Shown: positions 1 to 64,000 of the stretch, piece by piece
Position numbering within the stretch: the stretch's first letter is position 1
Layout of the letters: each line of letters opens with the position of its first letter
From: Helicobacteraceae bacterium
GTDB lineage: Bacteria; Campylobacterota; Campylobacteria; Campylobacterales; SZUA-545
Reading direction: 5' to 3'
Length of the DNA: 64,000 nt
Assembly (NCBI GenBank): GCA_031286325.1
Contig: JAITUT010000044.1
Span: 27-64,026 of the forward strand
The notes under the pieces: generated by a model
Told to the model about the DNA's origin: nothing
The model's input: the letters and a program-made list of their open reading frames with translations, nothing else
The model's database searches: none
Made by a program: the position numbers and the translations under genes

Positions 1-869
1 CCCCTGTTGCTTGGTGTGCTGGTGGTTTTTTTTGTTTGTGGCCTTGTTCGTCTGGGGCGTGGGGGGTGTGGGGGGGGTTGGCGTTGGCGGGGGGCGCGAA
101 CTTCGGCAAAAACGCCGAAGCGGTCAATCAAGACCTCGTTATCCCGCTGGCAAAACGTGGCGCGTATGTAGATATGCGCTACAACTTTATCCTTAAACAC
201 AAAAATCTCACCGCGGGTTCGCAAAAAATACTAATTATCGGCGATAGTTTTTCGGGCGATCTCGTGAATATGATTTACGAGGGAGGCGTTGCGCCAAACG
301 CCGCAATTGTCCTTGAGAGAACCGCCGCCATTTGCCAACTCTACTTTGGAAATGAGGATATTTACGAATTTATAGAAGAAAAAAATCGCGCCCAGTGCAA
401 AGAAAAATGGCTGAGCGGCGAGACGCGATCGCGCATTAACAAACTCGCGCAAGAAGCCGACATAGTAGTTTTCGCGATCGCGTGGCAAAAGTGGTCTATT
501 GAGCGCATTGGCGAGACATTAGCGAATCTTGATATTCCAAAGAGCGCGAAAATTATTGTGCTCGGCTCAAAAGGTTTTGGCAAGATCAACATTAAAAGTT
601 ATCTCAATATGACGACGGAAGAGAGGACAAAAGCGCGTAATAAAGTCGATCAAAATGTCATTGTATCCTCTAAAATCGCGCGAGAAATTGCGGCGGGAAA
701 TTTTATTTTTGTCGATATTCACGCGATCGTCTGCGGAGAAAATTCGGCAGATTGCCCCGTATTCACGCCAGAAGGCAAACTGATTTCGTATGACGGATCG
801 CACCTGACCCAAGCGGGCGCGAAATTTATAGGCGAAAAGTTGAAAGAACAAGGTTTTTTGCGAAATTAA
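1..869 (+). CDS. C-terminal SGNH/GDSL-type hydrolase domain of an acyltransferase-3 (OafA-like) protein; the 5' end lies outside the window or is frame-disrupted
   Basis: The track ORF 36..869 stays open back to nt 3. The product has the SGNH blocks LIIGDSFSGD and ISYDGSHLT. A hydrophobic TM-like segment at 2..88 is in another frame, across the G tracts. Confidence 0.55.
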   Translation, partial: PVAWCAGGFFCLWPCSSGAWGVWGGLALAGGANFGKNAEAVNQDLVIPLAKRGAYVDMRYNFILKHKNLTAGSQKILIIGDSFSGDLVNMIYEGGVAPNAAIVLERTAAICQLYFGNEDIYEFIEEKNRAQCKEKWLSGETRSRINKLAQEADIVVFAIAWQKWSIERIGETLANLDIPKSAKIIVLGSKGFGKINIKSYLNMTTEERTKARNKVDQNVIVSSKIAREIAAGNFIFVDIHAIVCGENSADCPVFTPEGKLISYDGSHLTQAGAKFIGEKLKEQGFLRN

Positions 870-872
870 AAA

Positions 873-889
873 AGGCTCGTTTTTTGCTT
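873..889 (+). promoter_or_regulatory. sigma54 (RpoN)-type promoter upstream of flgE
   Basis: aGGCTCGTTTTTTGCTt has GG at 874-875 and GC at 886-887 (GG-N10-GC), close to the TGGCAC-N5-TTGC consensus. It lies about 50 nt upstream of the flgE ATG at 938. Confidence 0.6.
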
Positions 890-937
890 GTTTTTCGCAC
901 TTTGCGATCGTAAGATCGCGGCAAATCGGAGCGATAA

Positions 938-3469
938 ATGAATAGCGGATTTTATGTCGCCTTGACGGGCGCGAAAACTCACCAAGACGCGATAGATACA
1001 ACGGCGAACAATATCGCCAACTTTAACACGATCGGCTACCGCGCCTCGCGGCACGAATTCGCGACGTTATTTTCGCGTTACCTCGCCGTAAATTCAGAGA
1101 CTTTGTCCAGCGACGACGGAATCGGCGTGCGCACGAGCGCGACCACAACCGATATGCGGCTTGGCGCCTTTCAGCAGAGCGATAATGTCTTTGACCTTGC
1201 GATCGTTAGGGACGGCTGGTTCGGCGTGGTGGGGCGCAATCCCTTTGACTCGCGCGAGATCGCCTACACCCGCGCGGGCACATTCGGGCGCGACAGCACG
1301 GGTTATTTAGTAACGCAGACTGGCAACTATGTTTTGGGTAGCAGCTGGGGCAATTTGATAAATGAAAACGGCTCGTGGCGGATTCTGCCCTCCGCCGCCG
1401 CAGGCAACATCGCGGATGTCGCGGCGCAACGTCCTATCGCGATCCCGCCCGATATTTACTTCCCGCCGATCGCCACGAAAGTCGCCTCGCTAAACGCGAA
1501 TATGCCGAACTTAGCGACCTCAACGCGAGGCGCGGCGGCGGACGCCAAATTAGGCGCGCTTTACGATTCATTTGGGCAGCCTTTGGCGATCGCAAGCGGG
1601 CAAAACCTGCTCGTTTCGGCGGGCGACAACGCCGACATTACGGCAAGCGGCGGCGAGATCGCGAAAATTATTGAAACTGCCGCTTTCTCCTCGCCGATCA
1701 CATTTGAGCTAAACGGCGCGCAAATTACCGCGAATTGGGCGGCGGGCGCTGGCGCGGCGGACATCGCCCTCGCCGTAAGCGCGGCGATCAACGCGAGCGG
1801 CGCGGCGCGATCCGTTACAAACGGCGGCAAGGTAACGATCCTCTCGCAAAACTCGTTGGAACTAAAGGGCGGCGGCATCGCGCCTTGCTACGCCGAAATT
1901 TACGCGCTTGATCCCGCGCGTACGATCGGCGATCTGGCAAACAAAATGCAATCTATCGCGCAAAAAATTTACACGGAGGCGCGCGCGATCCTGCGTTATG
2001 ACGGCTCGATCGCGATTGATAATAACAACGACTCATTTTCGCTTTTGGTAACAAACGGCGGCGGCGCGACGGCGAATGTGCTCTCAAATTTCGCGGCGTT
2101 TAACGGGCTTGATACCCGCAAAGCGCAGAGCGCCGCGCTAAAAGAAGCCGCCAAAACCGCCTCCGAACGCGCGATCGCGCCAAACGGCGATATGTTGATC
2201 GTAGAGAGCCAAACGCGCCTCATAACTCCCGCGACCGCTGCCGAAGGCGCGATCTTTGCCGCCTCCGCCGCGCTGAAAAAAGAAGAAACCTTAAATGGCG
2301 CGAGCGCTTTCACCTCAATCGTTTCGGGGCAAACGGAACTTGGCTTAAAGGGCGGCGAAGATTTTTGGGCGGCATTCGGCAAACAACCCGCGTCCACAGA
2401 AGCGTTCTTAGGCTACTCAATGGGACTCGCCAGCGATCAAGCGGACGGTATTCCGCCGCGCGTGAGCTTTACATTAGACGGCGTTGCTTACGCATACGCG
2501 GGCGCGGACGGCGACAATGTGCGCGTTACGATCGCGGGAATTCAGCAGATTTTACGCGCTGCGGGTTACGAGAGCGAGGAGAGCGGCGCGCACCTCATCA
2601 TTAAACCCAAAGGAGATTCGTTGCATTTCGCAAGCGGCGCGAGCAATTTACCCGAAGTCGTGCTGCAACCGATGAGTATGGTTCGCGCGGTTTATCAAGC
2701 GGGAGAAAACGCGGCGGATTTTCTGAGCCGAATTAACGCCGCCGCGCAACTTGTGGGCGCGAGCGCGGCGATTGAGGGCGGGAAGATCGTCTATAAAAAT
2801 ACCGGCGCTTCGCAAATTGAGACCTCAATTCACAGGGCGTTTAACACGCCCGAAAACCTCTATTCGGTTTTTTCATCGCTAAATCAGACGCTTTTAGCGG
2901 GCGCTAGCGCGGAGACAAACGCGATTACGACCAGGCGAACGCTCTCCGCCGCGGATACGACTATCAGAATGGATACGAGCGGGAATGTCGCCTCAGGCGG
3001 GAGCGTTACATTAAACAACGGCGGCGAGGCGCTCGCTTTCACATTCAACATCAAGAACGACAATGCTTTGCCCGAGAGCGCGCGCGTCTCGGCGGACGGC
3101 GTCGTTGAAGGGCATTTGAAGCAATACGGGATTGACAAAAACGGGCGGATTAGCGCGTTTTTCACAAACGGCGAGCAGCGCGACATAGGGCAGATCGCGA
3201 TCTATAACTTCATCAACGATCAGGGTTTGATGCGCATTGACGGCACGATGTTTACGCAGAGTCCCAACAGCGGCGCGCCGTTTTTCTATCTTGGCGAAAA
3301 TGGCGAACTGATCTCGGAGGTCTCGGCGTATATGCTAGAGGGCAGCAACGCGCAGTCAAGCGAGACTTTGACCGATCTGATAATTTTCCAGCGATCTTTC
3401 GAGAGCTCGGCAAAGGCGATCACCACAAACGATCAGTTGATCCAAAACGCGATTGGAATGAAGAAGTAA
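938..3469 (+). CDS. flgE: flagellar hook protein FlgE (enlarged epsilonproteobacterial type)
   Basis: 843 aa. It has the N-terminal rod/hook signature TTANNIANFNTIGYR and the C-terminal block LEGSNAQSSETLTDLIIFQRSFESSAKAITT, with a long Ala/Gly/Ser-rich central insert. Confidence 0.85.
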   Translation: MNSGFYVALTGAKTHQDAIDTTANNIANFNTIGYRASRHEFATLFSRYLAVNSETLSSDDGIGVRTSATTTDMRLGAFQQSDNVFDLAIVRDGWFGVVGRNPFDSREIAYTRAGTFGRDSTGYLVTQTGNYVLGSSWGNLINENGSWRILPSAAAGNIADVAAQRPIAIPPDIYFPPIATKVASLNANMPNLATSTRGAAADAKLGALYDSFGQPLAIASGQNLLVSAGDNADITASGGEIAKIIETAAFSSPITFELNGAQITANWAAGAGAADIALAVSAAINASGAARSVTNGGKVTILSQNSLELKGGGIAPCYAEIYALDPARTIGDLANKMQSIAQKIYTEARAILRYDGSIAIDNNNDSFSLLVTNGGGATANVLSNFAAFNGLDTRKAQSAALKEAAKTASERAIAPNGDMLIVESQTRLITPATAAEGAIFAASAALKKEETLNGASAFTSIVSGQTELGLKGGEDFWAAFGKQPASTEAFLGYSMGLASDQADGIPPRVSFTLDGVAYAYAGADGDNVRVTIAGIQQILRAAGYESEESGAHLIIKPKGDSLHFASGASNLPEVVLQPMSMVRAVYQAGENAADFLSRINAAAQLVGASAAIEGGKIVYKNTGASQIETSIHRAFNTPENLYSVFSSLNQTLLAGASAETNAITTRRTLSAADTTIRMDTSGNVASGGSVTLNNGGEALAFTFNIKNDNALPESARVSADGVVEGHLKQYGIDKNGRISAFFTNGEQRDIGQIAIYNFINDQGLMRIDGTMFTQSPNSGAPFFYLGENGELISEVSAYMLEGSNAQSSETLTDLIIFQRSFESSAKAITTNDQLIQNAIGMKK

Positions 3470-3656
3470 AACGCGTTGATTTTATAGATAGATCGCAAGT
3501 TAAGGGCTAGCATACGAAACGTAAAGCGTTTACATTAAAAACCCTCGCGCCCGCAATAACGAATTTATTTGCGTATATTGCCCCGCAAATTAAAGAAATT
3601 TTTCTAATTGACGATATTAGGAAAGCAAAGGAGTTTAGGTGAAGCATTTTAAATAC

Positions 3657-3686
3657 TTGACATACCATTGTTGCAAGTCTTTAATA
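3657..3686 (+). promoter_or_regulatory. possible sigma70-like promoter
   Basis: TTGACA at 3657-3662, a 17-18 nt spacer, then TTTAAT/TTAATA at 3680-3686. An AAGGGG RBS precedes the ATG at 3704. Confidence 0.3.
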
Positions 3687-3703
3687 CTTAACATAAGGGG
3701 TAT

Positions 3704-4126
3704 ATGATGTTAGCGCTTTCCACTACAGGATATTGTTCATTTGCGCTTGCGCTCCCCATCGGATATTCTGGCGCGCCGCAAACGCGCGCTTCCTCTGGCG
3801 CGGCAAGCGCGAAGAATGCGACGGAGTCGCCGGAGAGAATTTTATTCGCGACAAAAAATCCTGACGGCACAATTACTAAACATTTCACCGACGAGGAAAT
3901 AACGGCTTTAATGCCCAAAATCCAAAGCTTGGACGATGCGTTTGCATACACTAAGCGCAGGGTTGGAGACAAAGACGCTTTTGAATCGGTCGTAAGAAGG
4001 ATGTCAAATCTTCAAAAAATGCTATTGCGCTTTAGTCGTAGACACGGATTGTCGTCAGCGGAAATTCATCTTGAGTCTTTTAACACTGAATTTCTAAAAG
4101 GTCAAATTCTCTCTGTGAAAGTATGA
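3704..4126 (+). CDS. hypothetical protein (possible signal peptide), in an AT-rich islet
   Basis: 140-aa ORF with an RBS. Its stop overlaps the next start (ATGA at 4123-4126). I recognise no motif. Confidence 0.45.
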   Translation: MMLALSTTGYCSFALALPIGYSGAPQTRASSGAASAKNATESPERILFATKNPDGTITKHFTDEEITALMPKIQSLDDAFAYTKRRVGDKDAFESVVRRMSNLQKMLLRFSRRHGLSSAEIHLESFNTEFLKGQILSVKV

Positions 4127-4731
4127 ATATAAAGAGCGGTATTGTTATAGTCGCGATCGTATGCGTTATGTTTTTTATGGCATACGTCTTTTCTGGCGAT
4201 CAATCGCCCAAGAAAAACATTCAAGAAGAATCGTTGTCTCCGCCGCGTAAAACCGAAAATATCCCTACTTATACTTTTGATATTCCAAAACTTAACGCGC
4301 GGCAAAACCCCCCCGCGAAAAACGTTTCTCGGATTACAAGAATAAGGGTAGAACCAAAAGAACACATTAGCGAAACAAACGTTAGCAATAGGCGTAATTC
4401 CACTCTTTTACGTTGCGTTTTTGATGGAAACGAGGTGTTTTTTCTTTCTCTAAAAAAAGAAGTTTTTGACAATCCGGATCGTTATACGATAAATATTTAT
4501 TCCGACAACAATAGTAGCGTCGCTGACGGGGTCGTTGAAATAGATTTTATTTATAATATAGAGATGGGCAAATCGTATGAAGTTTTCTTTAATAAGAACC
4601 CATATTCCGTAGGCGGTATTAAAGAATATGTTTCCCCAGTACCAATAAACGAAATAAAATTTACGCCGCCGGCGGGGCAAACATTTAAGCGAGAGAAAAA
4701 TATAAAAGATGTTATAGATGAAAATCAATAA
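4123..4731 (+). CDS. hypothetical membrane-anchored protein, in an AT-rich islet
   Basis: 202-aa ORF with an N-terminal TM segment (IVIVAIVCVMFFMAYVF). It is translationally coupled to the upstream ORF. Confidence 0.5.
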   Translation: MNIKSGIVIVAIVCVMFFMAYVFSGDQSPKKNIQEESLSPPRKTENIPTYTFDIPKLNARQNPPAKNVSRITRIRVEPKEHISETNVSNRRNSTLLRCVFDGNEVFFLSLKKEVFDNPDRYTINIYSDNNSSVADGVVEIDFIYNIEMGKSYEVFFNKNPYSVGGIKEYVSPVPINEIKFTPPAGQTFKREKNIKDVIDENQ

Positions 4732-4904
4732 TAATCGCGCAAGCTCTACGCGAATACACAAGCGACAAAAACTGAAAGCGAGCGAACTCGCGGCGGAGTA
4801 GCCGCTCTACTGGCGGACTTCGCCGCTGGAGCGTAGAGGCAAATTTCGCGGCTTCCCAAAGACGACGGCTTTGGTTGCAAAGATCGGCTAAAGTTTGTTC
4901 CGCG

Positions 4905-4984
4905 AAATCAACTGCTAAACTTGCCTAGTTTCATCAACTTCGCGTAGCGATTCGCGAGGCGTTCGGCGTTGGATTGGGCTGAAA
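4905..4984. repeat. about 80-bp duplicate of the accA 3' end (second copy at 5043..5122)
   Basis: aaatcaactgctaaacttgcctagtttcatcaacttcgcgtagcgattcgcgaggcgttcgg... occurs twice with 2 mismatches. Weaker similarity (gcaRagatcggct) extends about 28 bp further left of both copies. Confidence 0.85.
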
Positions 4985-5013
4985 AAAAGACAAGGGAGCT
5001 AAAGTCCCTTGTC
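4982..5013 (-). terminator. intrinsic terminator of accA
   Basis: Perfect 9-bp stem GACAAGGGA/TCCCTTGTC (4989-4997 / 5005-5013), followed on the minus strand by a T7 run (4988..4982). It lies 33 nt after the accA stop. Confidence 0.65.
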
Positions 5014-5045
5014 GCAGAGATCGGCTGGCAGTCTGTAAAATCAAA

Positions 5046-5981
5046 TCAACTGCTAAACTTGCCTAGTTTCATCAACTTCGCGTAGCGATTCGCGAGGCGT
5101 TCGGCATTGGATTGCGCTGAAAGATCGCTGACGGCTTGCAAAAAGTACTCTTTGATCGCCTCCGCCGCGCCTTTTTTGTCGCGGTGCGCGCCCATAACGG
5201 GTTCGGCGATAATGTCGTCTATCAAGCCGTAACTTTTCAGAATTTCAGGGGTGATTTTTAGGGCTTTCGTGGCGGTTTCTACTTTGCTCGGATCATTCCA
5301 CAAGATCGCGGCGCAACCCTCCGGTGAAATCACGCTGAAAACCGAGTTGCTGAGCATCGCGAGCCTATCCGCAACCGCGATCGCGAGCGCGCCGCCGCTA
5401 CCGCCTTCGCCTATCACGACGCTGATCGTAATCGCCTCAATGCCGCTAAATTCGTAGAGGTTTTTCGCGATCGCCTCGCTCTGCCCGCGCTCTTCAGCTC
5501 CCACGCCCGGATATGCCCCAGGGGTATCGACGAGCATCAAAACGGGCAAGTTGAACTTTTCGGCGAAACGCGCCGCGCGGAGCGCTTTGCGGTAGCCTTC
5601 GGGGTGCGGCATACCAAAGTTGCGCGCGATTTTGGTCTTTGTACCCCTGCCCTTCTCCTCGCCGATTACCACGCACGCCACGCCGTCAATTTCGCCCACG
5701 AAACAGACGATCGCCGAATCGTCTTTGTAATGGCGATCACCGTGCAATTCGTAGGCGTTTTGCATAATGAGTTTGATGTAATCTAGCGAGTATGGGCGAT
5801 CTTGGTGGCGGGCGAGTTGGAGACGTTGATAGTCGCTGAGGTTGCCATAGACTTTGTTGATCGCGCGCTCCATTTCGGCGGAACGCGCTTCCAAAGCTTT
5901 CTCGTCCTTGCGGATTTTGGCGAGCTCTAGCTCTTCTTCAATGCCTTTAAGAGGTTGCTCAAAATCCAGATAAAACGCCAT
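5046..5981 (-). CDS. accA: acetyl-CoA carboxylase carboxyltransferase subunit alpha
   Basis: 311 aa with typical AccA sequence (RPYSLDYI..., [10 protein letters not shown]). Confidence 0.95.
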
Positions 5982-7225
5982 TAAACCCTCTTAAATACGA
6001 CAACGCCGTTTGTACCGCCGAAGCCGAAGCTATTGCTCATTACGGCGTCTAACTTAGCCTCGCGGGCGGTATTTGGAATGTAATCCAAATCCAAATTGCG
6101 CTCTACGTCGCGGTTTTCAAAGTTGATTGTGGGCGGCAAAACGCCTTTGTTTAACGCGCTGATCGCGATCACAGCCTCGATCGCGCCCGCGCCGCCTAGG
6201 CAATGCCCGACCGCGCCTTTGGTGCTACTCACGGGCGGTACCGCGCCGTTAAAGACCTTTTTAAGCGCCATCGTCTCATACCAATCGTTATAAACGGTGC
6301 TTGTGCCGTGCGCGTTAACATAGCCGATCTTAACGCCAGGCGCGTTCGATTCCGCCATTTTGAGCGCGGCTCGCATCGCGCGAAAAGCGCCCTCGCCCTC
6401 TTCGGCGGGGGTCGTGATATGGTAGGCGTCGCCGCTCTCGCCGATACCGATGACTTCGGCGTAAATTTTCGCGCCGCGCTTTTTGGCGATCTCGTATTCT
6501 TCGAGAACCAACGCGCCGCCGCCCTCGCCCATTACGAAACCGTCGCGATCGCGATCAAACGGGCGCGAGGCGTGTTTAGGATCGTCATTGCGCGTGGATA
6601 AGGCGCGCATTGCGGCGAAACCGCCTACGCCAACCTCGCAGATCGCGGCTTCCGACGCGATTGAGAGCGTCATATCCGCGCCGCCCGTAACGATCGTCTT
6701 GTAAGCCTCGCTGATAGAATGCGTTCCCGCCGCGCAAGCCGTTACGCAGGCGAGATTCGGACCCTTTAAGCCGTATTCAATCCCCACGAAACCGCCCAGC
6801 ATATTCGCAAGCGCGCTGGGGATAAAAAACGGCGAAATCCGCTTAGGACCCTTCTCGCTGCCGCAAATAACGGATTGCTCCTCAATGCGCGGCAGACCGC
6901 CGATCCCCGAAGCGGCGATTATGCCAAACCGCTCCGCGATCTCCCCCTCCGGCTTCTCAATGCCGCAATCTTTCATCGCCTCGCGCGCGCACCACAAGCC
7001 TAAATGAATGAAGCGATCGGCTTTTTTGACCTCTTTCGCGTCCATTACGGCAGTCGGATCAAAGCCCTTGACCTCCGCCGCAATCGTAACCGAGAGGCGT
7101 GAAATGTCGCAGAGCGTGATCACGTCTATCCCGCACTTGCCCGCCGAAATCGCGTCAAACGATTCGGCAACGCTTTTGCCAAGCGCGGAGATCATTCCCA
7201 TACCGGTAACGACAACTCGTCTCAT
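5981..7225 (-). CDS. fabF: beta-ketoacyl-ACP synthase II
   Basis: 414 aa. Active-site context ACAAGTHSI, plus the HGTST and GFGGTNG motifs. Confidence 0.95.
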
Positions 7226-7234
7226 CGCGCCGCG

Positions 7235-7468
7235 CTATTTTTTAAGGTTTTCGACGTATTTGATCGCGTCCCCGACGGTCTTGATCTTCTCCGCGTCTTC
7301 GTCGGGAATCTCCACATCAAACTTCTCTTCAAGAGCCATCACCAACTCAACCACATCAAGGCTGTCCGCGCCCAAATCCTCGACGAACTTCGCCGACTCG
7401 ACGACCTCGCCCTCATCAACATTCAACTGCTCAACTACAACCGCTTTGATCTCGTCAAGTAACGCCAT
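7235..7468 (-). CDS. acpP: acyl carrier protein
   Basis: 77 aa with the LGADSLD phosphopantetheine attachment motif. Confidence 0.95.
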
Positions 7469-7622
7469 AAGGAACTCCTTAAAAAAATGTAAATCGCATT
7501 TTACCAGCGAACTTCTTAACTCAGAAAAGGCTGGGCAAAATTAAGTCCGCCGCGCAAGGAACGTTTAGCTTTGTAGCGATTTTGGACATTGTAGCAAAAT
7601 CGCGATTTGTTACAATCCCGCA

Positions 7623-8690
7623 ATGAATACTTTCGGAAGTAAATTCAGATTCACGACATTCGGCGAATCGCACGGGCGCGGGATCGGTTGCGTGATAGAC
7701 GGCGTTCCCGCCGGACTTTTGATAGACGAAGCTTTTTTGCGAGCGGAGCTTGATCGCAGAAAACCCGGCGGCAAATACGCGACCAAACGCGCCGAACCAG
7801 ACGCGGCTGAAATTTTAAGCGGCGTTTTCGAGGGTTTATCAACGGGCGCGCCGATTGCGATCTGGATCGCCAACACAAACCAAAAAACCGGCGATTACGA
7901 CAATTTGCGCGATGTTTTCCGTCCCGCGCACGCGGACTTTTCGTGGTTCGCGAAATACGGCGTCCGCGATCACAGAGGCGGCGGGCGATCTAGCGCGCGC
8001 GAAACTGCGGCGCGGGTCGCGGCGGGGGCGATCGCGAAACTCATTTTGCGCGAGATCGGCGTAACGGTAGAGAGCGGCGTGTGGGCGATCGGCGGCGCGA
8101 AGTGCGAAAAAACCGATTACGAATTTGCGAAAAACAGCGAAATTTTCGCTTTGGATCGCGAATGCGAGGCGGCTTTGATCGCCGAAGTTGAGGCGGCGAA
8201 AACGGCGGGCGATTCGGTTTCGGCGATCGTGAAAATTAAGGCGAGCGGCGTTCCCGCGGGGCTAGGCGAACCGCTTTACGACAGGCTTGATTCGCGTTTG
8301 GCGGCGGCTTTAATGGGAATTAACGCGGTAAAAGAGGTCAAGATCGGCGAGACCAAAACTCGCGGGAGCAAAAATAATGACGCGATTACGCGATCGGGTT
8401 TTGCCACGAATAACGCGGGCGGCGTTTTGGGCGGCGTGAGCAGCGGCGCGGCGATCACGGCGGAGGCTATGTTTAAGCCAACGCCCTCAATTTTCACGCC
8501 GCAAAAGACGATCAATTCGCGCGGCGAAGAGCAAGAGATCGCCATTAAAGGCCGCCACGATCCGTGCGTGGGCATTCGCGGCAGTATCGTCTGCGAGGCG
8601 ATGACGGCGATCGCGCTTGCCGATCTCGCGCTCTGCAACTTGGGATCGAAGATGTCGCATCTCCAGGCGATCTACAAGGAACGAAAGTGA
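7623..8690 (+). CDS. aroC: chorismate synthase
   Basis: 355 aa. N-terminus FRFTTFGESHG..GCVIDG, and RHDPCV near the C-terminus. Confidence 0.95.
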   Translation: MNTFGSKFRFTTFGESHGRGIGCVIDGVPAGLLIDEAFLRAELDRRKPGGKYATKRAEPDAAEILSGVFEGLSTGAPIAIWIANTNQKTGDYDNLRDVFRPAHADFSWFAKYGVRDHRGGGRSSARETAARVAAGAIAKLILREIGVTVESGVWAIGGAKCEKTDYEFAKNSEIFALDRECEAALIAEVEAAKTAGDSVSAIVKIKASGVPAGLGEPLYDRLDSRLAAALMGINAVKEVKIGETKTRGSKNNDAITRSGFATNNAGGVLGGVSSGAAITAEAMFKPTPSIFTPQKTINSRGEEQEIAIKGRHDPCVGIRGSIVCEAMTAIALADLALCNLGSKMSHLQAIYKERK

Positions 8691-9154
8691 GATTTCTGTT
8701 TGTATGGTTGGCGGCAGCGATGTTTTTACGCGCCGAAAGCGAGTTGGCGCGGGCAATTGCCGCAAGCAACGCCGAACACGCGGCGCAAAACGAGAAGTGC
8801 GAAAAGAGCGCGGACAAAATAAAGTGTCTTAATTCCGAAAGTTTTAGCGCGGCGCGGGAAAAAATTTACGATCGCCTTGACGAGCTTTTAGAGAGCGGCT
8901 ATCAAAACGCGGCGGAATCTAGCGAAGCGGACGCGGCGGCGGCGTATTTCGCGGATTTGACTGGTTTTGAGTATTTGGGAACGCGCACATCGGAGGAGAT
9001 TAGCGAAAATGTCGCGGCGATCTGTGAAAGTTCGCCGCAACTCTTTGACCGCGCCCTCAAAAAGTTAACGCCGAAAGAGCGCGCTAAGTTCAAAGAGTGG
9101 TTTATGGGCAACATCAAAAGCCGCTCCGAAAAATTTTGCAAAATTTACGAGTAG
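8687..9154 (+). CDS. hypothetical secreted protein
   Basis: An in-frame GTG at 8687 overlaps the aroC stop (GTGA) and gives the signal-peptide-like start MRFLFVWLAAAMFLRA. The track start at 8564 lies inside aroC. Confidence 0.5.
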   Translation: MRFLFVWLAAAMFLRAESELARAIAASNAEHAAQNEKCEKSADKIKCLNSESFSAAREKIYDRLDELLESGYQNAAESSEADAAAAYFADLTGFEYLGTRTSEEISENVAAICESSPQLFDRALKKLTPKERAKFKEWFMGNIKSRSEKFCKIYE

Positions 9155-9225
9155 TTTTTTGCTTCTCGCGAAATTCTCGTCGCGAATATGAAGCGCAATG
9201 ACTGGAAAATTAGGAAAGGAACAAA

Positions 9226-11793
9226 ATGGTTTTAACGGAAAGACTCACAAACCAAATGCGCGAAACTCTAGAAAGCGCGATTTCGCTCGCGCTTTTCGCA
9301 AAAAATCCCGAAGCGACCAGTTTGCACGTTCTTTGGGCGCAAATTACGCAGACAAACTCGGCGTTTAGGCAAGCGTTAAACCGCTTAAACATTAACGCGG
9401 CGGCGATTGAGTTAGAGATCAAATCGGCGGTAGAAAAATTGCCCAAAGCAAGCCAAGTCGCGAAAGAAAACATCAAAATTTCGCGCGATCTGCGCGATTC
9501 GTTAATGGCGGCGGAGGCGCGCTCAAAAGCGATAGGCGATGAATTTATCGCGGTTGATACATATTTGATCGCGAATTTAGATCGCTTTAAGGCGGTTTTG
9601 CAAAATCATCTTGATTTAAGCGAGTTAAAGAAAACGTTTGAAGCGGCGCGCGGCGGCAAAAAAGCCGATCGCCAAAACGCGGAAGATACCGCTGGCGCGT
9701 TGCAAAAATACGGCGCGGATTTGACGGCGAAAGCGCGCGATGGCAAACTTGATCCCGTGATCGGGCGCGATGAGGAGATCGCGCGAATGATGCAAATTTT
9801 GTTGCGCAAAACCAAAAATAACCCTATTTTGCTGGGCGATCCGGGCGTGGGCAAAACGGCGATCGTAGAGGCTTTAGCCGATCGTATCGCGCGAAAAGAC
9901 GTACCCGCGAGCCTTGCGAATATGAAAGTGATCGCGCTTGATATGGGCGCTTTGATCGCGGGGGCGAAGTATCGCGGCGAGTTTGAGGAGCGACTCAAAG
10001 CCGTGATCGACGAGGTCAAGAGCGATGACGCCGCGATCCTGTTTATAGACGAAATCCACACGATCATCGGCGCGGGGGCGAGCGAGGGCAGTATGGACGC
10101 GGCGAATCTTTTGAAGCCTTCGCTGGCGCGGGGCGAGTTGCGTTGCATTGGCGCGACCACCCTCAAAGAATACCGCAAATATTTTGAAAAAGACGCGGCG
10201 ATGCAGCGACGTTTTCAGCCTGTTTCTATCGGCGAGCCCAGCGCGGCGGAGGCGATCGCGATTATGCGCGGGCTTAAAGAACGCCTTGAAACGCACCATA
10301 ACGTAACGATTGAGGATAGCGCGTTAACGGCGGCGGCGCGGCTTAGCGATCGCTACATTAACGACAGATTTTTGCCGGATAAGGCGATCGATTTAATTGA
10401 CGAAGCGGCGAGCGAACTGAAAATGCAAATTGAGAGTCTGCCCGCGGGTTTGGATCGCGCGAAGCGTGAAATTTCGCGGCTGAAAGTGGAGTTAGAGGCG
10501 CTCAAAATGGAGAAGGGCGACAAAAACAAGGCGCGAATTGACGAGATCGTAAGAGAGCTCGCGAACGCGACCGAGTTAAAACGCGAGTTAGAGGCGCGCT
10601 TTGAGAACGAAAAAGCCGTTTTCAACAAAATTTCGGAGTTAAAGGCGGAGGAAGAGTCGAAAAAGCGCGAGGCGGAGATCGCCAAACGAGACGGCGATTA
10701 CAGCAAAGCGGCGGAGCTCGAATACGGGAAAATTCCTGAGATAAAAAAACAAATCGCCGAGCAAAACGACCGCTGGCAAGCGATGCAAGAGGCGGGAACG
10801 CTCCTTAAAAACAGCGTTGACGAGGAGGCGATCGCGGCGATCGTATCGAAATGGACAAACATTCCCGTAAAAAAAATGCTACAGACCGAGCGCGATAAAG
10901 TTTTGAATATAGAAGAGGAGTTGTCGCGATCTGTGATCGGGCAAAAAGAGGCGATTAAGGCGATCGGCAATGTGATTAAGCGCAGCAAAGCGGGGCTTGC
11001 GAACACAAATCGCCCGCTTGGGAGTTTTCTCTTTTTGGGCGCGACCGGCGTGGGCAAGACCGAAACGGCGAAGACGCTTTCGCGCTTTTTGTTTGACAGC
11101 GATCGCGCGATGATACGGCTCGATATGAGCGAATATATGGAGAAGCACTCCGTTTCGCGGCTTGTGGGAGCGCCGCCCGGATATGTCGGCTACGAAGAGG
11201 GCGGACAACTCACCGAAGCGGTGCGCAGGAAGCCTTACAGCGTGATTTTGCTGGACGAAATCGAAAAGGCGCACCCCGATACATTTAATTTGCTTTTGCA
11301 AGTTCTAGACGAGGCGCGGCTGACGGATAACAAAGGCGTGGTCGTGGATTTTAAGAATACGATCTTGATTTTGACCTCAAATTTGGCGAGCCGCGAAATA
11401 ATGGAGATCAAAGATAAAAAGGCGCGCGAAGAGGCGGTGTGGGCGGCTTTGCGCGCGCACTTCCGCCCCGAATTTCTAAACCGCCTCGATGAGATTGTGA
11501 TCTTTGAGCCGCTGGGATTTGAGGAGATTGAGAAGATCGTAGAAAAATTGATCGAGGATTTGCAAAAGCGGCTAGAGCCGCAAGAGATCGCGCTGGAATT
11601 TACAAGCGAGGCGAAACGGCTCATCGCGGAGAGCGGATTTGATCCTGACTTCGGCGCGCGCCCGCTATCTCGCGCGTTAAATCGCCTCGCGGAAGACAAG
11701 TTAAGCGAATTGATTTTAAGCGGCAAAACCCGCGCTGGATCGCTGGTGCGATTTGACGCGGAAAACGGCGAGATCACAGCGGCGGTTGTTTAG
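9226..11793 (+). CDS. clpB: ATP-dependent chaperone ClpB
   Basis: 855 aa with two AAA+ modules ([16 protein letters not shown]) and a middle coiled-coil domain. Confidence 0.95.
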
Positions 11794-12045
11794 TTTGGCT
11801 AGAACGCGCTTAAGCGAACTGCCGCGCAAAGAGATCGCCGCCAAAGTAGAATTTATCAAAACAAAACGCTACCGTCCGTTTCTTAGCAAATTGTATAACC
11901 GCGAAAATTTACGGAAGTTAATACGCGTTCATATTTAACGATTTGAGCGTTAAAAAATTAAGCGATCGCGCGCAAAAAAATATAAAAAGATTGATGTTTA
12001 ACGCGCCGAGTTAAAAGCGCGCGAAATAAAATCATAAATACTTTT

Positions 12046-12576
12046 ATGCCATCATTACGCAAAAAAATAGGGGCGAAAGTGCGGCAGATAGTAGCGACTA
12101 TCTTTTTTACGATCGCGCTAGTCGGCGCGGCGGCGTGGTTCGCGTGGAAGATCACACGCGCGGATACGGGCTACGACGAAACCCACGCAATTATAGACAC
12201 CAGCCGCATCGAGCAGATAGGCGAGGCGATCAAAACGCCGCGCGCTTCCGATTGGACGGAGCAAATGGCGCATAGAGAAAAGTTGCCGCGCTTGCCAGCC
12301 GACGAGAGCGCGGTAGGCATTGACCTAGTCGATCCGAAATTTCGCGAAAATATCACATTGGTTTTGCGGCTGAATAGCCCCGATATTTACGAAAAGCAGT
12401 GCGCGGAAGCGTTCTTCGCGGCGCGCGCCGTGGGGTACAAAATTGAGGACGGCGACTTTTACGAAATCGCGCTGACAGACAAAGACCCCGACGCCGCGCT
12501 AGAACTTCTCCGCGCCCTCGCCACATACGATCTTAACGCGCAAGCGGTCGTCCGCCGCACCCCCAAGCCCTATTAA
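12046..12576 (+). CDS. hypothetical membrane-anchored protein
   Basis: 176 aa with an N-terminal TM segment (IVATIFFTIALVGAAAWFAW). Confidence 0.5.
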   Translation: MPSLRKKIGAKVRQIVATIFFTIALVGAAAWFAWKITRADTGYDETHAIIDTSRIEQIGEAIKTPRASDWTEQMAHREKLPRLPADESAVGIDLVDPKFRENITLVLRLNSPDIYEKQCAEAFFAARAVGYKIEDGDFYEIALTDKDPDAALELLRALATYDLNAQAVVRRTPKPY

Positions 12577-12584
12577 GGAAAAGT

Positions 12585-13616
12585 ATGACGAACGAAGTGT
12601 TGGCGAGGGTTGAAGCCGCGATCTTTGCTATCAAAGCCGGCAAAATGGTGATAATGATAGACGACGAAGATCGTGAAAACGAGGGCGATTTAGTCTATGC
12701 CGCCGCGCTTTCCACGCCGCAAATGGTGAATTTTATGGTTAGCGAAGCGCGAGGATTGGTCTGCGTGGCGTTAGAAAAACGCGCCGCAGAGCGGCTTGAG
12801 CTCTCGCCGATGGTAGCAAAAAACACAAGCGGACACGAGACGGCGTTCACAATCAGCGTAGACGCCGCGTCCGCTACTACTGGCATTTCGGCGCGCGAGC
12901 GGCACGACACGATCGCTTTGCTTGCGCAAGAAACGAGCCGCGCGGAGGATTTCGCCAGACCTGGGCACATATTTCCGCTGATCGCCAAAGAGGGCGGCGT
13001 GCTGGCGCGGATCGGGCACACGGAGGGGGCGGTGGATATTTGCCGCTTAGCGGGAGTCGCGCCGCGCGGCGTCATCTGCGAAATAATGAACGCGGACGGC
13101 ACAATGTCTAGGCGCGCCGATCTTGACAAATTCGCCGAAAAACACAATTTGCCGATCGTATATATCGCGGATTTGATCGAGTATCGTTTGCTGAAAGAAC
13201 GCCTTGTGGAGCGAGTGGGATCGCGGCGCGATCGTTTGTTTGACTCCGATGTCGAGGTCTTAGAGTGGCGCGATCATTTAGGGTTAATCCACCGCGCGAT
13301 CGTATTCGGCGAAATCGGCGCGGGCGAGACGCAAGTCAAATTCTACGCCGCTGGAGATTCCGCCGAGTTGCTATTAAACGATCGCGCTTTCGGCGGGCTT
13401 TTACGCGCAATAGAGCGGCTTAAATCGGGCGGCGGCGTTTTGCTCCTGATCGCGCGCGGCGCGGCAAAGGGCGCGGCGAAAGAGATCGGAATCGGCGCGC
13501 AAATCCTAGCCGCGATCGGCGCGCGCAAGATCGCGCTGCTCGCGACTCGCGAATTTGACCCGCCGCCCTCGCTCGCGGCGTTCGGGCTGGAAGTGGCGCG
13601 GGTGGAGTTGCTATGA
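12585..13616 (+). CDS. ribB: 3,4-dihydroxy-2-butanone-4-phosphate synthase with a GTP-cyclohydrolase-II-like C-terminal domain (RibBA-type)
   Basis: 343 aa. It has the DHBP synthase motif DDEDRENEGDLVYAA and GHTEG. Confidence 0.85.
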   Translation: MTNEVLARVEAAIFAIKAGKMVIMIDDEDRENEGDLVYAAALSTPQMVNFMVSEARGLVCVALEKRAAERLELSPMVAKNTSGHETAFTISVDAASATTGISARERHDTIALLAQETSRAEDFARPGHIFPLIAKEGGVLARIGHTEGAVDICRLAGVAPRGVICEIMNADGTMSRRADLDKFAEKHNLPIVYIADLIEYRLLKERLVERVGSRRDRLFDSDVEVLEWRDHLGLIHRAIVFGEIGAGETQVKFYAAGDSAELLLNDRAFGGLLRAIERLKSGGGVLLLIARGAAKGAAKEIGIGAQILAAIGARKIALLATREFDPPPSLAAFGLEVARVELL

Positions 13617-13990
13617 AACTGCGCGTTTATTACGAGGACACTGATTCGCTTGGAATGGTCTATCACGCGAACTATTTGAAGTTTATTGAGCGCGCGCGAA
13701 GCGAGGCGTTTTTCGCGTTGGCCAAGTCGCCTGAGGGCGCGAACTTTTATTTTGTCGTGCGATCTATGAACTTGAAATTTGCACGGAGCGCGAAATTAGG
13801 CGATCTTTTGGAAACGCGATCGCGCTTAATAGAGATGCGATCCGCAAGTTTTTCGCTCGCGCAGGAGATTTTTTTGGGCGAAACTTTAATTTTTTCCGCG
13901 ATCGTAGAATTGGCGCACATTAAAAACGGCAAACCCGCCGCGATCGCGCCCGAAACCAAAGAGCGTTTGAGCGCGGTCTTCGGCGAGTAA
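13613..13990 (+). CDS. ybgC: YbgC/4HBT-family acyl-CoA thioesterase
   Basis: 125 aa. N-terminus RVYYEDTDSLGMVYHANYLKFIERAR. Its ATG overlaps the ribB stop. Confidence 0.8.
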   Translation: MKLRVYYEDTDSLGMVYHANYLKFIERARSEAFFALAKSPEGANFYFVVRSMNLKFARSAKLGDLLETRSRLIEMRSASFSLAQEIFLGETLIFSAIVELAHIKNGKPAAIAPETKERLSAVFGE

Positions 13991-14039
13991 GAGATAAGCG
14001 ATTTACTCCCGATCGCGCACTCTCGTCGCGAGTATTGAG

Positions 14040-14260
14040 CGGTAGTGAAACGCTTGTAATGACAAGAAAAGGCGCGATCGCAATGATAAAGTCGGGCGCG
14101 TTAAGACGCGCGAAATTCACATAAAACCTATTATTCCAGCCGCGATCGCCGCAAGCGTATATGTAGGGGCGAACTGCGTTCGCCCGATTCCGCAACGGGC
14201 TAAAATCGCGGCTTTTGATCGCGGAGTGAAAAGGTAATTACGATTTTCGTGAGTTTCTAA
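14040..14260. repeat. mosaic intergenic repeat block A (contains a GTAG-headed palindrome at 14163..14185)
   Basis: GTAG GGGCGAAC tgc GTTCGCCC is present. Flanking modules (ggaatcgggcgaac, atatacgc, acgaaaatcg.aattac, tcattRcaagcg) recur at 15480-15800, 35961-36490 and 40380-40764. Confidence 0.7.
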
Positions 14261-14439
14261 AGAGCAAAGAAGCGTCAATGCTAAAAGCTGGTTAAAGTAT
14301 TGGCGGCGGTAACAATTGCGGCAAAACAGGATTCAAATTCACATTTACATAACGCCGCGCCGATTTTTTTGTAAATCTAATAGTGCGCGTTTGTTTTTCT
14401 AATAAGCGCGAAGATCGGCAGTTAATTTAATGGAAATTT

Positions 14440-14448
14440 TGGTATAAT
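14440..14448 (+). promoter_or_regulatory. extended -10 promoter element (TGnTATAAT)
   Basis: tGGTATAAT, with TATAAT at 14443-14448. It lies upstream of the pentanucleotide repeat and the OMP gene. Confidence 0.4.
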
Positions 14449-14485
14449 AAGCGTTTAAATTTTAATGTTAGGTTTTAGTATGTTA

Positions 14486-14520
14486 AGCACAGCACAGCAC
14501 AGCACAGCACAGCACAGCAC
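14486..14520. repeat. pentanucleotide microsatellite (AGCAC)x7
   Basis: Seven perfect tandem AGCAC units, counted directly. Confidence 0.95.
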
Positions 14521-14571
14521 GACGCGCTAGCCGTTCTTTACGCTCTCGAATTTTTCTCTCTTCAATTCAAT

Positions 14572-14595
14572 CTCATATAAGGAGTCTTATATGAG
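14572..14595. promoter_or_regulatory. perfect 10-bp inverted repeat (possible operator or RNA hairpin)
   Basis: CTCATATAAG gagt CTTATATGAG. It lies about 100 nt upstream of the OMP start codon and has no T-run after it. Confidence 0.5.
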
Positions 14596-14692
14596 ATAAC
14601 TTCAAACCAGACCATGTCGTTTTGTTTAAGTTTCCAAGTTTTGCGAAAGCAAGCGTTCGCCGTTTGGCGATGATTTTTGAAAGGATAAAAAA

Positions 14693-15455
14693 ATGAAAAA
14701 GTTGTTGGCAGTAGTTTTTAGCGATGTTTTTCGCTAGCGGGGCTTTATTGGCTGATGATTGGCAAGCTGATAATTTTCGTAAATGGCTTGATGGGTGGCA
14801 AGTAAGCGTGGGGGTACATATGAGTAAATTCAAAGGTAGCGCCCCGGGTCTTAGCGAATCGCGTTTTAGCGAATCCTCTAACTTTTCGAAAAATAATACG
14901 CTCTTCTCGCTAGCGATTAGCAAAGAGATTATGAAAAGCGACAGCGGCGACTTGCTTTTGGAGCTTTCGTTGATAAACTCAGAACAGTATAAGGAGAGCG
15001 GGGATGGATATGACAATACCGTGTGCTATGGATATAGCATCTGCTACACAGAGACATACGAGGAAAAACTTGAATTTACGAGGAAACCAGCGTTTTTCGC
15101 CAGTTTGTATTATCAATTTAATACACCGGTTGTGGGACTCAAGCCATACGTAGGCGCAGGGCTGGGAACGGCGTCCCTTGAACGCAAATATACCGAAACT
15201 TACACTTTTTGCGTAGACTACAACGTCTTTGATTCGAATTACTGCGACGAAGAGAGCGAAAGTAATAGCGATATTGCTTCCAAAACCGTGATCGCCTATC
15301 AGTTGGCGCTCGGCGCGAACTATTTTTTTAACAAAAATATCGCCGCCGGATTAGGTTACGCCTATCGCAACTACGGCTCGCTTAAAGACAAAGACCTTGG
15401 CTCAATCAAAATGGATTCGAGCGGGCTTTTTGCTTCGGCGACATATAAGTTTTGA
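14693..15455 (+). pseudogene. outer-membrane beta-barrel protein gene with its signal peptide out of frame (frameshift between 14693 and 14724)
   Basis: An AAGGA RBS precedes ATG 14693, which encodes MKKLLAVVF and stops at 14735. The main ORF 14724..15455 is in the +1 frame and ends ...SATYKF, a C-terminal Phe typical of OMPs. Removing one T from the T5 run at 14715-14719 gives MKKLLAVVLAMFFASGALLA/DDW. Confidence 0.7.
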
Positions 15456-15479
15456 TCGAAACGCGGCGTAACGTCGGCT

Positions 15480-15800
15480 TATCAAAAGCAAAGCATTTAA
15501 GAGTTGCGAAGCCCAAACGAAACCTATTGTTCCCGTTGCGTTAAGCGCAACGGGCGCAAATTACCCATCAATGCCGAACCGCGATTTTCGTAGGTTTCCA
15601 AATAAATAACTAGCTGACGTTATATTGCGATCAGGCGAACACAGTTCGCCCCTACGGTTCGCCCAATTCCGCGAGGGGCGAAGTCCATTGTCGCAAGCGG
15701 GAGCTTTGCTCCCGTGAGGAGTAAAACGAGCAGGACTAAGCTTTGCTTGTCCGCGAAGTTAAACAAGCAAGCCGCGAGAAGTTAAACACGACTAAAGTTA
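15480..15800. repeat. mosaic intergenic repeat block B (palindrome at 15634..15655, opposite orientation)
   Basis: GGCGAAC aca GTTCGCC CCTAC is present. It also has the hairpin CCCGTTGCG ttaag CGCAACGGG and modules shared with blocks A, C and D. Confidence 0.75.
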
Positions 15801-16349
15801 TTAACGCGGACAACCGCAGTCGTGAGCTGGGTCGCGCTCGTGTTCGCCGCAACAACTTCCATCTTCTCCGCAACCGCCGCACGAACGCGCAAGCGATCCG
15901 CGTTCGATTTCTTCCGTCGTAGCCTCGCGCAGAGCCAAAATTTTCAGGTAAAACTTCAAATCCTTACCCGCCAAAGGATGGTTATAGTCGATCGTTACAT
16001 TAGAATCGTCAAACTCTTTAACCACAACTTGCACGGTTTGTCCCGTCTCCGCTTGCCCGTAAAGCGTCATTCCAACTTGCAAATCAATGCCGGCAAACTG
16101 CTCGCGTTCCACCCGCTCGGTCATTTCTGCGCGGTATTCGCCGTAAGCTTTCGCCGCCGGCACGACCACATTCAGCGATTCGCCCGCCGAAAGCGACGCG
16201 ATTGCCTCCTCCAAACCCTGTATGATATGCCCGTAGCCCATCATAAATTCAAGCGGCTCGCGCCCAATGTTGCTGTCTATCATAGCGTCTGTCGCCGCCT
16301 CTTTAACTTCGTATTCTATACTTACAACTTGATTTTTAGCTATTGCCAT
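15801..16349 (-). CDS. slyD: FKBP-type peptidyl-prolyl isomerase SlyD with a Cys/His-rich metal-binding tail
   Basis: The start MAIAKNQVVSIEYEV follows an AAGGA RBS. There is an IF-domain insert. The C-terminal tail is CGGCGEDGSCCGEHERDPAHDCGC. Confidence 0.85.
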   Translation of the reverse strand: MAIAKNQVVSIEYEVKEAATDAMIDSNIGREPLEFMMGYGHIIQGLEEAIASLSAGESLNVVVPAAKAYGEYRAEMTERVEREQFAGIDLQVGMTLYGQAETGQTVQVVVKEFDDSNVTIDYNHPLAGKDLKFYLKILALREATTEEIERGSLARSCGGCGEDGSCCGEHERDPAHDCGCPR

Positions 16350-16395
16350 TTGCAATCCTTTCAAAAAGCGGCGTATTTTAGCACAAGGGTGTTTT

Positions 16396-17481
16396 ATGAC
16401 AAATGATGAGCTTTCCCGTTACAGTCGCCACATTTTGCTTCCAGAAATCGGCGCGGCGGGGCAAGAGAAACTTAAAGCCGCGCGCGTTTTGGTCGTGGGA
16501 ATGGGCGGGCTCGGCGCGCCGATCTCGCTATATCTCGCGGCGGCGGGCGTGGGCGAAATAGGAATAGTGGATTTTGACAGCGTTGAGGAGAGCAACTTGC
16601 AACGGCAAGCGATCCATTCTACAAAGACGATCGGAGCGGCGAAGGTTGATAGCGCGAAAGAGCGTTTACAGGCTATCAACCCGCTTATTACGATCACGGC
16701 TTACCGCGAGCGGCTCACGGCGGCGAACGCGCTCTTGATCATCAAAAATTACGATATTGTCGCGGACGCTACGGATAATTACGCGGCGCGATATTTGCTG
16801 AACGACTCGTGCGTTTTCTTGAACAAGCCGCTCGTCTACGGCTCAATTTTCCGCTTTGACGCTCAGATCGCGGTCTTCAAACCGCGTGAAAGCGGCTGCT
16901 ATCGTTGTTTGTTTCCCGCGCCGCCGCCGCCGTATTTAGCTCCTTCGTGCGCGGAGGGCGGCGTGCTGGGCGCGTTGCCCGGCGCGGTGGGCGCGTTGCA
17001 AGCGGGCGAAGTAATCAAGCTAATTGTAGGCGCGGAGGGCGTTTTGGCGGGACGTTTGACGCTTTTAGATATGTGGCGCGGCAAATTTCGCGAAGTCAAA
17101 TTCAGCCGCGATTTGGAATGTCCCGTCTGCGGCGAAAACCCTACGATCACAGCTTTGATAGACTACGAAAATTTTTGCGGGTTAAAGGGCGGCGGCATTA
17201 ACCTAGTTAAGCCCGCCGATCTAGAATCGCGCGTGGCAAACGGCGCGGCGCTCGTTGACGTGCGCGAAAAAGTCGAGGTAGAGATCGCGGCGTTAGACGG
17301 CGCGATCAACATTCCTATTAGCGAATTCGCAAGCCGCCTCGCCGAAATTCCGCTGGGTCGCGAAGTGATTTTCGCCTGCCGCAGCGGGATCAGAAGCGAG
17401 CGGGCGATCTTGACGCTGCAAGACGCGGGAATTTTGGGCGATTTTTGGAGTTTAGAGGGCGGATTGGACGCGAGGAAATGA
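16396..17481 (+). CDS. moeB: MoeB/ThiF-family adenylyltransferase fused to a C-terminal rhodanese domain (MoeZ-like)
   Basis: 361 aa. It has RYSRHILLPEIG, the GMGGLG nucleotide loop, two CxxC pairs (CYRC, CPVC), and the rhodanese active-site context FACRSGIRS. Confidence 0.85.
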   Translation: MTNDELSRYSRHILLPEIGAAGQEKLKAARVLVVGMGGLGAPISLYLAAAGVGEIGIVDFDSVEESNLQRQAIHSTKTIGAAKVDSAKERLQAINPLITITAYRERLTAANALLIIKNYDIVADATDNYAARYLLNDSCVFLNKPLVYGSIFRFDAQIAVFKPRESGCYRCLFPAPPPPYLAPSCAEGGVLGALPGAVGALQAGEVIKLIVGAEGVLAGRLTLLDMWRGKFREVKFSRDLECPVCGENPTITALIDYENFCGLKGGGINLVKPADLESRVANGAALVDVREKVEVEIAALDGAINIPISEFASRLAEIPLGREVIFACRSGIRSERAILTLQDAGILGDFWSLEGGLDARK

Positions 17482-18869
17482 AGAGAAAATTGTTGGAAGA
17501 GATGAACTTTCACCCCGTTTTGGAGGCGTACGAGGGGGTTGCGCAGCCATGCGAAGGGATCAAAACCGCGCGTGAAACTTTCGCGACAAGCGAGGCGGCG
17601 GACGTTAAAACGACGGATTTTGACGGATCGCGAGCGGCGGACGTGATCGGCGATCGCTCGGTCGCGGATATACGAGCCGATTTCCCGATTTTTGCGGCGG
17701 GCGATCCTGAAAATCCCGCGCGAAAAACGATCTGGCTCGACAACGCCTCCACCACGCAAAAACCGCGATCGGTGATAGACCGCGAGGCGAATTTTTACGC
17801 CCGCGAAAACTCAAATGTTAAGCGCGGCGCGTATCGTTTGGCGTCAAACGCCGACAAACTTTACGAAGACGCGAGAAGCTCGGTTGCGCGCTTTATCGGC
17901 GCGAAGCCGCAGAATTTGATCTTTACGCGCGGCGCGACAGAGGGGATAAACCTCGCGGCGCAGGCGACTCTGCGCCCGCTGATAAAGCGCGGCGACGAGA
18001 TTATCGTTACGATTTTAGAGCACCACGCGAACATCGTGCCATATCAAATGATCGCCGCCGAAAAGGGCGCGATTTTGCGGGTCGCGCCTGTTAGATCAGA
18101 CGGGCAAATCGATCTGGCGAAATACAAAAAACTCTTTTCGCCGCGCGCGAAATTTGCCGCGATCGCGCATATTTCAAACGCGCTCGGCACGATCTTGCCG
18201 ATCGCCGAAATGGCGGAGATCGCAAGGCTTTGCGGCGCGAAAGTCCTGATTGACGCGGCGCAGTCAATCTCGCACATTCCGATTGATGTTCGTAAAATCG
18301 GCGCGGATATTCTTGTGTTTTCGGGACACAAGGTTTATGCGCCCTTTGGAATCGGGGCGTTATGGGCGAACGACGAGACGCTAGAACTCGCGAAGCCCTA
18401 TCACGGCGGCGGAAATATGATCGCCGATGTAACTTTCACGAAAACGCTTTACCAAAAAGCGCCAAATAAATTTGAGGCTGGCACGCCAAATATCGCCGGC
18501 GCGATCGCGCTTGCCGCCGCCCTCGAATATATCGGCGTGATCGGAATGAAAAATATCGCGCGTTACGAAAGCGACTTAACGCGCTTTGCGATTAGCGAGC
18601 TTTCAAAAATTGACGGGTTGCGGATTATCGGCAACGCCTCTGATCGCGCGGGGGCGATTAGTTTTGTGATGGAGCGATTTTCAATAGAAGAGATCGCGGG
18701 GTTTTTGAACGAGCGCGATATTTGCCTCCGCGCGGGACACCACTGCGCCCAGCCGATTTTGCGCTTTTTCGGGCTTGAAGCCACCCTGCGCGCCTCGCTT
18801 GGGCTTTATAACACCGTCTCTGAAATTGAAGCTCTAGCGAGCGCTCTGCGCGATTTAGCAAAAAATTAG
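17478..18869 (+). CDS. cysteine desulfurase (SufS/CsdA class) with an N-terminal extension of about 65 aa
   Basis: LDNASTTQKP, SGHKVYAP (PLP lysine) and RAGHHCAQP (catalytic Cys) are present. ATG 17478 overlaps the moeB stop (ATGA). Confidence 0.85.
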   Translation: MKRKLLEEMNFHPVLEAYEGVAQPCEGIKTARETFATSEAADVKTTDFDGSRAADVIGDRSVADIRADFPIFAAGDPENPARKTIWLDNASTTQKPRSVIDREANFYARENSNVKRGAYRLASNADKLYEDARSSVARFIGAKPQNLIFTRGATEGINLAAQATLRPLIKRGDEIIVTILEHHANIVPYQMIAAEKGAILRVAPVRSDGQIDLAKYKKLFSPRAKFAAIAHISNALGTILPIAEMAEIARLCGAKVLIDAAQSISHIPIDVRKIGADILVFSGHKVYAPFGIGALWANDETLELAKPYHGGGNMIADVTFTKTLYQKAPNKFEAGTPNIAGAIALAAALEYIGVIGMKNIARYESDLTRFAISELSKIDGLRIIGNASDRAGAISFVMERFSIEEIAGFLNERDICLRAGHHCAQPILRFFGLEATLRASLGLYNTVSEIEALASALRDLAKN

Positions 18870-18907
18870 TCGCTTTTTGTCAAAATAAAAACTTACAAGG
18901 AGAGACT

Positions 18908-19408
18908 ATGCAAGAAATTTTTGCGAGATTCAGCGCGAGGACATTCAAAGACGCGAGCGTTGAGGCGGCGAAAGTAGAGCGTCTTTTGCGCGCCGCGATG
19001 CAAGCGCCGAGCGCGGGAAACCAGCAACCTTGGGAGTTTCTGGTGATCGCCGACAAAACTTCGCGCGAAAAAGTCGCCGAGCTTTGTCCGCACAGCAAGC
19101 CTTTAATTAACGCTCCGCTTGGAATTATGACGCTTCTTAACACGCAGAACGGCAAGTGGCCCGAGTGTTACCAGCAGGATTTGAGCGCGGCGAGCCAGAA
19201 CATTTTGCTTGAGGCTGTGCATTTGGGTTTGGCGGGCGTGTGGCTGGCGATAATGCCGTTTGAGGATCGTATGCGCGCCGTGAAAGAATACTTTAAGTTG
19301 CCGCCGCACATTGAGCCATTCGCGACAATGGCGATCGGATACGCCGCCGATCCTAAAACTCCGGCGCCGCGCTACGATCAAGCCAAAGTGCATTATGAAA
19401 AATATTGA
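18908..19408 (+). CDS. nitroreductase family protein
   Basis: 166 aa with RFSARTFKD...APSAGNQQPWEF. Confidence 0.8.
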   Translation: MQEIFARFSARTFKDASVEAAKVERLLRAAMQAPSAGNQQPWEFLVIADKTSREKVAELCPHSKPLINAPLGIMTLLNTQNGKWPECYQQDLSAASQNILLEAVHLGLAGVWLAIMPFEDRMRAVKEYFKLPPHIEPFATMAIGYAADPKTPAPRYDQAKVHYEKY

Positions 19409-20301
19409 TGATCGCGATCGATTTAGGCTCAAACACAATACGTTTCCTCGCCGCGGACGCCGCTGGCAACGAAATTTGGGAACGGCAGTTTGTGGCGCGC
19501 GCGGCGGAAAATTTGGTTTTCAGCGGCGAAATTTGCCGCGCCGCTTTGGAGCGCGTCGCCGCGGCGGTAGAAAAGGCGCGATCAGAGTTTGACTTTACGC
19601 CGCACGAAATTAAAGCGGTCGCCACGCAAGCTTTCAGAGAAGCGAAAAACCGCGATGAAGCCTTGCGCTATTTGCTGGAAAAAACCAGTATAAATTTTGA
19701 GGTAATCAGCGCCGAAACGGAGGCGGAATTAACGGCGATTGCGGCGGTTAGATCGGCAAAAAATTGCGGCTTAGAGCCGCCGTTTTTCGTGCTGGACATC
19801 GGCGGCGCGAGCAGCGAAATAATTTACGCCAGCGATCGCGAGGTAATTTCGCATAGCCTCGCGATCGGGATTGTGGTTTTGAGCGAGCTAGGACTTGGCG
19901 AGGACGATCTGAAAAAATACTTGCGCGAAGAATTTAAGCAATTAGCTAATTTCGCGAAACGGGCGGCAATGCTTGAAAAACCGCGTACTTTCATCGCCAC
20001 CGCCGGCGCGCCGACTACGATCGCGGCGATCAAAAAGGGTCTTACTTATGAAAATTACTCCAAAAAAATTGTGAACGGCGCGCGGCTAAACCGCGCCGAA
20101 ATTTTGAAAATTTACGCCGAAATTGCCGCTAAAAATCAAAACGAACGCGACATTTTGACGGGCAAAGATCGCGCCGATCTAGTCCTCACGGGCGCGGTGA
20201 TGTTGCTGGAATTTCTCGCGTTTTTTGAGTTTAACGAGTGTTGCGCGATAGACGAGGCTTTGCGCGAAGGCGTGTTGCTCCGCGCCTTGAATTTGGCGTG
20301 A
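19405..20301 (+). CDS. Ppx/GppA-family phosphatase (short form)
   Basis: 298 aa. It has IAIDLGSNTIRF at the N-terminus and DIGGASSE. The start overlaps the upstream stop. Confidence 0.75.
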   Translation: MMIAIDLGSNTIRFLAADAAGNEIWERQFVARAAENLVFSGEICRAALERVAAAVEKARSEFDFTPHEIKAVATQAFREAKNRDEALRYLLEKTSINFEVISAETEAELTAIAAVRSAKNCGLEPPFFVLDIGGASSEIIYASDREVISHSLAIGIVVLSELGLGEDDLKKYLREEFKQLANFAKRAAMLEKPRTFIATAGAPTTIAAIKKGLTYENYSKKIVNGARLNRAEILKIYAEIAAKNQNERDILTGKDRADLVLTGAVMLLEFLAFFEFNECCAIDEALREGVLLRALNLA

Positions 20302-20405
20302 GCCGCCGCGCGATTGCTTTGCGGCTGCGCGGGCAATAGCGTATTCAAAGCGCGATCAAAGCGAAGTCGCGATCGGGCATAATTTGAATAAAATTAGGGA
20401 AAGTT

Positions 20406-21164
20406 ATGTTTAAAGCCGCGCTTTTAGTTATCGCTTTTATATTGCTCGCGGCTATCGCCGTGCGTTATGATTTTTCGTGGTCCGCGCCGTTTGTGAAAGC
20501 GACAAACGTCGTAAAAACGCACGTTTTGGAGGTGGCGCGCGCGGCTGACGAGGCTATGGAAAAACACAGAAACCAAGCCGAGACGATTGAGAAATATCGC
20601 GCCGAAAATGAGAAATTACGCGAAAATTTGGAGGTTTTGAGCGCGTTCGCGAACGAGGTCGTGAGCCTCTCAAAACTCAAAGAATACGATCCGCCCGCCG
20701 ACTTCAAAACCCGCGCGGTGCGCGCGGTGGCTTATTCCGAACTACCAGACCTGCAAAGAATTACGATCGATTACCCCGACTTAAAACAAGGTGAAATTAA
20801 GGGTTTAATTTTTAACGAGTTCGCCGCAGGGATTGTGATAAGCGGCGCTGGAAATTACAGCAAAGCGCTTCTAAACGGCGATCGCGAGTGCTCGTATTCG
20901 GTTTTTGTGGGCGAGACCAAAGCGCCTGGCGTGGCGATGGGGCGCGGCGGCGAGATGATAGTGCGCTACATTCCGCTGTGGATGAGCGTGAATGTCGGAG
21001 ACGAGGTGATCACAAACGGGCTTGACGGCATTTTTTTCGCGGGCGCGAAGGTCGGAGTTGTTACGAAAGTTACGCGGCAAAGCGCGTATATAGAAGCTAG
21101 CGTTGAACCATACTACAAAACATTTGATCACGGGTATTTTTATTTGATTGAAGCTGTGAAATAG
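20406..21164 (+). CDS. mreC: rod shape-determining protein MreC
   Basis: 252 aa with an N-terminal TM segment, a coiled coil and the C-terminal motif ITNGLDGIFFAGAKVGVV. No mreB is adjacent. Confidence 0.8.
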   Translation: MFKAALLVIAFILLAAIAVRYDFSWSAPFVKATNVVKTHVLEVARAADEAMEKHRNQAETIEKYRAENEKLRENLEVLSAFANEVVSLSKLKEYDPPADFKTRAVRAVAYSELPDLQRITIDYPDLKQGEIKGLIFNEFAAGIVISGAGNYSKALLNGDRECSYSVFVGETKAPGVAMGRGGEMIVRYIPLWMSVNVGDEVITNGLDGIFFAGAKVGVVTKVTRQSAYIEASVEPYYKTFDHGYFYLIEAVK

Positions 21165-21165
21165 A

Positions 21166-24100
21166 ATGACGGCAGAGCAATATGTTTATAAACTTAATGA
21201 AATTTTGTCTAGCGAAAAGGCGAGGGAACATTCTTATCGCGGAGTTTTTGAGGCTTTTTTAAACGAATTTGATACTTCCATAACAGCAATCAATGAACCA
21301 AAACATATCAGAGACGTTGGCGCGCCAGATTTCGCGATAATGAAAAATTCCGCGCCGATTGGCTATATAGAGACAAAAGATGTGGACAAAAACTTAAAAG
21401 ACCCGTCATATAAAGAGCAGTTTAACCGCTATAAAAACGCATTTGCGAATCTAATTATCACAAATTATATATCCTTTGAGTTTTGGCGCGATCAAGAGTT
21501 GATCGACGAAGTTGATATTGGCGAATACGAACCGCGCGGGCTTTTCAATTCAGGCAAAGATAAAATAAAATCTCGCGAAGATAATTCGGATAAACTTAAA
21601 TTGCTCCTTAAAAACTTTATATCTTTTGGAGGAATTAGCGTAAAAACCGCGAGCGATTTGGCGCGTTATATGGCAAACAAAACTAAACTGCTCGCCGCTA
21701 TCATTCGAAACGCAATTGACGCCGATGAAACAAGCGAAAATCAAAAGGGCGATCTAGCATATTATAAAGCGGTTTTCCAAAAAATGCTGATTCCTGATAT
21801 TGACTCCGCGAAATTCGCCGATCTTTTAGCTCAAACTATCGCTTATGGAATGTTCACCGCGAGAATTTCCGATCTTGGCAAAAGCGATTTTTCGCGTTAT
21901 ACGGCGTTTGAGAAAATACCGCGATCAAACCCGTTTTTGAAGAAACTTTTTCATTATATAGGCGGTAATATAGACGATCGTATTGTTCGTATTATAGATG
22001 ATTTTGTAGAGTTGTTTAAAGTAGCGGATTTTGAATCTATTATGCGCGAAATTCACGAGGATAAAACTCAAAATAGCCCCATTATTCATTTCTACGAAAC
22101 ATTTTTATCGCATTATAATCCCGCCGTTAGAAAAACTCGCGGCGTTTATTACACCCCTAAGCCCGCGATCGATTTTATAGTTCGCGCGGTAAATGATATT
22201 TTACGACAAGATTTTAATATGCGAAACGGGCTTGCCGATAGTTCAAAAATTAAATTTGGCGATCGCGAAATACATAAACTTCAAATTCTCGATCCCGCGA
22301 CCGGCACGGGCGCGTTTTTGACGCAAATTATTAACAAAATTTATGAAAGTATACGAACGCAGGGGCAAAGCGGATTATGGGACAGCTATGTTTCAAGCGA
22401 TCTTTTGCCTCGTTTGCACGGATTTGAGGTTTTAATGTCTAGCTACGCTATGGCGCATTTGAATATAAGTCTTATTTTAGAAGATTTGGGCTATAAATTC
22501 AAACAGAAAGAGAGATTAGGCGTTTATCTCACAAACTCGCTTGATAAAATTGGAGATATTGACCCTGTTTCGCAATTAGCGGTATGGCTTACTGAAGAAG
22601 CTAAAACGGCAAAAAATATCAAAGAAAATACTCCCGTAATGGTTTTGCTAGGCAATCCGCCTTACAGCGGCGAATCTATAAATAAAAGCGAGTTTATAAC
22701 AAATTTAATGAGAGAGTATAAACTAGAACCGAACGGCGACTCGTTACAAGAGAAAAGTTTGAAATGGATAAACGACGATTATGTTAAATTTATTCGTATG
22801 GCTGAGAGCCTGATAGAAAGAACCGGTTATGGGATAATCGCTTTTATAAACAATCACGGCTTTTTAGATAATCCGACATTTCGAGGAATGCGCTACCATT
22901 TGGCGAAAACATTTGACAAAATATACATATTAAATCTTCACGGCAACTCTTTAAGAAAAGAGCAAACACCCAGCGGATATAGAGATGAAAATATATTTGA
23001 TATTATGGTTGGCGTCTCTATAAATATATTTGTTAAAACTTCCACCCATTCAGACAACTTAGCGGAGGTTTTATACTCCGATCTTTATGGAACAAGAAAT
23101 TATAAATATGATTGGTTGTTTCGAAATAATATAAATAATCAAAACTTTATTAAATTAAAACTAGAAAGCCCCTATTACTTTTTTGTTAAAAAAGACGCGG
23201 GTTCGCAAAAAGAATATAAAAAAGGGTTTGCTATTTCAGACCTTTTCAAGGAAAAGAACATTGGAATAATGACAAAGAGGGATTCTCTGACTGTACATTT
23301 TACAGAAGAAGAAATAAAACGAGTTTATGAGGATATGAAAAATCTTACGGAGAAAGATATTAAAAGAAAATACAACATTCCAGACGACACGCGAGATTGG
23401 ATTCTGAAAAAAGCGCAAAGCGATATTAGAAAAAATGATCCTAAACTTAAGATTAATAAAATTCACTATCGCCCATTTGATTTTAGATTTACTTTATATA
23501 CTGGTAGAGTAAAAGGGTTTATGGCGTATCCGTGTTATGGGATAATGAAATATATGTTTCGCCCAAACATTGCTTTGGTTTCGGCTAGACAATTGGCGGG
23601 GAAGCAACATTTTATACTCTTCGCGACAGATACTATAATAGACAAAGGTGCTGTGGCAAATAGTGCTTATGTGATTTTTCCTCTCTATACTTACACTTTC
23701 AAAGATAAAGATTTCAAAGATAAAAAGCCTAACTATGATGAAAACGGGATCATAATAGATCATATTCAAAGAAATATAAGGCGCGATCCAGAGCCCGAAG
23801 AGGTTTTTGATTATATTTATGGCGTTTTACATTCGCCTAAATATCGCGAGAAATACGAAGAGTGTCTGAAAGTAGATTTTCCACGCGTACCTTACCCGCA
23901 AGACGCCGCATATTTTGATTATTTTAAGAATTTTGGCGAGAAATTACGCAAACTGCATTTATTAGAATCCGAACCTAAAATTGGCACGACTTTTTCAATA
24001 AAAGGCGACAATAAAATAGAGGTTGTTAAACGAGAAAAAGATCGCGTTTATATAAACAAAGAACAATTTTTCGGCAATATCCCAAATACCGCTTGGGAGT

Positions 24101-24276
24101 TTTATATCGGCGGTTATCAACCCGCGCAAAAATATCTAAAAGATCGCAAAGATCGCGAGCTCTCGTATGAAGAGATCAAACACTATCAAAAAATTATCGC
24201 CGTTTTGATAGAAACCGCTTCGATTATGAAAGAGATCGACGAAAACAAATGGGGAGAAAAGGGCGTAAAAGAGTAA
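21166..24276 (+). CDS. single-polypeptide Type IIG/IIL-like restriction-modification enzyme (PD-ExK nuclease + N6-adenine methyltransferase + specificity domain)
   Basis: 1036 aa. N-terminus GAPDFAI...GYIETKD; motif I ILDPATGTGAFL; motif IV NPPY at 22654..22665. The C-terminal blocks YGVLHSPKYREKY, DFPRVPYP and WEFYIGGYQPAQKYLKDRK are as in MmeI-like / Type ISP / YeeA-like enzymes. The gene is AT-rich compared with its flanks. Confidence 0.75.
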   Translation: MTAEQYVYKLNEILSSEKAREHSYRGVFEAFLNEFDTSITAINEPKHIRDVGAPDFAIMKNSAPIGYIETKDVDKNLKDPSYKEQFNRYKNAFANLIITNYISFEFWRDQELIDEVDIGEYEPRGLFNSGKDKIKSREDNSDKLKLLLKNFISFGGISVKTASDLARYMANKTKLLAAIIRNAIDADETSENQKGDLAYYKAVFQKMLIPDIDSAKFADLLAQTIAYGMFTARISDLGKSDFSRYTAFEKIPRSNPFLKKLFHYIGGNIDDRIVRIIDDFVELFKVADFESIMREIHEDKTQNSPIIHFYETFLSHYNPAVRKTRGVYYTPKPAIDFIVRAVNDILRQDFNMRNGLADSSKIKFGDREIHKLQILDPATGTGAFLTQIINKIYESIRTQGQSGLWDSYVSSDLLPRLHGFEVLMSSYAMAHLNISLILEDLGYKFKQKERLGVYLTNSLDKIGDIDPVSQLAVWLTEEAKTAKNIKENTPVMVLLGNPPYSGESINKSEFITNLMREYKLEPNGDSLQEKSLKWINDDYVKFIRMAESLIERTGYGIIAFINNHGFLDNPTFRGMRYHLAKTFDKIYILNLHGNSLRKEQTPSGYRDENIFDIMVGVSINIFVKTSTHSDNLAEVLYSDLYGTRNYKYDWLFRNNINNQNFIKLKLESPYYFFVKKDAGSQKEYKKGFAISDLFKEKNIGIMTKRDSLTVHFTEEEIKRVYEDMKNLTEKDIKRKYNIPDDTRDWILKKAQSDIRKNDPKLKINKIHYRPFDFRFTLYTGRVKGFMAYPCYGIMKYMFRPNIALVSARQLAGKQHFILFATDTIIDKGAVANSAYVIFPLYTYTFKDKDFKDKKPNYDENGIIIDHIQRNIRRDPEPEEVFDYIYGVLHSPKYREKYEECLKVDFPRVPYPQDAAYFDYFKNFGEKLRKLHLLESEPKIGTTFSIKGDNKIEVVKREKDRVYINKEQFFGNIPNTAWEFYIGGYQPAQKYLKDRKDRELSYEEIKHYQKIIAVLIETASIMKEIDENKWGEKGVKE

Positions 24277-24289
24277 CTTTTCTGCGCGA

Positions 24290-25168
24290 TCAGCCGCCAA
24301 ATCGTTTCAATAGATCGGCGTAAAAGTCTATGCGGCGATCGCGGAGAAAGGGCCAGATGTTGCGCGTGCGATCTATTTGGCTGTAGTTGATTTCGGCGTA
24401 TAAAATCGTTTCGTTTTGATCTGTTGATCGCGCTAAAAATTCACCTTGCGATCCTGCGATAAAACTATGCCCCCAAAAATCAATTCCGCATCCTTCGTTA
24501 TTATGCCCTTTTTCAAGCCCTGCGCGGTTAATTGATAAAACGGGCAGAGCGTTTGCGATCCCGTGCGATCTTTGAATGGTGATCCACGCATCTAATTGGC
24601 GGTTTTTCTCATCTAAACTATCATTCGGGTCCCAGCCGATCGCGGTAGGATAAATTAAAATTTCCGCGCCGTTTAACGCCATAATTCTAGCCGCTTCGGG
24701 ATACCATTGATCCCAGCAAACGAGAACTCCGATCTTGCCAAGAGATGTAGCAATAGGCTTAAATCCCAGATCGCCAGGGGCAAAATAAAACTTCTCGTAA
24801 AAAGACGGATCCTCCGGAATGTGCATTTTACGAAAAATTCCCGCAACCTCTCCTGTACGTTCAACTACAACCGCCGTATTATGATACAAGCCGCGCGCGC
24901 GCCTTTCAAATAAAGATAAAACCAAAACCACATTCAAATCTTGCGCTAATTTACCGAAAAATTCAGTTGATTTTCCAGGAATTTCCTCCGCAAGATCAAA
25001 AATCGAAACATCTTCGCTTTGGCAAAAATATAAAGAATTATGCAACTCGCTAAGCGCGATCAGTTTCGCGCCGTTTTTAGCGGCAATTTTGATATTTTCC
25101 GCGCACTTCTCCGTATTAAACTTAATATCGCGCGTGAAACTTTGCTGAATAATCGCGGCTTTGAACAT
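24290..25168 (-). CDS. aguB: carbon-nitrogen hydrolase, N-carbamoylputrescine amidase-like
   Basis: The start MFKAAIIQQ follows an AAGGA RBS. It has ELHNSLYFCQ, GVLVCWDQWYPEAAR (catalytic Cys) and YPTAIGW. Confidence 0.75.
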   Translation of the reverse strand: MFKAAIIQQSFTRDIKFNTEKCAENIKIAAKNGAKLIALSELHNSLYFCQSEDVSIFDLAEEIPGKSTEFFGKLAQDLNVVLVLSLFERRARGLYHNTAVVVERTGEVAGIFRKMHIPEDPSFYEKFYFAPGDLGFKPIATSLGKIGVLVCWDQWYPEAARIMALNGAEILIYPTAIGWDPNDSLDEKNRQLDAWITIQRSHGIANALPVLSINRAGLEKGHNNEGCGIDFWGHSFIAGSQGEFLARSTDQNETILYAEINYSQIDRTRNIWPFLRDRRIDFYADLLKRFGG

Positions 25169-25245
25169 ATTTTTCCTTACGGCGAAATTATACAAAATCG
25201 CCGTTTGGCTAAAATCGCGGCAAAAATCGGGGGCAGAGACGTAAA

Positions 25246-27849
25246 ATGTTGAGCGCGAATTACGATCCGAAAGAAATTGAGAGCGGGCTTTACGAGGAGT
25301 GGGAACAATCGGGCGCGTTTAGCGCGGTTACGCGGGGCAAAACAGAGAGCGAAAAACCCAAAAAAACTTTCACAATTATGATGCCGCCGCCCAATGTAAC
25401 GGGCAGCCTCCACATAGGGCACGCGCTAAATCACACTTTGCAAGACATCATCGTCCGTTATAAGCGAATGGACGGCTTTTCCGCGCTGTGGCAGCCGGGT
25501 CTTGATCACGCGGGAATCGCTACGCAAAATGTCGTGGAAAAACAACTCCTCGCTGAAGGCAAAACCAAAGAAGATTTAGGGCGCGACGAGTTTATCCGCC
25601 GCGTTTGGGAGTGGAAAGAAAAAAGCGGCGGCTCGATCGCGCGCCAACTCAGGCGGCTCGGCACAACGCCCGATTGGTCGCGCGAACGTTTCACAATGGA
25701 CGAAGGTCTCCGCGCCGCCGTGAAAAAAGCTTTTGTGGAGCTCTACAATGAAAAGCTAATCGTCCAAAGCGACTATATGGTCAATTGGTGCACGCATTGC
25801 GGCGCGTTAAGCGATATTGAAGTGGAGCACGAAGAGGTTGACGGCGCTTTATACCACATTAAATATCCGATCAAAAACGAAAGTTCCGCGATCGTAGTCG
25901 CCACTACGCGCCCCGAAACATTTTTCGGCGACACCGCCGTAATGGTCAATCCCGCTGACGATCGTTACCGCGATCTAATCGGGAAAACGGCGGTTTTGCC
26001 GCTGATTGATCGCGAGATCAAAATCATCGCGGACGAAAAAGTCGATATGGCTTTCGGCAGCGGCGCGGTGAAAGTTACCCCAGCGCACGACACAAACGAC
26101 TACGAAATCGGCGGGCGGCACAATTTGGAGTTTGTGAAAATTTTTGACGAGCGCGGTATTTTGAACGAAAAGTGCGGCGAGTTCGCGGGACAGGAGCGTT
26201 TAGAGGCGCGAGCGATGATCGTAGAGGCGTTGAAATCGCGCGGCTTTATTGAAAAAATCGAAAAACACGCGCACCAAGTCGGGCATTGCTACCGTTGCAA
26301 AAATGTCGTGGAGCCATATATTTCGCGGCAGTGGTTTGTAAAAAAAGAAATCGCCAAGGAGGCTGTCCGCCGCGTGAATAACGGCGAGACGCGCTTTCAC
26401 CCGCCGCAGTGGAAAAACAACTTTGATTCGTGGATGAACGAGTTGCGCGATTGGTGCGTCTCGCGCCAACTCTGGTGGGGACACAGAATTCCCGTTTTTT
26501 ACTGCCTTGAATGTCAAAATCAGTGGGCGAGCGAGGAGGACGATCCGAAAAGTTGCCCTAATTGCGGCACGGAAATGATCCAGCAAGACCCCGATGTGCT
26601 TGACACTTGGTTTAGTTCGGGTTTGTGGGCGATCAGCACTTTGGGCTGGGGCAACGAAACGGACGCGAAAGTCGCGGCGGGCGATCTTGACCTCAGATCG
26701 CCAAACGATCTGTTAATTACGGGCTTTGATATTCTCTTTTTCTGGGTCGCCAGAATGCTTATGATGAGCGTCTTTTTCACGGGGCGCGCGCCATTCCGCG
26801 ACGTCTATCTGCACGCTTTGGTGCGCGACGAGCACGGGCAAAAGATGAGCAAATCAAAGGGCAATGTGATCGATCCGCTTGAAATTATAGAGAAAGACGG
26901 CGCGGATACTTTGCGTTTCACCCTCGCCGCGCTCTGCGCGCAGGGGCGCGACATTCGTTTGTCGCGCAAAATCCTCGAAACTTACAAGCACTTCGCGAAT
27001 AAAATTTTCAACGCCGCGAAGTTTTTGCTCTTGAAACGCAATCGCTACGAGGATATTTCGCGGCTTACGATCGCCACCGCGCTCGGAAAATATATGGTGA
27101 GCCGCCTGAACGCGGCGGTCTCGGAGATTCGCGAAGCGTTAGATTCTTACCGCTTTAATGACGCGGCGATCGCGCTCTATCGTTTCGTCTGGACGGAGTT
27201 TTGCGATTGGGGTATTGAGCTAAGCAAAGCCGATGACGAAAGCGTCCCAGAGCTTGGCGCGATCTTTATTGAGGCGCTTAAAACGCTCTCGCCGTTTATG
27301 CCGTTTTTGGCGGATAAACTTTATCGCGAGTTGACGGGCGATCAATCGGCGAGTTTGATCGCGGCGCGGTTTCCCTCTGATCGCAATCGCGATATGGACG
27401 CGGAAAACTCGTTTAATTTGGCGATCGAGGCGATCGTCTCAATCCGCCGCGCGAAGACCTATCTTGACCTTGCGAATAAGCCGATTGATCGCGCGTTTGT
27501 GCGGCTTTATGAGCCTGCAAAGTTGCCGCTGAAATTTATTGAGAAGTTAGCGCGGGTCGAAAAAGTTGAAATCGTCCGCGAAAAGCAAAAGGGCGCGTCC
27601 GACATCAGCGATAATTTGGAGGCGATTATTCCTACGAATAATCTGGATTTATCGGCTTTGATCGCGCGGCTTGAAGCGCAGAAAGCAAAGAGCCAAAAAG
27701 AGGCGGATAAACTAAGCTCAATGCTCGCCAATTCTTCATTCGTAGCGAACGCTCCCGCCGAGGTTCTGGATAAAAACCGCGCGCTTTTAGCGGACGCGGA
27801 GAAGAAACTCTGCGAAATCAACTCGCAGCTCGCCGCGCTGAATGCTTAA
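25246..27849 (+). CDS. valS: valine--tRNA ligase
   Basis: 867 aa with PPPNVTGSLHIGHA (HIGH), KMSKSKGN (KMSKS) and a C-terminal coiled coil. Confidence 0.95.
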   Translation: MLSANYDPKEIESGLYEEWEQSGAFSAVTRGKTESEKPKKTFTIMMPPPNVTGSLHIGHALNHTLQDIIVRYKRMDGFSALWQPGLDHAGIATQNVVEKQLLAEGKTKEDLGRDEFIRRVWEWKEKSGGSIARQLRRLGTTPDWSRERFTMDEGLRAAVKKAFVELYNEKLIVQSDYMVNWCTHCGALSDIEVEHEEVDGALYHIKYPIKNESSAIVVATTRPETFFGDTAVMVNPADDRYRDLIGKTAVLPLIDREIKIIADEKVDMAFGSGAVKVTPAHDTNDYEIGGRHNLEFVKIFDERGILNEKCGEFAGQERLEARAMIVEALKSRGFIEKIEKHAHQVGHCYRCKNVVEPYISRQWFVKKEIAKEAVRRVNNGETRFHPPQWKNNFDSWMNELRDWCVSRQLWWGHRIPVFYCLECQNQWASEEDDPKSCPNCGTEMIQQDPDVLDTWFSSGLWAISTLGWGNETDAKVAAGDLDLRSPNDLLITGFDILFFWVARMLMMSVFFTGRAPFRDVYLHALVRDEHGQKMSKSKGNVIDPLEIIEKDGADTLRFTLAALCAQGRDIRLSRKILETYKHFANKIFNAAKFLLLKRNRYEDISRLTIATALGKYMVSRLNAAVSEIREALDSYRFNDAAIALYRFVWTEFCDWGIELSKADDESVPELGAIFIEALKTLSPFMPFLADKLYRELTGDQSASLIAARFPSDRNRDMDAENSFNLAIEAIVSIRRAKTYLDLANKPIDRAFVRLYEPAKLPLKFIEKLARVEKVEIVREKQKGASDISDNLEAIIPTNNLDLSALIARLEAQKAKSQKEADKLSSMLANSSFVANAPAEVLDKNRALLADAEKKLCEINSQLAALNA

Positions 27850-27980
27850 AGCGACTTGCTTGTGAATTTTTCGCGCTCTACTAAGCAAAATCTCGTTTAT
27901 CCTAAATCGCCAACCAGATCGCGGATCGTCCCGCAATGCGCCAAACGCCTTTTGAAATACCCCCAGAAATCGGTGAAAGC

Positions 27981-28032
27981 GGAATTTGAAATGTCCCTAA
28001 AAATCCAGCGTGGTTTTCTCATTTCAAATTCC
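27981..28032. other. perfect 13-bp inverted repeat with a 26-nt loop
   Basis: GGAATTTGAAATG (27981-27993) pairs with CATTTCAAATTCC (28020-28032). It lies in the valS-distal intergenic region. Confidence 0.6.
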
Positions 28033-28070
28033 GATCAAATTTAGAAACCGCTCAAATCCGCCGCCTAAAT

Positions 28071-28099
28071 CCCGCGCTGTTAAAAGCGCAGGGTTTTTT
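28071..28099 (+). terminator. intrinsic terminator-like hairpin followed by T6
   Basis: CCCGCGCT gttaaa AGCGCaGGG followed by TTTTTT (28094-28099). It lies about 220 nt after the valS stop. Confidence 0.55.
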
Positions 28100-28238
28100 A
28101 CTCGCCGCGCGCGGCTTTGATCGCGGCGGCGCGGATAAAAGAGGCGATTGATAAACCCGCTTTACGCGTGGCAACGATTAGTAAGCGGCGCGAGCAACTG
28201 CCGATCAAAAACGTTTCGCGTTTCGCGGCGGGGATCAT
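28098..28238 (-). CDS. possible small ribbon-helix-helix (CopG/MobC-like) protein, 46 aa
   Basis: It is below the track's size cutoff. A GAGGAG RBS lies 6 nt before the ATG. The product is MIPAAKRETFLIGSCSRRLLIVATRKAGLSIASFIRAAAIKAARGE, which fits a strand-helix-helix pattern (..G.S...FIR.AA). Confidence 0.35.
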   Translation of the reverse strand: MIPAAKRETFLIGSCSRRLLIVATRKAGLSIASFIRAAAIKAARGE

Positions 28239-28443
28239 ATCGCGCTCCTCAAAACTCACAACGATTTGGTTTGCCGCTCTCGTTTTTTTTCGGCGGGTTG
28301 CACGGCGTTTTGATTGCCTTTTTCACGCTTTCCATAGAAAGTGTCCAGCTTTTTGCGCCGCCCAAATTGATCGTGCGGCTAACTCTCGCGATCAAAAGGC
28401 GCGAGCGAACATCGTCGCGGCAATACGAAGCGAATTTTGCGGG

Positions 28444-29118
28444 TTACTGCGTGCAATCGTAGATGTAGCCTGTTTCGCCCTCTACGCAAATATCCGCCGT
28501 GCGCCCGCTAATGTGCGTGAGCCTAATTGTGCAAAAACCCGGCTCGTAGGCAATATAGTGAAAACCCAGATCGCTGGGGGAGGAAGGGGTGCTGGTATGA
28601 AACGGGCGACCTAATTCGTCAAAGGCGATAGTCTGGTCACAACCGCCTCTTACTTCAGGGAGAAACTTTATGTCGCTTATCTCGCGTTCTCTAGTTAAAA
28701 ACGCCCCTAAAAAAAGAGAGCTCTCTGGTCGCACGTTTGGCGACGTGCTGGTGGTGGTGGTTATAAACTGCCCGTCAAGCGGGTTTCTCGCTATGTAAAG
28801 GTTGCTGTTTGGTCCCGTAGAAGGAACATTGTTGGCTGAGTCATCATCATCTTTGAATATATGGTACGACCAGCTACGATCGGCGCTGCTACGACTAAAT
28901 TTTATGCGCCATCTTTTCCACTCCCAGCGCGGATCGTTGGCGTTAAACTCATCGTTCATCACCGCCAAATGCTGCGCGTAACGCATATTCACCAGCAACT
29001 CCTCTACGGCGGTGTCCAATTTGTCCTCTTTGAACATACCCGCGATCGCGATCGTGGCTAAGATAGCCACGATTATCAAAATCGTAATTAACTCAATCAT
29101 AGTAAATGCGCGTCTCAT
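28444..29118 (-). CDS. prepilin-type N-terminal cleavage/methylation domain protein (pseudopilin 4 of 4)
   Basis: 224 aa. N-terminus MRRAFTMIELITILIIVAILATIAIA. A 4-nt overlap joins it to the upstream gene. Confidence 0.7.
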   Translation of the reverse strand: MRRAFTMIELITILIIVAILATIAIAGMFKEDKLDTAVEELLVNMRYAQHLAVMNDEFNANDPRWEWKRWRIKFSRSSADRSWSYHIFKDDDDSANNVPSTGPNSNLYIARNPLDGQFITTTTSTSPNVRPESSLFLGAFLTREREISDIKFLPEVRGGCDQTIAFDELGRPFHTSTPSSPSDLGFHYIAYEPGFCTIRLTHISGRTADICVEGETGYIYDCTQ

Positions 29119-29531
29119 GGTTTTTGCACCGTCCTTCTGGCATATCGTATCGGCATATTATCTATGCCCGCCGATCCTTTTTTCGTGGTAACGGTCGTAT
29201 CGATGAGCATAGCGCCGAAATATTCTGGGTGTTCGGGTCCCACGAAGCTAATTTGCATCTCAATAGTATATGCGTCAGCCGTGATCGTCATAGTCTTGCC
29301 GTTTCGGATGCCCTCGACCGAAGCGCCGCCCGGAAAACCCTTCGGGTCAAGCAAAATATCTTTGATGGCGTATTCGTTCGCGCTACGAGCCAAAAGCTCG
29401 GCTTGAGCGCGCATAAACGCTTGCCCTTTTTGTTCCAAAGACATCGCTGAAAGCGAGAGTATAGCTACCCCGACCACCGCGATCATTATCATAAATATAA
29501 TCGCCGTTACAAGCGAAAAACCCCGTCTCAT
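29115..29531 (-). CDS. pseudopilin-like protein lacking Glu5 (pseudopilin 3 of 4)
   Basis: 138 aa. N-terminus MRRGFSLVTAIIFMIMIAVVGVAIL. It has 4-nt overlaps on both sides. Confidence 0.6.
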   Translation of the reverse strand: MRRGFSLVTAIIFMIMIAVVGVAILSLSAMSLEQKGQAFMRAQAELLARSANEYAIKDILLDPKGFPGGASVEGIRNGKTMTITADAYTIEMQISFVGPEHPEYFGAMLIDTTVTTKKGSAGIDNMPIRYARRTVQKP

Positions 29532-30718
29532 AGCACAACCTTTTCACGGCAAAACTGCGTGGCGTTAGTATCGTCATTATCTTGGGCGTCAAATATACCC
29601 AATACCTCTTTTCTTGGACGGACGCATAAAACTATACGCAAAACGCCGCCCGTTTCTTGCAATCTGAACCTCGTAACATCCTGTAGGACCGCGCGCTCTG
29701 GAATCGGCGGCCGCGGTAGAGTCGTACCGCGCCTAAACTGCCTTGGCAAAGTATAGTCATAATAGTCGCCGAGCCAAGGGTGAATATCGTATGCCAACTT
29801 TAATGTAGCGTTTTCATCTACCCACAAAGCGTACGCTCCATTTACTATATAGTGGTTTATAAGCCCTGCGGCGGAATATGAACGCGGAACAAACGCAAAA
29901 GCGTCAGTAGAATTGACCGGCAAAAGCGTAAAGTTCATATCGCCAGTACTGGCGGGAATCATCTTAAAGTAATTTCTTAGGTCTGTTGCATTGCCAATTA
30001 TGTTTCGCCAACCCCACTGATCTACTTTGGAGCCTGCGGTAGAGGTATCGCCGCGCAGATCGCTGCCCGCCAAAACCATTACGCTTAACCCTAGCGAGAA
30101 CGGATCATTATTATTAAGCCAGTCGGCATTATAACCCGGATTTATTGTCAGATAGTGACGGTATTCAGCCTTTTTCGCGATCGTCATATTCCCAAGCGGC
30201 ATAATAAAAGCTTTCGCGTTATCGCGATAATTTTGGTCTGCCTCCGTGGGAATACCGTCGATCGCGTCGCCGTCAAGATAGTGAATCCCGCTCCAACCCG
30301 GCAAAACCCGCGTGTTTGGATGAAGAGGATCGGTTGGGTATTTGGGCGATTGTCCGCGCATAGAATAGTGCGCGATGCCTACCCATTGAAACATTTCGTA
30401 ATCGTCAAAATCGGAGTAATCGTCTATAGCGATAATGTGGTTTTCCTTAAAACGCGGCGAACCTTCGGGACGGATATCGCGCCCGATCGCGCTGTTTTTC
30501 ACGCGGTAAGAGAGGCGATTGCCGATCATATCAAGGGTGCGGCGCATATCGCTTTGCGCGCGCTCTATCTCTTTGCTCATTATATAACGCGAGTAAATAT
30601 GCGAAACAATATCCGCCGTAATCATTGACAAAATAGCCAAAATCACGATAGAAAATATCAGCTCCACCAATGTGAAAGCGCGGCGCGAAGCCCTGTTTGC
30701 CGTGTTTTTCGCGCTCAT
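29528..30718 (-). CDS. large prepilin-type N-terminal domain protein (pseudopilin 2 of 4)
   Basis: 396 aa. N-terminus ...SRRAFTLVELIFSIVILAILSMITA. It has 4-nt overlaps on both sides. Confidence 0.7.
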   Translation of the reverse strand: MSAKNTANRASRRAFTLVELIFSIVILAILSMITADIVSHIYSRYIMSKEIERAQSDMRRTLDMIGNRLSYRVKNSAIGRDIRPEGSPRFKENHIIAIDDYSDFDDYEMFQWVGIAHYSMRGQSPKYPTDPLHPNTRVLPGWSGIHYLDGDAIDGIPTEADQNYRDNAKAFIMPLGNMTIAKKAEYRHYLTINPGYNADWLNNNDPFSLGLSVMVLAGSDLRGDTSTAGSKVDQWGWRNIIGNATDLRNYFKMIPASTGDMNFTLLPVNSTDAFAFVPRSYSAAGLINHYIVNGAYALWVDENATLKLAYDIHPWLGDYYDYTLPRQFRRGTTLPRPPIPERAVLQDVTRFRLQETGGVLRIVLCVRPRKEVLGIFDAQDNDDTNATQFCREKVVL

Positions 30719-31620
30719 TCCGCGCCTCCTATATTAGACGCCACATATCGCAAAGCGCCGATCGGCGTGTTGTTTGCTGTGTTGTCAGTAACTTCAACGG
30801 TGATTACAATAGAGTTTCCCTGATCCGTTCCATCAGGCGTGGGCGTATCTGGGAGATTGCTCCAATCGATGCTTACGTTCGCGTTTTCTATGCCGTCCTT
30901 CGCGCTTCTTTGCGGCGCAAACGGGAGCGCCTCGTCGTTAAGGTTGTGCACCCTAACTCTCATATCAAAGCGACCGATCGTCTGCGTGTATTCGTTCCAC
31001 TCGTTCATTCCCACTCTACCCTTGTTGGGATCTTTGCTGGTATTCCTAATCTTATCAGGCGGAAAATCAATTGTGCCGCCGCCGACAAGTACTCCCGCCG
31101 AGGCGCACTTTCTTGTGAAGTGCGGAACCATAATTTCAATCTTGTCGTCGCCTAACGCGCTACCTGCGGGGGTTTGTTTATAAGAATTTTTATATTCATC
31201 AAAAGCGTCCATCATAGGTTTCGTAAAACTACCTACTCTAAACGGCGCATTCGATGGATGGTCGCCGCCGCAAAAAGATTTATCGGCGGCTACGCTTGGC
31301 GTGATAATCCGCCCGATTGAGTGCGGCGATCTGGCATCGTAGTTTGGCGTGTCATCATATGATCCGTCCAAGTTAAGAGAAGACGGTATATTCTCAACCA
31401 AAACGCTGTTATAAGCCTGCGATAAGATGCGGTTCAAAAGCGCTCCCGCGTGGTAAAGCCCCTCTCCCTCAAAAGACTGGAGATCCGCCTCTATTGATTT
31501 GGAGAGCAACGCGGGAACGGTTACAAAAATCATTCCCAAAAGCATAATCGTGATGATTAACTCGACTATTGAAAAGGCGCCGCGCATATCATTCCTTTTT
31601 ACAAGCGTTTGAGCTGACAT
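30715..31620 (-). CDS. prepilin-type N-terminal domain protein (pseudopilin 1 of 4)
   Basis: 301 aa with ...MRGAFSIVELIITIMLLGMIFV. An alternative start at 31587 would give a short leader. Confidence 0.7.
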   Translation of the reverse strand: MSAQTLVKRNDMRGAFSIVELIITIMLLGMIFVTVPALLSKSIEADLQSFEGEGLYHAGALLNRILSQAYNSVLVENIPSSLNLDGSYDDTPNYDARSPHSIGRIITPSVAADKSFCGGDHPSNAPFRVGSFTKPMMDAFDEYKNSYKQTPAGSALGDDKIEIMVPHFTRKCASAGVLVGGGTIDFPPDKIRNTSKDPNKGRVGMNEWNEYTQTIGRFDMRVRVHNLNDEALPFAPQRSAKDGIENANVSIDWSNLPDTPTPDGTDQGNSIVITVEVTDNTANNTPIGALRYVASNIGGAE

Positions 31621-31663
31621 TCTAGCGATATTTACTAAAAACGTAGCTTAAGTTTAGCGGAAA

Positions 31664-32086
31664 TTACTTTGAATTATTGGTCTCCGAAATGTTCGCTTCT
31701 TTGGCTTCTTTCGCGAGGCGATCGGCGTGTGCCGCTAAACGCGCCTCTTTAGGCGGCGTATAGCCCTCGCCGTCTTTGGCGAACTTTTTCATAAATTTTT
31801 CCAGCGCGGGCAAGTTGGATTGAAATGTTTTTCTTTGCGTCAGCGCTTTGAGCGAGGGGTATTTGCGCGCGAGATCGCTCAAAAATTTTTCGCCGCCCTT
31901 AGCGAAATCGCCCTCCCACTCGGCGGCGGTCTTTTGTTTGGCGAAATCCGCCGCGTTTTGGTTCGCGACAGGCGCGATGAACCTATGAAAGGCGCGTTCG
32001 CCGTCTCCGATCGCGAGATCGCCCGCCGAATACTCCGCCGCCAAAGCCGCCGCGAAAAACATTAAAACCCACGCTAAAATACGCAT
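31664..32086 (-). CDS. hypothetical secreted protein
   Basis: 140 aa with the signal peptide MRILAWVLMFFAAALAA. It lies 44 nt upstream of the pseudopilin operon on the same strand. Confidence 0.5.
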   Translation of the reverse strand: MRILAWVLMFFAAALAAEYSAGDLAIGDGERAFHRFIAPVANQNAADFAKQKTAAEWEGDFAKGGEKFLSDLARKYPSLKALTQRKTFQSNLPALEKFMKKFAKDGEGYTPPKEARLAAHADRLAKEAKEANISETNNSK

Positions 32087-32174
32087 ATTCGCCGCCTTTT
32101 TGAAAGCGGATTATATCGGTTTTCGCCTCTCTCGTTTGGCTTTAAGCAAAAGAATGTATAATCCCGCCTCCAAA

Positions 32175-32250
32175 GTGTCCATAGCTCAATGGATAGAGCA
32201 TCGGTTTGCGGTGCCGAAGGTTGCAGGTTCGAGTCCTGCTGGGCACGCCA
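32175..32250 (+). tRNA. tRNA, anticodon GCG by manual folding (Arg)
   Basis: It folds as a 76-nt cloverleaf: acceptor GTGTCCA/TGGGCAC, D arm GCTC-AATGGATA-GAGC, anticodon arm TCGGT-TTGCGGT-GCCGA, T arm GCAGG-TTCGAGT-CCTGC, and an encoded CCA. Confidence 0.85.
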
Positions 32251-32299
32251 CTAATAATCTGCTACAATCGCGCCGAAATTTTTCCACAGGCGCAAATTA

Positions 32300-34849
32300 A
32301 TGGATATTCGCAAAGAATTTTTAGACTACTTTGAGGGCAAAGGGCATAAAATTTTGCCCTCCTCGCCGCTCGTGCCGAATGACGCGAGCCTTCTATTTAC
32401 AAACGCTGGAATGGTGCAGTTCAAGCCGATTTTCACGGGCGAGACGCCGCCTTTCGCGCCGCCTAGAGCCGCCACGAGCCAAACTTGCGTAAGAGCGGGC
32501 GGCAAACATAACGACCTAGAAAATGTGGGCTATACCGCGCGGCATCACACATTTTTTGAGATGCTCGGCAACTTTTCGTTCGGCGACTACTTCAAAGAGG
32601 AGGCGATCGCTTTCGCGTGGGAATTTCTGACGGCAAAACTTGATCTGCCGCGCGAAAAACTCTATGTGAGCGTTCACGAGAGCGATGACGAAGCCGAAAA
32701 ATTGTGGCTCAAATTCGTGCCGAAAGAGCGGATCAAACGTTTCGGCGACAAGGACAACTTCTGGCAAATGGGCGAGACTGGACCCTGCGGACCCTGCTCT
32801 GAAATTTACTACGATCAAGGCGGCGAGCGGTTTTCCACGAGCGAAGATTACTTCGGCGGGGACGGCGACCGCTTCCTTGAAATTTGGAATCTCGTATTTA
32901 TGCAGTATAACCGCGCGGAGGGCGGCAAATTAACGCCGCTGCCGAAGCCGTCGATTGACACGGGAATGGGTTTGGAGCGCGTTACGGCGATCAAAGAGGG
33001 CGTTTTTAGCAACTACGATTCGTCTATTTTTCGCCCGCTTCTCGCCGCGATCGCCGAAATTACGGGCGTGAGATACGATCCAAACGCCGCCGGCGCGTCA
33101 AGCCAGCGCGTAATCGCCGATCACCTGCGATCGGCTTCGTTTCTCTTAGCGCAAGGCGTCGGCTTTGATCGCGACGGGCGCGGATATGTCCTGCGCAGAA
33201 TCCTGCGCCGCGCGGTGCGGCACGGCTACCTTTTGGGGTGCAAAGAGCCGTTTTTGCACCTTTTAACCCCCGTTTTGGCGGAGCAAATGGGAGCGGTTTA
33301 TCCGTATTTGCTAGATCGCGGCGCGGTAATTCAAGAACAAATCCGCGAGGAAGAGGCGCGGTTTTTCACGACGATCGAGAACGGAATGAAGCTCTTTGAC
33401 GCCGAAATCGCGAAAAAACCCGCGGTTTTCAGCGGTGAAAGCGCGTTCAAACTCTACGATACCTACGGTTTCCCGCTGGATTTAACGCAGGATATGCTGC
33501 GAAATTTAGACATTTCGCTGGATACGGCGGGATTTGACGCGGCTATGGATCGGCAGAAAAAGAGCGCGAAAGCCGCGTGGAAAGGCAGCGGGGATTTAGC
33601 GATCGACGGCGATTTCCGCGCGATCTTAGAAAAGTTCGGCGCGAATGAGTTTGTAGGCTACGAAAACACGCGCTTTGAGGCGAAAATTCTCGCGATTTTG
33701 GACGAAAATTTCCGATTGACGGATCGCTTGAGCGTTGGCGAAACGGGCTGGGTTTTTTTGGACAAAACGCCGCTTTACGCCTCAGGCGGCGGGCAGATTG
33801 GCGATTCGGGCGCGATTGCGATCGCGGGCGAAACCGCGGCGGAGGTTTTGACGACCGAGAAGTTTCACGGTTTGAACTTTTCGCAGGTTAAAACGCGCGC
33901 CCCGTTGCAAACGAACGCGGCGGTTACGGCGATCGTAAGCGCGAAACGCGCGCAAATCGCCAAGCACCACAGCGCGACGCACCTCTTGCACGCCGCGCTC
34001 GGCGAAATTTTGGGCGAAGGCGCGGCGCAGGCGGGATCGGCGGTAGATGAAAACCGCTTGCGCTTTGACTTTTCTTTCGGCAAGGCGGTGAACGGCGAGC
34101 AACTTCGCGCGATTGAGCGGCGCGTAAATGAGATGATCGCGGCGAATTTGGCGGGCGAAACGCGTGTTTTGCCGATTGACGAGGCGCGCAAAATGGGCGC
34201 AAAGGCGCTTTTCAGCGAAAAATACGGCGATCAGGTGAGAGTTGTGAAATTCGGCGACGAAAGCATTGAGTTTTGCGGGGGCGCGCACGTTTTGAACACG
34301 GGGCAAATCGGCGTTTTCGCGATCGTAAAAGAGAGCGGCGTGAGCGCGGGCGCGCGGCGCATTGAGGCGGTCGCGGGCGAGGCGGCGATCCTTTACCTAA
34401 TGAAATTTCGCGAGACTTGCGAGGCTCTTAGCGAGACTTTGAAAACGCAGGATTTACTCGCGGCGGCGGCGAAGTTGCAAGAGACGATCCGCGAACAAAA
34501 AAAGATGATCGAAAAGCTCCAAAGCGGCGGCGAGAGCAAGTTGGAGATCGTAGAAATCGGCGGCGTGAAAACGGTGATCGCGCTTGTTGAGGCGGGCGAT
34601 CCAAAAGCGATGGTTGACGACTTCAAAAACCGCTTTGAACGCGCCGCGGCGATGATTTTTTCGCCGAGCGGAAACGGGTTTTCGGTGGTTTGCGGCGTAA
34701 AAAACGCGCCCGTAAAAGCCGGCGAGTGGATTAAGGGAATTGGCGCTAAAGGCGGCGGGCGCGACGATTTTGCCAGCGGCGGCGGCGTAAGCGATCTAAC
34801 TACGGCGCAAAATCTCGCGTTGGAGTTTTTGAAGTCCAAAATGGCTTAA
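32300..34849 (+). CDS. alaS: alanine--tRNA ligase
   Basis: 849 aa with FTNAGMVQFK, the HHTFFEMLGNFSFGDYFK motif and a C-terminal DHHA1-like region. Confidence 0.95.
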   Translation: MDIRKEFLDYFEGKGHKILPSSPLVPNDASLLFTNAGMVQFKPIFTGETPPFAPPRAATSQTCVRAGGKHNDLENVGYTARHHTFFEMLGNFSFGDYFKEEAIAFAWEFLTAKLDLPREKLYVSVHESDDEAEKLWLKFVPKERIKRFGDKDNFWQMGETGPCGPCSEIYYDQGGERFSTSEDYFGGDGDRFLEIWNLVFMQYNRAEGGKLTPLPKPSIDTGMGLERVTAIKEGVFSNYDSSIFRPLLAAIAEITGVRYDPNAAGASSQRVIADHLRSASFLLAQGVGFDRDGRGYVLRRILRRAVRHGYLLGCKEPFLHLLTPVLAEQMGAVYPYLLDRGAVIQEQIREEEARFFTTIENGMKLFDAEIAKKPAVFSGESAFKLYDTYGFPLDLTQDMLRNLDISLDTAGFDAAMDRQKKSAKAAWKGSGDLAIDGDFRAILEKFGANEFVGYENTRFEAKILAILDENFRLTDRLSVGETGWVFLDKTPLYASGGGQIGDSGAIAIAGETAAEVLTTEKFHGLNFSQVKTRAPLQTNAAVTAIVSAKRAQIAKHHSATHLLHAALGEILGEGAAQAGSAVDENRLRFDFSFGKAVNGEQLRAIERRVNEMIAANLAGETRVLPIDEARKMGAKALFSEKYGDQVRVVKFGDESIEFCGGAHVLNTGQIGVFAIVKESGVSAGARRIEAVAGEAAILYLMKFRETCEALSETLKTQDLLAAAAKLQETIREQKKMIEKLQSGGESKLEIVEIGGVKTVIALVEAGDPKAMVDDFKNRFERAAAMIFSPSGNGFSVVCGVKNAPVKAGEWIKGIGAKGGGRDDFASGGGVSDLTTAQNLALEFLKSKMA

Positions 34850-35045
34850 TTGCAGATCGGTTAATTTTTGCCGCGTGAAATTTCAGATATTTTCCGTAAC
34901 CGACGGCGTTCGCGTATATGATTTAGTTTCGGAGCTTGGAGATATTTTGGGGACGGATTATGGAAAATTTACGGCGCGAGGCGGGTCAATTTGCTAACGA
35001 AGTTGATTGTTCTTAAAAATTTAGAATGTTGATTTGGAGAAATAA

Positions 35046-35609
35046 ATGTTGATTTTGGCTTCGAAATCACCAACGCGCGCCGCGATCTTGCGATCGCGCG
35101 GCGTGAAATTCACGCAAAAAAGCGCGGATTTTGACGAAGATTTAGTTACGGAGCGCGATCCTTATAAATTCGTGGAAATCGCGGCGCGAGGCAAATTAGA
35201 TCGCGCGATCGCGTTATTCGGCGCGGACAAAATCATAATCGCCGCCGATACGATCGTTTCAGTTGGCGGCGAAATCCTGCGCAAAGCGAGCGACGAAGCG
35301 GACGCGCGGGCGAAATTGTTGCTTCAAAGCGGATCGCGCGTAGCGATCGTTACCTGTTCTATTCTGCGCGATCCTGCGGAAACGATCGCGGATTTGAGCG
35401 AGACGATCTACGATTTCGCAGCGTTTGACGAGGGCGATCTATCGGCGTATTTATCAAGCGGCGATTGGCGCGGCAAAGCGGGCGCGATTATGGTCGAAAC
35501 ATTCGGCAAAAAATATATCAGATCGCAAACGGGCTTTGAAAGTTGCGCGATGGGCATTACGATCGAGAAGCTTTTGCCGCGCTTAAATTTACTAGGTTGC
35601 CTCTCTTAA
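35046..35609 (+). CDS. maf: Maf-family nucleoside triphosphate pyrophosphatase
   Basis: 187 aa with LILASKSPTRAAIL and ADTIV. Confidence 0.85.
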   Translation: MLILASKSPTRAAILRSRGVKFTQKSADFDEDLVTERDPYKFVEIAARGKLDRAIALFGADKIIIAADTIVSVGGEILRKASDEADARAKLLLQSGSRVAIVTCSILRDPAETIADLSETIYDFAAFDEGDLSAYLSSGDWRGKAGAIMVETFGKKYIRSQTGFESCAMGITIEKLLPRLNLLGCLS

Positions 35610-35735
35610 TTTCAACTTCGGCAATGCTTCTTTTTATAGGTAAATTTCTCAAAAACGCGGCTCAGTCTTATTTTATTTTAAGAATTTTTTCGCTACGCTT
35701 TCTGATTTGAATTTCATTATCAAATAGGAGCGAAA

Positions 35736-35960
35736 ATGAGCAAGCTTTCAACGCTTAAAGTAGGCGACAAGGCGCGAATCAGCACAGTCGATTGCGAGGG
35801 GGCGTTGCGCGATCGCTTAATTTCGCTCGGCGTCGCGCGCGGCGAAGCTTTTGAGGTGATCGGCAAGAGCGCGATGGGCGTTACCTTTGAAATTATGGTC
35901 GGCGGCAACCGCGTGGCGTTGCGCCGAAACGAAGCGGAATTAATAGGGATAGAGTTATAG
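35736..35960 (+). CDS. feoA: FeoA-family protein
   Basis: 74 aa with LKVGDKARI...LGVARGEAFEV. No feoB is adjacent. Confidence 0.8.
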   Translation: MSKLSTLKVGDKARISTVDCEGALRDRLISLGVARGEAFEVIGKSAMGVTFEIMVGGNRVALRRNEAELIGIEL

Positions 35961-36490
35961 TTTTTGCGGCTACTTGTTTAACTTCTCGCGGGAGCAAAGT
36001 TCCCGCCTACGACCAAAGGGTGATCGCCCTTTGGAAACCCACGAAAATCGCAATTACTTTTTTCGCTCGCGCTTAAAAAGTTGTGATTTTCGCCCGCTCT
36101 GCTACTCGCTACCGCGAGCAGAGCGGGATTTATAGGTTTCATTTGGATTTCGTAGCTCTTAAATGCTGCCCCTCGCAGAATTGAGCGAACCGTAGGGGCG
36201 AACTGCGTTCGCCCGATCGCAACACAACGTCAGCCAGTTATCTATTGTTCTCCCGTTATCTATTTGGAAACCTCGCAAATTGCCGTTCAGCATTGCTGGG
36301 CAATTTTCGCCCGCTACGGAATCGGGCGAACACAGTTCGCCCCTACATATACGCGATCACAACGGGAACATAAGGCTTTAGCTTAAGCTTCGTAGTTCTT
36401 AAATGCCCCCTGTATTTGTCATTGCAAGCGTAAGGATTGTGATTTTTGCGTATCGCCCTCTAAAACGCGAAGCGTAGCAAAAACGCTTTA
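35961..36490. repeat. mosaic intergenic repeat block C (inverted pair of GTAG-headed palindromes at 36192..36214 and 36324..36346)
   Basis: GTAG GGGCGAAC tgc GTTCGCCC is paired with the inverted copy GGGCGAAC aca GTTCGCCC CTAC, about 110 bp apart. There is also an 11-bp perfect hairpin CCCGCTCTGCT/AGCAGAGCGGG (36093-36127). Modules are shared with blocks A, B and D. Confidence 0.8.
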
Positions 36491-36545
36491 AGCAAATTTC
36501 GCTAAACTTCACGCAATTTTTTACCAACGCAAAAAAGGAGACAAG

Positions 36546-37148
36546 ATGAAAAGGGTTTTGATTGCGATTTTGCTGACGGCTGTGTGCCAAAGCGCGGAAA
36601 CTGATTACAAAGTTTATGAGTTGGGCAAAACGGCGCGTGTTGACGACAAGGGCAAGTGCTTGGATATGAAAGGCAATTTGCTTCCCGGTAAAGCGGAGTT
36701 GCAAAAACCTGACGAATTTGAGGACTACGCTACGATCGGAACGCGCTGTATTAACGGCGAGGCGATAGAGGAGCGCGGTTATTATGAGAGCGGCGAACTA
36801 GGATACATCGGGCCGTTAAAAAATAGTAAATACGAAGGGGTCGGTAAGTCTTTTTACGTAAGCGGCAAACTTAAATCAGAATCTTCATTCAAAAACGGTA
36901 CATTCGAGGGGCTCGCAAAATTTTTCTACGAGAGCGGCAAACTTAAAAGTGAAATACCATTCAAAAACGGCGAGAGAGAGGGCGAAATAAAACTTTTCAG
37001 GGAAAACGGCAAAATTCTCGGCGTATTTACATACAAAAATAATAAGGTAATAAGAGGCGTTTGCTATGAAACAAATGGCGAAAAAAGACCTTTCACCAAA
37101 GCCGAGCAAGAACATTGGGATCTAAACGAAGAGGTAACTTGCGATTAA
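36546..37148 (+). CDS. secreted MORN-repeat (YwqK-like) protein
   Basis: 200 aa with a signal peptide and repeated units of the form G..FYESGKLKSE..FKNG..EG. Confidence 0.7.
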   Translation: MKRVLIAILLTAVCQSAETDYKVYELGKTARVDDKGKCLDMKGNLLPGKAELQKPDEFEDYATIGTRCINGEAIEERGYYESGELGYIGPLKNSKYEGVGKSFYVSGKLKSESSFKNGTFEGLAKFFYESGKLKSEIPFKNGEREGEIKLFRENGKILGVFTYKNNKVIRGVCYETNGEKRPFTKAEQEHWDLNEEVTCD

Positions 37149-37379
37149 GTCGCGCGATCGTTATCGCGCCTTGCGATCCTTTGCTACGCTAACTTGTGTA
37201 AATGTCGCGGCGAAAATGTGGTATCGAAAGAATAAAAATGTAGCGGCGGCGCGTATCTGTTTGCGTAGGTTAGGATATTTCAAACTTGATTTTCGCTATT
37301 TCTATGGGCAAGTCAAAAAACGCTCAAGCCTTGCCGCGCAACGCGCCTTCCGATGACCCGCGTTTTTGTCATTGCGAAT

Positions 37380-38429
37380 TTAATCCGCGATCGGGCGCGT
37401 TTTAAGCGACTTCTTCATTTTCAGCCGCGCGAAAGCTTGCATATCCTCTACTTGATCGTATTCGTCCATAATGTCCACGTCGAGAAGCTGCTCGATCGCG
37501 TCTTCTAATGTAACGACCCCCGCCGTCTGCCCGTAGTTATCCACCACCAAAAACAGGTGTTCTTTGCGCTGGATAAACATATCGAGCGCCTTCAAAACAG
37601 GAATGTTCTCGCTGATTCTAAAGATCGGCGACATAATCTCTTCTATGCGTAAATCGCCTTTGCCGCCGATCTCAGATTCCATAATTTTTTTGCCGAATAC
37701 CATTCCAACAACATCGTCAATGTTCGCGTCAAAAACGGGAATACGCGATCGCAGGAAAACCTCGTTCATTCGCACCGCGTCGGCGACTTTCGTATCTTTT
37801 TGCAGGGCGAAAACCACGCTGCGCGGCGTCAAAATATCGCGTACTTTGTCGTCGTCAAGCGACAATAAATTCTCCACCAGATCGGCTTCTTTCTCGCGCA
37901 CCGCGCCGCTTTGCTCGCCGAGTTCCGTGATCGCCAAAATTTCATCGCGGCTGATCTTGTCGTTCTGGTAGAGGCTTTGCCTGCCGAAAATCCCGCTCAC
38001 CCAAACCGCCATAATCGTGAAAGGATATGTAACGATCACAAGCGCTATAATCGTCCGCGCCGAGGCGAACGCTAACTTTTTCCAATATCTCGCGCCGATC
38101 GTCTTTGGCAAAATCTCCGAAAGATACAAAATAAGCAAAGTTAAAACGATCGAGACTACCGCGATATATTTGTCGCCGAATAAGCGCGCCGCTTGAGCTC
38201 CCACGCCCGCCGCGCCGATCGTGTGCGCGAAAGTGTTCAACGTTAAAATCGCCGAAATTGATTTGTCTATATCGCGTTTGACGCGCTTTAAAACCGCGGC
38301 TCTTTGCGGCTCGGTTTTGTCAAGCGATTGAATATATGAGTGCGTTGTGGAGAGCAGCACCGCCTCCAAAACGGAGCAAACGAAAGAGATGGCGAGCGCC
38401 GCGCCTAAATAAACGAGCATTAAAGTCAC
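37380..38429 (-). CDS. CNNM/DUF21 transmembrane domain + CBS-pair protein (HlyC/CorC family)
   Basis: 349 aa with N-terminal TM helices and then tandem CBS-like segments (VRDILTPR...). Confidence 0.8.
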   Translation of the reverse strand: MTLMLVYLGAALAISFVCSVLEAVLLSTTHSYIQSLDKTEPQRAAVLKRVKRDIDKSISAILTLNTFAHTIGAAGVGAQAARLFGDKYIAVVSIVLTLLILYLSEILPKTIGARYWKKLAFASARTIIALVIVTYPFTIMAVWVSGIFGRQSLYQNDKISRDEILAITELGEQSGAVREKEADLVENLLSLDDDKVRDILTPRSVVFALQKDTKVADAVRMNEVFLRSRIPVFDANIDDVVGMVFGKKIMESEIGGKGDLRIEEIMSPIFRISENIPVLKALDMFIQRKEHLFLVVDNYGQTAGVVTLEDAIEQLLDVDIMDEYDQVEDMQAFARLKMKKSLKTRPIAD

Positions 38430-38603
38430 GAGACGCGCCTTATAACGCGCCCGCGACTACTAAACGGGTCAGACAAAGTTTGTCCTTAAATTTGAAACTT
38501 GGCGAATTATACAGATCGTTTGTTTAAGCTACTTTGAACGTCAAAATTTCTTTAATTAGTTTTCTTGTATAATACACGATTTTCTTTTTGCAAAAGGTAG
38601 GGA

Positions 38604-40289
38604 ATGGGCAACGAGGAGTTAGAAAAGATCGGGCTCGACGACGAGTTCGGCGGCGAGGATTTCGGCGCGATCCTTGAAAAATACGAGAAAAAGAGATCGC
38701 AAGAAAGCGGCAGTGAAAAACTTTCGGAGGGTGTGATTGTAAAAATCTCCGAAGACGAAGTGGCGGTAGATTTGGGCGGCAAAGCCGAGCGCAGACTTCC
38801 GATCGACGAGATCAAAGACGCGGCGGGCAATTTGCTCTACAAAGAGGGCGATAAGATCGCCATTTTAATCACTTCGCGCGGCGGCAGACCGAGCGTCTCG
38901 CACAAAAAGGCGTTAAAGCGCCAAAAGATCGCGGAATTTATCAAAACTCACACAACGGATAAAGAAAATCCGATAGACATAGACGGCAAGGTCGTCAGCA
39001 AAAACAAGGGCGGATATGTCGTGGAGAAAGACGGCGTGGAGTTCTTTATGCCCGCGTCGCTCGCGGCGTTCAAGCAGGACGCGAAACCGGTGGGCAAGAG
39101 CGTAACGGCGCGGCTTATCAAAATTGACGAAGCCTCTTTCACCCTTGTTTTGTCGCGCCGCGCGTTCCTAAATTCGCAGCGCAAAGTCAAGCGCGAGGCG
39201 ATCAAACGTCTTTCGGGCGATGATCGCGTGTTACCAGCGATCGTGCGCCGCATACAAAATTACGGAATGTTTGTAGAGACGGAGGGGGTAGAAGGTTTGG
39301 TGCATTTTACGGAGATCAGCCACAAAGGTCCCGTTAATCCTTCGACTTATTTCAAAGAGGGCGACGAAGTTTTTGTGAAACTCATAGGTTTTGACAAAGA
39401 CAAACGCCGCGTGAATTACTCTATTAAAGCGACGCAACCGAATCCTTGGCGGGAGATCGCCGATCAGTTAGAGGTGGGCGATACGATCAAAGTCAATGTC
39501 GCGAACATTGAAGAATACGGCGCGTTCGTGGATTTAGGCAACGACACGGAGGGCTTTTTGCACATTTCGGAGATGAGCTGGGATAAAAACCTAAAACATC
39601 CGAGCGAAATTTTGAAAGTCGGGCAGGAGATTGAAGTTGAGGTGATCGCGCTAGATGTAGAAAAACAGCGACTGCGCGTCTCGCTGAAAAAGTTGCAACC
39701 AAAGCCGTTCGAGAAATTTTCACGCTCGTATAAAGCGGGCGATCGCGTGAAAGGTACGGTCGTCTCTATTAAAGAGTTCGGCGCGTTTATCCGCGTAGAC
39801 GGCGTGGAGGGCTTGTTGCACAACGAGTATTGCAGCTGGAATCGCGGCGAAAACGCCAAATCGCTCTTCAAAGAGGGCGATGAAGTAGATGTGGAGGTCG
39901 CCAAAATTGACGCCGACAACAACCGCATTAGTTTCAGCCGCAAAGCTTTAGAGCAGAGCCCGATCGAGGCTTACTCGGACAAGCACGAAGTCGGCGACAT
40001 TGTGCAGGGCACGGTGCGCGACATTAAAAATTTCGGCGTTTTCGTGCGCCTTGAAGAGGGCGTAGACGCGATGATTCGCGCCGAAGACCTCGCGCCGATG
40101 AGCCCGGAGGAGATTAAAGTAGGCGATCCGATTGAGGCTACGATCGTAGGTATGGAGCCCAAAAAGGGCAAAATCCGCCTCTCCGTCCGCCGCCTTGAAA
40201 AGCAAAAAGAGCGAGACGCGCTGAAAAACATCAACGGAGACGATCGCAACAGCGCGCTTGGAGACGCGCTCGCCGCCCTCAAAAAATAA
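38604..40289 (+). CDS. rpsA: 30S ribosomal protein S1
   Basis: 561 aa with six S1 repeats (G..V.G.V..I..FGAFV...G.EG..H.SE). Confidence 0.95.
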   Translation: MGNEELEKIGLDDEFGGEDFGAILEKYEKKRSQESGSEKLSEGVIVKISEDEVAVDLGGKAERRLPIDEIKDAAGNLLYKEGDKIAILITSRGGRPSVSHKKALKRQKIAEFIKTHTTDKENPIDIDGKVVSKNKGGYVVEKDGVEFFMPASLAAFKQDAKPVGKSVTARLIKIDEASFTLVLSRRAFLNSQRKVKREAIKRLSGDDRVLPAIVRRIQNYGMFVETEGVEGLVHFTEISHKGPVNPSTYFKEGDEVFVKLIGFDKDKRRVNYSIKATQPNPWREIADQLEVGDTIKVNVANIEEYGAFVDLGNDTEGFLHISEMSWDKNLKHPSEILKVGQEIEVEVIALDVEKQRLRVSLKKLQPKPFEKFSRSYKAGDRVKGTVVSIKEFGAFIRVDGVEGLLHNEYCSWNRGENAKSLFKEGDEVDVEVAKIDADNNRISFSRKALEQSPIEAYSDKHEVGDIVQGTVRDIKNFGVFVRLEEGVDAMIRAEDLAPMSPEEIKVGDPIEATIVGMEPKKGKIRLSVRRLEKQKERDALKNINGDDRNSALGDALAALKK

Positions 40290-40331
40290 TTTTCTTCGCG
40301 AGTTTTCAAGCTCCGTTGCGAAATTTCAAAA

Positions 40332-40377
40332 CCCCCCTCTTTAAGGGGGTCGCCCCGCTTTTGTAAAACGGGGTTTT
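40332..40377 (+). terminator. tandem hairpins ending in a T-run after rpsA
   Basis: CCCCCT cttta AGGGGG is followed by CCCCG cttttgtaaaa CGGGG TTTT. Confidence 0.6.
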
Positions 40378-40379
40378 CC

Positions 40380-40764
40380 CGCCGTTGCTATTTTGGGCTT
40401 GCGATCTTACTGACGATCAAAAGGGTCTCTTTTGGACTTGTAATTCATTGACGATCAAAAGCGATCTGAGTTACGGACGTTCGCCGCAATAACGACCCTG
40501 CAACTCAAGCGGGGATTGCGACTTTGTAATTCTCTGATCGTTCCGCGCCAAAATGAGGAAATTGTGAGCGTAAGCCGCGATATTGTAGGGTCGAACTGCG
40601 TTCGACCGTCGTTTATTGTTCCCCCGTTATCTATTTGGAAACCCACGAAAATTGCAGTTACTTTTTTCGCTCGCGTTCAAAAAGTTGCGATTTTCGGCTG
40701 TTGCGGAATCGGGCGAACCGTAGTGGCGAACTGTGTTCGCCCGTTATCACTACACAGTTTGCCC
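40380..40764. repeat. mosaic intergenic repeat block D (palindromes at 40585..40607 and 40720..40742)
   Basis: It contains GTAG GGTCGAAC tgc GTTCGACC (both arms changed) and GTAG TGGCGAAC tgt GTTCGCCC. The module ttatctatttggaaacccacgaaaatYgcaRttacttttttcgctcgcg is nearly identical to block C. Confidence 0.8.
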
Positions 40765-41469
40765 TTAATTTTTAATCCCAAACAAATCGCTCAACAATAG
40801 CTTTTGCTCATAGATCGCCTTGCCTACGATCGCGCCGTCTATGCCTTGCGCGCTGAGAGCTGAAATATCGTCAAGGGCGGTTACGCCGCCGCTCGCGATC
40901 GTGAAACCGCCGAAAGCCTCTTTAATCCGCGCCGAAAAATCCACATTTACCCCGCTTAGCGCGCCGTCTTTGGCGATATCCGTGCAAATTACCGCGCGCA
41001 CCGCCGATCGCCTAAACCGCGCCGCGAACTCCACCGCGTCTAGCTCCGCCGTCTCCGCCCAGCCGCCTGTGGCGACTTTGCCCTTTTTGGCGTCTATGCC
41101 GATCGCGATCGGATAAACTTCGCTCATCGCGAGCGCCCAAGCGATCTCTTTTGCGGCGCGGCTTCCTAAAATCACGCGGCTCGCGCCGGCGTTTAGATAG
41201 TCGCCGATCGTCACCTCGTTTCTAATCCCGCCGCCGATCTGCACTTTAAGCCGCGTGGCGCGCACAATTTTCTCGATCGCCGCGCGGTTTTTCGCGAAGC
41301 CGCTAAACGCGCCGTCCAAATCCACAATGTGCAGCCACTTCGCGCCCGCGTCCTCAAATTTTTTCGCGATCTCGCTCGGATCGCCGTAAATTTTCGCGCT
41401 CGCCATTTCGCCTTGCGTTAGGCGCACCGCTTTGCTATCTTTCAAATCAATCGCGGGAAAGATCGTCAT
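40765..41469 (-). CDS. hisA: 1-(5-phosphoribosyl)-5-[(5-phosphoribosylamino)methylideneamino]imidazole-4-carboxamide isomerase
   Basis: 234 aa with IFPAIDLKD...VRL and VDLDGA. Confidence 0.95.
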   Translation of the reverse strand: MTIFPAIDLKDSKAVRLTQGEMASAKIYGDPSEIAKKFEDAGAKWLHIVDLDGAFSGFAKNRAAIEKIVRATRLKVQIGGGIRNEVTIGDYLNAGASRVILGSRAAKEIAWALAMSEVYPIAIGIDAKKGKVATGGWAETAELDAVEFAARFRRSAVRAVICTDIAKDGALSGVNVDFSARIKEAFGGFTIASGGVTALDDISALSAQGIDGAIVGKAIYEQKLLLSDLFGIKN

Positions 41470-41471
41470 CT

Positions 41472-42080
41472 TTACCTCATATCAGCAAAATTTCGCAGGA
41501 TCGTAAGCCCCGCGTTATGGCTCTTTTCAGGGTGCGGCTGCACGCCGAAAATGTTGTCGCTCTCAACCGCGCTCGCAAAGTCGTAACCGTAAAACGATGT
41601 CGCGCTCGCCGCCTCCAAAGGCGCGTGGTAGCTATGCACAAAGTATAACCGTTCGCGATCGGCAAGGTTCGTAAATAGCCGCGAAGGGCGGCGCGAAATT
41701 ATCTCGTTCCAGCCCATATGCGGGATTTTGATCGGGTGGGCGGCTCGCGCGGGGTCAAAGCGCGTAACTTTGCCCTTGAAAAACCCAAGCCCCGCCGCGC
41801 CCTCGCTCTCCTCGCTGCCCTCAAACATAATTTGCAATCCCAAACAAACGCCTAAAATATACCGCCCCGATCTTACAAAATCTTTAATAGCTTCGTCTAA
41901 ACCGCTCTCTTTGAGGTGTTTTGCGGCGTCGCCGAAAGCGCCCACCCCCGGCAAAATCAACTTTTCGCAATGCGCGAGATCGTCCGCTTTGCGCGCCACA
42001 AACGCCGCGCGATCAATTTTGGCAAGCGAATTTATAAGGCTCGCTAAATTGCCCATTTGGTAATCCACCACTCCGATCAT
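41472..42080 (-). CDS. hisH: imidazole glycerol phosphate synthase glutaminase subunit
   Basis: 202 aa with LPGVGAF, GVCLGLQ (catalytic Cys) and HSY. Confidence 0.95.
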   Translation of the reverse strand: MIGVVDYQMGNLASLINSLAKIDRAAFVARKADDLAHCEKLILPGVGAFGDAAKHLKESGLDEAIKDFVRSGRYILGVCLGLQIMFEGSEESEGAAGLGFFKGKVTRFDPARAAHPIKIPHMGWNEIISRRPSRLFTNLADRERLYFVHSYHAPLEAASATSFYGYDFASAVESDNIFGVQPHPEKSHNAGLTILRNFADMR

Positions 42081-42166
42081 TTTACGTCCGCCTTTACTTC
42101 CGCTGAAGATTTGTGAATTATACGCTAATCGTAAAAAAGTATAATACGCGCGTTTCGGAGGGCAAA

Positions 42167-42703
42167 ATGAGGTTCTTAGCGGCGGTTTTTGCTTTGTTTT
42201 TGTGCGTTTTGAACGCGGCGGCGGAGGAAAACTCGCGCGAAAGGGTCGGGATTTACGAGGCGAAACTCGTGGAATTGGCGAAAAAAGAGGCGATTATTGA
42301 CGCGATAAAACGCGCGAATGACGAGCCGCCCGCCGAGATGGACAACGAAAAGTGGGCTAGTTTAGCGGATACGGACGAGATTGTCCGCGCCGCGACTCAA
42401 AACGAGGCGGCGAAGCTTATTAGGCAGTTTGAGGCGGATAAAGGCGTGAAAAAAGTTTATTTGCGCAACTCGCGCGGCGTAATAATCGCGGGAAGCGCGA
42501 AAGCTCCGCTCTACAACGACGCCAAACACAAGCACATCGCCGCCGCTTTGGCGGATTTCGCGCCGCGCTCTTTACCCGTCAAAACCGATCCGCTAAGCGG
42601 CGCAAAGACCATTTGGATCGCCGTCCCCGTTATGGAAAACTCTAAGGCGATCGGCGTTTTGCATACTGAAATAATTTTGCAGGCAAGCGAAGCTCGCCCG
42701 TAA
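42167..42703 (+). CDS. hypothetical periplasmic protein
   Basis: An internal ATG at 42167 follows a GGAGGG RBS and gives the signal peptide MRFLAAVFALFLCVLNAAA. Confidence 0.5.
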   Translation: MRFLAAVFALFLCVLNAAAEENSRERVGIYEAKLVELAKKEAIIDAIKRANDEPPAEMDNEKWASLADTDEIVRAATQNEAAKLIRQFEADKGVKKVYLRNSRGVIIAGSAKAPLYNDAKHKHIAAALADFAPRSLPVKTDPLSGAKTIWIAVPVMENSKAIGVLHTEIILQASEARP

Positions 42704-42765
42704 ATTAACTTTGCCAAGCGGCAAAAGCGCGTAAAATCTGGGATACGCCGCTTAAAATGACGAGG

Positions 42766-43758
42766 TTATACGGTTTCAGCGTAAAAACATTTGAATTTTT
42801 CGCCCATTTGCGCGGGGTTTAGCAAAACATTTACGCGCCCTAACTCTTTTTGGTAAGCTTCGAAGCCTCGCTTCGTTTGATAAATATCCAAAAGTTCCGT
42901 TAAACCCATATTGATTAACGCGCTGTTTTGGCGCGTGATTTTTATCTTCGCGAAACCTGCTTTTTCAAAGCAATTTCGCAAATAAAAAAATGGAATATCC
43001 GCAGTGAGATCGCATTTTTGATAATAATTTCGCAGATTTTCTATTTCAAATAGCGGAATCGTTGCGTTTTGCGTGAAAATCCGCGCGGAGAAATCGTTTC
43101 TGGGAGATAATTCGCCGTAATCAAATGTCAAAAATTTAACATTTTCAAAATTATCGCGTAAATTTTTCGCAAAGTCAAAAAAGCCTCTGAAAATTTCGCC
43201 GCGATCAACGCCAAGAGTTTTCGCGATCTCTAAAATTTCAAAATTTCGCGCTTCTTTCCATACAATTTTATGATCTTCGACAAACGCTATTTTTTCGCCG
43301 TTAATTAAATCAAACGCAAAAGCGTCAAATAATTCGTTCGCGATCGCGAAAACGTTTTTATTTTTAACATTTTTCAGATCGTCCGCGATCAAAATTTTGA
43401 TCGCCTCGCCAAAACTTTGATCTAAATAGCTTTTTTGAATTTCGCGAAGTTTTGCGATCGGCTCTACAACGCAGAAATTTAACGAAAAAGCCAACTCTTT
43501 TTTGATCGTGAAAATAAACTGAATTATATCGGCGATTAGCCGCGCGTTGTGCGCGCCGAACTCCACGATCGCGGCGTTTTCCGCAAGATCGCCGCTTTCA
43601 ACGCGCCGCGCGATCTCGTTTGCGATCGCGCCGCCGAAAAAGGGCGAGATCGTAACCGCCGTGTAAAAGTCGCCGCGCATTCCGATCGCAGGCGCATTCC
43701 TGTAGTATCCGCCCGCGCCGTAGAGCCATTCCTGCGCGTAATCGCCGAAGATCGTCAT
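42766..43758 (-). CDS. MidA/DUF185-family SAM-dependent methyltransferase
   Basis: 330 aa with GDFYTAVTISPFFGGAIANEIARRV and VEFGAHN. Confidence 0.7.
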   Translation of the reverse strand: MTIFGDYAQEWLYGAGGYYRNAPAIGMRGDFYTAVTISPFFGGAIANEIARRVESGDLAENAAIVEFGAHNARLIADIIQFIFTIKKELAFSLNFCVVEPIAKLREIQKSYLDQSFGEAIKILIADDLKNVKNKNVFAIANELFDAFAFDLINGEKIAFVEDHKIVWKEARNFEILEIAKTLGVDRGEIFRGFFDFAKNLRDNFENVKFLTFDYGELSPRNDFSARIFTQNATIPLFEIENLRNYYQKCDLTADIPFFYLRNCFEKAGFAKIKITRQNSALINMGLTELLDIYQTKRGFEAYQKELGRVNVLLNPAQMGEKFKCFYAETV

Positions 43759-43764
43759 ATAAAA

Positions 43765-44955
43765 TTACGCGGAGACGAACTCGCAAGCCGCCGAGAGGCG
43801 CGAAAAACCCTCGTGAATTTCTAAGTCCGCGATCGTTAAGGGCGGCAGGAAGCGGATATGATCGGCTCCCGCGCGCAACACCAAAACGCCGCGATCGTGC
43901 GCGGCGTCTATGATTTGCTTTTGGATTTCGGGCGTTTTAGCTACGAGCGAGCGCATTAAACCCACGCCGCAAGAGGCGGTAAAGAGCGATTTGTAGTCGG
44001 AGAGGAGCGTCTTTAATTCGGCGTCAAAACTTTTGATCGCGCTGGCGAGGGCGCCGCTTTTGAAGTGTGATTCTAAGACCTCCAAAACCGCGTTCATCGC
44101 GGCGGTTGAGAGCGGGTTGCCGCCGAAAGTGGAGCCGTGATCGCCCGAAGCGAATACGCCGTCTAAAGTCGCGGCGCACGCGCCGATTGGCACGCCGCCC
44201 GCGAGGGCTTTGGCGAATGTCGCTATTTGCGGTTTCGCACCGCTTAATTCGCACGCCATAAATTTGCCGCTCCTGAAAACGCCGCATTGGATTTCGTCGG
44301 CGATCAAAAGGAGTTCGCGCCGCGCTAAAAACTCCGAAAGCGACTTTAATTCGGCGAAATCTAAGGGCGCGATCCCGCCCTCGCCTTGAATAGGCTCTAT
44401 CATCACGGCGGCGGTTTTTTCGGTGATTAACTCGCGAACCTGAGCGAGATTCTCGGCGTAAACAAAACCCGCTGGAAACGGCGCGAAGTGTTCGTGAAAT
44501 TTATCCTGCGCGGTGGCGGCGAGAGTGGCGATCGTGCGCCCGTGAAAGGAGTTGCGCAGAGTGATTATCTCAAATTTCCCGCGCGGCTCGCCCCATTTGC
44601 GAGCGAGTTTGATCGCGCATTCGTTCGCCTCCGCGCCGCTGTTGGCGAAGAAAATTTTGGGCGCGCCGCCCATTGCTTTTTCACAGAGTTTCGCTAGTTT
44701 TTCCGCCGCGATCGCCTGATTTTTCACTAGATAGAGGTTTGAGCAATGGATCATTCTGGTCGCTTGACTTGCGATCGCGACCGCTAATTTCGTGTTGCCG
44801 TGCCCTAGGCAATTTACGCCGATGCCGCTTGTGAAGTCAATGTATTCGCGCCCTTTGGCGTCGTAGAGCTTCGAACCCGCGCCGTGCTCAAATACGATTT
44901 CGCGCCGCGCGTAAGTCGGCAGAATGTATTGCTGATCTAATTTTTGTATGTCCAT
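43765..44955 (-). CDS. argD: acetylornithine aminotransferase (class III PLP aminotransferase)
   Basis: The start MDIQKLDQQYILPTYAR follows an AGGAA RBS. It has DEIQCG and TFAKALAGG (PLP lysine). The track start at 45054 is probably too far upstream. Confidence 0.85.
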   Translation of the reverse strand: MDIQKLDQQYILPTYARREIVFEHGAGSKLYDAKGREYIDFTSGIGVNCLGHGNTKLAVAIASQATRMIHCSNLYLVKNQAIAAEKLAKLCEKAMGGAPKIFFANSGAEANECAIKLARKWGEPRGKFEIITLRNSFHGRTIATLAATAQDKFHEHFAPFPAGFVYAENLAQVRELITEKTAAVMIEPIQGEGGIAPLDFAELKSLSEFLARRELLLIADEIQCGVFRSGKFMACELSGAKPQIATFAKALAGGVPIGACAATLDGVFASGDHGSTFGGNPLSTAAMNAVLEVLESHFKSGALASAIKSFDAELKTLLSDYKSLFTASCGVGLMRSLVAKTPEIQKQIIDAAHDRGVLVLRAGADHIRFLPPLTIADLEIHEGFSRLSAACEFVSA

Positions 44956-45412
44956 TTTGTTCCTAATAAGCCCGTGATCGCAAAACCCGCGATCACACAG
45001 ATCGCGCCCTAGCGATCCGCCAATTATCCCCCGCCCGCGCCGCATTTTAGTCAATGATCCCGCCCTGCGAGTTTTGCTTTAATTTGTGTAGGTCATTATA
45101 GCCAACGCTTAGATCGCGTAATTTGCGCCCACTATAAACGGTGAGATTTCAATGTTTCATTTGGAAAAGCAAATCTCAAATACCGCGCGATCGCGCGCGT
45201 TTTTGTTCGCGCGACATTTAGGCTCGCGAGGGTTGTCTTGCCAAGCGGCGACTCTTACTTGGCGGTTCGCTTCGTTCGCAAACATCGTTTTCTTCCGTGC
45301 TTTGCGCTCCTTTGCCGCGGATCGGGCGATTAACTCTCGCGGGCGCGGAACGGCAACCGCGAACGCCTCGCCATTGGCGAAAGCGGTTAGCAAAACCTAC
45401 GATTTTTGCGGC

Positions 45413-45432
45413 AAACCGACCATTGTGGGCAG
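45413..45432. repeat. left copy of the 19/20 direct repeat bracketing the R-M islet
   Basis: aaaccgaCcattgtgggcag here matches aaaccgaTcattgtgggcag at 48516..48535. The ttgcg just upstream is also shared. AT-rich DNA begins immediately to the right. Confidence 0.8.
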
Positions 45433-45479
45433 TTTTTCTATCACACTATTGGAAGCCAATGTCTGAAAACAAATTCGGT

Positions 45480-45923
45480 TGATTTACTTGGTTGGTTGTA
45501 TTTTTGCTTTTCTTCCGTCTTTGAATTTGTGTAATATTGTCATCATCACCTTTGCCGATAACTTCGAAAACTTCTCTAAAAACTCTTTCTTTGTCTTCGA
45601 AGAGATTGTAAATTCTCTTTATTTTCATTCTACAATTTATGTAACTTCCGTTTCCAAAATTGTGCATATGAGAATGAATTTGCTCTCAAAATTCCCTATC
45701 TGTTACTCTAAACTCTATTGATTCTCCGTCACAAATTCCTTTCCAAGCATCTTTTATGCCCTTTACTAAAATTGGAGCAACAATATAAATTTTTACATCA
45801 ATTTCTTCAACCTCTTCGATGCTTTTTCCTTGAGAATACAAGCGTCAAGCTCTTTGAAAAAAATGGCTTTCGTACCATCTGACGGCTTGTTGCAGTCTTC
45901 TTCCTTTTCAACCTCAATTCTCT
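45480..45923 (-). pseudogene. possible decayed gene remnants
   Basis: On the minus strand I read consecutive open stretches in three different frames (...KAIFFKELDACILKEK..., EEVEEIDVKIYIVAPILVKGIKDAWKG..., MHNFGNGSYINCRMK...), each ended by a stop. The region is AT-rich like the islet. Confidence 0.3.
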
Positions 45924-46382
45924 CTATTTTTTCTCTTTTTTGGCAGATCTAAAAAAGCCGCTTTTGTGTTTTTGAAATTCCTTATCATTAGCGGTAACAT
46001 AATCAAACAATTCAGGAGTTAAGTCCTCAGACTTAACAAGTTCACTGATTGTTTTAATGTTTTCTAATTTATTTCTTGTTTCTTCTGTTGGTGATAATGG
46101 TTTGGGAAGTGTCGCATCGAAAAAACGAGCAACTGCGGCACCCAAAAGTAATAGAAATACAGGATTTTTTACAATCTTAACCATGTATCTGCCAATTACA
46201 CCTCCCTCATTACGAGAAAAAACTTCTATTTCTAATGGAGTATCAAAGTATTTGTTCAAACTCAAAATCATTTGAACAAATTGTTTTTCACACTCATTAT
46301 AGACTTTTGCATCCATAGAATGCCAATTATCATCACTCAAAAAGTAATATAACTTTAATTGTATGACTTCTTGATTTTTCAT
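45924..46382 (-). CDS. hypothetical protein with one central hydrophobic segment, co-oriented with the R-M genes
   Basis: 152-aa ORF lying 6 nt downstream of the methyltransferase gene. It has the hydrophobic segment VFLLLLGAAVARFF. I recognise no motif. Confidence 0.5.
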   Translation of the reverse strand: MKNQEVIQLKLYYFLSDDNWHSMDAKVYNECEKQFVQMILSLNKYFDTPLEIEVFSRNEGGVIGRYMVKIVKNPVFLLLLGAAVARFFDATLPKPLSPTEETRNKLENIKTISELVKSEDLTPELFDYVTANDKEFQKHKSGFFRSAKKEKK

Positions 46383-46388
46383 TTATTA

Positions 46389-47621
46389 TTATCTTTTTTT
46401 CTCACAAATCACAACATATTCCCACAGCATTGTATTTACGGTTTTTCCTGCTTTATTAGTTGGCGAATTTTTACTCGGCATTGATTTGTTGCTTAATGCT
46501 CGCTTATAGGTAATTAAATGCTTAAATTCATTCCGCTCAAATTTTTCAGCAATAAATTGGTCAGTTGGCAACTGAACATTTTTTACGTTGCGATTCCCCA
46601 CTACATAAATTGATTTTCCGCCTTTGCAAACGCTTTTTGCTACTTGGTTGATCGAAAAACTCAAATCGTTGTAAAACGCCGAAACATCTAAGGCTCTTTT
46701 GCTATCCACTTTATTGATCTCAGAAATATAATCGGCAATAATTCCGGATTTAATATTTTGTTTCGGTTTTACGCCCCCCATCAACATTCCGTCAATTTTT
46801 CGGGCGTAATCAACCCCGAGCCATTCGTTAGAAAGCGTAGAAAATTGTCCGTAAGCAACGGTTGTGCGGCTATCGCCATAGGGCGGGCTTGTCAGCACCA
46901 CATCAAAATATTCATCTTTCGGCTGAAATGTAGAATATTGCACATTTACAGTTACATTTTTATCTAATTTTGGATAATAATAATTTGAATATAAGGAAAT
47001 TGTATCTTCCAATTTTTTGAGATAAATGCCGATAACGTCGGGATTAAAACGCAATAAGTCTTCTGTCTTCATACGGAATAATTTAAATTCATTGTTGCGT
47101 GTGTAGGAACATTCACGCACGGTTTCTGAAAACGGAATCAAAAAGAAGCGGCGAATATTTTCGTCTTGTATCTGCTCTATGAAATTCTTGATAATAGCCA
47201 AATTGGCGATCACTTGTGTTGAAAACCAATAGTCAATATTGGTAATTTTCGGAGGTTTCAGCGTTTCAATGTTTTTTTCGTTTTTTAAAAATTCATAAAC
47301 ATTGTTTCGTAATTCTTTTTTTGTTGCAACTATTTCATTTACAGAAACCTTTGTAAATCGCGCTTTTGAAATTAAAATCGCCAAAGGATTAATATCAAAG
47401 CCGTGCATTTCAGTTAAACCGCACTCCAAACCGCTGGCAAATGAAGAACCTGAACCGCAATAGGGGTCAAGCAATTTTCCGCTTTTTATATCCAATTCAT
47501 TGAAAATTTCAATACCAATTTGCGGCAACATCGTTGCGGGATATTTGTGCAAATTCGGATAAACTGTCGCATATGATTGTCCGATAAAATCATATTTTTC
47601 ATTTCTAACAACTTGATACAT
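46389..47621 (-). CDS. DNA amino-methyltransferase (N4-cytosine or N6-adenine), Type II
   Basis: 410 aa with motif I LLDPYCGSGSSF and motif IV VVLTSPPYGD about 190 aa downstream. Confidence 0.85.
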   Translation of the reverse strand: MYQVVRNEKYDFIGQSYATVYPNLHKYPATMLPQIGIEIFNELDIKSGKLLDPYCGSGSSFASGLECGLTEMHGFDINPLAILISKARFTKVSVNEIVATKKELRNNVYEFLKNEKNIETLKPPKITNIDYWFSTQVIANLAIIKNFIEQIQDENIRRFFLIPFSETVRECSYTRNNEFKLFRMKTEDLLRFNPDVIGIYLKKLEDTISLYSNYYYPKLDKNVTVNVQYSTFQPKDEYFDVVLTSPPYGDSRTTVAYGQFSTLSNEWLGVDYARKIDGMLMGGVKPKQNIKSGIIADYISEINKVDSKRALDVSAFYNDLSFSINQVAKSVCKGGKSIYVVGNRNVKNVQLPTDQFIAEKFERNEFKHLITYKRALSNKSMPSKNSPTNKAGKTVNTMLWEYVVICEKKR

Positions 47622-47623
47622 AG

Positions 47624-48304
47624 TTATAAATCTTTTATATTGTTGAAAAGTAACGGTAGTTTGTCTTCGTAAGTTCGGAAACCTGTACCGTGATTTCGAG
47701 CCATTGTGCCTTTGTCGTGTAAACGTAAATCTACCAAAACATTTTCAGCACGAAATTGGTTGGCTAACAATTCCGGCGAAGTTCCTTGCATAAGTTGTGC
47801 GCGATAAAAATGAAAATGTTCTACTCCGTTGCGTTCTTCTGTGAATGTTGAAACAAAAAGTAACGCAGGTAATTTTTGCATAAAGCGGTCAGCCAAAGTT
47901 TGGAGCAGCCAAGTAGCAACAATTTCTCCCGAAATGTGACGAACGGAAATTTCAGTTTTTTGCACGTCAAGAAATAAACCGGCGCTATTTGGTTTGAGCG
48001 ACATCGTGTAATAAAGCCCCTGTCTGCCATCTTTATCCAAACTACCATATTTTTTTACGGCTTCCAATGGAGGCATTTTCCAAACTTTATTGTTGAAAGT
48101 GAAAAGCGTAATCAAGCTATTGCCTTTCGTTCTATGCGCTTTCAGTTCGGCGCCTTCAATATCGGGGCGAGCCTCATTATTTTCAGCAATTCCTAATAAA
48201 GTTTCAAGCGTATAGCCGATACCTGTTGGACCTTTTCGTTTTGTTGGGACAAAACCTAAGCCTTTGATTTGTTTAAATTTATACGTAAATTCTTCTATTT
48301 TCAT
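47624..48304 (-). CDS. Type II restriction endonuclease, MvaI/BcnI-like
   Basis: 226 aa. The blocks GPTGIGYTLETLLGI, RPDIEGAELKAHRTKGNSLITLFTF, VEHFHFYRAQLM and VLVDLRLHDKG...NHGTGFR resemble BcnI/MvaI as I remember them. It lies 2 nt upstream of the methyltransferase gene. Confidence 0.65.
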   Translation of the reverse strand: MKIEEFTYKFKQIKGLGFVPTKRKGPTGIGYTLETLLGIAENNEARPDIEGAELKAHRTKGNSLITLFTFNNKVWKMPPLEAVKKYGSLDKDGRQGLYYTMSLKPNSAGLFLDVQKTEISVRHISGEIVATWLLQTLADRFMQKLPALLFVSTFTEERNGVEHFHFYRAQLMQGTSPELLANQFRAENVLVDLRLHDKGTMARNHGTGFRTYEDKLPLLFNNIKDL

Positions 48305-48515
48305 GTTTTATATTTTAATAATTGTAAAGATACAATTCTTTCAAATTGCTTTGGTTTTTCGTAAACCCCATCTTTGAACAACGTACTGCCCAAAATTGTA
48401 TACAACGCCCAAGCGGCTTGCTACAGATACGGGGTTTGCCGAACTTTCCACGAGGCGCCAACGGTGATGTCGCACATTTATTGCACGGCGACGAACCCGT
48501 CTCCGCGCTTGCGAT

Positions 48516-48535
48516 AAACCGATCATTGTGGGCAG
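48516..48535. repeat. right copy of the direct repeat bracketing the R-M islet
   Basis: See 45413..45432. Confidence 0.8.
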
Positions 48536-48641
48536 GCGTTTTATGCAATTTCTTCAATTTGCGCTTTTCCCCCAATTTCTCTACTTTCGCTTTTTCTTCC
48601 ATTACCGCTATTAAATCGCTTTTCGCAAGCAATATCGGCGA

Positions 48642-49436
48642 TCAGTTAAACGACAAGATCAGCTGAGTCGCGATCGCGCCAATCATCTGCTCCCAATCAT
48701 CGTCCGTTACCGAAATTTTCTCCACTTTCGCGCCGATCTCGTTCGCGACCGCTTGCGCGCTCTTGTCGCTCTCGCCCGAGATCGCGAAGATCATCGTAAT
48801 TTTCTCTTTTTTCGCCGCTTCCACAGCCGCCGCTATATCCGCAGGTTTCGCCTCGCCGTTTTTGTCAATGGCGATCTGGCGCAATTTGTAATCCGCCGCG
48901 AAATATCCCAGCGCGGGGTGATTGACCATAAACGCTCTGCCATTGTATTGCGCGAGCATTGAAATCGCCTGCGAAAATGTGCGATCTACCGCTTGCAAAA
49001 GTTTCATTCCGTTTATTTGGTATGTGCCGGCGTTTTTGACGTCCGCCTCGCTGAGCGCTTTCATAGTCGCTTGAACCATAACGCGCGTTCCAGCTTTGGA
49101 GACCCAAATATGCGTATCGCCGCCCACTTTAGCAAAACCCTGATCCGTATAATAGACTTTCAAATTCGGCGCGGCGGAGGTTAGCTTGCCTATCCACGCT
49201 TTCTCAAACTCCAAACCGCACGCTAAATAGATGTGCGCCTTTGAGAGCTCCGCCATCTGCGCGGGCTTTGGCTCGTAGGAGTGCGCGTCCACTCCCGCGG
49301 GCACGATCACGATCACATCGGCGAGATCGCCCGCGATATTCTTGACCATCCATTGCTGCGACGCGATGCTCACCGCGACCGTTACTTTCGCAAGGGCGAG
49401 CGAAACGCTAAACAAGAGCAGAATTATCATACGCAT
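48642..49436 (-). CDS. metal (Zn/Mn-type) ABC transporter substrate-binding protein
   Basis: 264 aa with a signal peptide and the TroA/ZnuA-like blocks VDAHSYEPKP and HPALGYFA. No permease or ATPase gene is adjacent. Confidence 0.8.
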   Translation of the reverse strand: MRMIILLLFSVSLALAKVTVAVSIASQQWMVKNIAGDLADVIVIVPAGVDAHSYEPKPAQMAELSKAHIYLACGLEFEKAWIGKLTSAAPNLKVYYTDQGFAKVGGDTHIWVSKAGTRVMVQATMKALSEADVKNAGTYQINGMKLLQAVDRTFSQAISMLAQYNGRAFMVNHPALGYFAADYKLRQIAIDKNGEAKPADIAAAVEAAKKEKITMIFAISGESDKSAQAVANEIGAKVEKISVTDDDWEQMIGAIATQLILSFN

Positions 49437-49506
49437 AGTGGCTCCTTATCGCAAATTTACGCAATTATAGCGCAAAGTCTAAAGAATAATTGATAGAATT
49501 ACCGCT

Positions 49507-49845
49507 ATGGCAAATAACGATTACGATATAAGAGACGAACTTTTAGGCGAGGTCGGCGCGCGACCGATCTTGCGCGCCTCGCATTTCGGGGTTGCGGCGG
49601 CGATCGCGGCGTTCGCTTTCTATATATACTATTTGTTTTACGGCGGCGCTTCTTTGCTGACTTTAATGAGTATCCGCGAGGAGAAAGCCACGCTTGATTC
49701 GCGCGTGGAGGCGCTCAAAGCCGAGAACGCCGCGTTGCGCAGAGAACTCTTTGAGCTTCGTTTAATCGGCGGCGAAAACTTTGGCAAGCGATCAGGCGGC
49801 TCGGTTGAAAAACGCGCCGAACCGAAGCAAAAGGACGCGGAGTGA
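49507..49845 (+). CDS. FtsB/DivIC-like septum formation initiator
   Basis: 112 aa with one TM segment followed by a leucine-zipper-like coiled coil (LDSRVEALKAENAALRRELFELR). Confidence 0.6.
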   Translation: MANNDYDIRDELLGEVGARPILRASHFGVAAAIAAFAFYIYYLFYGGASLLTLMSIREEKATLDSRVEALKAENAALRRELFELRLIGGENFGKRSGGSVEKRAEPKQKDAE

Positions 49846-50480
49846 AAAAATTGATGTTTTTTTCGCTCGCGATATTTGCCATCTCGGCTATCTTCGCCGC
49901 GAGTCTTTTCGCCCGCCAAAATCCCTTTGAACTGCCCGAAGATATGAGCGATCGCAACTCTACGATCGCGCTTTTGCCGCAACAACTTGAAGAGGAAAAA
50001 ATTGAGTTGCCTCTTACGTCTAGGATTTTGCGCGGCATTAGCGTTACGCACCAAGAGGATGACGGCACGATCGCCACGATCAACCGCAGAGTAGATCGCC
50101 TCGTTGATCCGCGAGCGTTGCTCCGCGTAGATCAGCCGAACGCAGAAAAATTGCCGCGCAAAAGCGGCGTATTTTTGCCCGTTGAGCCGCTCGAAAACAT
50201 TGAGCGCGTTAAATTTTTTACCGCCGGCGATGTGATGAAAATCCGCACAAAAGACGTTTTAGAACGTAGCTTTTTCTTGCCGCGACCCGGAAGAATCACG
50301 CTTGATTTCAACAGCAGCGTGCCTTTGAAACCGCAATCTACGCCGCTTATCGGCGGATTTTTCACGGCGATTGACATTACGTTTCACGACTCGTTTTACC
50401 GCGTGGTCGTTACGCTTGACGCCTATTACCCATACACGATCGAGCGCGTCTCGGACGGCTACTTGCTTGGACTTAATTAA
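49842..50480 (+). CDS. secreted protein with a C-terminal AMIN-like domain
   Basis: 212 aa with a signal peptide. The C-terminal pattern RITLDF...FYRVVVTL resembles AMIN domains. A GTGA overlap joins it to the upstream gene. Confidence 0.5.
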   Translation: MKKLMFFSLAIFAISAIFAASLFARQNPFELPEDMSDRNSTIALLPQQLEEEKIELPLTSRILRGISVTHQEDDGTIATINRRVDRLVDPRALLRVDQPNAEKLPRKSGVFLPVEPLENIERVKFFTAGDVMKIRTKDVLERSFFLPRPGRITLDFNSSVPLKPQSTPLIGGFFTAIDITFHDSFYRVVVTLDAYYPYTIERVSDGYLLGLN

Positions 50481-50563
50481 AATTAATACGTTAAAATTGA
50501 TATAGATCAAAAAATTTTGCTATCATAGGGCTTTCCCAAAATTCGTTAAGAGAGGTGCGGCAA

Positions 50564-50785
50564 ATGGGCGAAGTCTCAGAGGAGAGGCGCGAGTTTCTCA
50601 AGCGCGCTAAAAGCGCGGCGATCGCGGTAGGCGCGGGCGCGGTCGTCATAGCGGCGACTACGCAGAGTTATGCGCGCGGCGAAACAAACGGCAAAGGCGG
50701 CGTGGCGGTCGGTAGATCGCGCAAAAGCGAAATACTTTATCGCAAAACCCAGCAGTGGGAGCAATTTTACAAATCCGCTATGTGA
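50564..50785 (+). CDS. small twin-arginine-signal protein of formate dehydrogenase loci
   Basis: It has the Tat motif ERREFLKRA and a C-terminal LYRKTQQWEQFY, close to the conserved Y-[HRK]-x-[TS]-x-H-[IV]-x-x-[YF]-Y tail I recall for this family. It lies immediately upstream of fdhA. Confidence 0.65.
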   Translation: MGEVSEERREFLKRAKSAAIAVGAGAVVIAATTQSYARGETNGKGGVAVGRSRKSEILYRKTQQWEQFYKSAM

Positions 50786-50796
50786 AAGGGATTGGA

Positions 50797-53595
50797 ATGA
50801 ACGCAAGAGAGAGCCGCTTAGGGCGGCGCAGTTTTTTAAAACTCGGCGCTCTCGCCGGGGCGATCGGCGCTACAAACGCGCTGGGAGCCAACGAGGCGAT
50901 CAGACCCGCGAGCGAAGCGGAGTTAAAAGAAGCGTATCCGGGCAGCTTAAAGATCAAAACGATCTGCACGCATTGCTCGGTAGGTTGCGGCGTAATCGCC
51001 GAAGTAAAAGACGGGGTTTGGTTGCGCCAAGAAGTAGCGCAAGATCACCCGATCAGCGCAGGCGGGCATTGCTGTAAGGGCGCGGATTTGATTGACAAAT
51101 ACCGCTCTACGAATCGTCTGAAATATCCTATGGAAAAAGTAGGCGGCAAGTGGAAAAAAGTAGAGTGGAACGCGGCTTTAGACAAAGTCGCGGGCAAACT
51201 CAAAGAGCTGCGAGAGGCGCACGGACCGGATTCCGTAATGTTTTTGGGAAGCGCGAAAGTTTCAAACGAGCAATCCTATTACATTCGCAAATTCGCGGCG
51301 TTTTTCGGCACGAACAACATAGATCACCAAGCAAGAATCTGACACAGCCCAACAGTCGCCGGTGTGGCGAACACATTAGGGTATGGCGGAATGACGAACC
51401 ATTTAGGGGATATGCAAGTTAGCAAAGCGATCCTCATAATGGGCGCGAATCCGGCTGTGAATCACCCTGTGGCTATGCAACATATCTTGAAAGCGAAAGA
51501 GAAAAACGGCGCGAAGATCATCGTGATTGATCCGCGCTATACTAAAACTGCGGCGAAGAGCGACATTTTCGTGCGGATTCGCACAGGAACCGACGTGCCG
51601 TTTTTATACGGAATGATTCGCCTCGCAATCAAAAACGGCTGGATGGACAAAGACTTTATTCGCGATCGCGTATATGGCTTTGACAACGTCGCGCAAGAGT
51701 GCGAGAAATGGACGCCTGAGTTAGTCTCCGATGTCTGCGGTTGCTCGGTTGAGGACTTTAACCAAGCGGTCAAAGCTTTCGCGGCGGCGAAACCCGGTTG
51801 CTTAATCTGGAACCAAGGCTGGACTCAACACACGATCGGCACCAGCAATACGCGGCTTGGACCTATTATGCAGATGGTATTCGGCAATATGGGTAAATCG
51901 GGCGGCGGCTGCAACATTCTGCGCGGGCACGACAATGTGCAGGGCGCTAGCGATATGTGTAACCTCTCAGACAGCCTGCCAGGTTATTACGGCTTGGCGG
52001 AGGGCATTTGGAAATACTTCGCGGGCGTTTGGGGGGTGGATTACGACTACCTCGTAGGACGTTTCAAATCCAAAGATATGATGGAGAAGACGGGCTTCGC
52101 GCTCTCAAACTTCTGGATGGGCGTATTAAATGACGAAAACGCGGAAAACAACGCGGGAACTCCGCTGAAAGCGCTTGTCGTGATCGGCAACGGCATTACA
52201 ACCGTTACGCAGACGCACAAAGTTAAAGAGGCGCTAGACAAGCTTGAGTTAGTCGTCTTTATTGACCCGTATGTGAATGACGCGGCGGTTATCACTGATC
52301 GCGGCGACAATTTGTTTTTGTTGCCGGCGACGAGCCAAGTAGAGACTTCGGGTAGCGTGGCGGCGACAAATCGCAGTTACCAGTGGCGATCGCAAGTCGT
52401 GAAACCGTTGTACGAGGCTAAACCCGATCAGGACATTCTCTTTGAACTCGCGAAACGGCTTGGCTTCTATAGCGAGCTCGTAAAATCGCTAGGCAAAGGC
52501 GGCGGCGATTATGTGTGGCCCGATGACGCCACTAAGGAGCTTTGCGGCGCGATCAGATCAATCGGTCTTGGCGGCGTAACCCCAGAAAGGCTCAAAGCGC
52601 AGCAGGAAAATTGGCACTTATTCAACCCCGTAACCCTCGCCGGCTTCGGCAAAATGCAGGGCGCTTATTACGGCTTGCCGTGGCCTTGCTGGAACGAAAA
52701 ACACCCCGGCACTCCCGTGATGTATGACGTTAGCAAACCCGTAATGCAAGGCGGCGGTATGGGATTCCGCGAGAATTGGGGCGTCGATAAAGACGGCGTA
52801 ACTCTGCTGGCGGGCAACACTCCCGTAGGATCAAGCGTCAAAGGCGGCTATCCGCGCATTACATTTGAAACGATCGAGAAACTCGGCGTCAAACTCACCG
52901 ACGAGGAACGCGAGAAAGTTAAAGGCAAAAACTTCGCGACCGATCGCTCGGGAATTTTGGTAAACAAAGCATTGGAAGCGGGACTTTGCCCATACGGCAA
53001 CGGCAGGGCGCGCGCTACCGTGTGGAACTTCACCGACATAATTCCGAAGCACCGCGAACCCTTGCACTCATTTAGGCAGGATTTGGTGGCGAAATTCCCA
53101 ACCTTTGACGACAAAAAGGGGCACTTCCGCGCCAATATCCGCTACAAGAGCGAGCAGGATAAACAAGAATGGGTTAAAGATTATCCCGTCAATGTCGTAA
53201 CTGGCCGCGTGGTAGAGCATATGGGTACCGGCACCGAGACGCGCGCCTCAAAATACCTCGCGGAACTTTCGCCCGAGATGTTCATTGAGATTCACCCCGA
53301 ACTCGCGGGCAAATTAGGCGTGAGAGACGGCGATATGGTTTGGGTTTACGGCACGGGCGAGGGCAAAATTAAAGTCAAGGCGGTTTATGGCTACACGCTT
53401 GACGTTGACTCAATTTTCTTGCCGCAGAACTTTTCGGGCGTGTGGAGCGGTAAGAGCCTAAAAGATCGCTATCCCGACGATACCGCGCCGTACGCGCTGG
53501 GTGAAAACAGCGGGCAGGTTACGAGCTACGGCTACGATATTCAGACGACTTGCCCTGAAACGAAGTGCACGCTCGTGCGGATAGAGAAGGCTTAA
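50797..53595 (+). CDS. fdhA: formate dehydrogenase catalytic subunit, selenocysteine-containing (in-frame TGA at 51340..51342)
   Basis: Track ORFs 50755..51342 and 51364..53595 are in the same frame. The read-through junction HQARI-U-HSPTVAG matches the Sec motif of FdnG/FdhF-type enzymes. It has the Tat signal RLGRRSFLK and the N-terminal 4Fe-4S motif CTHCSVGC. ATG 50797 follows a GAAAGGG RBS. Confidence 0.9.
51343..51375 (+). promoter_or_regulatory. candidate SECIS hairpin
   Basis: TCGCC ggtgt GGCGA (51356-51370), starting 14 nt after the UGA. The loop contains GGUG. The stem is short, so this is tentative. Confidence 0.35.
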
Positions 53596-53618
53596 AGGCG
53601 CGAGCAAAGCCTGTAAAT

Positions 53619-53653
53619 CCCGTTGCGATTGCTGGTAATGGCGACGCAACGGG
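53619..53653. repeat. palindromic element CCCGTTGCG-N17-CGCAACGGG in the fdhA-fdhB gap
   Basis: The same 9-bp arms occur with a 5-nt loop at 15534-15556. A half-copy (aaatcccgttgc) lies after flgC at about 56100. Confidence 0.6.
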
Positions 53654-53917
53654 CGAAGATCGCGCTCGGCGCAACGCGGTAGTCGCTGAAAGCGGCGTTC
53701 TGCGAAAGCTAGCGCGGAGGCGATTTTCGGGATTTTTCAGAGACTTTAGGTCTTTAGTCGCAGCGGCGGTTTTCTACGCGATAATAGACGCTTTGCGTTC
53801 TATCGCTACCTACGCGATGACGGACACCTTGCGTCCTATCGCTGCGCCGCCGCGAGAAGTTAAATAAGCGCGCAAGGCAAAACCTTGTACGCGAAGTAAA
53901 CCAAAAAGGCTATCCAT

Positions 53918-54514
53918 ATGGGACGAATGAAGTTTTATTGCGATGAGAATCGCTGTATAAGTTGCAAGGGGTGCGTAGTGGCTTGTAAAGAAGCGCACGA
54001 AATCCCTGTTGGCGTTAATCGCCGCCGCGTGGTAAGGATCAAAGAGGGTGTAATAGGCGAGGAGATGAGCCTTAGCGTAGCGTGTATGCACTGCTCTGAC
54101 GCGCCTTGCCAGCAAATTTGCCCGACCGATTGCTTTTATATCCGCGAGGACGGCGTGGTTCTGCACGACAAGCGCAAGTGTATAGGTTGCTCCTATTGCC
54201 TCTTCGCTTGCCCGTTCGGCGCGCCGCAATTTCCGCGCAACGGCGCGTTCGGCACGAAGGGCAAGATGGACAAATGCACATTTTGCGCCGGCGGTCCTGA
54301 GGAGACATTATCGAAAGAAGAGTTTCACCTCTACGGGCAAAACCGAATGGCGGAGGGCAAGCCGCCGATGTGCGCCTCTATGTGCTCCACGAAAGCACTT
54401 TTGGCGGGCGATAGCGACGAGGTGAGCCAAATTTACCTCACAAGGCGGGTTTCGCGCGGCAAAGGCACGGATAATGTCCCGCCGATTTGGAGCCAAGCTT
54501 ATGGCGGCAAATAA
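53918..54514 (+). CDS. fdhB: formate dehydrogenase iron-sulfur subunit
   Basis: 198 aa with four ferredoxin-type Cys clusters (CISCKGCVVAC, CMHCSDAPC, CIGCSYCLFAC, CTFC). Confidence 0.9.
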   Translation: MGRMKFYCDENRCISCKGCVVACKEAHEIPVGVNRRRVVRIKEGVIGEEMSLSVACMHCSDAPCQQICPTDCFYIREDGVVLHDKRKCIGCSYCLFACPFGAPQFPRNGAFGTKGKMDKCTFCAGGPEETLSKEEFHLYGQNRMAEGKPPMCASMCSTKALLAGDSDEVSQIYLTRRVSRGKGTDNVPPIWSQAYGGK

Positions 54515-55463
54515 CGCGATCGAAACCTTTTTTAAGCGCAACCAAGCCTACTTCTGGACGGCTTTGGGCTTGGGCATAGGCGGATCGTTCTTTGTCTTCG
54601 TTCTGTTGATCGTGGATTGGAACTACTTTTTCCGCTACACGATCGCGCTTATCACAGAGGGCAACTATCAGGGCGTTTTAGACCCGCCCGCGAGTAATTT
54701 GGAGGTGATGAAAAACGCGGCGTTCGGACCCGTCTATGACGCTTTCGCCCCCGAAATCATACGCGGCAGTAACGAGCGGCAGCTTCTGATTTGGTATTTG
54801 TTCCTCTTTGAGGCGGCGATTTTCGCGCTGATGTATGTATTTTTCGGGCGCAAAAGCGCGGTGATCACGCGCCCGAACGACACCGTTGAGGTTTTCACCC
54901 CCTTTCAGCGGCTCGTGATTTGGAGCAATGTCGCGATCGTGGTGTTTTTGATCGTCAGCGGTTTTAACATTACTTGGGCGTTGCGCAGCGAAGGCGGAAT
55001 GATCCCGTATTACCTGCGCAGTTTCCACGAGATCGTGGGGTTGGCGTGGATTCCGCTCTGGCTTGTAACCTCAATAATGACTTTCAAAGACTGCCCGATC
55101 CTGCGCAAACATAGTGCTTTTCAGTTCTTTATGCCGGGTCGCTACAAGCCGTTTAGAAGGATCATTTGGTTTTTCTATGTAACGATGGGCGGCGGGCTGA
55201 TTTTGAGCGGCTTTTTCCTGTGGTTTTTGCACCCGAACGCTCTTACGAATGCCGAGCTAATCCAGCTCAAACGCACATTTATTTACTTTCACTTCGGCAC
55301 GAGCTTGCCGCTAATGTTCTTTTTGCTGGATTTCGCGCACTCCGTTACGACTGCGATTCGCGGTAATTTGGGCTACCTTTGGACGGGGCGCTTCCCAAGA
55401 GAGCATTTAGAGCAGCTTGATCCTGAAGTTTTAGAGGATTTGAAGCGCGTTGGGAGAGCGTAA
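54501..55463 (+). CDS. fdhC: formate dehydrogenase membrane (cytochrome b-type) subunit
   Basis: A polytopic membrane protein with conserved His in TM segments. ATG 54501 overlaps the fdhB end by 14 nt. Confidence 0.7.
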   Translation: MAANNAIETFFKRNQAYFWTALGLGIGGSFFVFVLLIVDWNYFFRYTIALITEGNYQGVLDPPASNLEVMKNAAFGPVYDAFAPEIIRGSNERQLLIWYLFLFEAAIFALMYVFFGRKSAVITRPNDTVEVFTPFQRLVIWSNVAIVVFLIVSGFNITWALRSEGGMIPYYLRSFHEIVGLAWIPLWLVTSIMTFKDCPILRKHSAFQFFMPGRYKPFRRIIWFFYVTMGGGLILSGFFLWFLHPNALTNAELIQLKRTFIYFHFGTSLPLMFFLLDFAHSVTTAIRGNLGYLWTGRFPREHLEQLDPEVLEDLKRVGRA

Positions 55464-55480
55464 TTTTTAGATCGCGGCGG

Positions 55481-55510
55481 GCTTTAAGTTTACGCTTAAA
55501 GCTTGTTCGC
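55481..55510 (+). terminator. possible terminator after fdhC
   Basis: Perfect 8-bp stem GCTTTAAG tttacg CTTAAAGC followed by ttgtt. Confidence 0.35.
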
Positions 55511-55539
55511 GATCTGATTTTTGCGATTTTGCCGATATT

Positions 55540-55558
55540 AAGGAACGAATTTTGCTTA
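55540..55558 (+). promoter_or_regulatory. sigma54 (RpoN)-type promoter upstream of flgC
   Basis: aaGGAACGAATTTTGCTTa has GG at 55542-43 and GC at 55554-55, matching the TTGGAAC-N4-TTTGCTT form used for Campylobacter/Helicobacter class 2 flagellar genes. Confidence 0.6.
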
Positions 55559-55594
55559 AATTTTTGTAAAATTTGGGCGAAAGAGGGTCTTAAA

Positions 55595-56092
55595 ATGGCG
55601 TTTATGAACTCGTTTGACATCAGCGGTTACGGGCTTTCGGCGCAGAGATTTCGCCTGAATTTGATCAGCACGAATATCGCGAACGCCAGCACAACACGCA
55701 CCGACGAGGGCGGGCCATACCGCCGCCAAAGCGTAGTCTTTCGCGCGGTGGATTTTGACAAGCATTTGAATCGGCAACTCGCCAAAAACACGAAACCGCT
55801 TGGTTACGAAGACCCTTTGGACGAGGAGTTGGGTTATGAGAAAAAGTTAAATCCCGCCGTGATGAGCGTGATTGTGGATAAAGTCGTGCGGGACGACACC
55901 ACGCCTAAAATGCGCTACGAGCCTACGCACCCCGACGCCGATAAAGACGGCTATGTCGCATACCCGAATGTGAATCCTGTGGTGGAAATGGCGGATATGA
56001 TCGAGGCGAGCCGCGCGTATCAGGCGAATGTGGCGGCGTTTCAGAGCGCGAAGACCATCGCGAATACCGCTTTGGAAATGATGAGATCGTAA
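55595..56092 (+). CDS. flgC: flagellar basal-body rod protein FlgC
   Basis: The start MAFMNSFDISGYGLSAQR follows an AGAGGG RBS. It has NIANASTTRT and C-terminal EMADMIEASRAYQANV. Confidence 0.9.
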   Translation: MAFMNSFDISGYGLSAQRFRLNLISTNIANASTTRTDEGGPYRRQSVVFRAVDFDKHLNRQLAKNTKPLGYEDPLDEELGYEKKLNPAVMSVIVDKVVRDDTTPKMRYEPTHPDADKDGYVAYPNVNPVVEMADMIEASRAYQANVAAFQSAKTIANTALEMMRS

Positions 56093-56195
56093 ACAGATAA
56101 ATCCCGTTGCCAGCGGCGGGCGAAATTAGCGAGACAAAGTTTTGATCAGAAACGCCGATCTTAAGTCGGCGTAAAAAGTAAAATAGGAGCATAAA

Positions 56196-56501
56196 GTGGC
56201 GGATTTATTAAATAAAATTGGCGAAATTCTTCCGAGAGAGCTAGGTCAAGCCCCGCAAAAAGTTTCGGAAAATCCGAGCGAATTTGATTTTGCCGAGATG
56301 TTGCGCAATAATTTGGACGAAACGAACTATTTGCAAGAAGAGGGCGAAAAGGCGGCGACCGACATCGCGACTGGAATGGTCAAAGACCTGCACCAAGCCG
56401 CGATCGCGCTCAACAAAGCCGAAGGCTCTATGAAACTAATGCTTGAAATGCGCAACAAAGCCGTGAGCGCGTATAAAGAGATCGTCAGAACACAAATGTA
56501 A
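56196..56501 (+). CDS. fliE: flagellar hook-basal body complex protein FliE
   Basis: 101 aa with a GTG start after an AGGAG RBS. The C-terminus is ...MRNKAVSAYKEIVRTQM. Confidence 0.85.
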   Translation: MADLLNKIGEILPRELGQAPQKVSENPSEFDFAEMLRNNLDETNYLQEEGEKAATDIATGMVKDLHQAAIALNKAEGSMKLMLEMRNKAVSAYKEIVRTQM

Positions 56502-56522
56502 TTCGCGGCGATTTCGCTTTTT

Positions 56523-57026
56523 TTGGATCGTTTCGCGCGGTATTTTTTTAATAGCAGCGCGTATAGGACGTATGTTTGCCAGCTTGCGGATACGCCGAGA
56601 TTTAAGCCGATTGAGGCGAGCGGGTTAATTAACAAATTAAGCCACGATGTAAAGCGCGGTTCGCCGTTTTCGCCCGAAGCGATAAAGCAACTAAAGGACG
56701 GGATAAAAGCGGCGAATGAAGCTGTGGAGAAGTTATCGCCGAACGCCGAAGCGAATGAGATTAAAGAGAGCATAGAAAAGGCGATTGACGAAGCCGCGCC
56801 GATGACAAAGTCGGCGATAAGCGATCAGCGCGAGAAAACAGGCGTTTGGAATGTAACTTTTAACGGCAAAAACGCTACTGAAATTAGGGCGGCGGACGCG
56901 GACGGAATTATTAGATACGAGAGAGGAGGCAGAAAAGGGGGCGCGATCCACATTGCGCAAAAACATATAGGCGAAGGTAAATATGGCGAACTCACAAAAC
57001 AAGAAATAACAAAATGGGAGAGATAA
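56523..57026 (+). CDS. N-terminal fragment of the polyvalent protein (frame-separated from the main ORF); contains the head of a nuclease-like module
   Basis: The frame is open from the fliE stop onward, and only a TTG start at 56523 is available. IHIAQKH lies at 56946-56966. The domain appears to continue in the next ORF (IIRNGDI...YRVVVFE...ITMY). Confidence 0.55.
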   Translation: MDRFARYFFNSSAYRTYVCQLADTPRFKPIEASGLINKLSHDVKRGSPFSPEAIKQLKDGIKAANEAVEKLSPNAEANEIKESIEKAIDEAAPMTKSAISDQREKTGVWNVTFNGKNATEIRAADADGIIRYERGGRKGGAIHIAQKHIGEGKYGELTKQEITKWER

Positions 57027-60000
57027 TCCGCAACGGCGATATTCCAGAAGATTTAATTAAAACGTTTCCCGACGGATCAAAAACTTACGCTTATGAATTG
57101 ACGGAAAACGACATAAGATATAGGGTGGTTGTGTTTGAGTGGAGCGACGAAAAGAAAGTAATTACAATGTATTCAGATAGAAATACCGGTAAAGGAGACC
57201 CAGTTAGTCAATCCAATACCGGCGAGAAAATCATACCAGAAAATAATGGGTTGTCAAGGGCGCAAAACAAAAAGCCAAATGACGGCGGCGCGGGCGGAGA
57301 AACGGCGAGCGAGCCAGTTTTGGATAATCCGAATAAACCGAATAATCCCGATAATCCAAAGGGCGGCGCGGGAGATCAAGCGGTGGCGGCGCAAGTTGAA
57401 AAAGAGGAGTTGACGGAGAGCGCGGGAAACGCGGAGAGCGGCGCGGGCGAACACAATTCGCCCCTACGGGAGAACGCGGCGGGCGCGGTTAATTCGCCTA
57501 ACGCGCAAAGATCGCCAACGTCCGACGATTTAATAAAATTGCACAAAGACGGCGGGAAAGCGGTAATCTCTACGCTAGAGCCTGCGGAAGTAGCGGAAGT
57601 TGAGAAAATCCTGAACGATAGCGGGATTGAATTTGCCTATAAGAAAACTCCCGTCAATCGCGTGATAGATAGCGAGGGGATTACGCATATATTGCGCGAA
57701 CACGGCAACGAAGCGACCGAAGCGGCGCGGGGCAATATCGCGGTAACTTTTGAAGATATAGCGAACTACGAAAACATTATTAAAAGCGCGGATATGTCAG
57801 AAGCGACCGCTACGAAAAACGCGCCGCGAATCGCGCACGGTAAACAAGTAAACGGCTATTTTATCGTAGTAGAAGAAGCAAGAACAAAAACGGGCGAGCT
57901 AAGACTAGTTACTATGAGAAAGCAGAGAGGAAAATTAACGAGGGCTGCGTTATGGCTCGCCAAAGACAAGCCCCACCGCTCTACGTCCGAAACGACCCCT
58001 CTGGGGCAAACGCCGCGCGCAACGAATGCCTTAAATGAAAGTATACCGCAAGCGAGGGATTTGTCAAGAGAACAACTAGAACAACTTAACGCGCTGGACG
58101 AAAGCAAATTAACAGACGGACAGGCGTTAACGCGCGATATGTTTTTGGGAAAAGCGAACGAAGCGATTTTGAGAATGAAAGACGGACGCGTTTTCACGGA
58201 TTATTATAGAAATAAAGACTGGATAGTTGCTTTTAAGCGCGACGGAAAGCCAAGCGAAGTAAACAGAAACGCGTGGAGCGGAGAACTGCTAGAAATCAGC
58301 GATGTAATCCGAAACGGCGAATTAGCTTTTGACGGCGTTACGGAAAACGGCGCGATAAGATACGCATACGAGATGACGAAAAAATATGACGTTTTGCCCG
58401 ATGAAATTTTCAAGTTTAAGGTTGTAATAGAGGAGAACGCGGATCAGACTGTAACGATTGATTTTTATAAGGGAAATATAAAGACGAAAGAGCCGATCGC
58501 CCGCGAAACGCAAGCGGCAAAAGAAAGTATAAACGCGGGGAAAGCCGAAAAGGAATTGTCGGAGGGCGCGGAGTCAAGCTCTTCTAAAGTCATTCGCGGC
58601 GTTTTGGATCGCTCGCTACAAAGAGCGGAGAAAGCCAAAGAACAGATTAAAGAGCTCAACGAAAAGCTAGAAAAAAGCGTATCGTTTGAGGAAACAAAAA
58701 GCCTCTCTGCCGCGATCGAAGAACAAGAGCGGCATTTAGACGACGCTTTGCGCGGCGCAAACGAAGCAAGAAAACAGATCGCGGATGGCGCGATTGATTT
58801 ATTATTGAATGAAAAACAAGGCGAGGTAAAGGGCGCGTTGCACAATAAGCACGTGGGCGATATTGATCTGCCGTGGGGCGAGGCGGGAACGGGCAAAAGC
58901 GACGGTTGGGGGCTGGCGAAAATAGAGAAGTTTCACCCGGAAGTATTAGACAATTTGCAAGAGATTTTAAGCGATATGGAGATTAAAAGCAAAAGCGAAA
59001 ATAGAATAAGACTTGAAAGCGACCGCCATTCTGCGTCCGTGAGGCTAGATTATAACGGAGAAAAAAAGAAATGGTTACTCACGGCGTATGAAAAAGAAAC
59101 AAGCAAGAACGCCACCCCCGCAGGCACGACGAACATCTACGAGAACCCCAAAAACGGAGCAATTGAGAATGGCTACTCTCAAAGCGGCGTTAATGAAAGT
59201 ATATCGCAAACGGCGGAGTTGTCAAGATATATAGAGCTAATAAATAATGATTATAGAGAGTTTAATAAACCAATAAATTATGATTGGCTTATAAAGCTCG
59301 GAATGGGCGCGGAAGATATAGCGCAGTTGAGACTTTTCCACGAAAGGAGTCAAAAATACGGAACAACAAAGCCTCTAAACCAAGCAAGAAAGCTTTTAAC
59401 CGCGTTTAGAGATAGCTTGTTACGCGAGAAGCAAAGCGGCGGCGGATCGGGCGACGCGGGCAAAAGTATACCGCAAGCGGGGGATTTGTCAAGCGCGAGG
59501 GCAATCGCTGAAAGCGGCTCGAATGTTTCCAAAGTAGAAAGCGCGGCGGGCGCGGAAACGTCGGCGCGGTCGGCGATCGCGGGCGAACGCGGTTCGCCGC
59601 TATGGGAGAACGCGGAAAGCGCGGAAAGCGCGGCGATCGGCGCGAAAACGAAAGAAGATTTCAGCCTTGAGGATACGAATAGGATTTACGGCGGGGCAAG
59701 CAAACGCGCGGACGATAATCTGAAAGCGATTAGGTTATTAAAGCAATTAGAGAGCGAAGATAGAGCCGCGACGAAAGAGGAACAGGAGATTTTATCGCGT
59801 TATGTGGGTTGGGGCGGCGTGAAAGAGATATTCACAAATCTCAAAAAAGGTTGGGAGAATAGATTTAACGAGTTAAAGAGTTTGCTAACGGACGACGAAT
59901 ATAAAGCCGCGCGATCTTCCACGCAATACGCGCATTACACGGATTATAGAATAGTGAAAACCGTGTGGAAAGCTCTGGATAAATTAGGTTTATTGCCAGC

Positions 60001-63000
60001 TTTGCCCCAAAAATCTACGATTTTTGGGGACCCCGCCGATAAAACAATTAGAGTATTAGAGCCGAGCGCGGGGGTTGGGAATTTCTTTATGTTCGCGCCG
60101 AAAGGTTTGCGCTTTGAGAAGTTCGCGGTAGAGAAAGACGATATTTCAGCGAGGATCGCGGCGAAATTATTCCCGAATACTAGATTGGCGAAAAGAGGTT
60201 TTGAGGAGACGAATTTTGAGCGAAATTCCTTTGATTTAATTATTGGAAACCCGCCCTTTTCGGAAAATACCGCCACTTCCGCGCTGGATCAGAAGTTTGG
60301 CGAACTTGCGGGAATGTCTTTGCATAATTACTTTTTGGCGAAATCAGCCGCGTTGCTTAAAGAGGGCGGCGCGATGGGCGTAATTGTAACGCGGAATTTT
60401 ATGGACGCGGCAAACGCCGACGCGCGGGAATATCTGCAAAGGCAAGGGTTAGATTTAATGGCGGCGGTAAGATTGCCGAATAACTCTTTCAAAGAAAACG
60501 CGAATACTTCTGTAACGACCGATCTATTGATATTCCGCAAAAGGAAAGCGGGCGAAACCGCGCTTAATGATAATTGGGTAAAGACGGCGAAAGTAGAGGA
60601 TATTAACGGCGGCGAAGCGATAAAGACGAACGCCTTTTTCGCGGAAAATCCTGAAAATATGTTTGGCGTTTGGGCGCGCGCGAAACACGGGCAATACGGC
60701 GCGAACGAGGAAACTTTAATCGCGAGAGAGGGAAGCGATATATTCGCCGATCTTGATAAATGGGCGGATAATTTGAGCGGCGCGGAAACGAAAACCGATA
60801 ATTCCCGACGCGATCTAGCGGCGGGCGAAAATCGCCCTGCAGAGCAGAACGGCGATTTTCGGGAGAGTCAAGAGACGAAGTCTTTTGTCGGAGCGGAGGC
60901 TTTGCCTTCGCGAGAAATAGAAAGAAAACCCGCTTTACAGCATATTTACGAAATGGGCGCGGGCGCGGGAGATATAAGAATAACTGGGGATGGCAAATTA
61001 GCGCGGATCGTAAAAGACGAATTGGGAGACGATGTATTAGAGGAAGTTGATCCGATAGAGCTTTTAACGACGCGCGACGAGTTTAACGCGTTTGATTTAG
61101 CGAAACAAGAGAAGTTAAGAAAACAAGCCTCCGAAGCCGCCGAAAGATATAAAGCGGCTTTGGAGCTTTATTCGCTTCGCGCGAAATTATCAAAAGCGGA
61201 GTTAAATATAGGGAGCAAGAAAGAGGATATTGAGGCTTTGCGCGGCGAATTAAATAAGACGTATGACGACTATACGCGCGAATTTGGCGCGATAAACGCG
61301 CCGCAAAACTCTTCCGTATTGGGCGATACGGCTTTTTATCCGACTTTGCAAACGTTAGAAGACGTCAAGAAGATAAGCGGCAAAAGAATTTATGAGCGAG
61401 CCGGAGCGTTAAATAGACGATCGCAATTTCCATACGTAAAAGCGGAGAAAGCGGATAGCGCGGTTAACGCTTTGGCGATTTCGCTGGACGAAACGGGCGG
61501 TTTGGATTTAGCGCGGATTGCCGAGTTGCGAGGCATTGACGAAAGCGCGGCGGAGAGAGAATTATTAACGGACGGATTGGCGTTTTACGACCCGAAAAAG
61601 GCGCGTTTAGTCGCGAAAGACGAGTATTTAAGCGGAAATGTAAAGGCGAAATTGCGCGAGGCTAAGGCGGCGTATCAAGAGACGAACGATCCGCGCCTAG
61701 CGGCGAATATAGAGGAGTTGGAGAAAATCCAGCCGGCGAAAGTAAGCATAACGGAAGTTCATATACCTTTTGCTTCGGCGTGGATACCGATTGAAGTAAT
61801 GGAAGATTTCGCGCGGGAAGTCTTGAAAACTTCAATAAGCGCGAAACAAGTAATAGACGGCAAATGGAAGATAAGCGTAATGGGCAATGTTCCGTCCGAT
61901 GTTCGCGCGATTTTCGCGACGGAAAAGAAAGATTTAGAAGACGTCTTAAACGCGGCGGCGAATCAGCGCGAATTGCGCGTGAATAAGAAAGATAACTTTG
62001 GAAATCCAATAACGGATATAGGCGCGACGCAAGAGGCGAACGCGAAAGTTAAAGCTCTCAAAGAGGCGTGGAGCGAATGGCTGACTGCGGACGGCAAACG
62101 CGCTATAGAATTAGAAGATTTGTATAACGAGCGATTTAATAATCTTGCGGAGCGGAAATATGACGGCTCTAAGCTTTCGTTTATCGGCAAAGTTCACGAC
62201 GCTATTGTGAAACTTAGAACGCACCAAAAGAACGCCGCTTTCCGTATTTTGCAGGAGAAAACCGCGCTGCTTGATCACACGGTAGGAAGCGGCAAGACGT
62301 TTTCTATGATTAGCGCGATAATGGAGTTAAGGCGGCAAGGACAGGCGAAGAAGATAATAGTCGTCGTGCCGAATCATCTTGTGGAGCAATGGCGAAAAGA
62401 TTTCGCGAAACTTTATCCCGAATCTAATGTTTTAGCGATTGGGCAAGGCAAATACACATCTAAAAACCGCAATCGGCTAAATAACCGCATTATGAATCAG
62501 GACTTTGACGCGGTAATAATGCCGATTAGCTCTTTTACGCAATTGGGTGTTTCGCCGCAATTGGAGCGGCAATATCTAGAGGAAGAAATTCGCTTGGTAA
62601 TGGAAGCGGAAAAGGCGGCGAGAATAGAGAGCGGCGGCAAAAGAAGCCAATCTTTGCGCGATTTGGAGAGAAAGCGCGAAAGTTTGCAAGATAAAATTAA
62701 ATCGCGCCAGCGGAAAATAGCGAAAAGGCAGGATAAGAGCGTTTGGTTTGACGAGTTGGGAATTGACGCGCTTTTTGTCGACGAGGCGCAGGAGTTTAAG
62801 AATTTAGGTTTCGCTACGACTTTGCGAAATGTGGCGGGAATTGGAAACGCGGAAGGCTCGCAAAGGGCGCAGGATTTATTCTATAAAACGCGCTTTTTGA
62901 GCGGTCAAGATAAGCGGATTGTATTCGCTACGGGAACGCCGATAAGCAATTCGCTGACGGAGGCTTATACTTTGCAGAGATATTTGGATTATGAGACTTT

Positions 63001-64000
63001 GCGGAGAGAAAATCTCGCGGCATTTGACAATTGGGTTAAGCAATTCGGGCAAATTGAGAGCGATTTTGAGGTTACGGGCGTAAATACGATGAAAGAGCGA
63101 ACGCGGCTAAGAAGTTATGTGAATGTCGCGCAACTTAAAAAGTTGTATAAACGTTTCGCCGATTGCGTAACGACCGCCGATGTAAAACGGATCGCGGAGG
63201 AGAACGGCGAAAAGCTAATGATACCGCCAATTAACGGCGGCAAAGCGAAAACGCTAGCCGCCGAGATAAGCGATCATCAACGCGAGTATTTTAAGAAATT
63301 GCAAGAACGCGCGGATAATATAAAGCGCGGCGATAAAGACAATATGCTGAACATTTTAACCGACGGGAATAAAGCCTCGTTGGATTACAGGTTGATAGAT
63401 AAAAACGCGCCCGATTTCGCGGGAAGCAAAGTAAATCTGGCAGTTGATAATATCGTGAATGATTATAAAGCGTGGGAGAAAGACAAGGGAACGCAACTAG
63501 TATTTTGCGATTTATCCACGCCGAAGAAGATCACAAAGGGTTTGCAAACGGCGCGGAAAACGCTGGAGGAGAAATTAGCGAAAGCGAACGCGGGAGACGC
63601 GAACGCGGAAGCTTGGCTAGAAAAGAATTATTCCGCGCCCGGAGCGATCGAGGATATGCTTAATGTCGACGGGTTTAGCGTTTATGACGATGTAAAGCAA
63701 AAACTAATCGCGCGCGGAATACCAGAAAACGAAATCGCCTTTATTCACGATTTTGAGGGCAAATCGCGCAAAGAGGAGCTTTTTGACAAAGTTAATAAAG
63801 GCGAAATACGGGTTTTATTAGGCAGTTCGGGCAAAATGGGATCGGGAATGAATGTGCAGGAGCGGTTAGTCTCGTTACATCATCTTGATTGCCCTTATCG
63901 CCCCTCTGATTTGGAGCAGAGAAACGGGCGAAAGCGAGCTGAGGTAAATGCTTTAAGAACAAAATACTTCCCGCAAATCTCTTTGTATGGCAAATACGAT
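57014..64000 (+). CDS. giant polyvalent protein (3' partial): repeated nuclease-like modules + N6-adenine DNA methyltransferase + SNF2/DEAD-type helicase
   Basis: I translated by hand from ATG 57014 (frame 2) to nt 64000 without meeting a stop (2329 codons). The track does not list it because it has no stop. The motifs are given under the sub-features below. Confidence 0.85.
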   Translation, partial: MGEIIRNGDIPEDLIKTFPDGSKTYAYELTENDIRYRVVVFEWSDEKKVITMYSDRNTGKGDPVSQSNTGEKIIPENNGLSRAQNKKPNDGGAGGETASEPVLDNPNKPNNPDNPKGGAGDQAVAAQVEKEELTESAGNAESGAGEHNSPLRENAAGAVNSPNAQRSPTSDDLIKLHKDGGKAVISTLEPAEVAEVEKILNDSGIEFAYKKTPVNRVIDSEGITHILREHGNEATEAARGNIAVTFEDIANYENIIKSADMSEATATKNAPRIAHGKQVNGYFIVVEEARTKTGELRLVTMRKQRGKLTRAALWLAKDKPHRSTSETTPLGQTPRATNALNESIPQARDLSREQLEQLNALDESKLTDGQALTRDMFLGKANEAILRMKDGRVFTDYYRNKDWIVAFKRDGKPSEVNRNAWSGELLEISDVIRNGELAFDGVTENGAIRYAYEMTKKYDVLPDEIFKFKVVIEENADQTVTIDFYKGNIKTKEPIARETQAAKESINAGKAEKELSEGAESSSSKVIRGVLDRSLQRAEKAKEQIKELNEKLEKSVSFEETKSLSAAIEEQERHLDDALRGANEARKQIADGAIDLLLNEKQGEVKGALHNKHVGDIDLPWGEAGTGKSDGWGLAKIEKFHPEVLDNLQEILSDMEIKSKSENRIRLESDRHSASVRLDYNGEKKKWLLTAYEKETSKNATPAGTTNIYENPKNGAIENGYSQSGVNESISQTAELSRYIELINNDYREFNKPINYDWLIKLGMGAEDIAQLRLFHERSQKYGTTKPLNQARKLLTAFRDSLLREKQSGGGSGDAGKSIPQAGDLSSARAIAESGSNVSKVESAAGAETSARSAIAGERGSPLWENAESAESAAIGAKTKEDFSLEDTNRIYGGASKRADDNLKAIRLLKQLESEDRAATKEEQEILSRYVGWGGVKEIFTNLKKGWENRFNELKSLLTDDEYKAARSSTQYAHYTDYRIVKTVWKALDKLGLLPALPQKSTIFGDPADKTIRVLEPSAGVGNFFMFAPKGLRFEKFAVEKDDISARIAAKLFPNTRLAKRGFEETNFERNSFDLIIGNPPFSENTATSALDQKFGELAGMSLHNYFLAKSAALLKEGGAMGVIVTRNFMDAANADAREYLQRQGLDLMAAVRLPNNSFKENANTSVTTDLLIFRKRKAGETALNDNWVKTAKVEDINGGEAIKTNAFFAENPENMFGVWARAKHGQYGANEETLIAREGSDIFADLDKWADNLSGAETKTDNSRRDLAAGENRPAEQNGDFRESQETKSFVGAEALPSREIERKPALQHIYEMGAGAGDIRITGDGKLARIVKDELGDDVLEEVDPIELLTTRDEFNAFDLAKQEKLRKQASEAAERYKAALELYSLRAKLSKAELNIGSKKEDIEALRGELNKTYDDYTREFGAINAPQNSSVLGDTAFYPTLQTLEDVKKISGKRIYERAGALNRRSQFPYVKAEKADSAVNALAISLDETGGLDLARIAELRGIDESAAERELLTDGLAFYDPKKARLVAKDEYLSGNVKAKLREAKAAYQETNDPRLAANIEELEKIQPAKVSITEVHIPFASAWIPIEVMEDFAREVLKTSISAKQVIDGKWKISVMGNVPSDVRAIFATEKKDLEDVLNAAANQRELRVNKKDNFGNPITDIGATQEANAKVKALKEAWSEWLTADGKRAIELEDLYNERFNNLAERKYDGSKLSFIGKVHDAIVKLRTHQKNAAFRILQEKTALLDHTVGSGKTFSMISAIMELRRQGQAKKIIVVVPNHLVEQWRKDFAKLYPESNVLAIGQGKYTSKNRNRLNNRIMNQDFDAVIMPISSFTQLGVSPQLERQYLEEEIRLVMEAEKAARIESGGKRSQSLRDLERKRESLQDKIKSRQRKIAKRQDKSVWFDELGIDALFVDEAQEFKNLGFATTLRNVAGIGNAEGSQRAQDLFYKTRFLSGQDKRIVFATGTPISNSLTEAYTLQRYLDYETLRRENLAAFDNWVKQFGQIESDFEVTGVNTMKERTRLRSYVNVAQLKKLYKRFADCVTTADVKRIAEENGEKLMIPPINGGKAKTLAAEISDHQREYFKKLQERADNIKRGDKDNMLNILTDGNKASLDYRLIDKNAPDFAGSKVNLAVDNIVNDYKAWEKDKGTQLVFCDLSTPKKITKGLQTARKTLEEKLAKANAGDANAEAWLEKNYSAPGAIEDMLNVDGFSVYDDVKQKLIARGIPENEIAFIHDFEGKSRKEELFDKVNKGEIRVLLGSSGKMGSGMNVQERLVSLHHLDCPYRPSDLEQRNGRKRAEVNALRTKYFPQISLYGKYD
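57680..57706 (+). other. His-x4-His signature of nuclease-like module 2 (ITHILREHG)
   Basis: The same pattern recurs at 56946-56966 (IHIAQKH) and 58910-58942 (GLAKIEKFHPE). Each is followed by a beta-rich segment ending in ..TMY/..TAY/..DFY. Confidence 0.45.
59801..60545 (+). other. N6-adenine DNA methyltransferase domain of the giant ORF
   Basis: YVGWGG at 59801-59818, motif I VLEPSAGVGNF at 60053-60085 and motif IV GNPPF at 60245-60259. Confidence 0.8.
62210..63931 (+). other. SNF2/DEAD-like helicase domain of the giant ORF
   Basis: Walker A VGSGKT at 62282-62299, DEAQ box VDEAQE at 62777-62794, motif III-like ATGTPISNS, and motif VI start QRNGR at 63917-63931. Confidence 0.8.

Follow-up and report, generated by a model that had tools for sequence, protein, structure and literature searches.

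GTAG-tagged REP elements in BIME-like mosaics downstream of genes in an uncultured termite-gut Campylobacterales lineage

Intergenic blocks and their GTAG-headed unit

The window, by which we mean the whole 64-kb stretch of DNA that was analysed, is covered almost completely by a single termite-gut metagenome run. Its RpsA protein is 64–66% identical to proteins labelled as belonging to Helicobacteraceae or Campylobacterales MAGs and 52–54% identical to those of Hydrogenimonas and Sulfurospirillum, indicating that the host is an uncultured termite-gut Campylobacterales lineage. An exact-protein look-up of two window ORFs returned no match. Self-BLAST of the window delimits four intergenic repeat blocks, as an earlier note on this DNA had described, and these hold six copies of a GTAG-headed palindrome. 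All four blocks begin just past a stop codon and two lie between convergent genes, a placement characteristic of REP elements. Block A follows a ybgC-like thioesterase gene, block B is found between a beta-barrel OMP gene and the convergent slyD, block C comes after feoA, and block D separates rpsA from the convergent hisA. The extents of the blocks are as follows.

14051–14262: Block A, the repeated part of the ybgC–OMP intergenic region, with a summed depth ~58 times that of unique flanks
15492–15788: Block B, a composite reversed relative to block C, containing one REP and an intact CCCGTTGCG/CGCAACGGG hairpin ('empty')
35975–36430 (studied region 35961–36490): Block C, a string of at least six hairpin modules that includes an inverted REP pair
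40584–40745: Block D, two tandem REPs with the TTATCTATTTGGAAACC... module between them, flanked by the convergent rpsA and hisA

The core unit has the form GTAG-GGGCGAAC-NNN-GTTCGCCC. Its 23 nt comprise the GTAG head, a stem of 8 bp that has GGG/CCC at its foot, and a loop of three bases, TGC or TGT, an anatomy that bears out the REP architecture proposed in the earlier note. Allowing up to two mismatches, GTAGGGGCGAACNNNGTTCGCCC matches eight sites in the window against 0.01 expected, and none of 100 shuffles reaches eight. These comprise the six sites already noted, all of them intergenic and distributed over the four blocks, and two more that lie in frame within a giant ORF. Within the window the unit is thus mostly extragenic, as REPs are, and the GT[AG]G tetranucleotide that tags such elements is present as GTAG in seven of the eight copies, with ATAG in a degenerate copy within the ORF. 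Folding of the 23-nt unit as single-stranded DNA gives a hairpin of −9.2 kcal/mol (z down to −5.3), and with its perfect stem it qualifies as one of the short (20–40 bp), stem-loop-forming palindromes that define GTAG-tagged REPs. The individual copies are listed below.

14163–14185 (+): perfect REP unit with a TGC loop in a type II context (left cgtatat, right gattccgcaacgggc)
15633–15655 (−): REP unit with one mismatch (a final T, so that the stem foot has a G.T pair); type I context
36192–36214 (+): perfect REP unit with a TGC loop in a type I context; forms the left arm of the inverted pair
36324–36346 (−): perfect REP unit with a TGT loop in a type II context; forms the right arm of the inverted pair
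40585–40607 (+): REP variant in which two compensatory changes, GGGTCGAAC/GTTCGACC, leave the 8-bp stem intact
40720–40742 (+): REP variant (GTAGTGGCGAAC...) in tandem, 135 nt after the 40585 copy, with a spare GGGCGAAC arm before it
57445–57467 (−): REP copy with one mismatch, in frame within a polyvalent-protein ORF
59581–59603 (−): degenerate REP copy with an ATAG head and two mismatches, in frame within the same polyvalent-protein ORF

The intergenic copies are arranged as two singlets, one inverted pair and one tandem pair. The first singlet lies 173 nt past the stop codon of the ybgC-like gene and the second between the convergent OMP and slyD genes. In the inverted pair (36192–36217 and 36321–36346), which the earlier note had recognised, the 26-nt arms are 96% complementary and stand 103 nt apart with their GTAG heads outward. 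Two flanking contexts recur. Type I flanks (left ...cccctcgcRgaattgRgcgaacc, right gatcgcaaYaYaacgtcagc) surround the copies at 15655 (−) and 36192 (+) and in part that at 40720 (+), and type II flanks (left cgtatat, right gattccgYaRcgggc) surround those at 14163 (+) and 36346 (−). The compensatory stem change at 40585, GGGTCGAAC/GTTCGACC, counts in favour of reading the unit as a REP. With copies on both strands at irregular distances, a CRISPR array is rejected.

Mosaic modules and genome-wide copy number

Each block is a succession of differing hairpins, in which the REP units are embedded among further short repeats. The accessory modules listed in the earlier note are all present in the window, each against 0.00 expected. 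The TTATCTATTTGGAAACC.ACGAAAAT module is found at 15584 (−) and 40627 (+), with weaker copies at 36030 and 36255, and the TGTCATTRCAAGCG module at 14051 (−) and 36417 (+). The motif GAAT.G.GCGAACC stands directly ahead of GTAG at 15652 (−), 36178 (+) and 40706 (+); this type I motif is a spare GGGCGAAC arm and offers the unit an alternative, longer hairpin. The extents of four module features are listed below.

15533–15555 (+): hairpin CCCGTTGCG-ttaag-CGCAACGGG; −13.3 kcal/mol as single-stranded DNA for the 38-nt stretch 15525–15562
36093–36127 (+): separate perfect 11-bp hairpin CCCGCTCTGCT...AGCAGAGCGGG in block C
36132–36166 (+): module ATAGGTTTC.TTTGG..TTCG.A.CTCTTAAATGC; second copy at 15493–15527 (−) and a diverged copy at ~36370–36405
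36178–36191 (+): half-REP GAATTGAGCGAACC, the spare 5' arm adjoining the GTAG head; also at 15656–15669 (−) and 40706–40719 (+)

Self-comparison shows that block B, when reversed, has a composite of ~190 nt in common with block C at 85–90% identity, and that blocks A and D contain subsets of it in other orders. At least five accessory modules are common to the blocks in differing orders, the mosaic structure that distinguishes BIMEs, and many alternative module joins are found in the source metagenome. When the paralogous blocks are aligned (alignment A1), the block B hairpin CCCGTTGCG-cttaa-CGCAACGGG is intact, and blocks C and A (reversed) carry GAATC-GGGCGAAC.CAGTTCGCCCCTAC-ATATAC... in the homologous hairpin loop. 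This comparison of filled copies (C and A) with an empty one (B) shows the ~41-nt REP unit behaving as an insertion/deletion module in its own right among the paralogues. Among the source-metagenome contigs over the blocks, the population yielded no empty allele for any of the four. A second, independent assembly of this sample, made with short k-mers, breaks inside the blocks, so their internal module order rests on the original assembler.

Copy number was estimated by aligning the contigs of the source run to the blocks at ≥80% identity and summing their depth. In the region of block C, the unique flanks have a depth of 10.4, the bins containing REPs 459–689, the lineage-specific modules 92–456 and the rest of the block 52–60. 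Blocks A and B reach 591 and 403 against 10.1 for their unique flanks. Relative to the flanks, the REP bins thus stand at 40–66x and the lineage-specific modules at 9–44x. Contigs with alternative module joins have a depth of 9–15, equal to that of the host genome. In two other runs of the same study that lack the organism (X2 and X3), flank depth is ~0 save for one 212-nt contig in X2; there the REP core is present and the accessory modules are absent. The REP copy number is consequently an upper estimate, since other organisms add to the depth of the REP core. Since the modules stand at 9–66x flank depth in the source metagenome, the repeat family is genome-wide, with tens of copies. This removes the first part of the refuting condition set in the earlier note, confinement of the element to these few sites, and gives the family the high copy number typical of REPs.

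As RNA, block C folds with −202.6 kcal/mol compared with −150.6 ± 5.8 in shuffled sequences (z = −9). No sigma-70-like promoter is predicted in block C. The possibility that its hairpins are intrinsic terminators is rejected, because no terminator-like site, with a G+C-rich hairpin ahead of a T run, occurs in 35700–36700. At the gathering score, Rfam 15 matches a single feature, a tRNA-Arg at 32175, and nothing in the blocks.

Distribution of the unit and its connection to RAYT genes

The 20 fixed bases of the 23-mer are present in at least 118 stretches of species-representative genomes from about ten phyla, against a chance expectation of ~1 match for 20 fixed bases in 596 Gb. Among the matches listed, most are from gut Clostridia (Oscillospiraceae, Acutalibacteraceae and Ruminococcus) and a dozen are from termite-gut MAGs; the other listed carriers belong to the Zoogloeaceae, Coriobacteriales, Desulfovibrionaceae, Bacteroidetes, cyanobacteria, Omnitrophota, Gemmatimonadales and Nitrospinota. 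Many of the listed carriers have inverted pairs 45–75 nt apart, and some have 'double-foot' palindromes (L014, L040 and L085). Partner units keep the GTAGGGG head and have an altered stem (GGGCGACC, GGGCGTTC, GGGAGACC). The 23-mer also occurs in 48 stretches of viral contigs, with up to eight copies on one 20-kb contig. Of the intergenic copies in the window, three out of six match the cross-phylum consensus at every base. The exact sequence GTAGGGGCGAAC is absent from the searchable literature.

The nearest relatives give a different picture. No copy is present in the 76 kb of five Helicobacteraceae/Campylobacterales contigs whose RpsA is 66% identical to that of the window. Scanning metagenome contigs for the REP with its lineage-specific flank (GATYSC) yields four loci that have only the REP core in common with the window and none of which is of this lineage, and the scan reveals no counterpart of the accessory modules elsewhere. 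Since the nearest sampled relatives lack the element and unrelated gut bacteria and phage contigs carry an identical 23-mer, the element was probably acquired horizontally within the gut community.

A motif scan of the retrieved loci identifies three RAYT-like genes (in L008, L110 and L112) that have the 23-mer inside their coding sequence. In each, translation of the 23-mer gives VGANCVRP ahead of the HUH motif, and that of a second, inverted REP gives GRxxxAPT just past it. The three proteins match NCBIfam NF047646 REP_Tyr_transpos (E 4e-19, short of the equivalog cut-off) as well as Pfam Y1_Tnp. They belong to a family of at least 2958 RAYT-like members, some of which are named RayT by JGI, and VGANCVRP is kept in 103 of its 120 best matches. 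In a codon alignment of six RAYT genes (~42–75% protein identity), third positions vary throughout except in the two REPs, where all three codon positions are fixed. The stem of the second in-gene REP covaries (GAAC/GTTC, GACC/GGTC, GCAC/GTGC). In L178, a REP cluster directly follows the RAYT gene. Clustering of all ORFs in the 118 loci reveals no recurrent transposase, and the RAYT genes emerged only through the motif scan.

The TnpA_REP proteins of subclass 2.4 are defined by NH[IFV]H, WQ and YIxNNP motifs and are associated with REPs whose stem foot consists of three G-C pairs, with 'double-foot' REPs, and with REPs in frame within tnpA_REP genes (Quentin et al. 2018, PMC6006769). In-frame REPs in RAYT genes are accordingly rejected as a new observation. 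This subclass corresponds to RAYT group 4 of Bertels et al. 2017 (PMC6006769; PMC5581495). The window unit has the subclass 2.4 foot, three G-C pairs in a row adjoining GT[AG]G in GTAG-GGGCGAAC...GTTCGCCC, and the same REP lies in or beside RAYT genes with NH[IFV]H, WQ and YIxNNP motifs, all in other genomes (L008, L110, L112 and L176–L179). The in-frame identity, together with the published description of the subclass, indicates that the window unit is of the REP type cognate to subclass 2.4, a RAYT subclass already described.

No RAYT or Y1 gene is present in the 64-kb window, in agreement with the earlier note; the tblastn matches there are REP-encoded octapeptides only. The inverted pair is rejected as a decayed RAYT fragment: its BLASTP alignment is anchored by two octapeptides only, its spacer is unrelated and it has no HUH motif. 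A protein search with the translated inverted pair produced no candidate. None of the source-run contigs matches one Clostridial RAYT gene (L110) at ≥80% identity, and tblastn of RAYT against plasmids returns four distant matches, none from Campylobacterota. The tie between REPs and RAYTs drawn in the earlier note therefore holds for the sequence class, which is linked to RAYT (Y1 HUH) genes in Clostridia; for the host organism itself, we infer mobilisation by a RAYT.

Spread of the elements and comparison with known systems

We conclude that the intergenic blocks are GTAG-tagged REP elements in BIME-like mosaics and form a real multi-copy family. It is likely that a subclass 2.4 RAYT spreads these REPs by acting on the hairpins they form in single-stranded DNA, that recombination shuffles the modules around them, and that the blocks, where transcribed, serve as stable 3' structures; the action of the enzyme in this organism and the RNA role are the inferred parts of this account. 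A unit would fold into a hairpin when the DNA is single-stranded at the replication fork. RAYT/TnpA_REP, a Y1 HUH nuclease, would bind the stem together with the GTAG guide, cut beside the unit and rejoin the ends, so that units are copied or moved. Recombination between copies would then shuffle neighbouring modules and generate the mosaics. Transcribed as 3' UTRs, the blocks would form very stable hairpins that may protect the upstream mRNA or attenuate read-through. A broader version of this history is possible and more doubtful: a single REP lineage, identical at 20 of 20 fixed bases, might circulate between phyla and phages in the gut, might have been acquired recently by the termite-gut Campylobacterales and expanded there to tens of copies inside the host's own hairpin modules, and might do so with no resident RAYT, through trans-mobilisation or recombinational spread.

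The blocks might instead be fossil or domesticated hairpins in a genome with no resident RAYT, kept as stabilisers of mRNA 3' ends, as attenuators or as protein-binding sites and occasionally duplicated by recombination. Such a role would account for the position of every block 3' of genes, the z-score of −9 for the block C RNA fold and the lack of a RAYT in the window, and it would suit a common variant, GTTCGCCT (36214 C>T, ~46% of depth), that can still pair as G.U in RNA, though not in DNA. We nevertheless regard it as unlikely, because half of the intergenic copies equal the cross-phylum consensus, pointing to recent spread or conversion instead of old relics, and the hairpins have no T-run terminators. 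Alternatively, the REP could be a passenger in, or a later insertion into, a larger lineage-specific and non-autonomous MITE-like composite of ~190–270 nt moved by another transposase. The ~190 nt that blocks B and C share, the 9–44x depth of the non-REP modules and their absence where the organism is absent, and the occurrence of the composite with and without a second REP are all compatible with this idea. Against it, the composite has no terminal inverted repeats at its ends, alignment A1 shows no target-site duplication and no transposase lies nearby, making it very unlikely. As neither the blocks nor the composite are bounded by TIRs and the filled site shows no duplication, classification as a MITE is rejected; the variable module order and the many alternative joins fit a mosaic produced by recombination better than a defined transposon.

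Inverted pairs of DNA uptake sequences occur downstream of genes in Neisseria, and this general precedent would allow the unit to be an uptake signal or a recognition site for some other protein. An uptake signal would be confined to its lineage, yet the same 23-mer is found in about ten phyla, in phage contigs and in RAYT genes. The blocks could also be an assembly chimera, as the breaks in the short-k-mer assembly might suggest, but the genes on both sides of every block are from Campylobacterales and have the same depth of ~10. We consider both proposals extremely improbable and retain REP elements spread by a RAYT as the preferred explanation.

Among known systems, the REPs of subclass 2.4 (PMC6006769, PMC5581495) are alike in having a 5' GTAG at the stem foot, three G-C pairs and a distribution over scattered phyla, and they include the identical 23-mer in frame in RAYT genes with NH[ILV]H, WQ and YIxNP motifs. 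They differ in that the REP described here sits in mosaics that are absent around the Clostridial, Zoogloeaceae and Coriobacteriales copies. GTAG repeats have been reported in all proteobacterial divisions from alpha to epsilon, including Sulfurovum sp. NBC37-1, where they form dimers and clusters and are placed downstream of genes, with some inside genes (Di Nocera et al. 2013, PMC3733652). The suggestion in the earlier note that such elements are new to Campylobacterota is thus overturned by the Sulfurovum REPs (PMC3733652), which are likened to those studied here by their GTAG tag and not by sequence family. The hosts are distinct, the window coming from a termite-gut Campylobacterales whose RpsA is only 52–66% identical to named relatives.

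The two copies within the polyvalent-protein ORF resemble the REPs known from coding regions (Di Nocera 2013; Quentin 2018) in being in frame and in inter-domain linkers: that at 57445–57467 encodes AGEHNSPL in a linker ahead of the PBECR3 domain, and that at 59581–59603 encodes AGERGSPL in a linker between the PBECR1 and methylase domains. Unlike the published cases, the gene that contains them encodes a mobile-element polyvalent protein (PBECR nucleases, N6 methylase and SNF2 helicase) and is neither a replication/repair gene nor a RAYT.

The label REPIN, proposed in the earlier note, applies to this DNA only in part. REPINs of Pseudomonas, which Bertels and Rainey reportedly described together with a RAYT in 2011, resemble the 36192/36346 doublet, the one instance of an inverted pair in the window, in having their GTAG heads outward and in being able to fold as one long hairpin. 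The resemblance ends with the single doublet seen here and its spacer of 103–109 nt. Since block B carries the same composite with one REP, the doublet is at most a candidate for the replicating unit, and BIME-like mosaic is a more fitting description of the larger blocks than REPIN. In E. coli, REPs are GTAG-tagged hairpins that combine with other short motifs into BIMEs, mosaics located after genes in which units are both inverted and tandem. The blocks share this arrangement, and presumably the mechanism, with E. coli, but have another stem sequence, a shorter perfect stem and other linkers, such that BIME is used here for architecture only. The E. coli TnpA_REP (PDB 4ER8) belongs to RAYT subclass 2.2.

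These elements are a known kind of bacterial repeat and reveal no new mechanism; beyond textbook REPs they offer only the lineage-specific mosaic modules and the identity of the unit across phyla. The blocks break short-read assemblies and give rise to spurious ORFs (peptides GRTQFAPT and VGANCVRP, for example), and recognizing them helps the binning and annotation of MAGs. Our analysis extends the known hosts of GTAG-tagged REPs to an uncultured lineage of termite-gut Campylobacterales, and one exact REP sequence common to many phyla and to phage contigs provides a natural marker for the horizontal spread of RAYTs and REPs in the gut.

In-frame REPs in clostridial RAYT-like genes

Six RAYT-like genes of gut Clostridia, lying on stretches of other genomes that carry the 23-mer (L-numbers), have their HUH motif flanked by the two members of an in-frame inverted REP pair, one on each side.

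L110, 5636-6172
L008, 353-898
L176, 10001-10522
L177, 5364-5897
L178, 969-1502
L179, 10001-10546

The spacing between the two GTAG heads is exactly 193 nt in four of the six (L110, L176, L177 and L179). Synonymous positions in these genes are frozen solely within the REPs, and the REP stems covary. An in-frame REP pair within RAYT genes has been described previously for TnpA_REP subclass 2.4 (PMC6006769). When the translated inverted pair was used as the query in a word-indexed protein search, no candidate with three shared 5-residue words was returned. RAYT proteins obtained from other searches do contain VGANCVRP and GRTQFAPT, and the empty result looks like a limitation of the search tool for that query, rather than a true absence.

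In-frame REPs in a polyvalent-protein gene of the window

Two further REP copies, both in frame, are located in the inter-domain linkers of a giant ORF at the end of the window. The predicted product combines PBECR3 and PBECR1 nuclease, Eco57I/N6 methylase and SNF2/ResIII helicase domains, and is a polyvalent protein of the kind found on conjugative elements and phages.

57029-64000, + strand: polyvalent-protein ORF, >2300 aa, continuing past the window end
57445: in-frame REP copy in an inter-domain linker, encoding AGEHNSPL
59581: in-frame REP copy in an inter-domain linker, encoding AGERGSPL
58034-58069, 59192-59227 and 59459-59494: three copies of a 36-nt repeat within the ORF, 83-86% identical

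The two REP copies share 83% identity across 47 nt. The 36-nt repeat encodes an (N/K)ESI(P/S)QA..(D/E)LS motif, a repeated linker peptide of the same protein.

Genes and repeats of the window

Two multi-copy genes (as judged in the source metagenome, a termite-gut run) adjoin the REP mosaics termed blocks A, B and C, and a simple repeat precedes one of them by around 180 nt.

14488-14516: (CACAG)n pentanucleotide tract, around six units, upstream of the OMP gene
14724-15455: β-barrel OMP gene, flanked by blocks A and B
36546-37148: MORN-repeat lipoprotein gene, after block C

Relative to the flanks, metagenomic depth is 8-20-fold in the 5′ part of the lipoprotein gene and up to 8-fold in the OMP gene. 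The two genes are members of paralogous surface-protein families that adjoin the repeat blocks. The (CACAG)n tract could be a phase-variation tract; this simple repeat is very common in the metagenome (summed depth around 29,000), possibly through host or other DNA.

Elsewhere, an 80-nt direct repeat (4905-4984 and 5043-5122; 98% identical, 138 nt apart) represents a duplicated gene end, since the minus-strand ORF 5046-5981 extends with its 3′ end into one of the copies. G+C content falls to around 35% at 22001-24000 and 46001-48000, whereas it is 46-56% in the remaining window, and these stretches are possible islands of foreign DNA.

REP variation, tandem arrays and viral copies

In around 46% of copy depth the last stem base of the REP (36214; also in the copy at 15633) is T in place of C (GTTCGCCT). 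This variant retains a G.U pair in RNA and is mismatched in DNA, which hints that some REP copies are selected as RNA.

REPs also form tandem arrays in other genomes.

L116, 2800-3145: Oscillospiraceae, period 63-65 nt
L042, 1966-2981: Coriobacteriales, period 120 nt, REP paired with a GGGCGACC partner

As their spacers are conserved, both arrays represent tandem duplications and not CRISPR arrays. Repeat finders could miscall such arrays as CRISPR.

The identical 23-mer is present in 48 viral-contig stretches from IMG/VR (L128-L175), including eight copies in a single strand orientation on one 20-kb contig (L130 and L173). None of the 48 stretches encodes a RAYT. Phages are one possible vehicle for the spread of the REP among hosts.

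Follow-up and report, generated by a model that had tools for sequence, protein, structure and literature searches.

Background

Polyvalent proteins, including those with a methylase-helicase dyad, were described by Iyer, Burroughs, Anand, de Souza and Aravind in 2017, and arrays of PBECR modules are a hallmark of such proteins (PMC5512222). P1 virions contain DarB, which blocks EcoK and EcoB restriction; P1 is the only case in which virion packaging and action in cis are known (PMC9024508). OrfQ of the Helicobacter element TnPZ is a helicase and methylase ORF of at least 2,800 codons (PMC2731543), which bears out the mention, in an earlier note on the DNA studied here, of a TnPZ/ICE methylase-helicase ORF of about 2,800 codons. 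H. pylori prophages decay frequently, with breaks at the DUF3519 gene (PMC11321410).

The DNA analysed here is a 64,000-nucleotide stretch from a Helicobacteraceae bacterium ("the window"). The best explanation for the region from about 56.5 to 64.0 kb is that it holds the first ~2,470 codons of a single giant polyvalent-protein gene. In all likelihood this is a horizontally acquired anti-restriction gene that joins RNase modules to a DarB-like dyad and that has been damaged by a frameshift and cut by the contig end. Pfam and PHROGs matches support the core reading of the earlier note, which saw a mobile-element polyvalent protein with BECR-type nucleases, an N6-methyltransferase and an SNF2 helicase beside flagellar genes.

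Gene structure and frameshift

The frame that opens at ATG 57014 runs to 64000 without a stop, as had been found by hand, and translation of the window gives 2,329 codons. The chance of such an open run with uniform codons is (61/64)^2329, or about 1e-49, and the open frame is therefore not a product of chance. It had been described as an unlisted giant ORF. The ORF is indeed absent from the ORF track, but this is a tool artefact, which arises only because the frame overruns the contig end and such ORFs are omitted; the protein is already in NCBI (P0001, 2,346 aa, from a 64,076-nt contig of a Helicobacteraceae MAG), where a sequence 100% identical to the giant-ORF product is annotated "DEAD/DEAH box helicase family protein, partial". 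The features at the 5' end of the gene are as follows.

56196-56501, + strand: fliE, the last conserved chromosomal gene (Pfam FliE, 83.6 bits)
56523-57026, + strand: upstream ORF, the true 5' part of the gene, comprising a leader and the first half of module 1 (alignments of the fused product)
56841-57184, + strand: module 1, across both frames (alignments with at least 354 homologues)
57011-57014, + strand: A4 run, site of the 1-nt frameshift that splits module 1

Since the FliE match covers 56196-56501, the giant gene follows fliE directly, as proposed. The earlier note placed the start of the gene at ATG 57014. That codon is not the start, because the motif IHIAQKH sits upstream, in the ORF at 56523-57026 and in a different frame; the error arose because the frameshift was overlooked. 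The upstream ORF is one base off from the giant ORF and carries GVWNVTF at 56841-56861 and the His-x4-His helix GAIHIAQKH, which contains IHIAQKH, at 56940-56966. Module 1 is restored when ACA AAA is followed by ATG GGA, which amounts to a -1 shift, as though a single A had been lost. P0030 aligns with the fused product without a gap over the junction (55% identity, E 9e-60), and P0031 also aligns with it. Judged from these alignments, 56523-57026 and 57014-64000 are one gene, broken by a frameshift. The candidate start codons are TTG 56523, which is called by NCBI/JGI (P0064), GTG 56724, which is called by the Logan gene call, and ATG 56802. A separate assembly, Logan contig L002, has the same A4 run; over 12,521 nt it matches the window at 100% identity.

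It is unlikely that the frameshift is tolerated or used, whether by -1 slippage of tRNA-Lys on A-AAA (57011-57014) or by coupled re-initiation at ATG 57014 to give a product that lacks module 1. The A4 run permits exact re-pairing after a -1 slip, ATG 57014 overlaps the upstream stop TAA (ATGGGAGAGATAA), about 2,300 downstream codons are open and PBECR1 retains all of its invariant residues. However, the shift lands between the invariant E and G of the module-1 core, and neither a canonical X-XXY-YYZ heptamer nor a downstream structure was identified. All of the module-1 homologues, at least 354, are contiguous and none is frameshifted here; this is therefore not a conserved programmed site. 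In the favoured reading of an acquired and damaged gene, a 1-nt frameshift through the predicted catalytic core of module 1 would be the first of two lesions. An old pseudogene would not be expected to keep ~2,300 codons open, which leaves recent damage or continued use of a product that restarts at ATG 57014.

Module 1

Module 1 represents a Campylobacterota-wide family of at least 354 proteins. The conserved residues are H, H, G, E / G, R, Y, F-R, S-D-R (divided as shown), and the family has an invariant His, Glu, Arg and Ser. It was found in 73 records of Helicobacter phages or prophages, KHP40 ORF11 among them, and in 34 IMG/VR contigs, and it is also part of the jhp1044/HP1116-like polyvalent proteins of Helicobacter phages. 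Profile searches matched the family to no Pfam, PHROG or NCBIfam model. The suggestion that a DUF3519-like module might be present was close, in that module 1 matches the DUF3519-annotated KHP40 ORF11, but DUF3519 (PF12033) scores 12.6 bits against the second half of module 1 (E 0.19), below the cut-off of 27.5. A profile comparison of module 1 with PBECR3 (hhalign) was weak at E 0.089, and hhalign of module 1 against PBECR1 found nothing. In the BECR/PBECR fold an N-terminal helix bearing a His precedes 4-5 strands with Ser/Thr. The predicted models of module 1 (pLDDT 55 and 68) have helices followed by three strands, and Foldseek found no match to these AlphaFold models below E 0.09. We regard the module-1 family as a candidate new RNase family. 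The nearest homologue is encoded in a small island, where the integrase is split and the polyvalent gene is in fragments, and the locus of another relative is prophage-like.

RNase-type array and linkers

Three further modules lie between module 1 and the dyad.

57605-57937, + strand: PBECR3 module, predicted metal-independent RNase (Pfam PF18812; phrog_14348)
58280-58489, + strand: module A', degenerate copy of the C-terminal half of module 1 (BLASTP; module-1 HMM)
58838-59101, + strand: PBECR1 module, predicted RNase (Pfam PF18809; phrog_13543)

Both PBECR modules exceed their Pfam cut-offs, as the proposal of BECR-type nucleases would have it. PBECR3 scores 72.1 bits (cut-off 30) and has a His helix, GITHILREHG, at 57677-57706 and a C-terminal LRLVTMRKQR at 57899-57928, within which ITHILREHG and LVTMRKQ match conserved columns of 10 PBECR3 homologues. 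PBECR1 scores 38.5 bits (gathering cut-off 27.6) and contains LAKIEKFHPE at 58913-58942 and WLLTAYEKE at 59072-59098; in an alignment with 22 homologues it keeps every one of the 23 invariant columns, among them the KFHPE His and the LLTAYEK Thr. Most of the 1,598 relatives found in an exhaustive search match at PBECR1. The earlier note had counted three His-x4-His heads in the giant frame, a count that needs correction on two points: KIEKFHPE has a single His, and IHIAQKH sits in the upstream ORF. Module A' resembles module 1 in BLASTP (E 4e-6) and over HMM positions 78-128 (i-Evalue 3.7e-4), and is without the His helix. The lysine- and glutamate-rich stretch that lies 3' of module A' and linker copy 3 reads as a putative coiled coil.

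Two of three stretches that had seemed to match no nameable family can now be placed, 57014-57230 as the second half of module 1 and 60560-62200 as the conserved middle of the DarB-like region. In the third, 58070-58480, the part from about 58280 to 58489 is the half-copy of module 1 and residues ~353-422 are not placed. Nor was a family match found for 59222-59434, about 70 aa between linker copies 4 and 5.

The proteins closest to the N-terminal array are mosaics of the jhp1044 type, which carry several PBECR1 copies with DUF3519 and some of which add PBECR3, PBECR2 or ddrB-ParB. The N-terminal 900 residues would form an RNase-type array of module 1, PBECR3, a degenerate half-copy and PBECR1, with low-complexity linkers between them, and their families suggest that the RNase modules would cleave RNAs of the host or of its defences.

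A motif search located a short repeat after every module.

57224-57265, + strand: linker motif copy 1, GEKIIPENNGLSRAQ
58034-58069, + strand: linker motif copy 2, NESIPQARDLSR
residue ~504, + strand: linker motif copy 3, KESINAGKAEKELS, after module A'
59192-59227, + strand: linker motif copy 4, NESISQTAELSR
59459-59494, + strand: linker motif copy 5, GKSIPQAGDLSS

In the window the motif reads (E/K)(S/K)-I-(I/P/S/N)-(P/Q/A/E)...LS, and in relatives (D/E/N)-I-I-P-Q. The low-complexity linker that follows copy 1 (residues ~85-180) includes AGEHNSPLRENA at 57443-57478. In the 149 best relatives, 31 copies of IIPQ were counted where 1.4 would be expected; three of the five copies in P0154 lie 25-40 residues past reported PBECR domain ends, and IIPQ also lies close to the C-terminus of two stand-alone module-1 proteins. 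We suggest, tentatively, that the motif may mark points at which the giant protein is cleaved; alternatively, it may be a conserved recombination joint for module shuffling. If cleavage does occur, the polyvalent proteins of Campylobacterota would be polyproteins that free separate small RNases and a DarB-like enzyme. The motif offers a testable handle on the processing or shuffling of polyvalent proteins.

Methylase-helicase dyad

The remainder of the open frame consists of two features.

59620-63931, + strand: DarB-like DNA methylase-helicase dyad (phrog_10089; Pfam)
63932-64000, + strand: tail without helicase homology (homologue comparison)

Profile HMM searches, which had been put forward as a check, recovered the N6-adenine methylase and the SNF2 helicase along with PBECR3 and PBECR1 (Pfam, PHROGs), and all of the methylase and helicase motifs quoted earlier were found, at the coordinates given below. 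The dyad comprises, in order, an N-terminal helical region, the N6-adenine MTase, a conserved central region (~60560-62200), an SNF2/ResIII lobe (62207-62803) and a Helicase_C lobe (63731-63931). The Pfam span of the N6-MTase is 60191-60682 (Eco57I 48.1 bits, N6_Mtase 33.8 bits). Motif I (xEPxxGxGxF) is VLEPSAGVGNF at 60053-60085, residue 1014, and motif IV (NPPF) is IIGNPPFS at 60239-60262, residue 1076, 3' of motif I as expected. Helicase motif I (GSGKT) lies in VGSGKTF at 62276-62302 and motif II (DEAQ) in FVDEAQEF at 62774-62797; the Helicase_C lobe ends with QRNGR at 63917-63931. The match to phrog_10089, "DarB-like antirestriction", scores 1237.6 bits (E 0), with its best stretch at query 437-1379 of 1400. 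Relatives of the dyad were found in 141 phage and 2,025 plasmid records. One-piece tblastn alignments span 100% of the query, and near-complete phage matches have 29-41% identity over 83-100% of it. Homologue alignments begin at ORF residues ~860-890, and no plasmid record matches the first 929 aa of the window protein.

By analogy with known systems, a giant multi-effector protein of this kind would be sent into a new host with the DNA of a phage or conjugative element, or be made first. From their families, the SNF2-type motor of the C-terminal 1,400 residues would track along incoming DNA, and the fused N6-adenine methylase would modify that DNA and protect it from host restriction.

A methylase fused to an SF2 helicase is also known from defence systems, and a role in host defence rather than counter-defence, as a Type ISP, Type III, DISARM, BREX or MADS-like methylase-helicase, might seem in keeping with a chromosomal gene in a window that holds other defence islands. 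We consider this very improbable. The NCBIfam matches that point to it are weak and fall far below their cut-offs (DISARM DrmD 40.7 vs 610 bits, dnd restriction enzyme 35 vs 600, MADS MAD2 31.4 vs 720), in contrast to 1,238 bits for the DarB-like PHROG. Neither a nuclease domain nor any partner gene of such systems is present, the closest full-length relatives are in phages and conjugative plasmids, and PBECR arrays typify polyvalent proteins (PMC5512222).

The second lesion to the anti-restriction gene would be at its 3' end, where the assembled helicase appears to break off in motif VI, ~120 nt before the contig end. Helicase homology ends at 63931 and the last 69 nt of the window are unrelated: nine of nine homologues read QRxGR(I/L/T/G)xRQGN, whereas the window reads QRNGR followed by KRAEVNALRTKYFPQ. 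With motifs I and II present and motif VI broken after QRNGR, the SF2 core is incomplete. The PHROG match reaches no further than residue 1379 of 1400, and several hundred C-terminal residues that are conserved in the homologues read are missing from the assembled sequence. The tail, KRAEVNALRTKYFPQISLYGKYD, to which P0001 adds 17 more residues, has a weak match only to outer-membrane efflux proteins (Pfam OEP, E 0.12) and no second copy in the window. It marks either a junction created by rearrangement or a contig end that is not reliable, and assembly error, rather than biology, could account for the break at 63931/63932.

Genomic context

The locus is not conserved in relatives. In five related genomes a PBP gene is found directly 3' of fliE and the giant gene is absent; in L004, the one locus read for this, pyrB comes after the PBP gene. 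DNA similarity to L004, L006, L007 and L008 is lost right after the fliE stop TAA at 56499-56501. GC3 is 0.51-0.52 over the whole gene, including the upstream ORF, vs 0.62-0.68 in most core genes sampled. Genome comparison indicates that the gene has been acquired horizontally and sits where relatives carry the PBP gene after fliE, behind the flagellar genes flgC-fliE. The synteny break, which coincides exactly with the fliE stop against the five relatives, and the GC3 shift fit an inserted mobile-element remnant. As the earlier note had observed, no integrase or transfer gene was identified after fliE in the window. The contig stops within the gene, so that no integrase, att site, packaging or transfer gene can be seen, and residence on a mobile element is therefore something that we infer. 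Most likely the giant gene is the edge of a prophage or integrative-element remnant, the rest of which lies beyond the contig.

That the fliE/giant-gene junction is an assembly chimera, with a phage or plasmid contig misjoined to a chromosomal one, is likewise very improbable: the source is a MAG, the other contig extremity (63932 onward) looks unreliable and GC3 shifts at the junction, but the Logan contig (SRR14710891, 12,521 nt) is 100% identical across the junction, with 8.8 kb on the upstream side and 3.7 kb within the gene, although both assemblies may share reads.

Two low-GC restriction-modification islands are present elsewhere in the same 64-kb window.

Comparison with known systems

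The main practical value of these results is a correction to the annotation: one gene has been annotated as two, with a wrong start, a frameshifted module 1 and an unreliable end. A termite-gut-type Helicobacteraceae genome has, in our reading, acquired a DarB-like counter-restriction gene behind flgC-fliE. The module-1 family and the linker motif are of specialist interest, and neither changes the general picture of 2017.

The phage proteins in PHROG 10089 include those of Erwinia phage PEp14, Burkholderia phages BcepIL02 and JC1, and Klebsiella phage SopranoGao. The window protein resembles DarB-like proteins in its profile match over methylase, central region and helicase, and differs in that its copy is without everything past motif VI. 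Only the methylase aligns with P1 DarB (tblastn query residues 45-250, 29.7% identity), which does not amount to whole-length orthology. The same dyad is found in CLA_RS07870 of pCL2100, a conjugative Campylobacter plasmid of the pTet type, at 35% identity over 83-87% of the query; that 1,934-aa SNF2-related protein is encoded next to MobP1 relaxase and T4SS genes. The architecture agrees with that of TnPZ/ICEHptfs OrfQ by description (PMC2731543), but TnPZ/ICEHptfs also has tfs3/tfs4 T4SS genes and the xerT recombinase gene, and the window shows neither xerT nor any T4SS gene.

At the N-terminal end, module 1 is 35% identical (E 2e-12) to KHP40 ORF11, a 1,725-aa "DUF3519 domain-containing" and "putative virion protein". 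The jhp1044/HP1116-like mosaics have the IIPQ linker motif in common with the window protein; they are without the methylase-helicase, whereas the window protein is without ddrB-ParB and PBECR2. Its own order (jhp1044-type module, PBECR3, half-module, PBECR1, dyad) was found in no retrieved relative, and P0025 is the only one retrieved that pairs PBECR3 with the dyad. No peptidase or other LPD domain was detected in the window protein. Like the polyvalent proteins of Iyer et al., it unites many effector domains in one polypeptide, with PBECR RNases and a methylase-SF2 helicase dyad. PBECR3, PBECR1, N6-MTase and SNF2 helicase exceed the two distinct effector domains that define such proteins, and the gene is a further member of the class already described in 2017.

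The giant gene and its domains

The window ends in a giant polyvalent-protein gene of recognizable domain content that is broken by a frameshift, truncated in the assembled sequence and set in an insertion-like context. An earlier note, made from the sequence alone, had claimed a giant open frame starting at ATG 57014 (+), directly after fliE, and this was borne out: the frame runs for 2,329 codons without a stop to the final base of the window, a length with a chance probability of about 1e-49 (our own arithmetic, uniform codon use). The ORF is missing from the ORF lists solely because ORFs running off the source were not listed. Its product is identical to a 2,346-aa NCBI protein (P0001), [quoted passage not shown], from a contig of 64,076 nt. 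The window is therefore approximately the entire contig, and the contig end cuts the gene about 51 nt beyond it. The methylase and helicase motifs quoted in the earlier note were all located in the sequence.

Features of the giant gene and its surroundings (residues numbered from ATG 57014)
56196-56501, fliE
TTG 56523, candidate start codon, the NCBI/JGI choice (P0064)
GTG 56724, candidate start codon, the Logan gene call
ATG 56802, candidate start codon, third option
Residues 198-308, PBECR3 (Pfam, 72.1 bits)
Residues 609-696, PBECR1 (Pfam, 38.5 bits)
Residues 1060-1223, Eco57I / N6_Mtase (Pfam, 48.1 / 33.8 bits)
Residues 1732-1930, SNF2 / ResIII / DEAD (Pfam, above cut-off)
Residues 2240-2306, Helicase_C (Pfam, weak)
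57224-57265, 58034-58069, about 58523-58565, 59192-59227 and 59459-59494, copies of the linker motif

The PBECR1 domain retains all positions that are invariant across 22 homologues, and the PBECR3 domain retains the conserved His helix and the C-terminal Thr.

A frameshift in the first module

The first nuclease-like "head" of the earlier note, GAIHIAQKH, does not lie in the frame of ATG 57014 but in an upstream ORF, 56523-57026, which stops 12 nt past that ATG in another frame. A -1 shift at the junction (...ACA AAA then ATG GGA...), equivalent to one A missing from the A4 run at 57011-57014, yields a gap-free alignment. The fused product is 55% identical to its nearest module-1 relative, P0030, over 175 residues (E 9e-60; GELTKQEITKMGEIIRNGD versus GELTPEELLNMGEIIRKGE) and aligns with a second homologue, P0031, as well. 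The shift falls between an invariant Glu and an invariant Gly of module 1, the protein's first module, which is in one piece in all of the at least 354 proteins found with its profile. The reading of the locus in the earlier note was supported, with the gene boundaries corrected.

A contig from an independent Logan assembly (L002; run SRR14710891, 12,521 nt) is 100% identical to window positions 47693-60213, A4 run included, indicating that the frameshift is not the quirk of one assembler, with reads possibly common to both assemblies. The same contig reproduces the fliE junction, which makes it unlikely that this junction is an assembly chimera. Programmed frameshifting as a conserved feature was rejected, all homologues being contiguous. 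The long intact frame suggests recent damage to the giant gene. Another possibility is that translation restarts at ATG 57014, overlapping the upstream stop, and still yields a product.

Within 56499-56575, the TAA stop of fliE shares its frame with the upstream ORF, and it is the single stop between them. One base out of that frame is an ATG (56573) that has AGGA five bases before it. Read in frame from this point, the peptide (YVC...ASG) is loosely like the N-terminus of P0031 (MIC...ASG), a likeness that could mark a second lesion at the original start or be a coincidence.

The module 1 family

Module 1 (roughly 115 aa, about 56841-57184) has no model in Pfam, PHROG or NCBIfam. Its named members come nearly all from Campylobacter and Helicobacter, and most are stand-alone proteins of ~200 aa; 73 records place it within giant mosaic proteins of the jhp1044/HP1116-like type in Helicobacter (pro)phages. 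It also occurs in 34 IMG/VR viral contigs. KHP40 ORF11 (1,725 aa), which carries module 1, sits between primase and head genes and is annotated as "DUF3519 domain-containing" and "putative virion protein".

The invariant residues of the family are two His in GAxHIxxxH, followed by Gly, Glu, Gly, Arg, Phe-Arg and Ser-x-Arg. In sequence, these residues and the order of motifs resemble PBECR3, a likeness without statistical support: hhalign against PBECR3 gave a non-significant E of 0.089, with the His helix in register, and against PBECR1 it gave nothing. Two AlphaFold models (pLDDT 55 and 68) show helices followed by three strands, and three Foldseek searches with the models returned no significant match. 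We infer that module 1 is RNase-like. Residues about 423-492 repeat its C-terminal half in degenerate form, lacking the His helix.

The N-terminal array and its linkers

Used as query in an exhaustive search, the N-terminal 929 aa retrieved 1,598 relatives, mostly via PBECR1; by sequence, zero solved structures matched this region. The top multi-stretch matches are jhp1044-like mosaics that carry PBECR1 in several copies plus DUF3519, some adding PBECR3, PBECR2 or ddrB-ParB. Unlike the window protein, none of these best hits has a methylase-helicase. The best relatives of the dyad (the methylase-helicase, 59620-63931), in turn, are without these modules, with the exception of P0025, which combines PBECR3 and the dyad. 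From this comparison, the window protein is a Helicobacter-phage-type RNase array joined to a DarB-like dyad, a combination absent among the retrieved relatives. A plasmid origin of the array was rejected on the strength of zero plasmid matches.

A short linker motif comes after every module of the giant protein: GEKIIPENNGLS, NESIPQARDLS, KESINAGKAEKELS, NESISQTAELS and GKSIPQAGDLS. The pattern is (E/K)(S/K)-I-x-x...LS in the window versus (D/E/N)-IIPQ in relatives (P0152, P0154, P0167 and others). Across the 149 best relatives there are 31 occurrences of the core IIPQ, versus 1.44 ± 1.3 in shuffles, and three of the five copies in P0154 sit 25-40 residues past the ends of Pfam-reported PBECR domains. 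The motif may serve as a site of processing, or as a joint for module shuffling by recombination. Another repeat, AGEHNSPLRENA / AGERGSPLWENA, is found at 57443-57478 and 59579-59614.

The 3' end

Motif VI reads QRxGR(I/L/T/G)xRQGN in all nine of the homologues read, and several hundred conserved residues come after it there. In the window, QRNGR gives way to KRAEVNALRTKYFPQISLYGKYD, to which P0001 adds 17 residues; the PHROG match ends at this break. The 40-residue tail is weakly similar to outer-membrane efflux proteins (Pfam OEP, E 0.12). Neither the window nor any fetched locus has a second copy of the tail; visual inspection showed no start of an intein-like element or group II intron there, and Rfam gave no match there at gathering scores. 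The giant protein had no match in species-representative genomes. Metagenome scans with the exact 28-mer preceding the break, and with the protein, returned zero matches and thus no further assembly covering the tail, which represents either a genuine rearrangement junction or a contig end that is unreliable.

Genomic setting

A flgC scan of species-representative genomes yielded six relatives (flgC 67-89% identical), termite-gut-style Helicobacteraceae and Campylobacterales MAGs, and the giant gene is absent from all of them. Five of the six have flgC-fliE, and in all five a PBP/FtsI-type gene (~570 aa) follows 3-94 nt after fliE; in L004, the sole locus in which the downstream ORF was read, pyrB comes next. 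None of the relatives' neighbour genes tested is present in the window, and DNA similarity with the relatives stops at the fliE stop codon. The giant gene, upstream ORF included, has a GC3 of 0.51-0.52, compared with 0.62-0.68 for most of the core genes sampled and 0.32-0.35 for the two restriction-modification islands. A simple scan of the + strand between fliE and the giant gene found no terminator or promoter. There are no tRNA or att-type landmarks near the junction, the sole tRNA being at 32175, and no element boundary, integrase, packaging or transfer gene is visible in the window, the contig ending inside the gene.

P0030 lies in an island of ~11 kb (L001 8987-19909, JGI metagenome 3300042636) between the CCA-adding enzyme gene and ribBA. 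The island contains an integrase split in two and a polyvalent gene broken into ORFs of 322, 1,165, 430 (PBECR3) and 427 aa, the last of which resembles the C-terminus of the single 1,414-aa P0031; it looks like another decaying copy. The P0031 locus is a prophage-like region with more polyvalent ORFs. Prophages of H. pylori commonly decay, gain frameshifts and break at the DUF3519 gene (PMC11321410). Synteny, the break in DNA similarity, GC3, the contexts of relatives and prophage decay in H. pylori combine to support an inserted mobile-element remnant, and the giant gene is probably part of a decaying insert.

Other loci in the window

Directly upstream of flgC, in the region 54474-56092, there is no flgB-like ORF carrying a Pfam rod domain. 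The gene before flgC is a 329-aa ORF of a formate dehydrogenase cluster, and synteny upstream of flgC also varies among the relatives. In this cluster, ORFs 50755-51342 and 51364-53595 share one frame, with a single TGA (51340-51342) between them inside DHQARI-*-HSPTVAG. We take this to resemble the site of selenocysteine in alpha subunits of formate dehydrogenase, in which case the pair (50755-53595) is one selenoprotein gene. It is followed by a 4Fe-4S subunit (53918-54514) and the 329-aa ORF, which has no Pfam hit and is possibly a membrane subunit.

At 21166-24276 lies a low-GC island (GC 0.33-0.40; GC3 0.35, core genes about 0.64) whose gene product, of 1,036 aa, is a Type ISP-like restriction-modification enzyme (Type_ISP_C at 240 bits, together with N6_Mtase/MmeI_Mtase). 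A second, at 45924-48304 (-), carries genes for a restriction endonuclease of the MvaI/BcnI family (47624-48304) and a putative methylase with a weak match (46389-47621), plus an unassigned 152-aa ORF.

The methylase-helicase dyad and known systems

The PHROGs family phrog_10089, "DarB-like antirestriction", covers residues about 930-2306 with 1,237.6 bits. Full-length relatives of this 1,377-aa cassette appear in 141 phage records under the annotations DarB-like antirestriction, DNA methylase or PLxRFG protein; near-complete phage matches are 29-41% identical. Relatives also occur in 2,025 plasmid records, 213 of which are from Campylobacter; on the C. lari conjugative plasmid pCL2100, a 1,934-aa homologue adjoins MobP1 relaxase and T4SS genes. 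Solved structures are all distant in sequence, the nearest being ISWI ATPase lobes and a CamA-like methylase (E 4e-7 to 1e-4). It is unlikely that the giant gene encodes a host defence enzyme, as the NCBIfam defence models scored far under their cut-offs.

P1 DarB is packaged in the phage head and blocks restriction by EcoK and EcoB (PMC9024508). Judging from that protein and from the analysis of Iyer et al., the giant protein would either come in alongside the DNA or be produced first. As its SNF2 motor moved along the incoming DNA, the fused adenine methylase would modify that DNA, and the RNase modules would attack host or defence RNAs. P1 DarB, the archetype, aligns with the window cassette over the methylase only (29.7% identity), so "DarB-like" denotes shared dyad architecture and a profile family, not orthology. 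The combination of domains in the window falls inside the variation described for polyvalent proteins (PMC5512222): the giant gene belongs to a described class, and its domain combination is modestly unusual.
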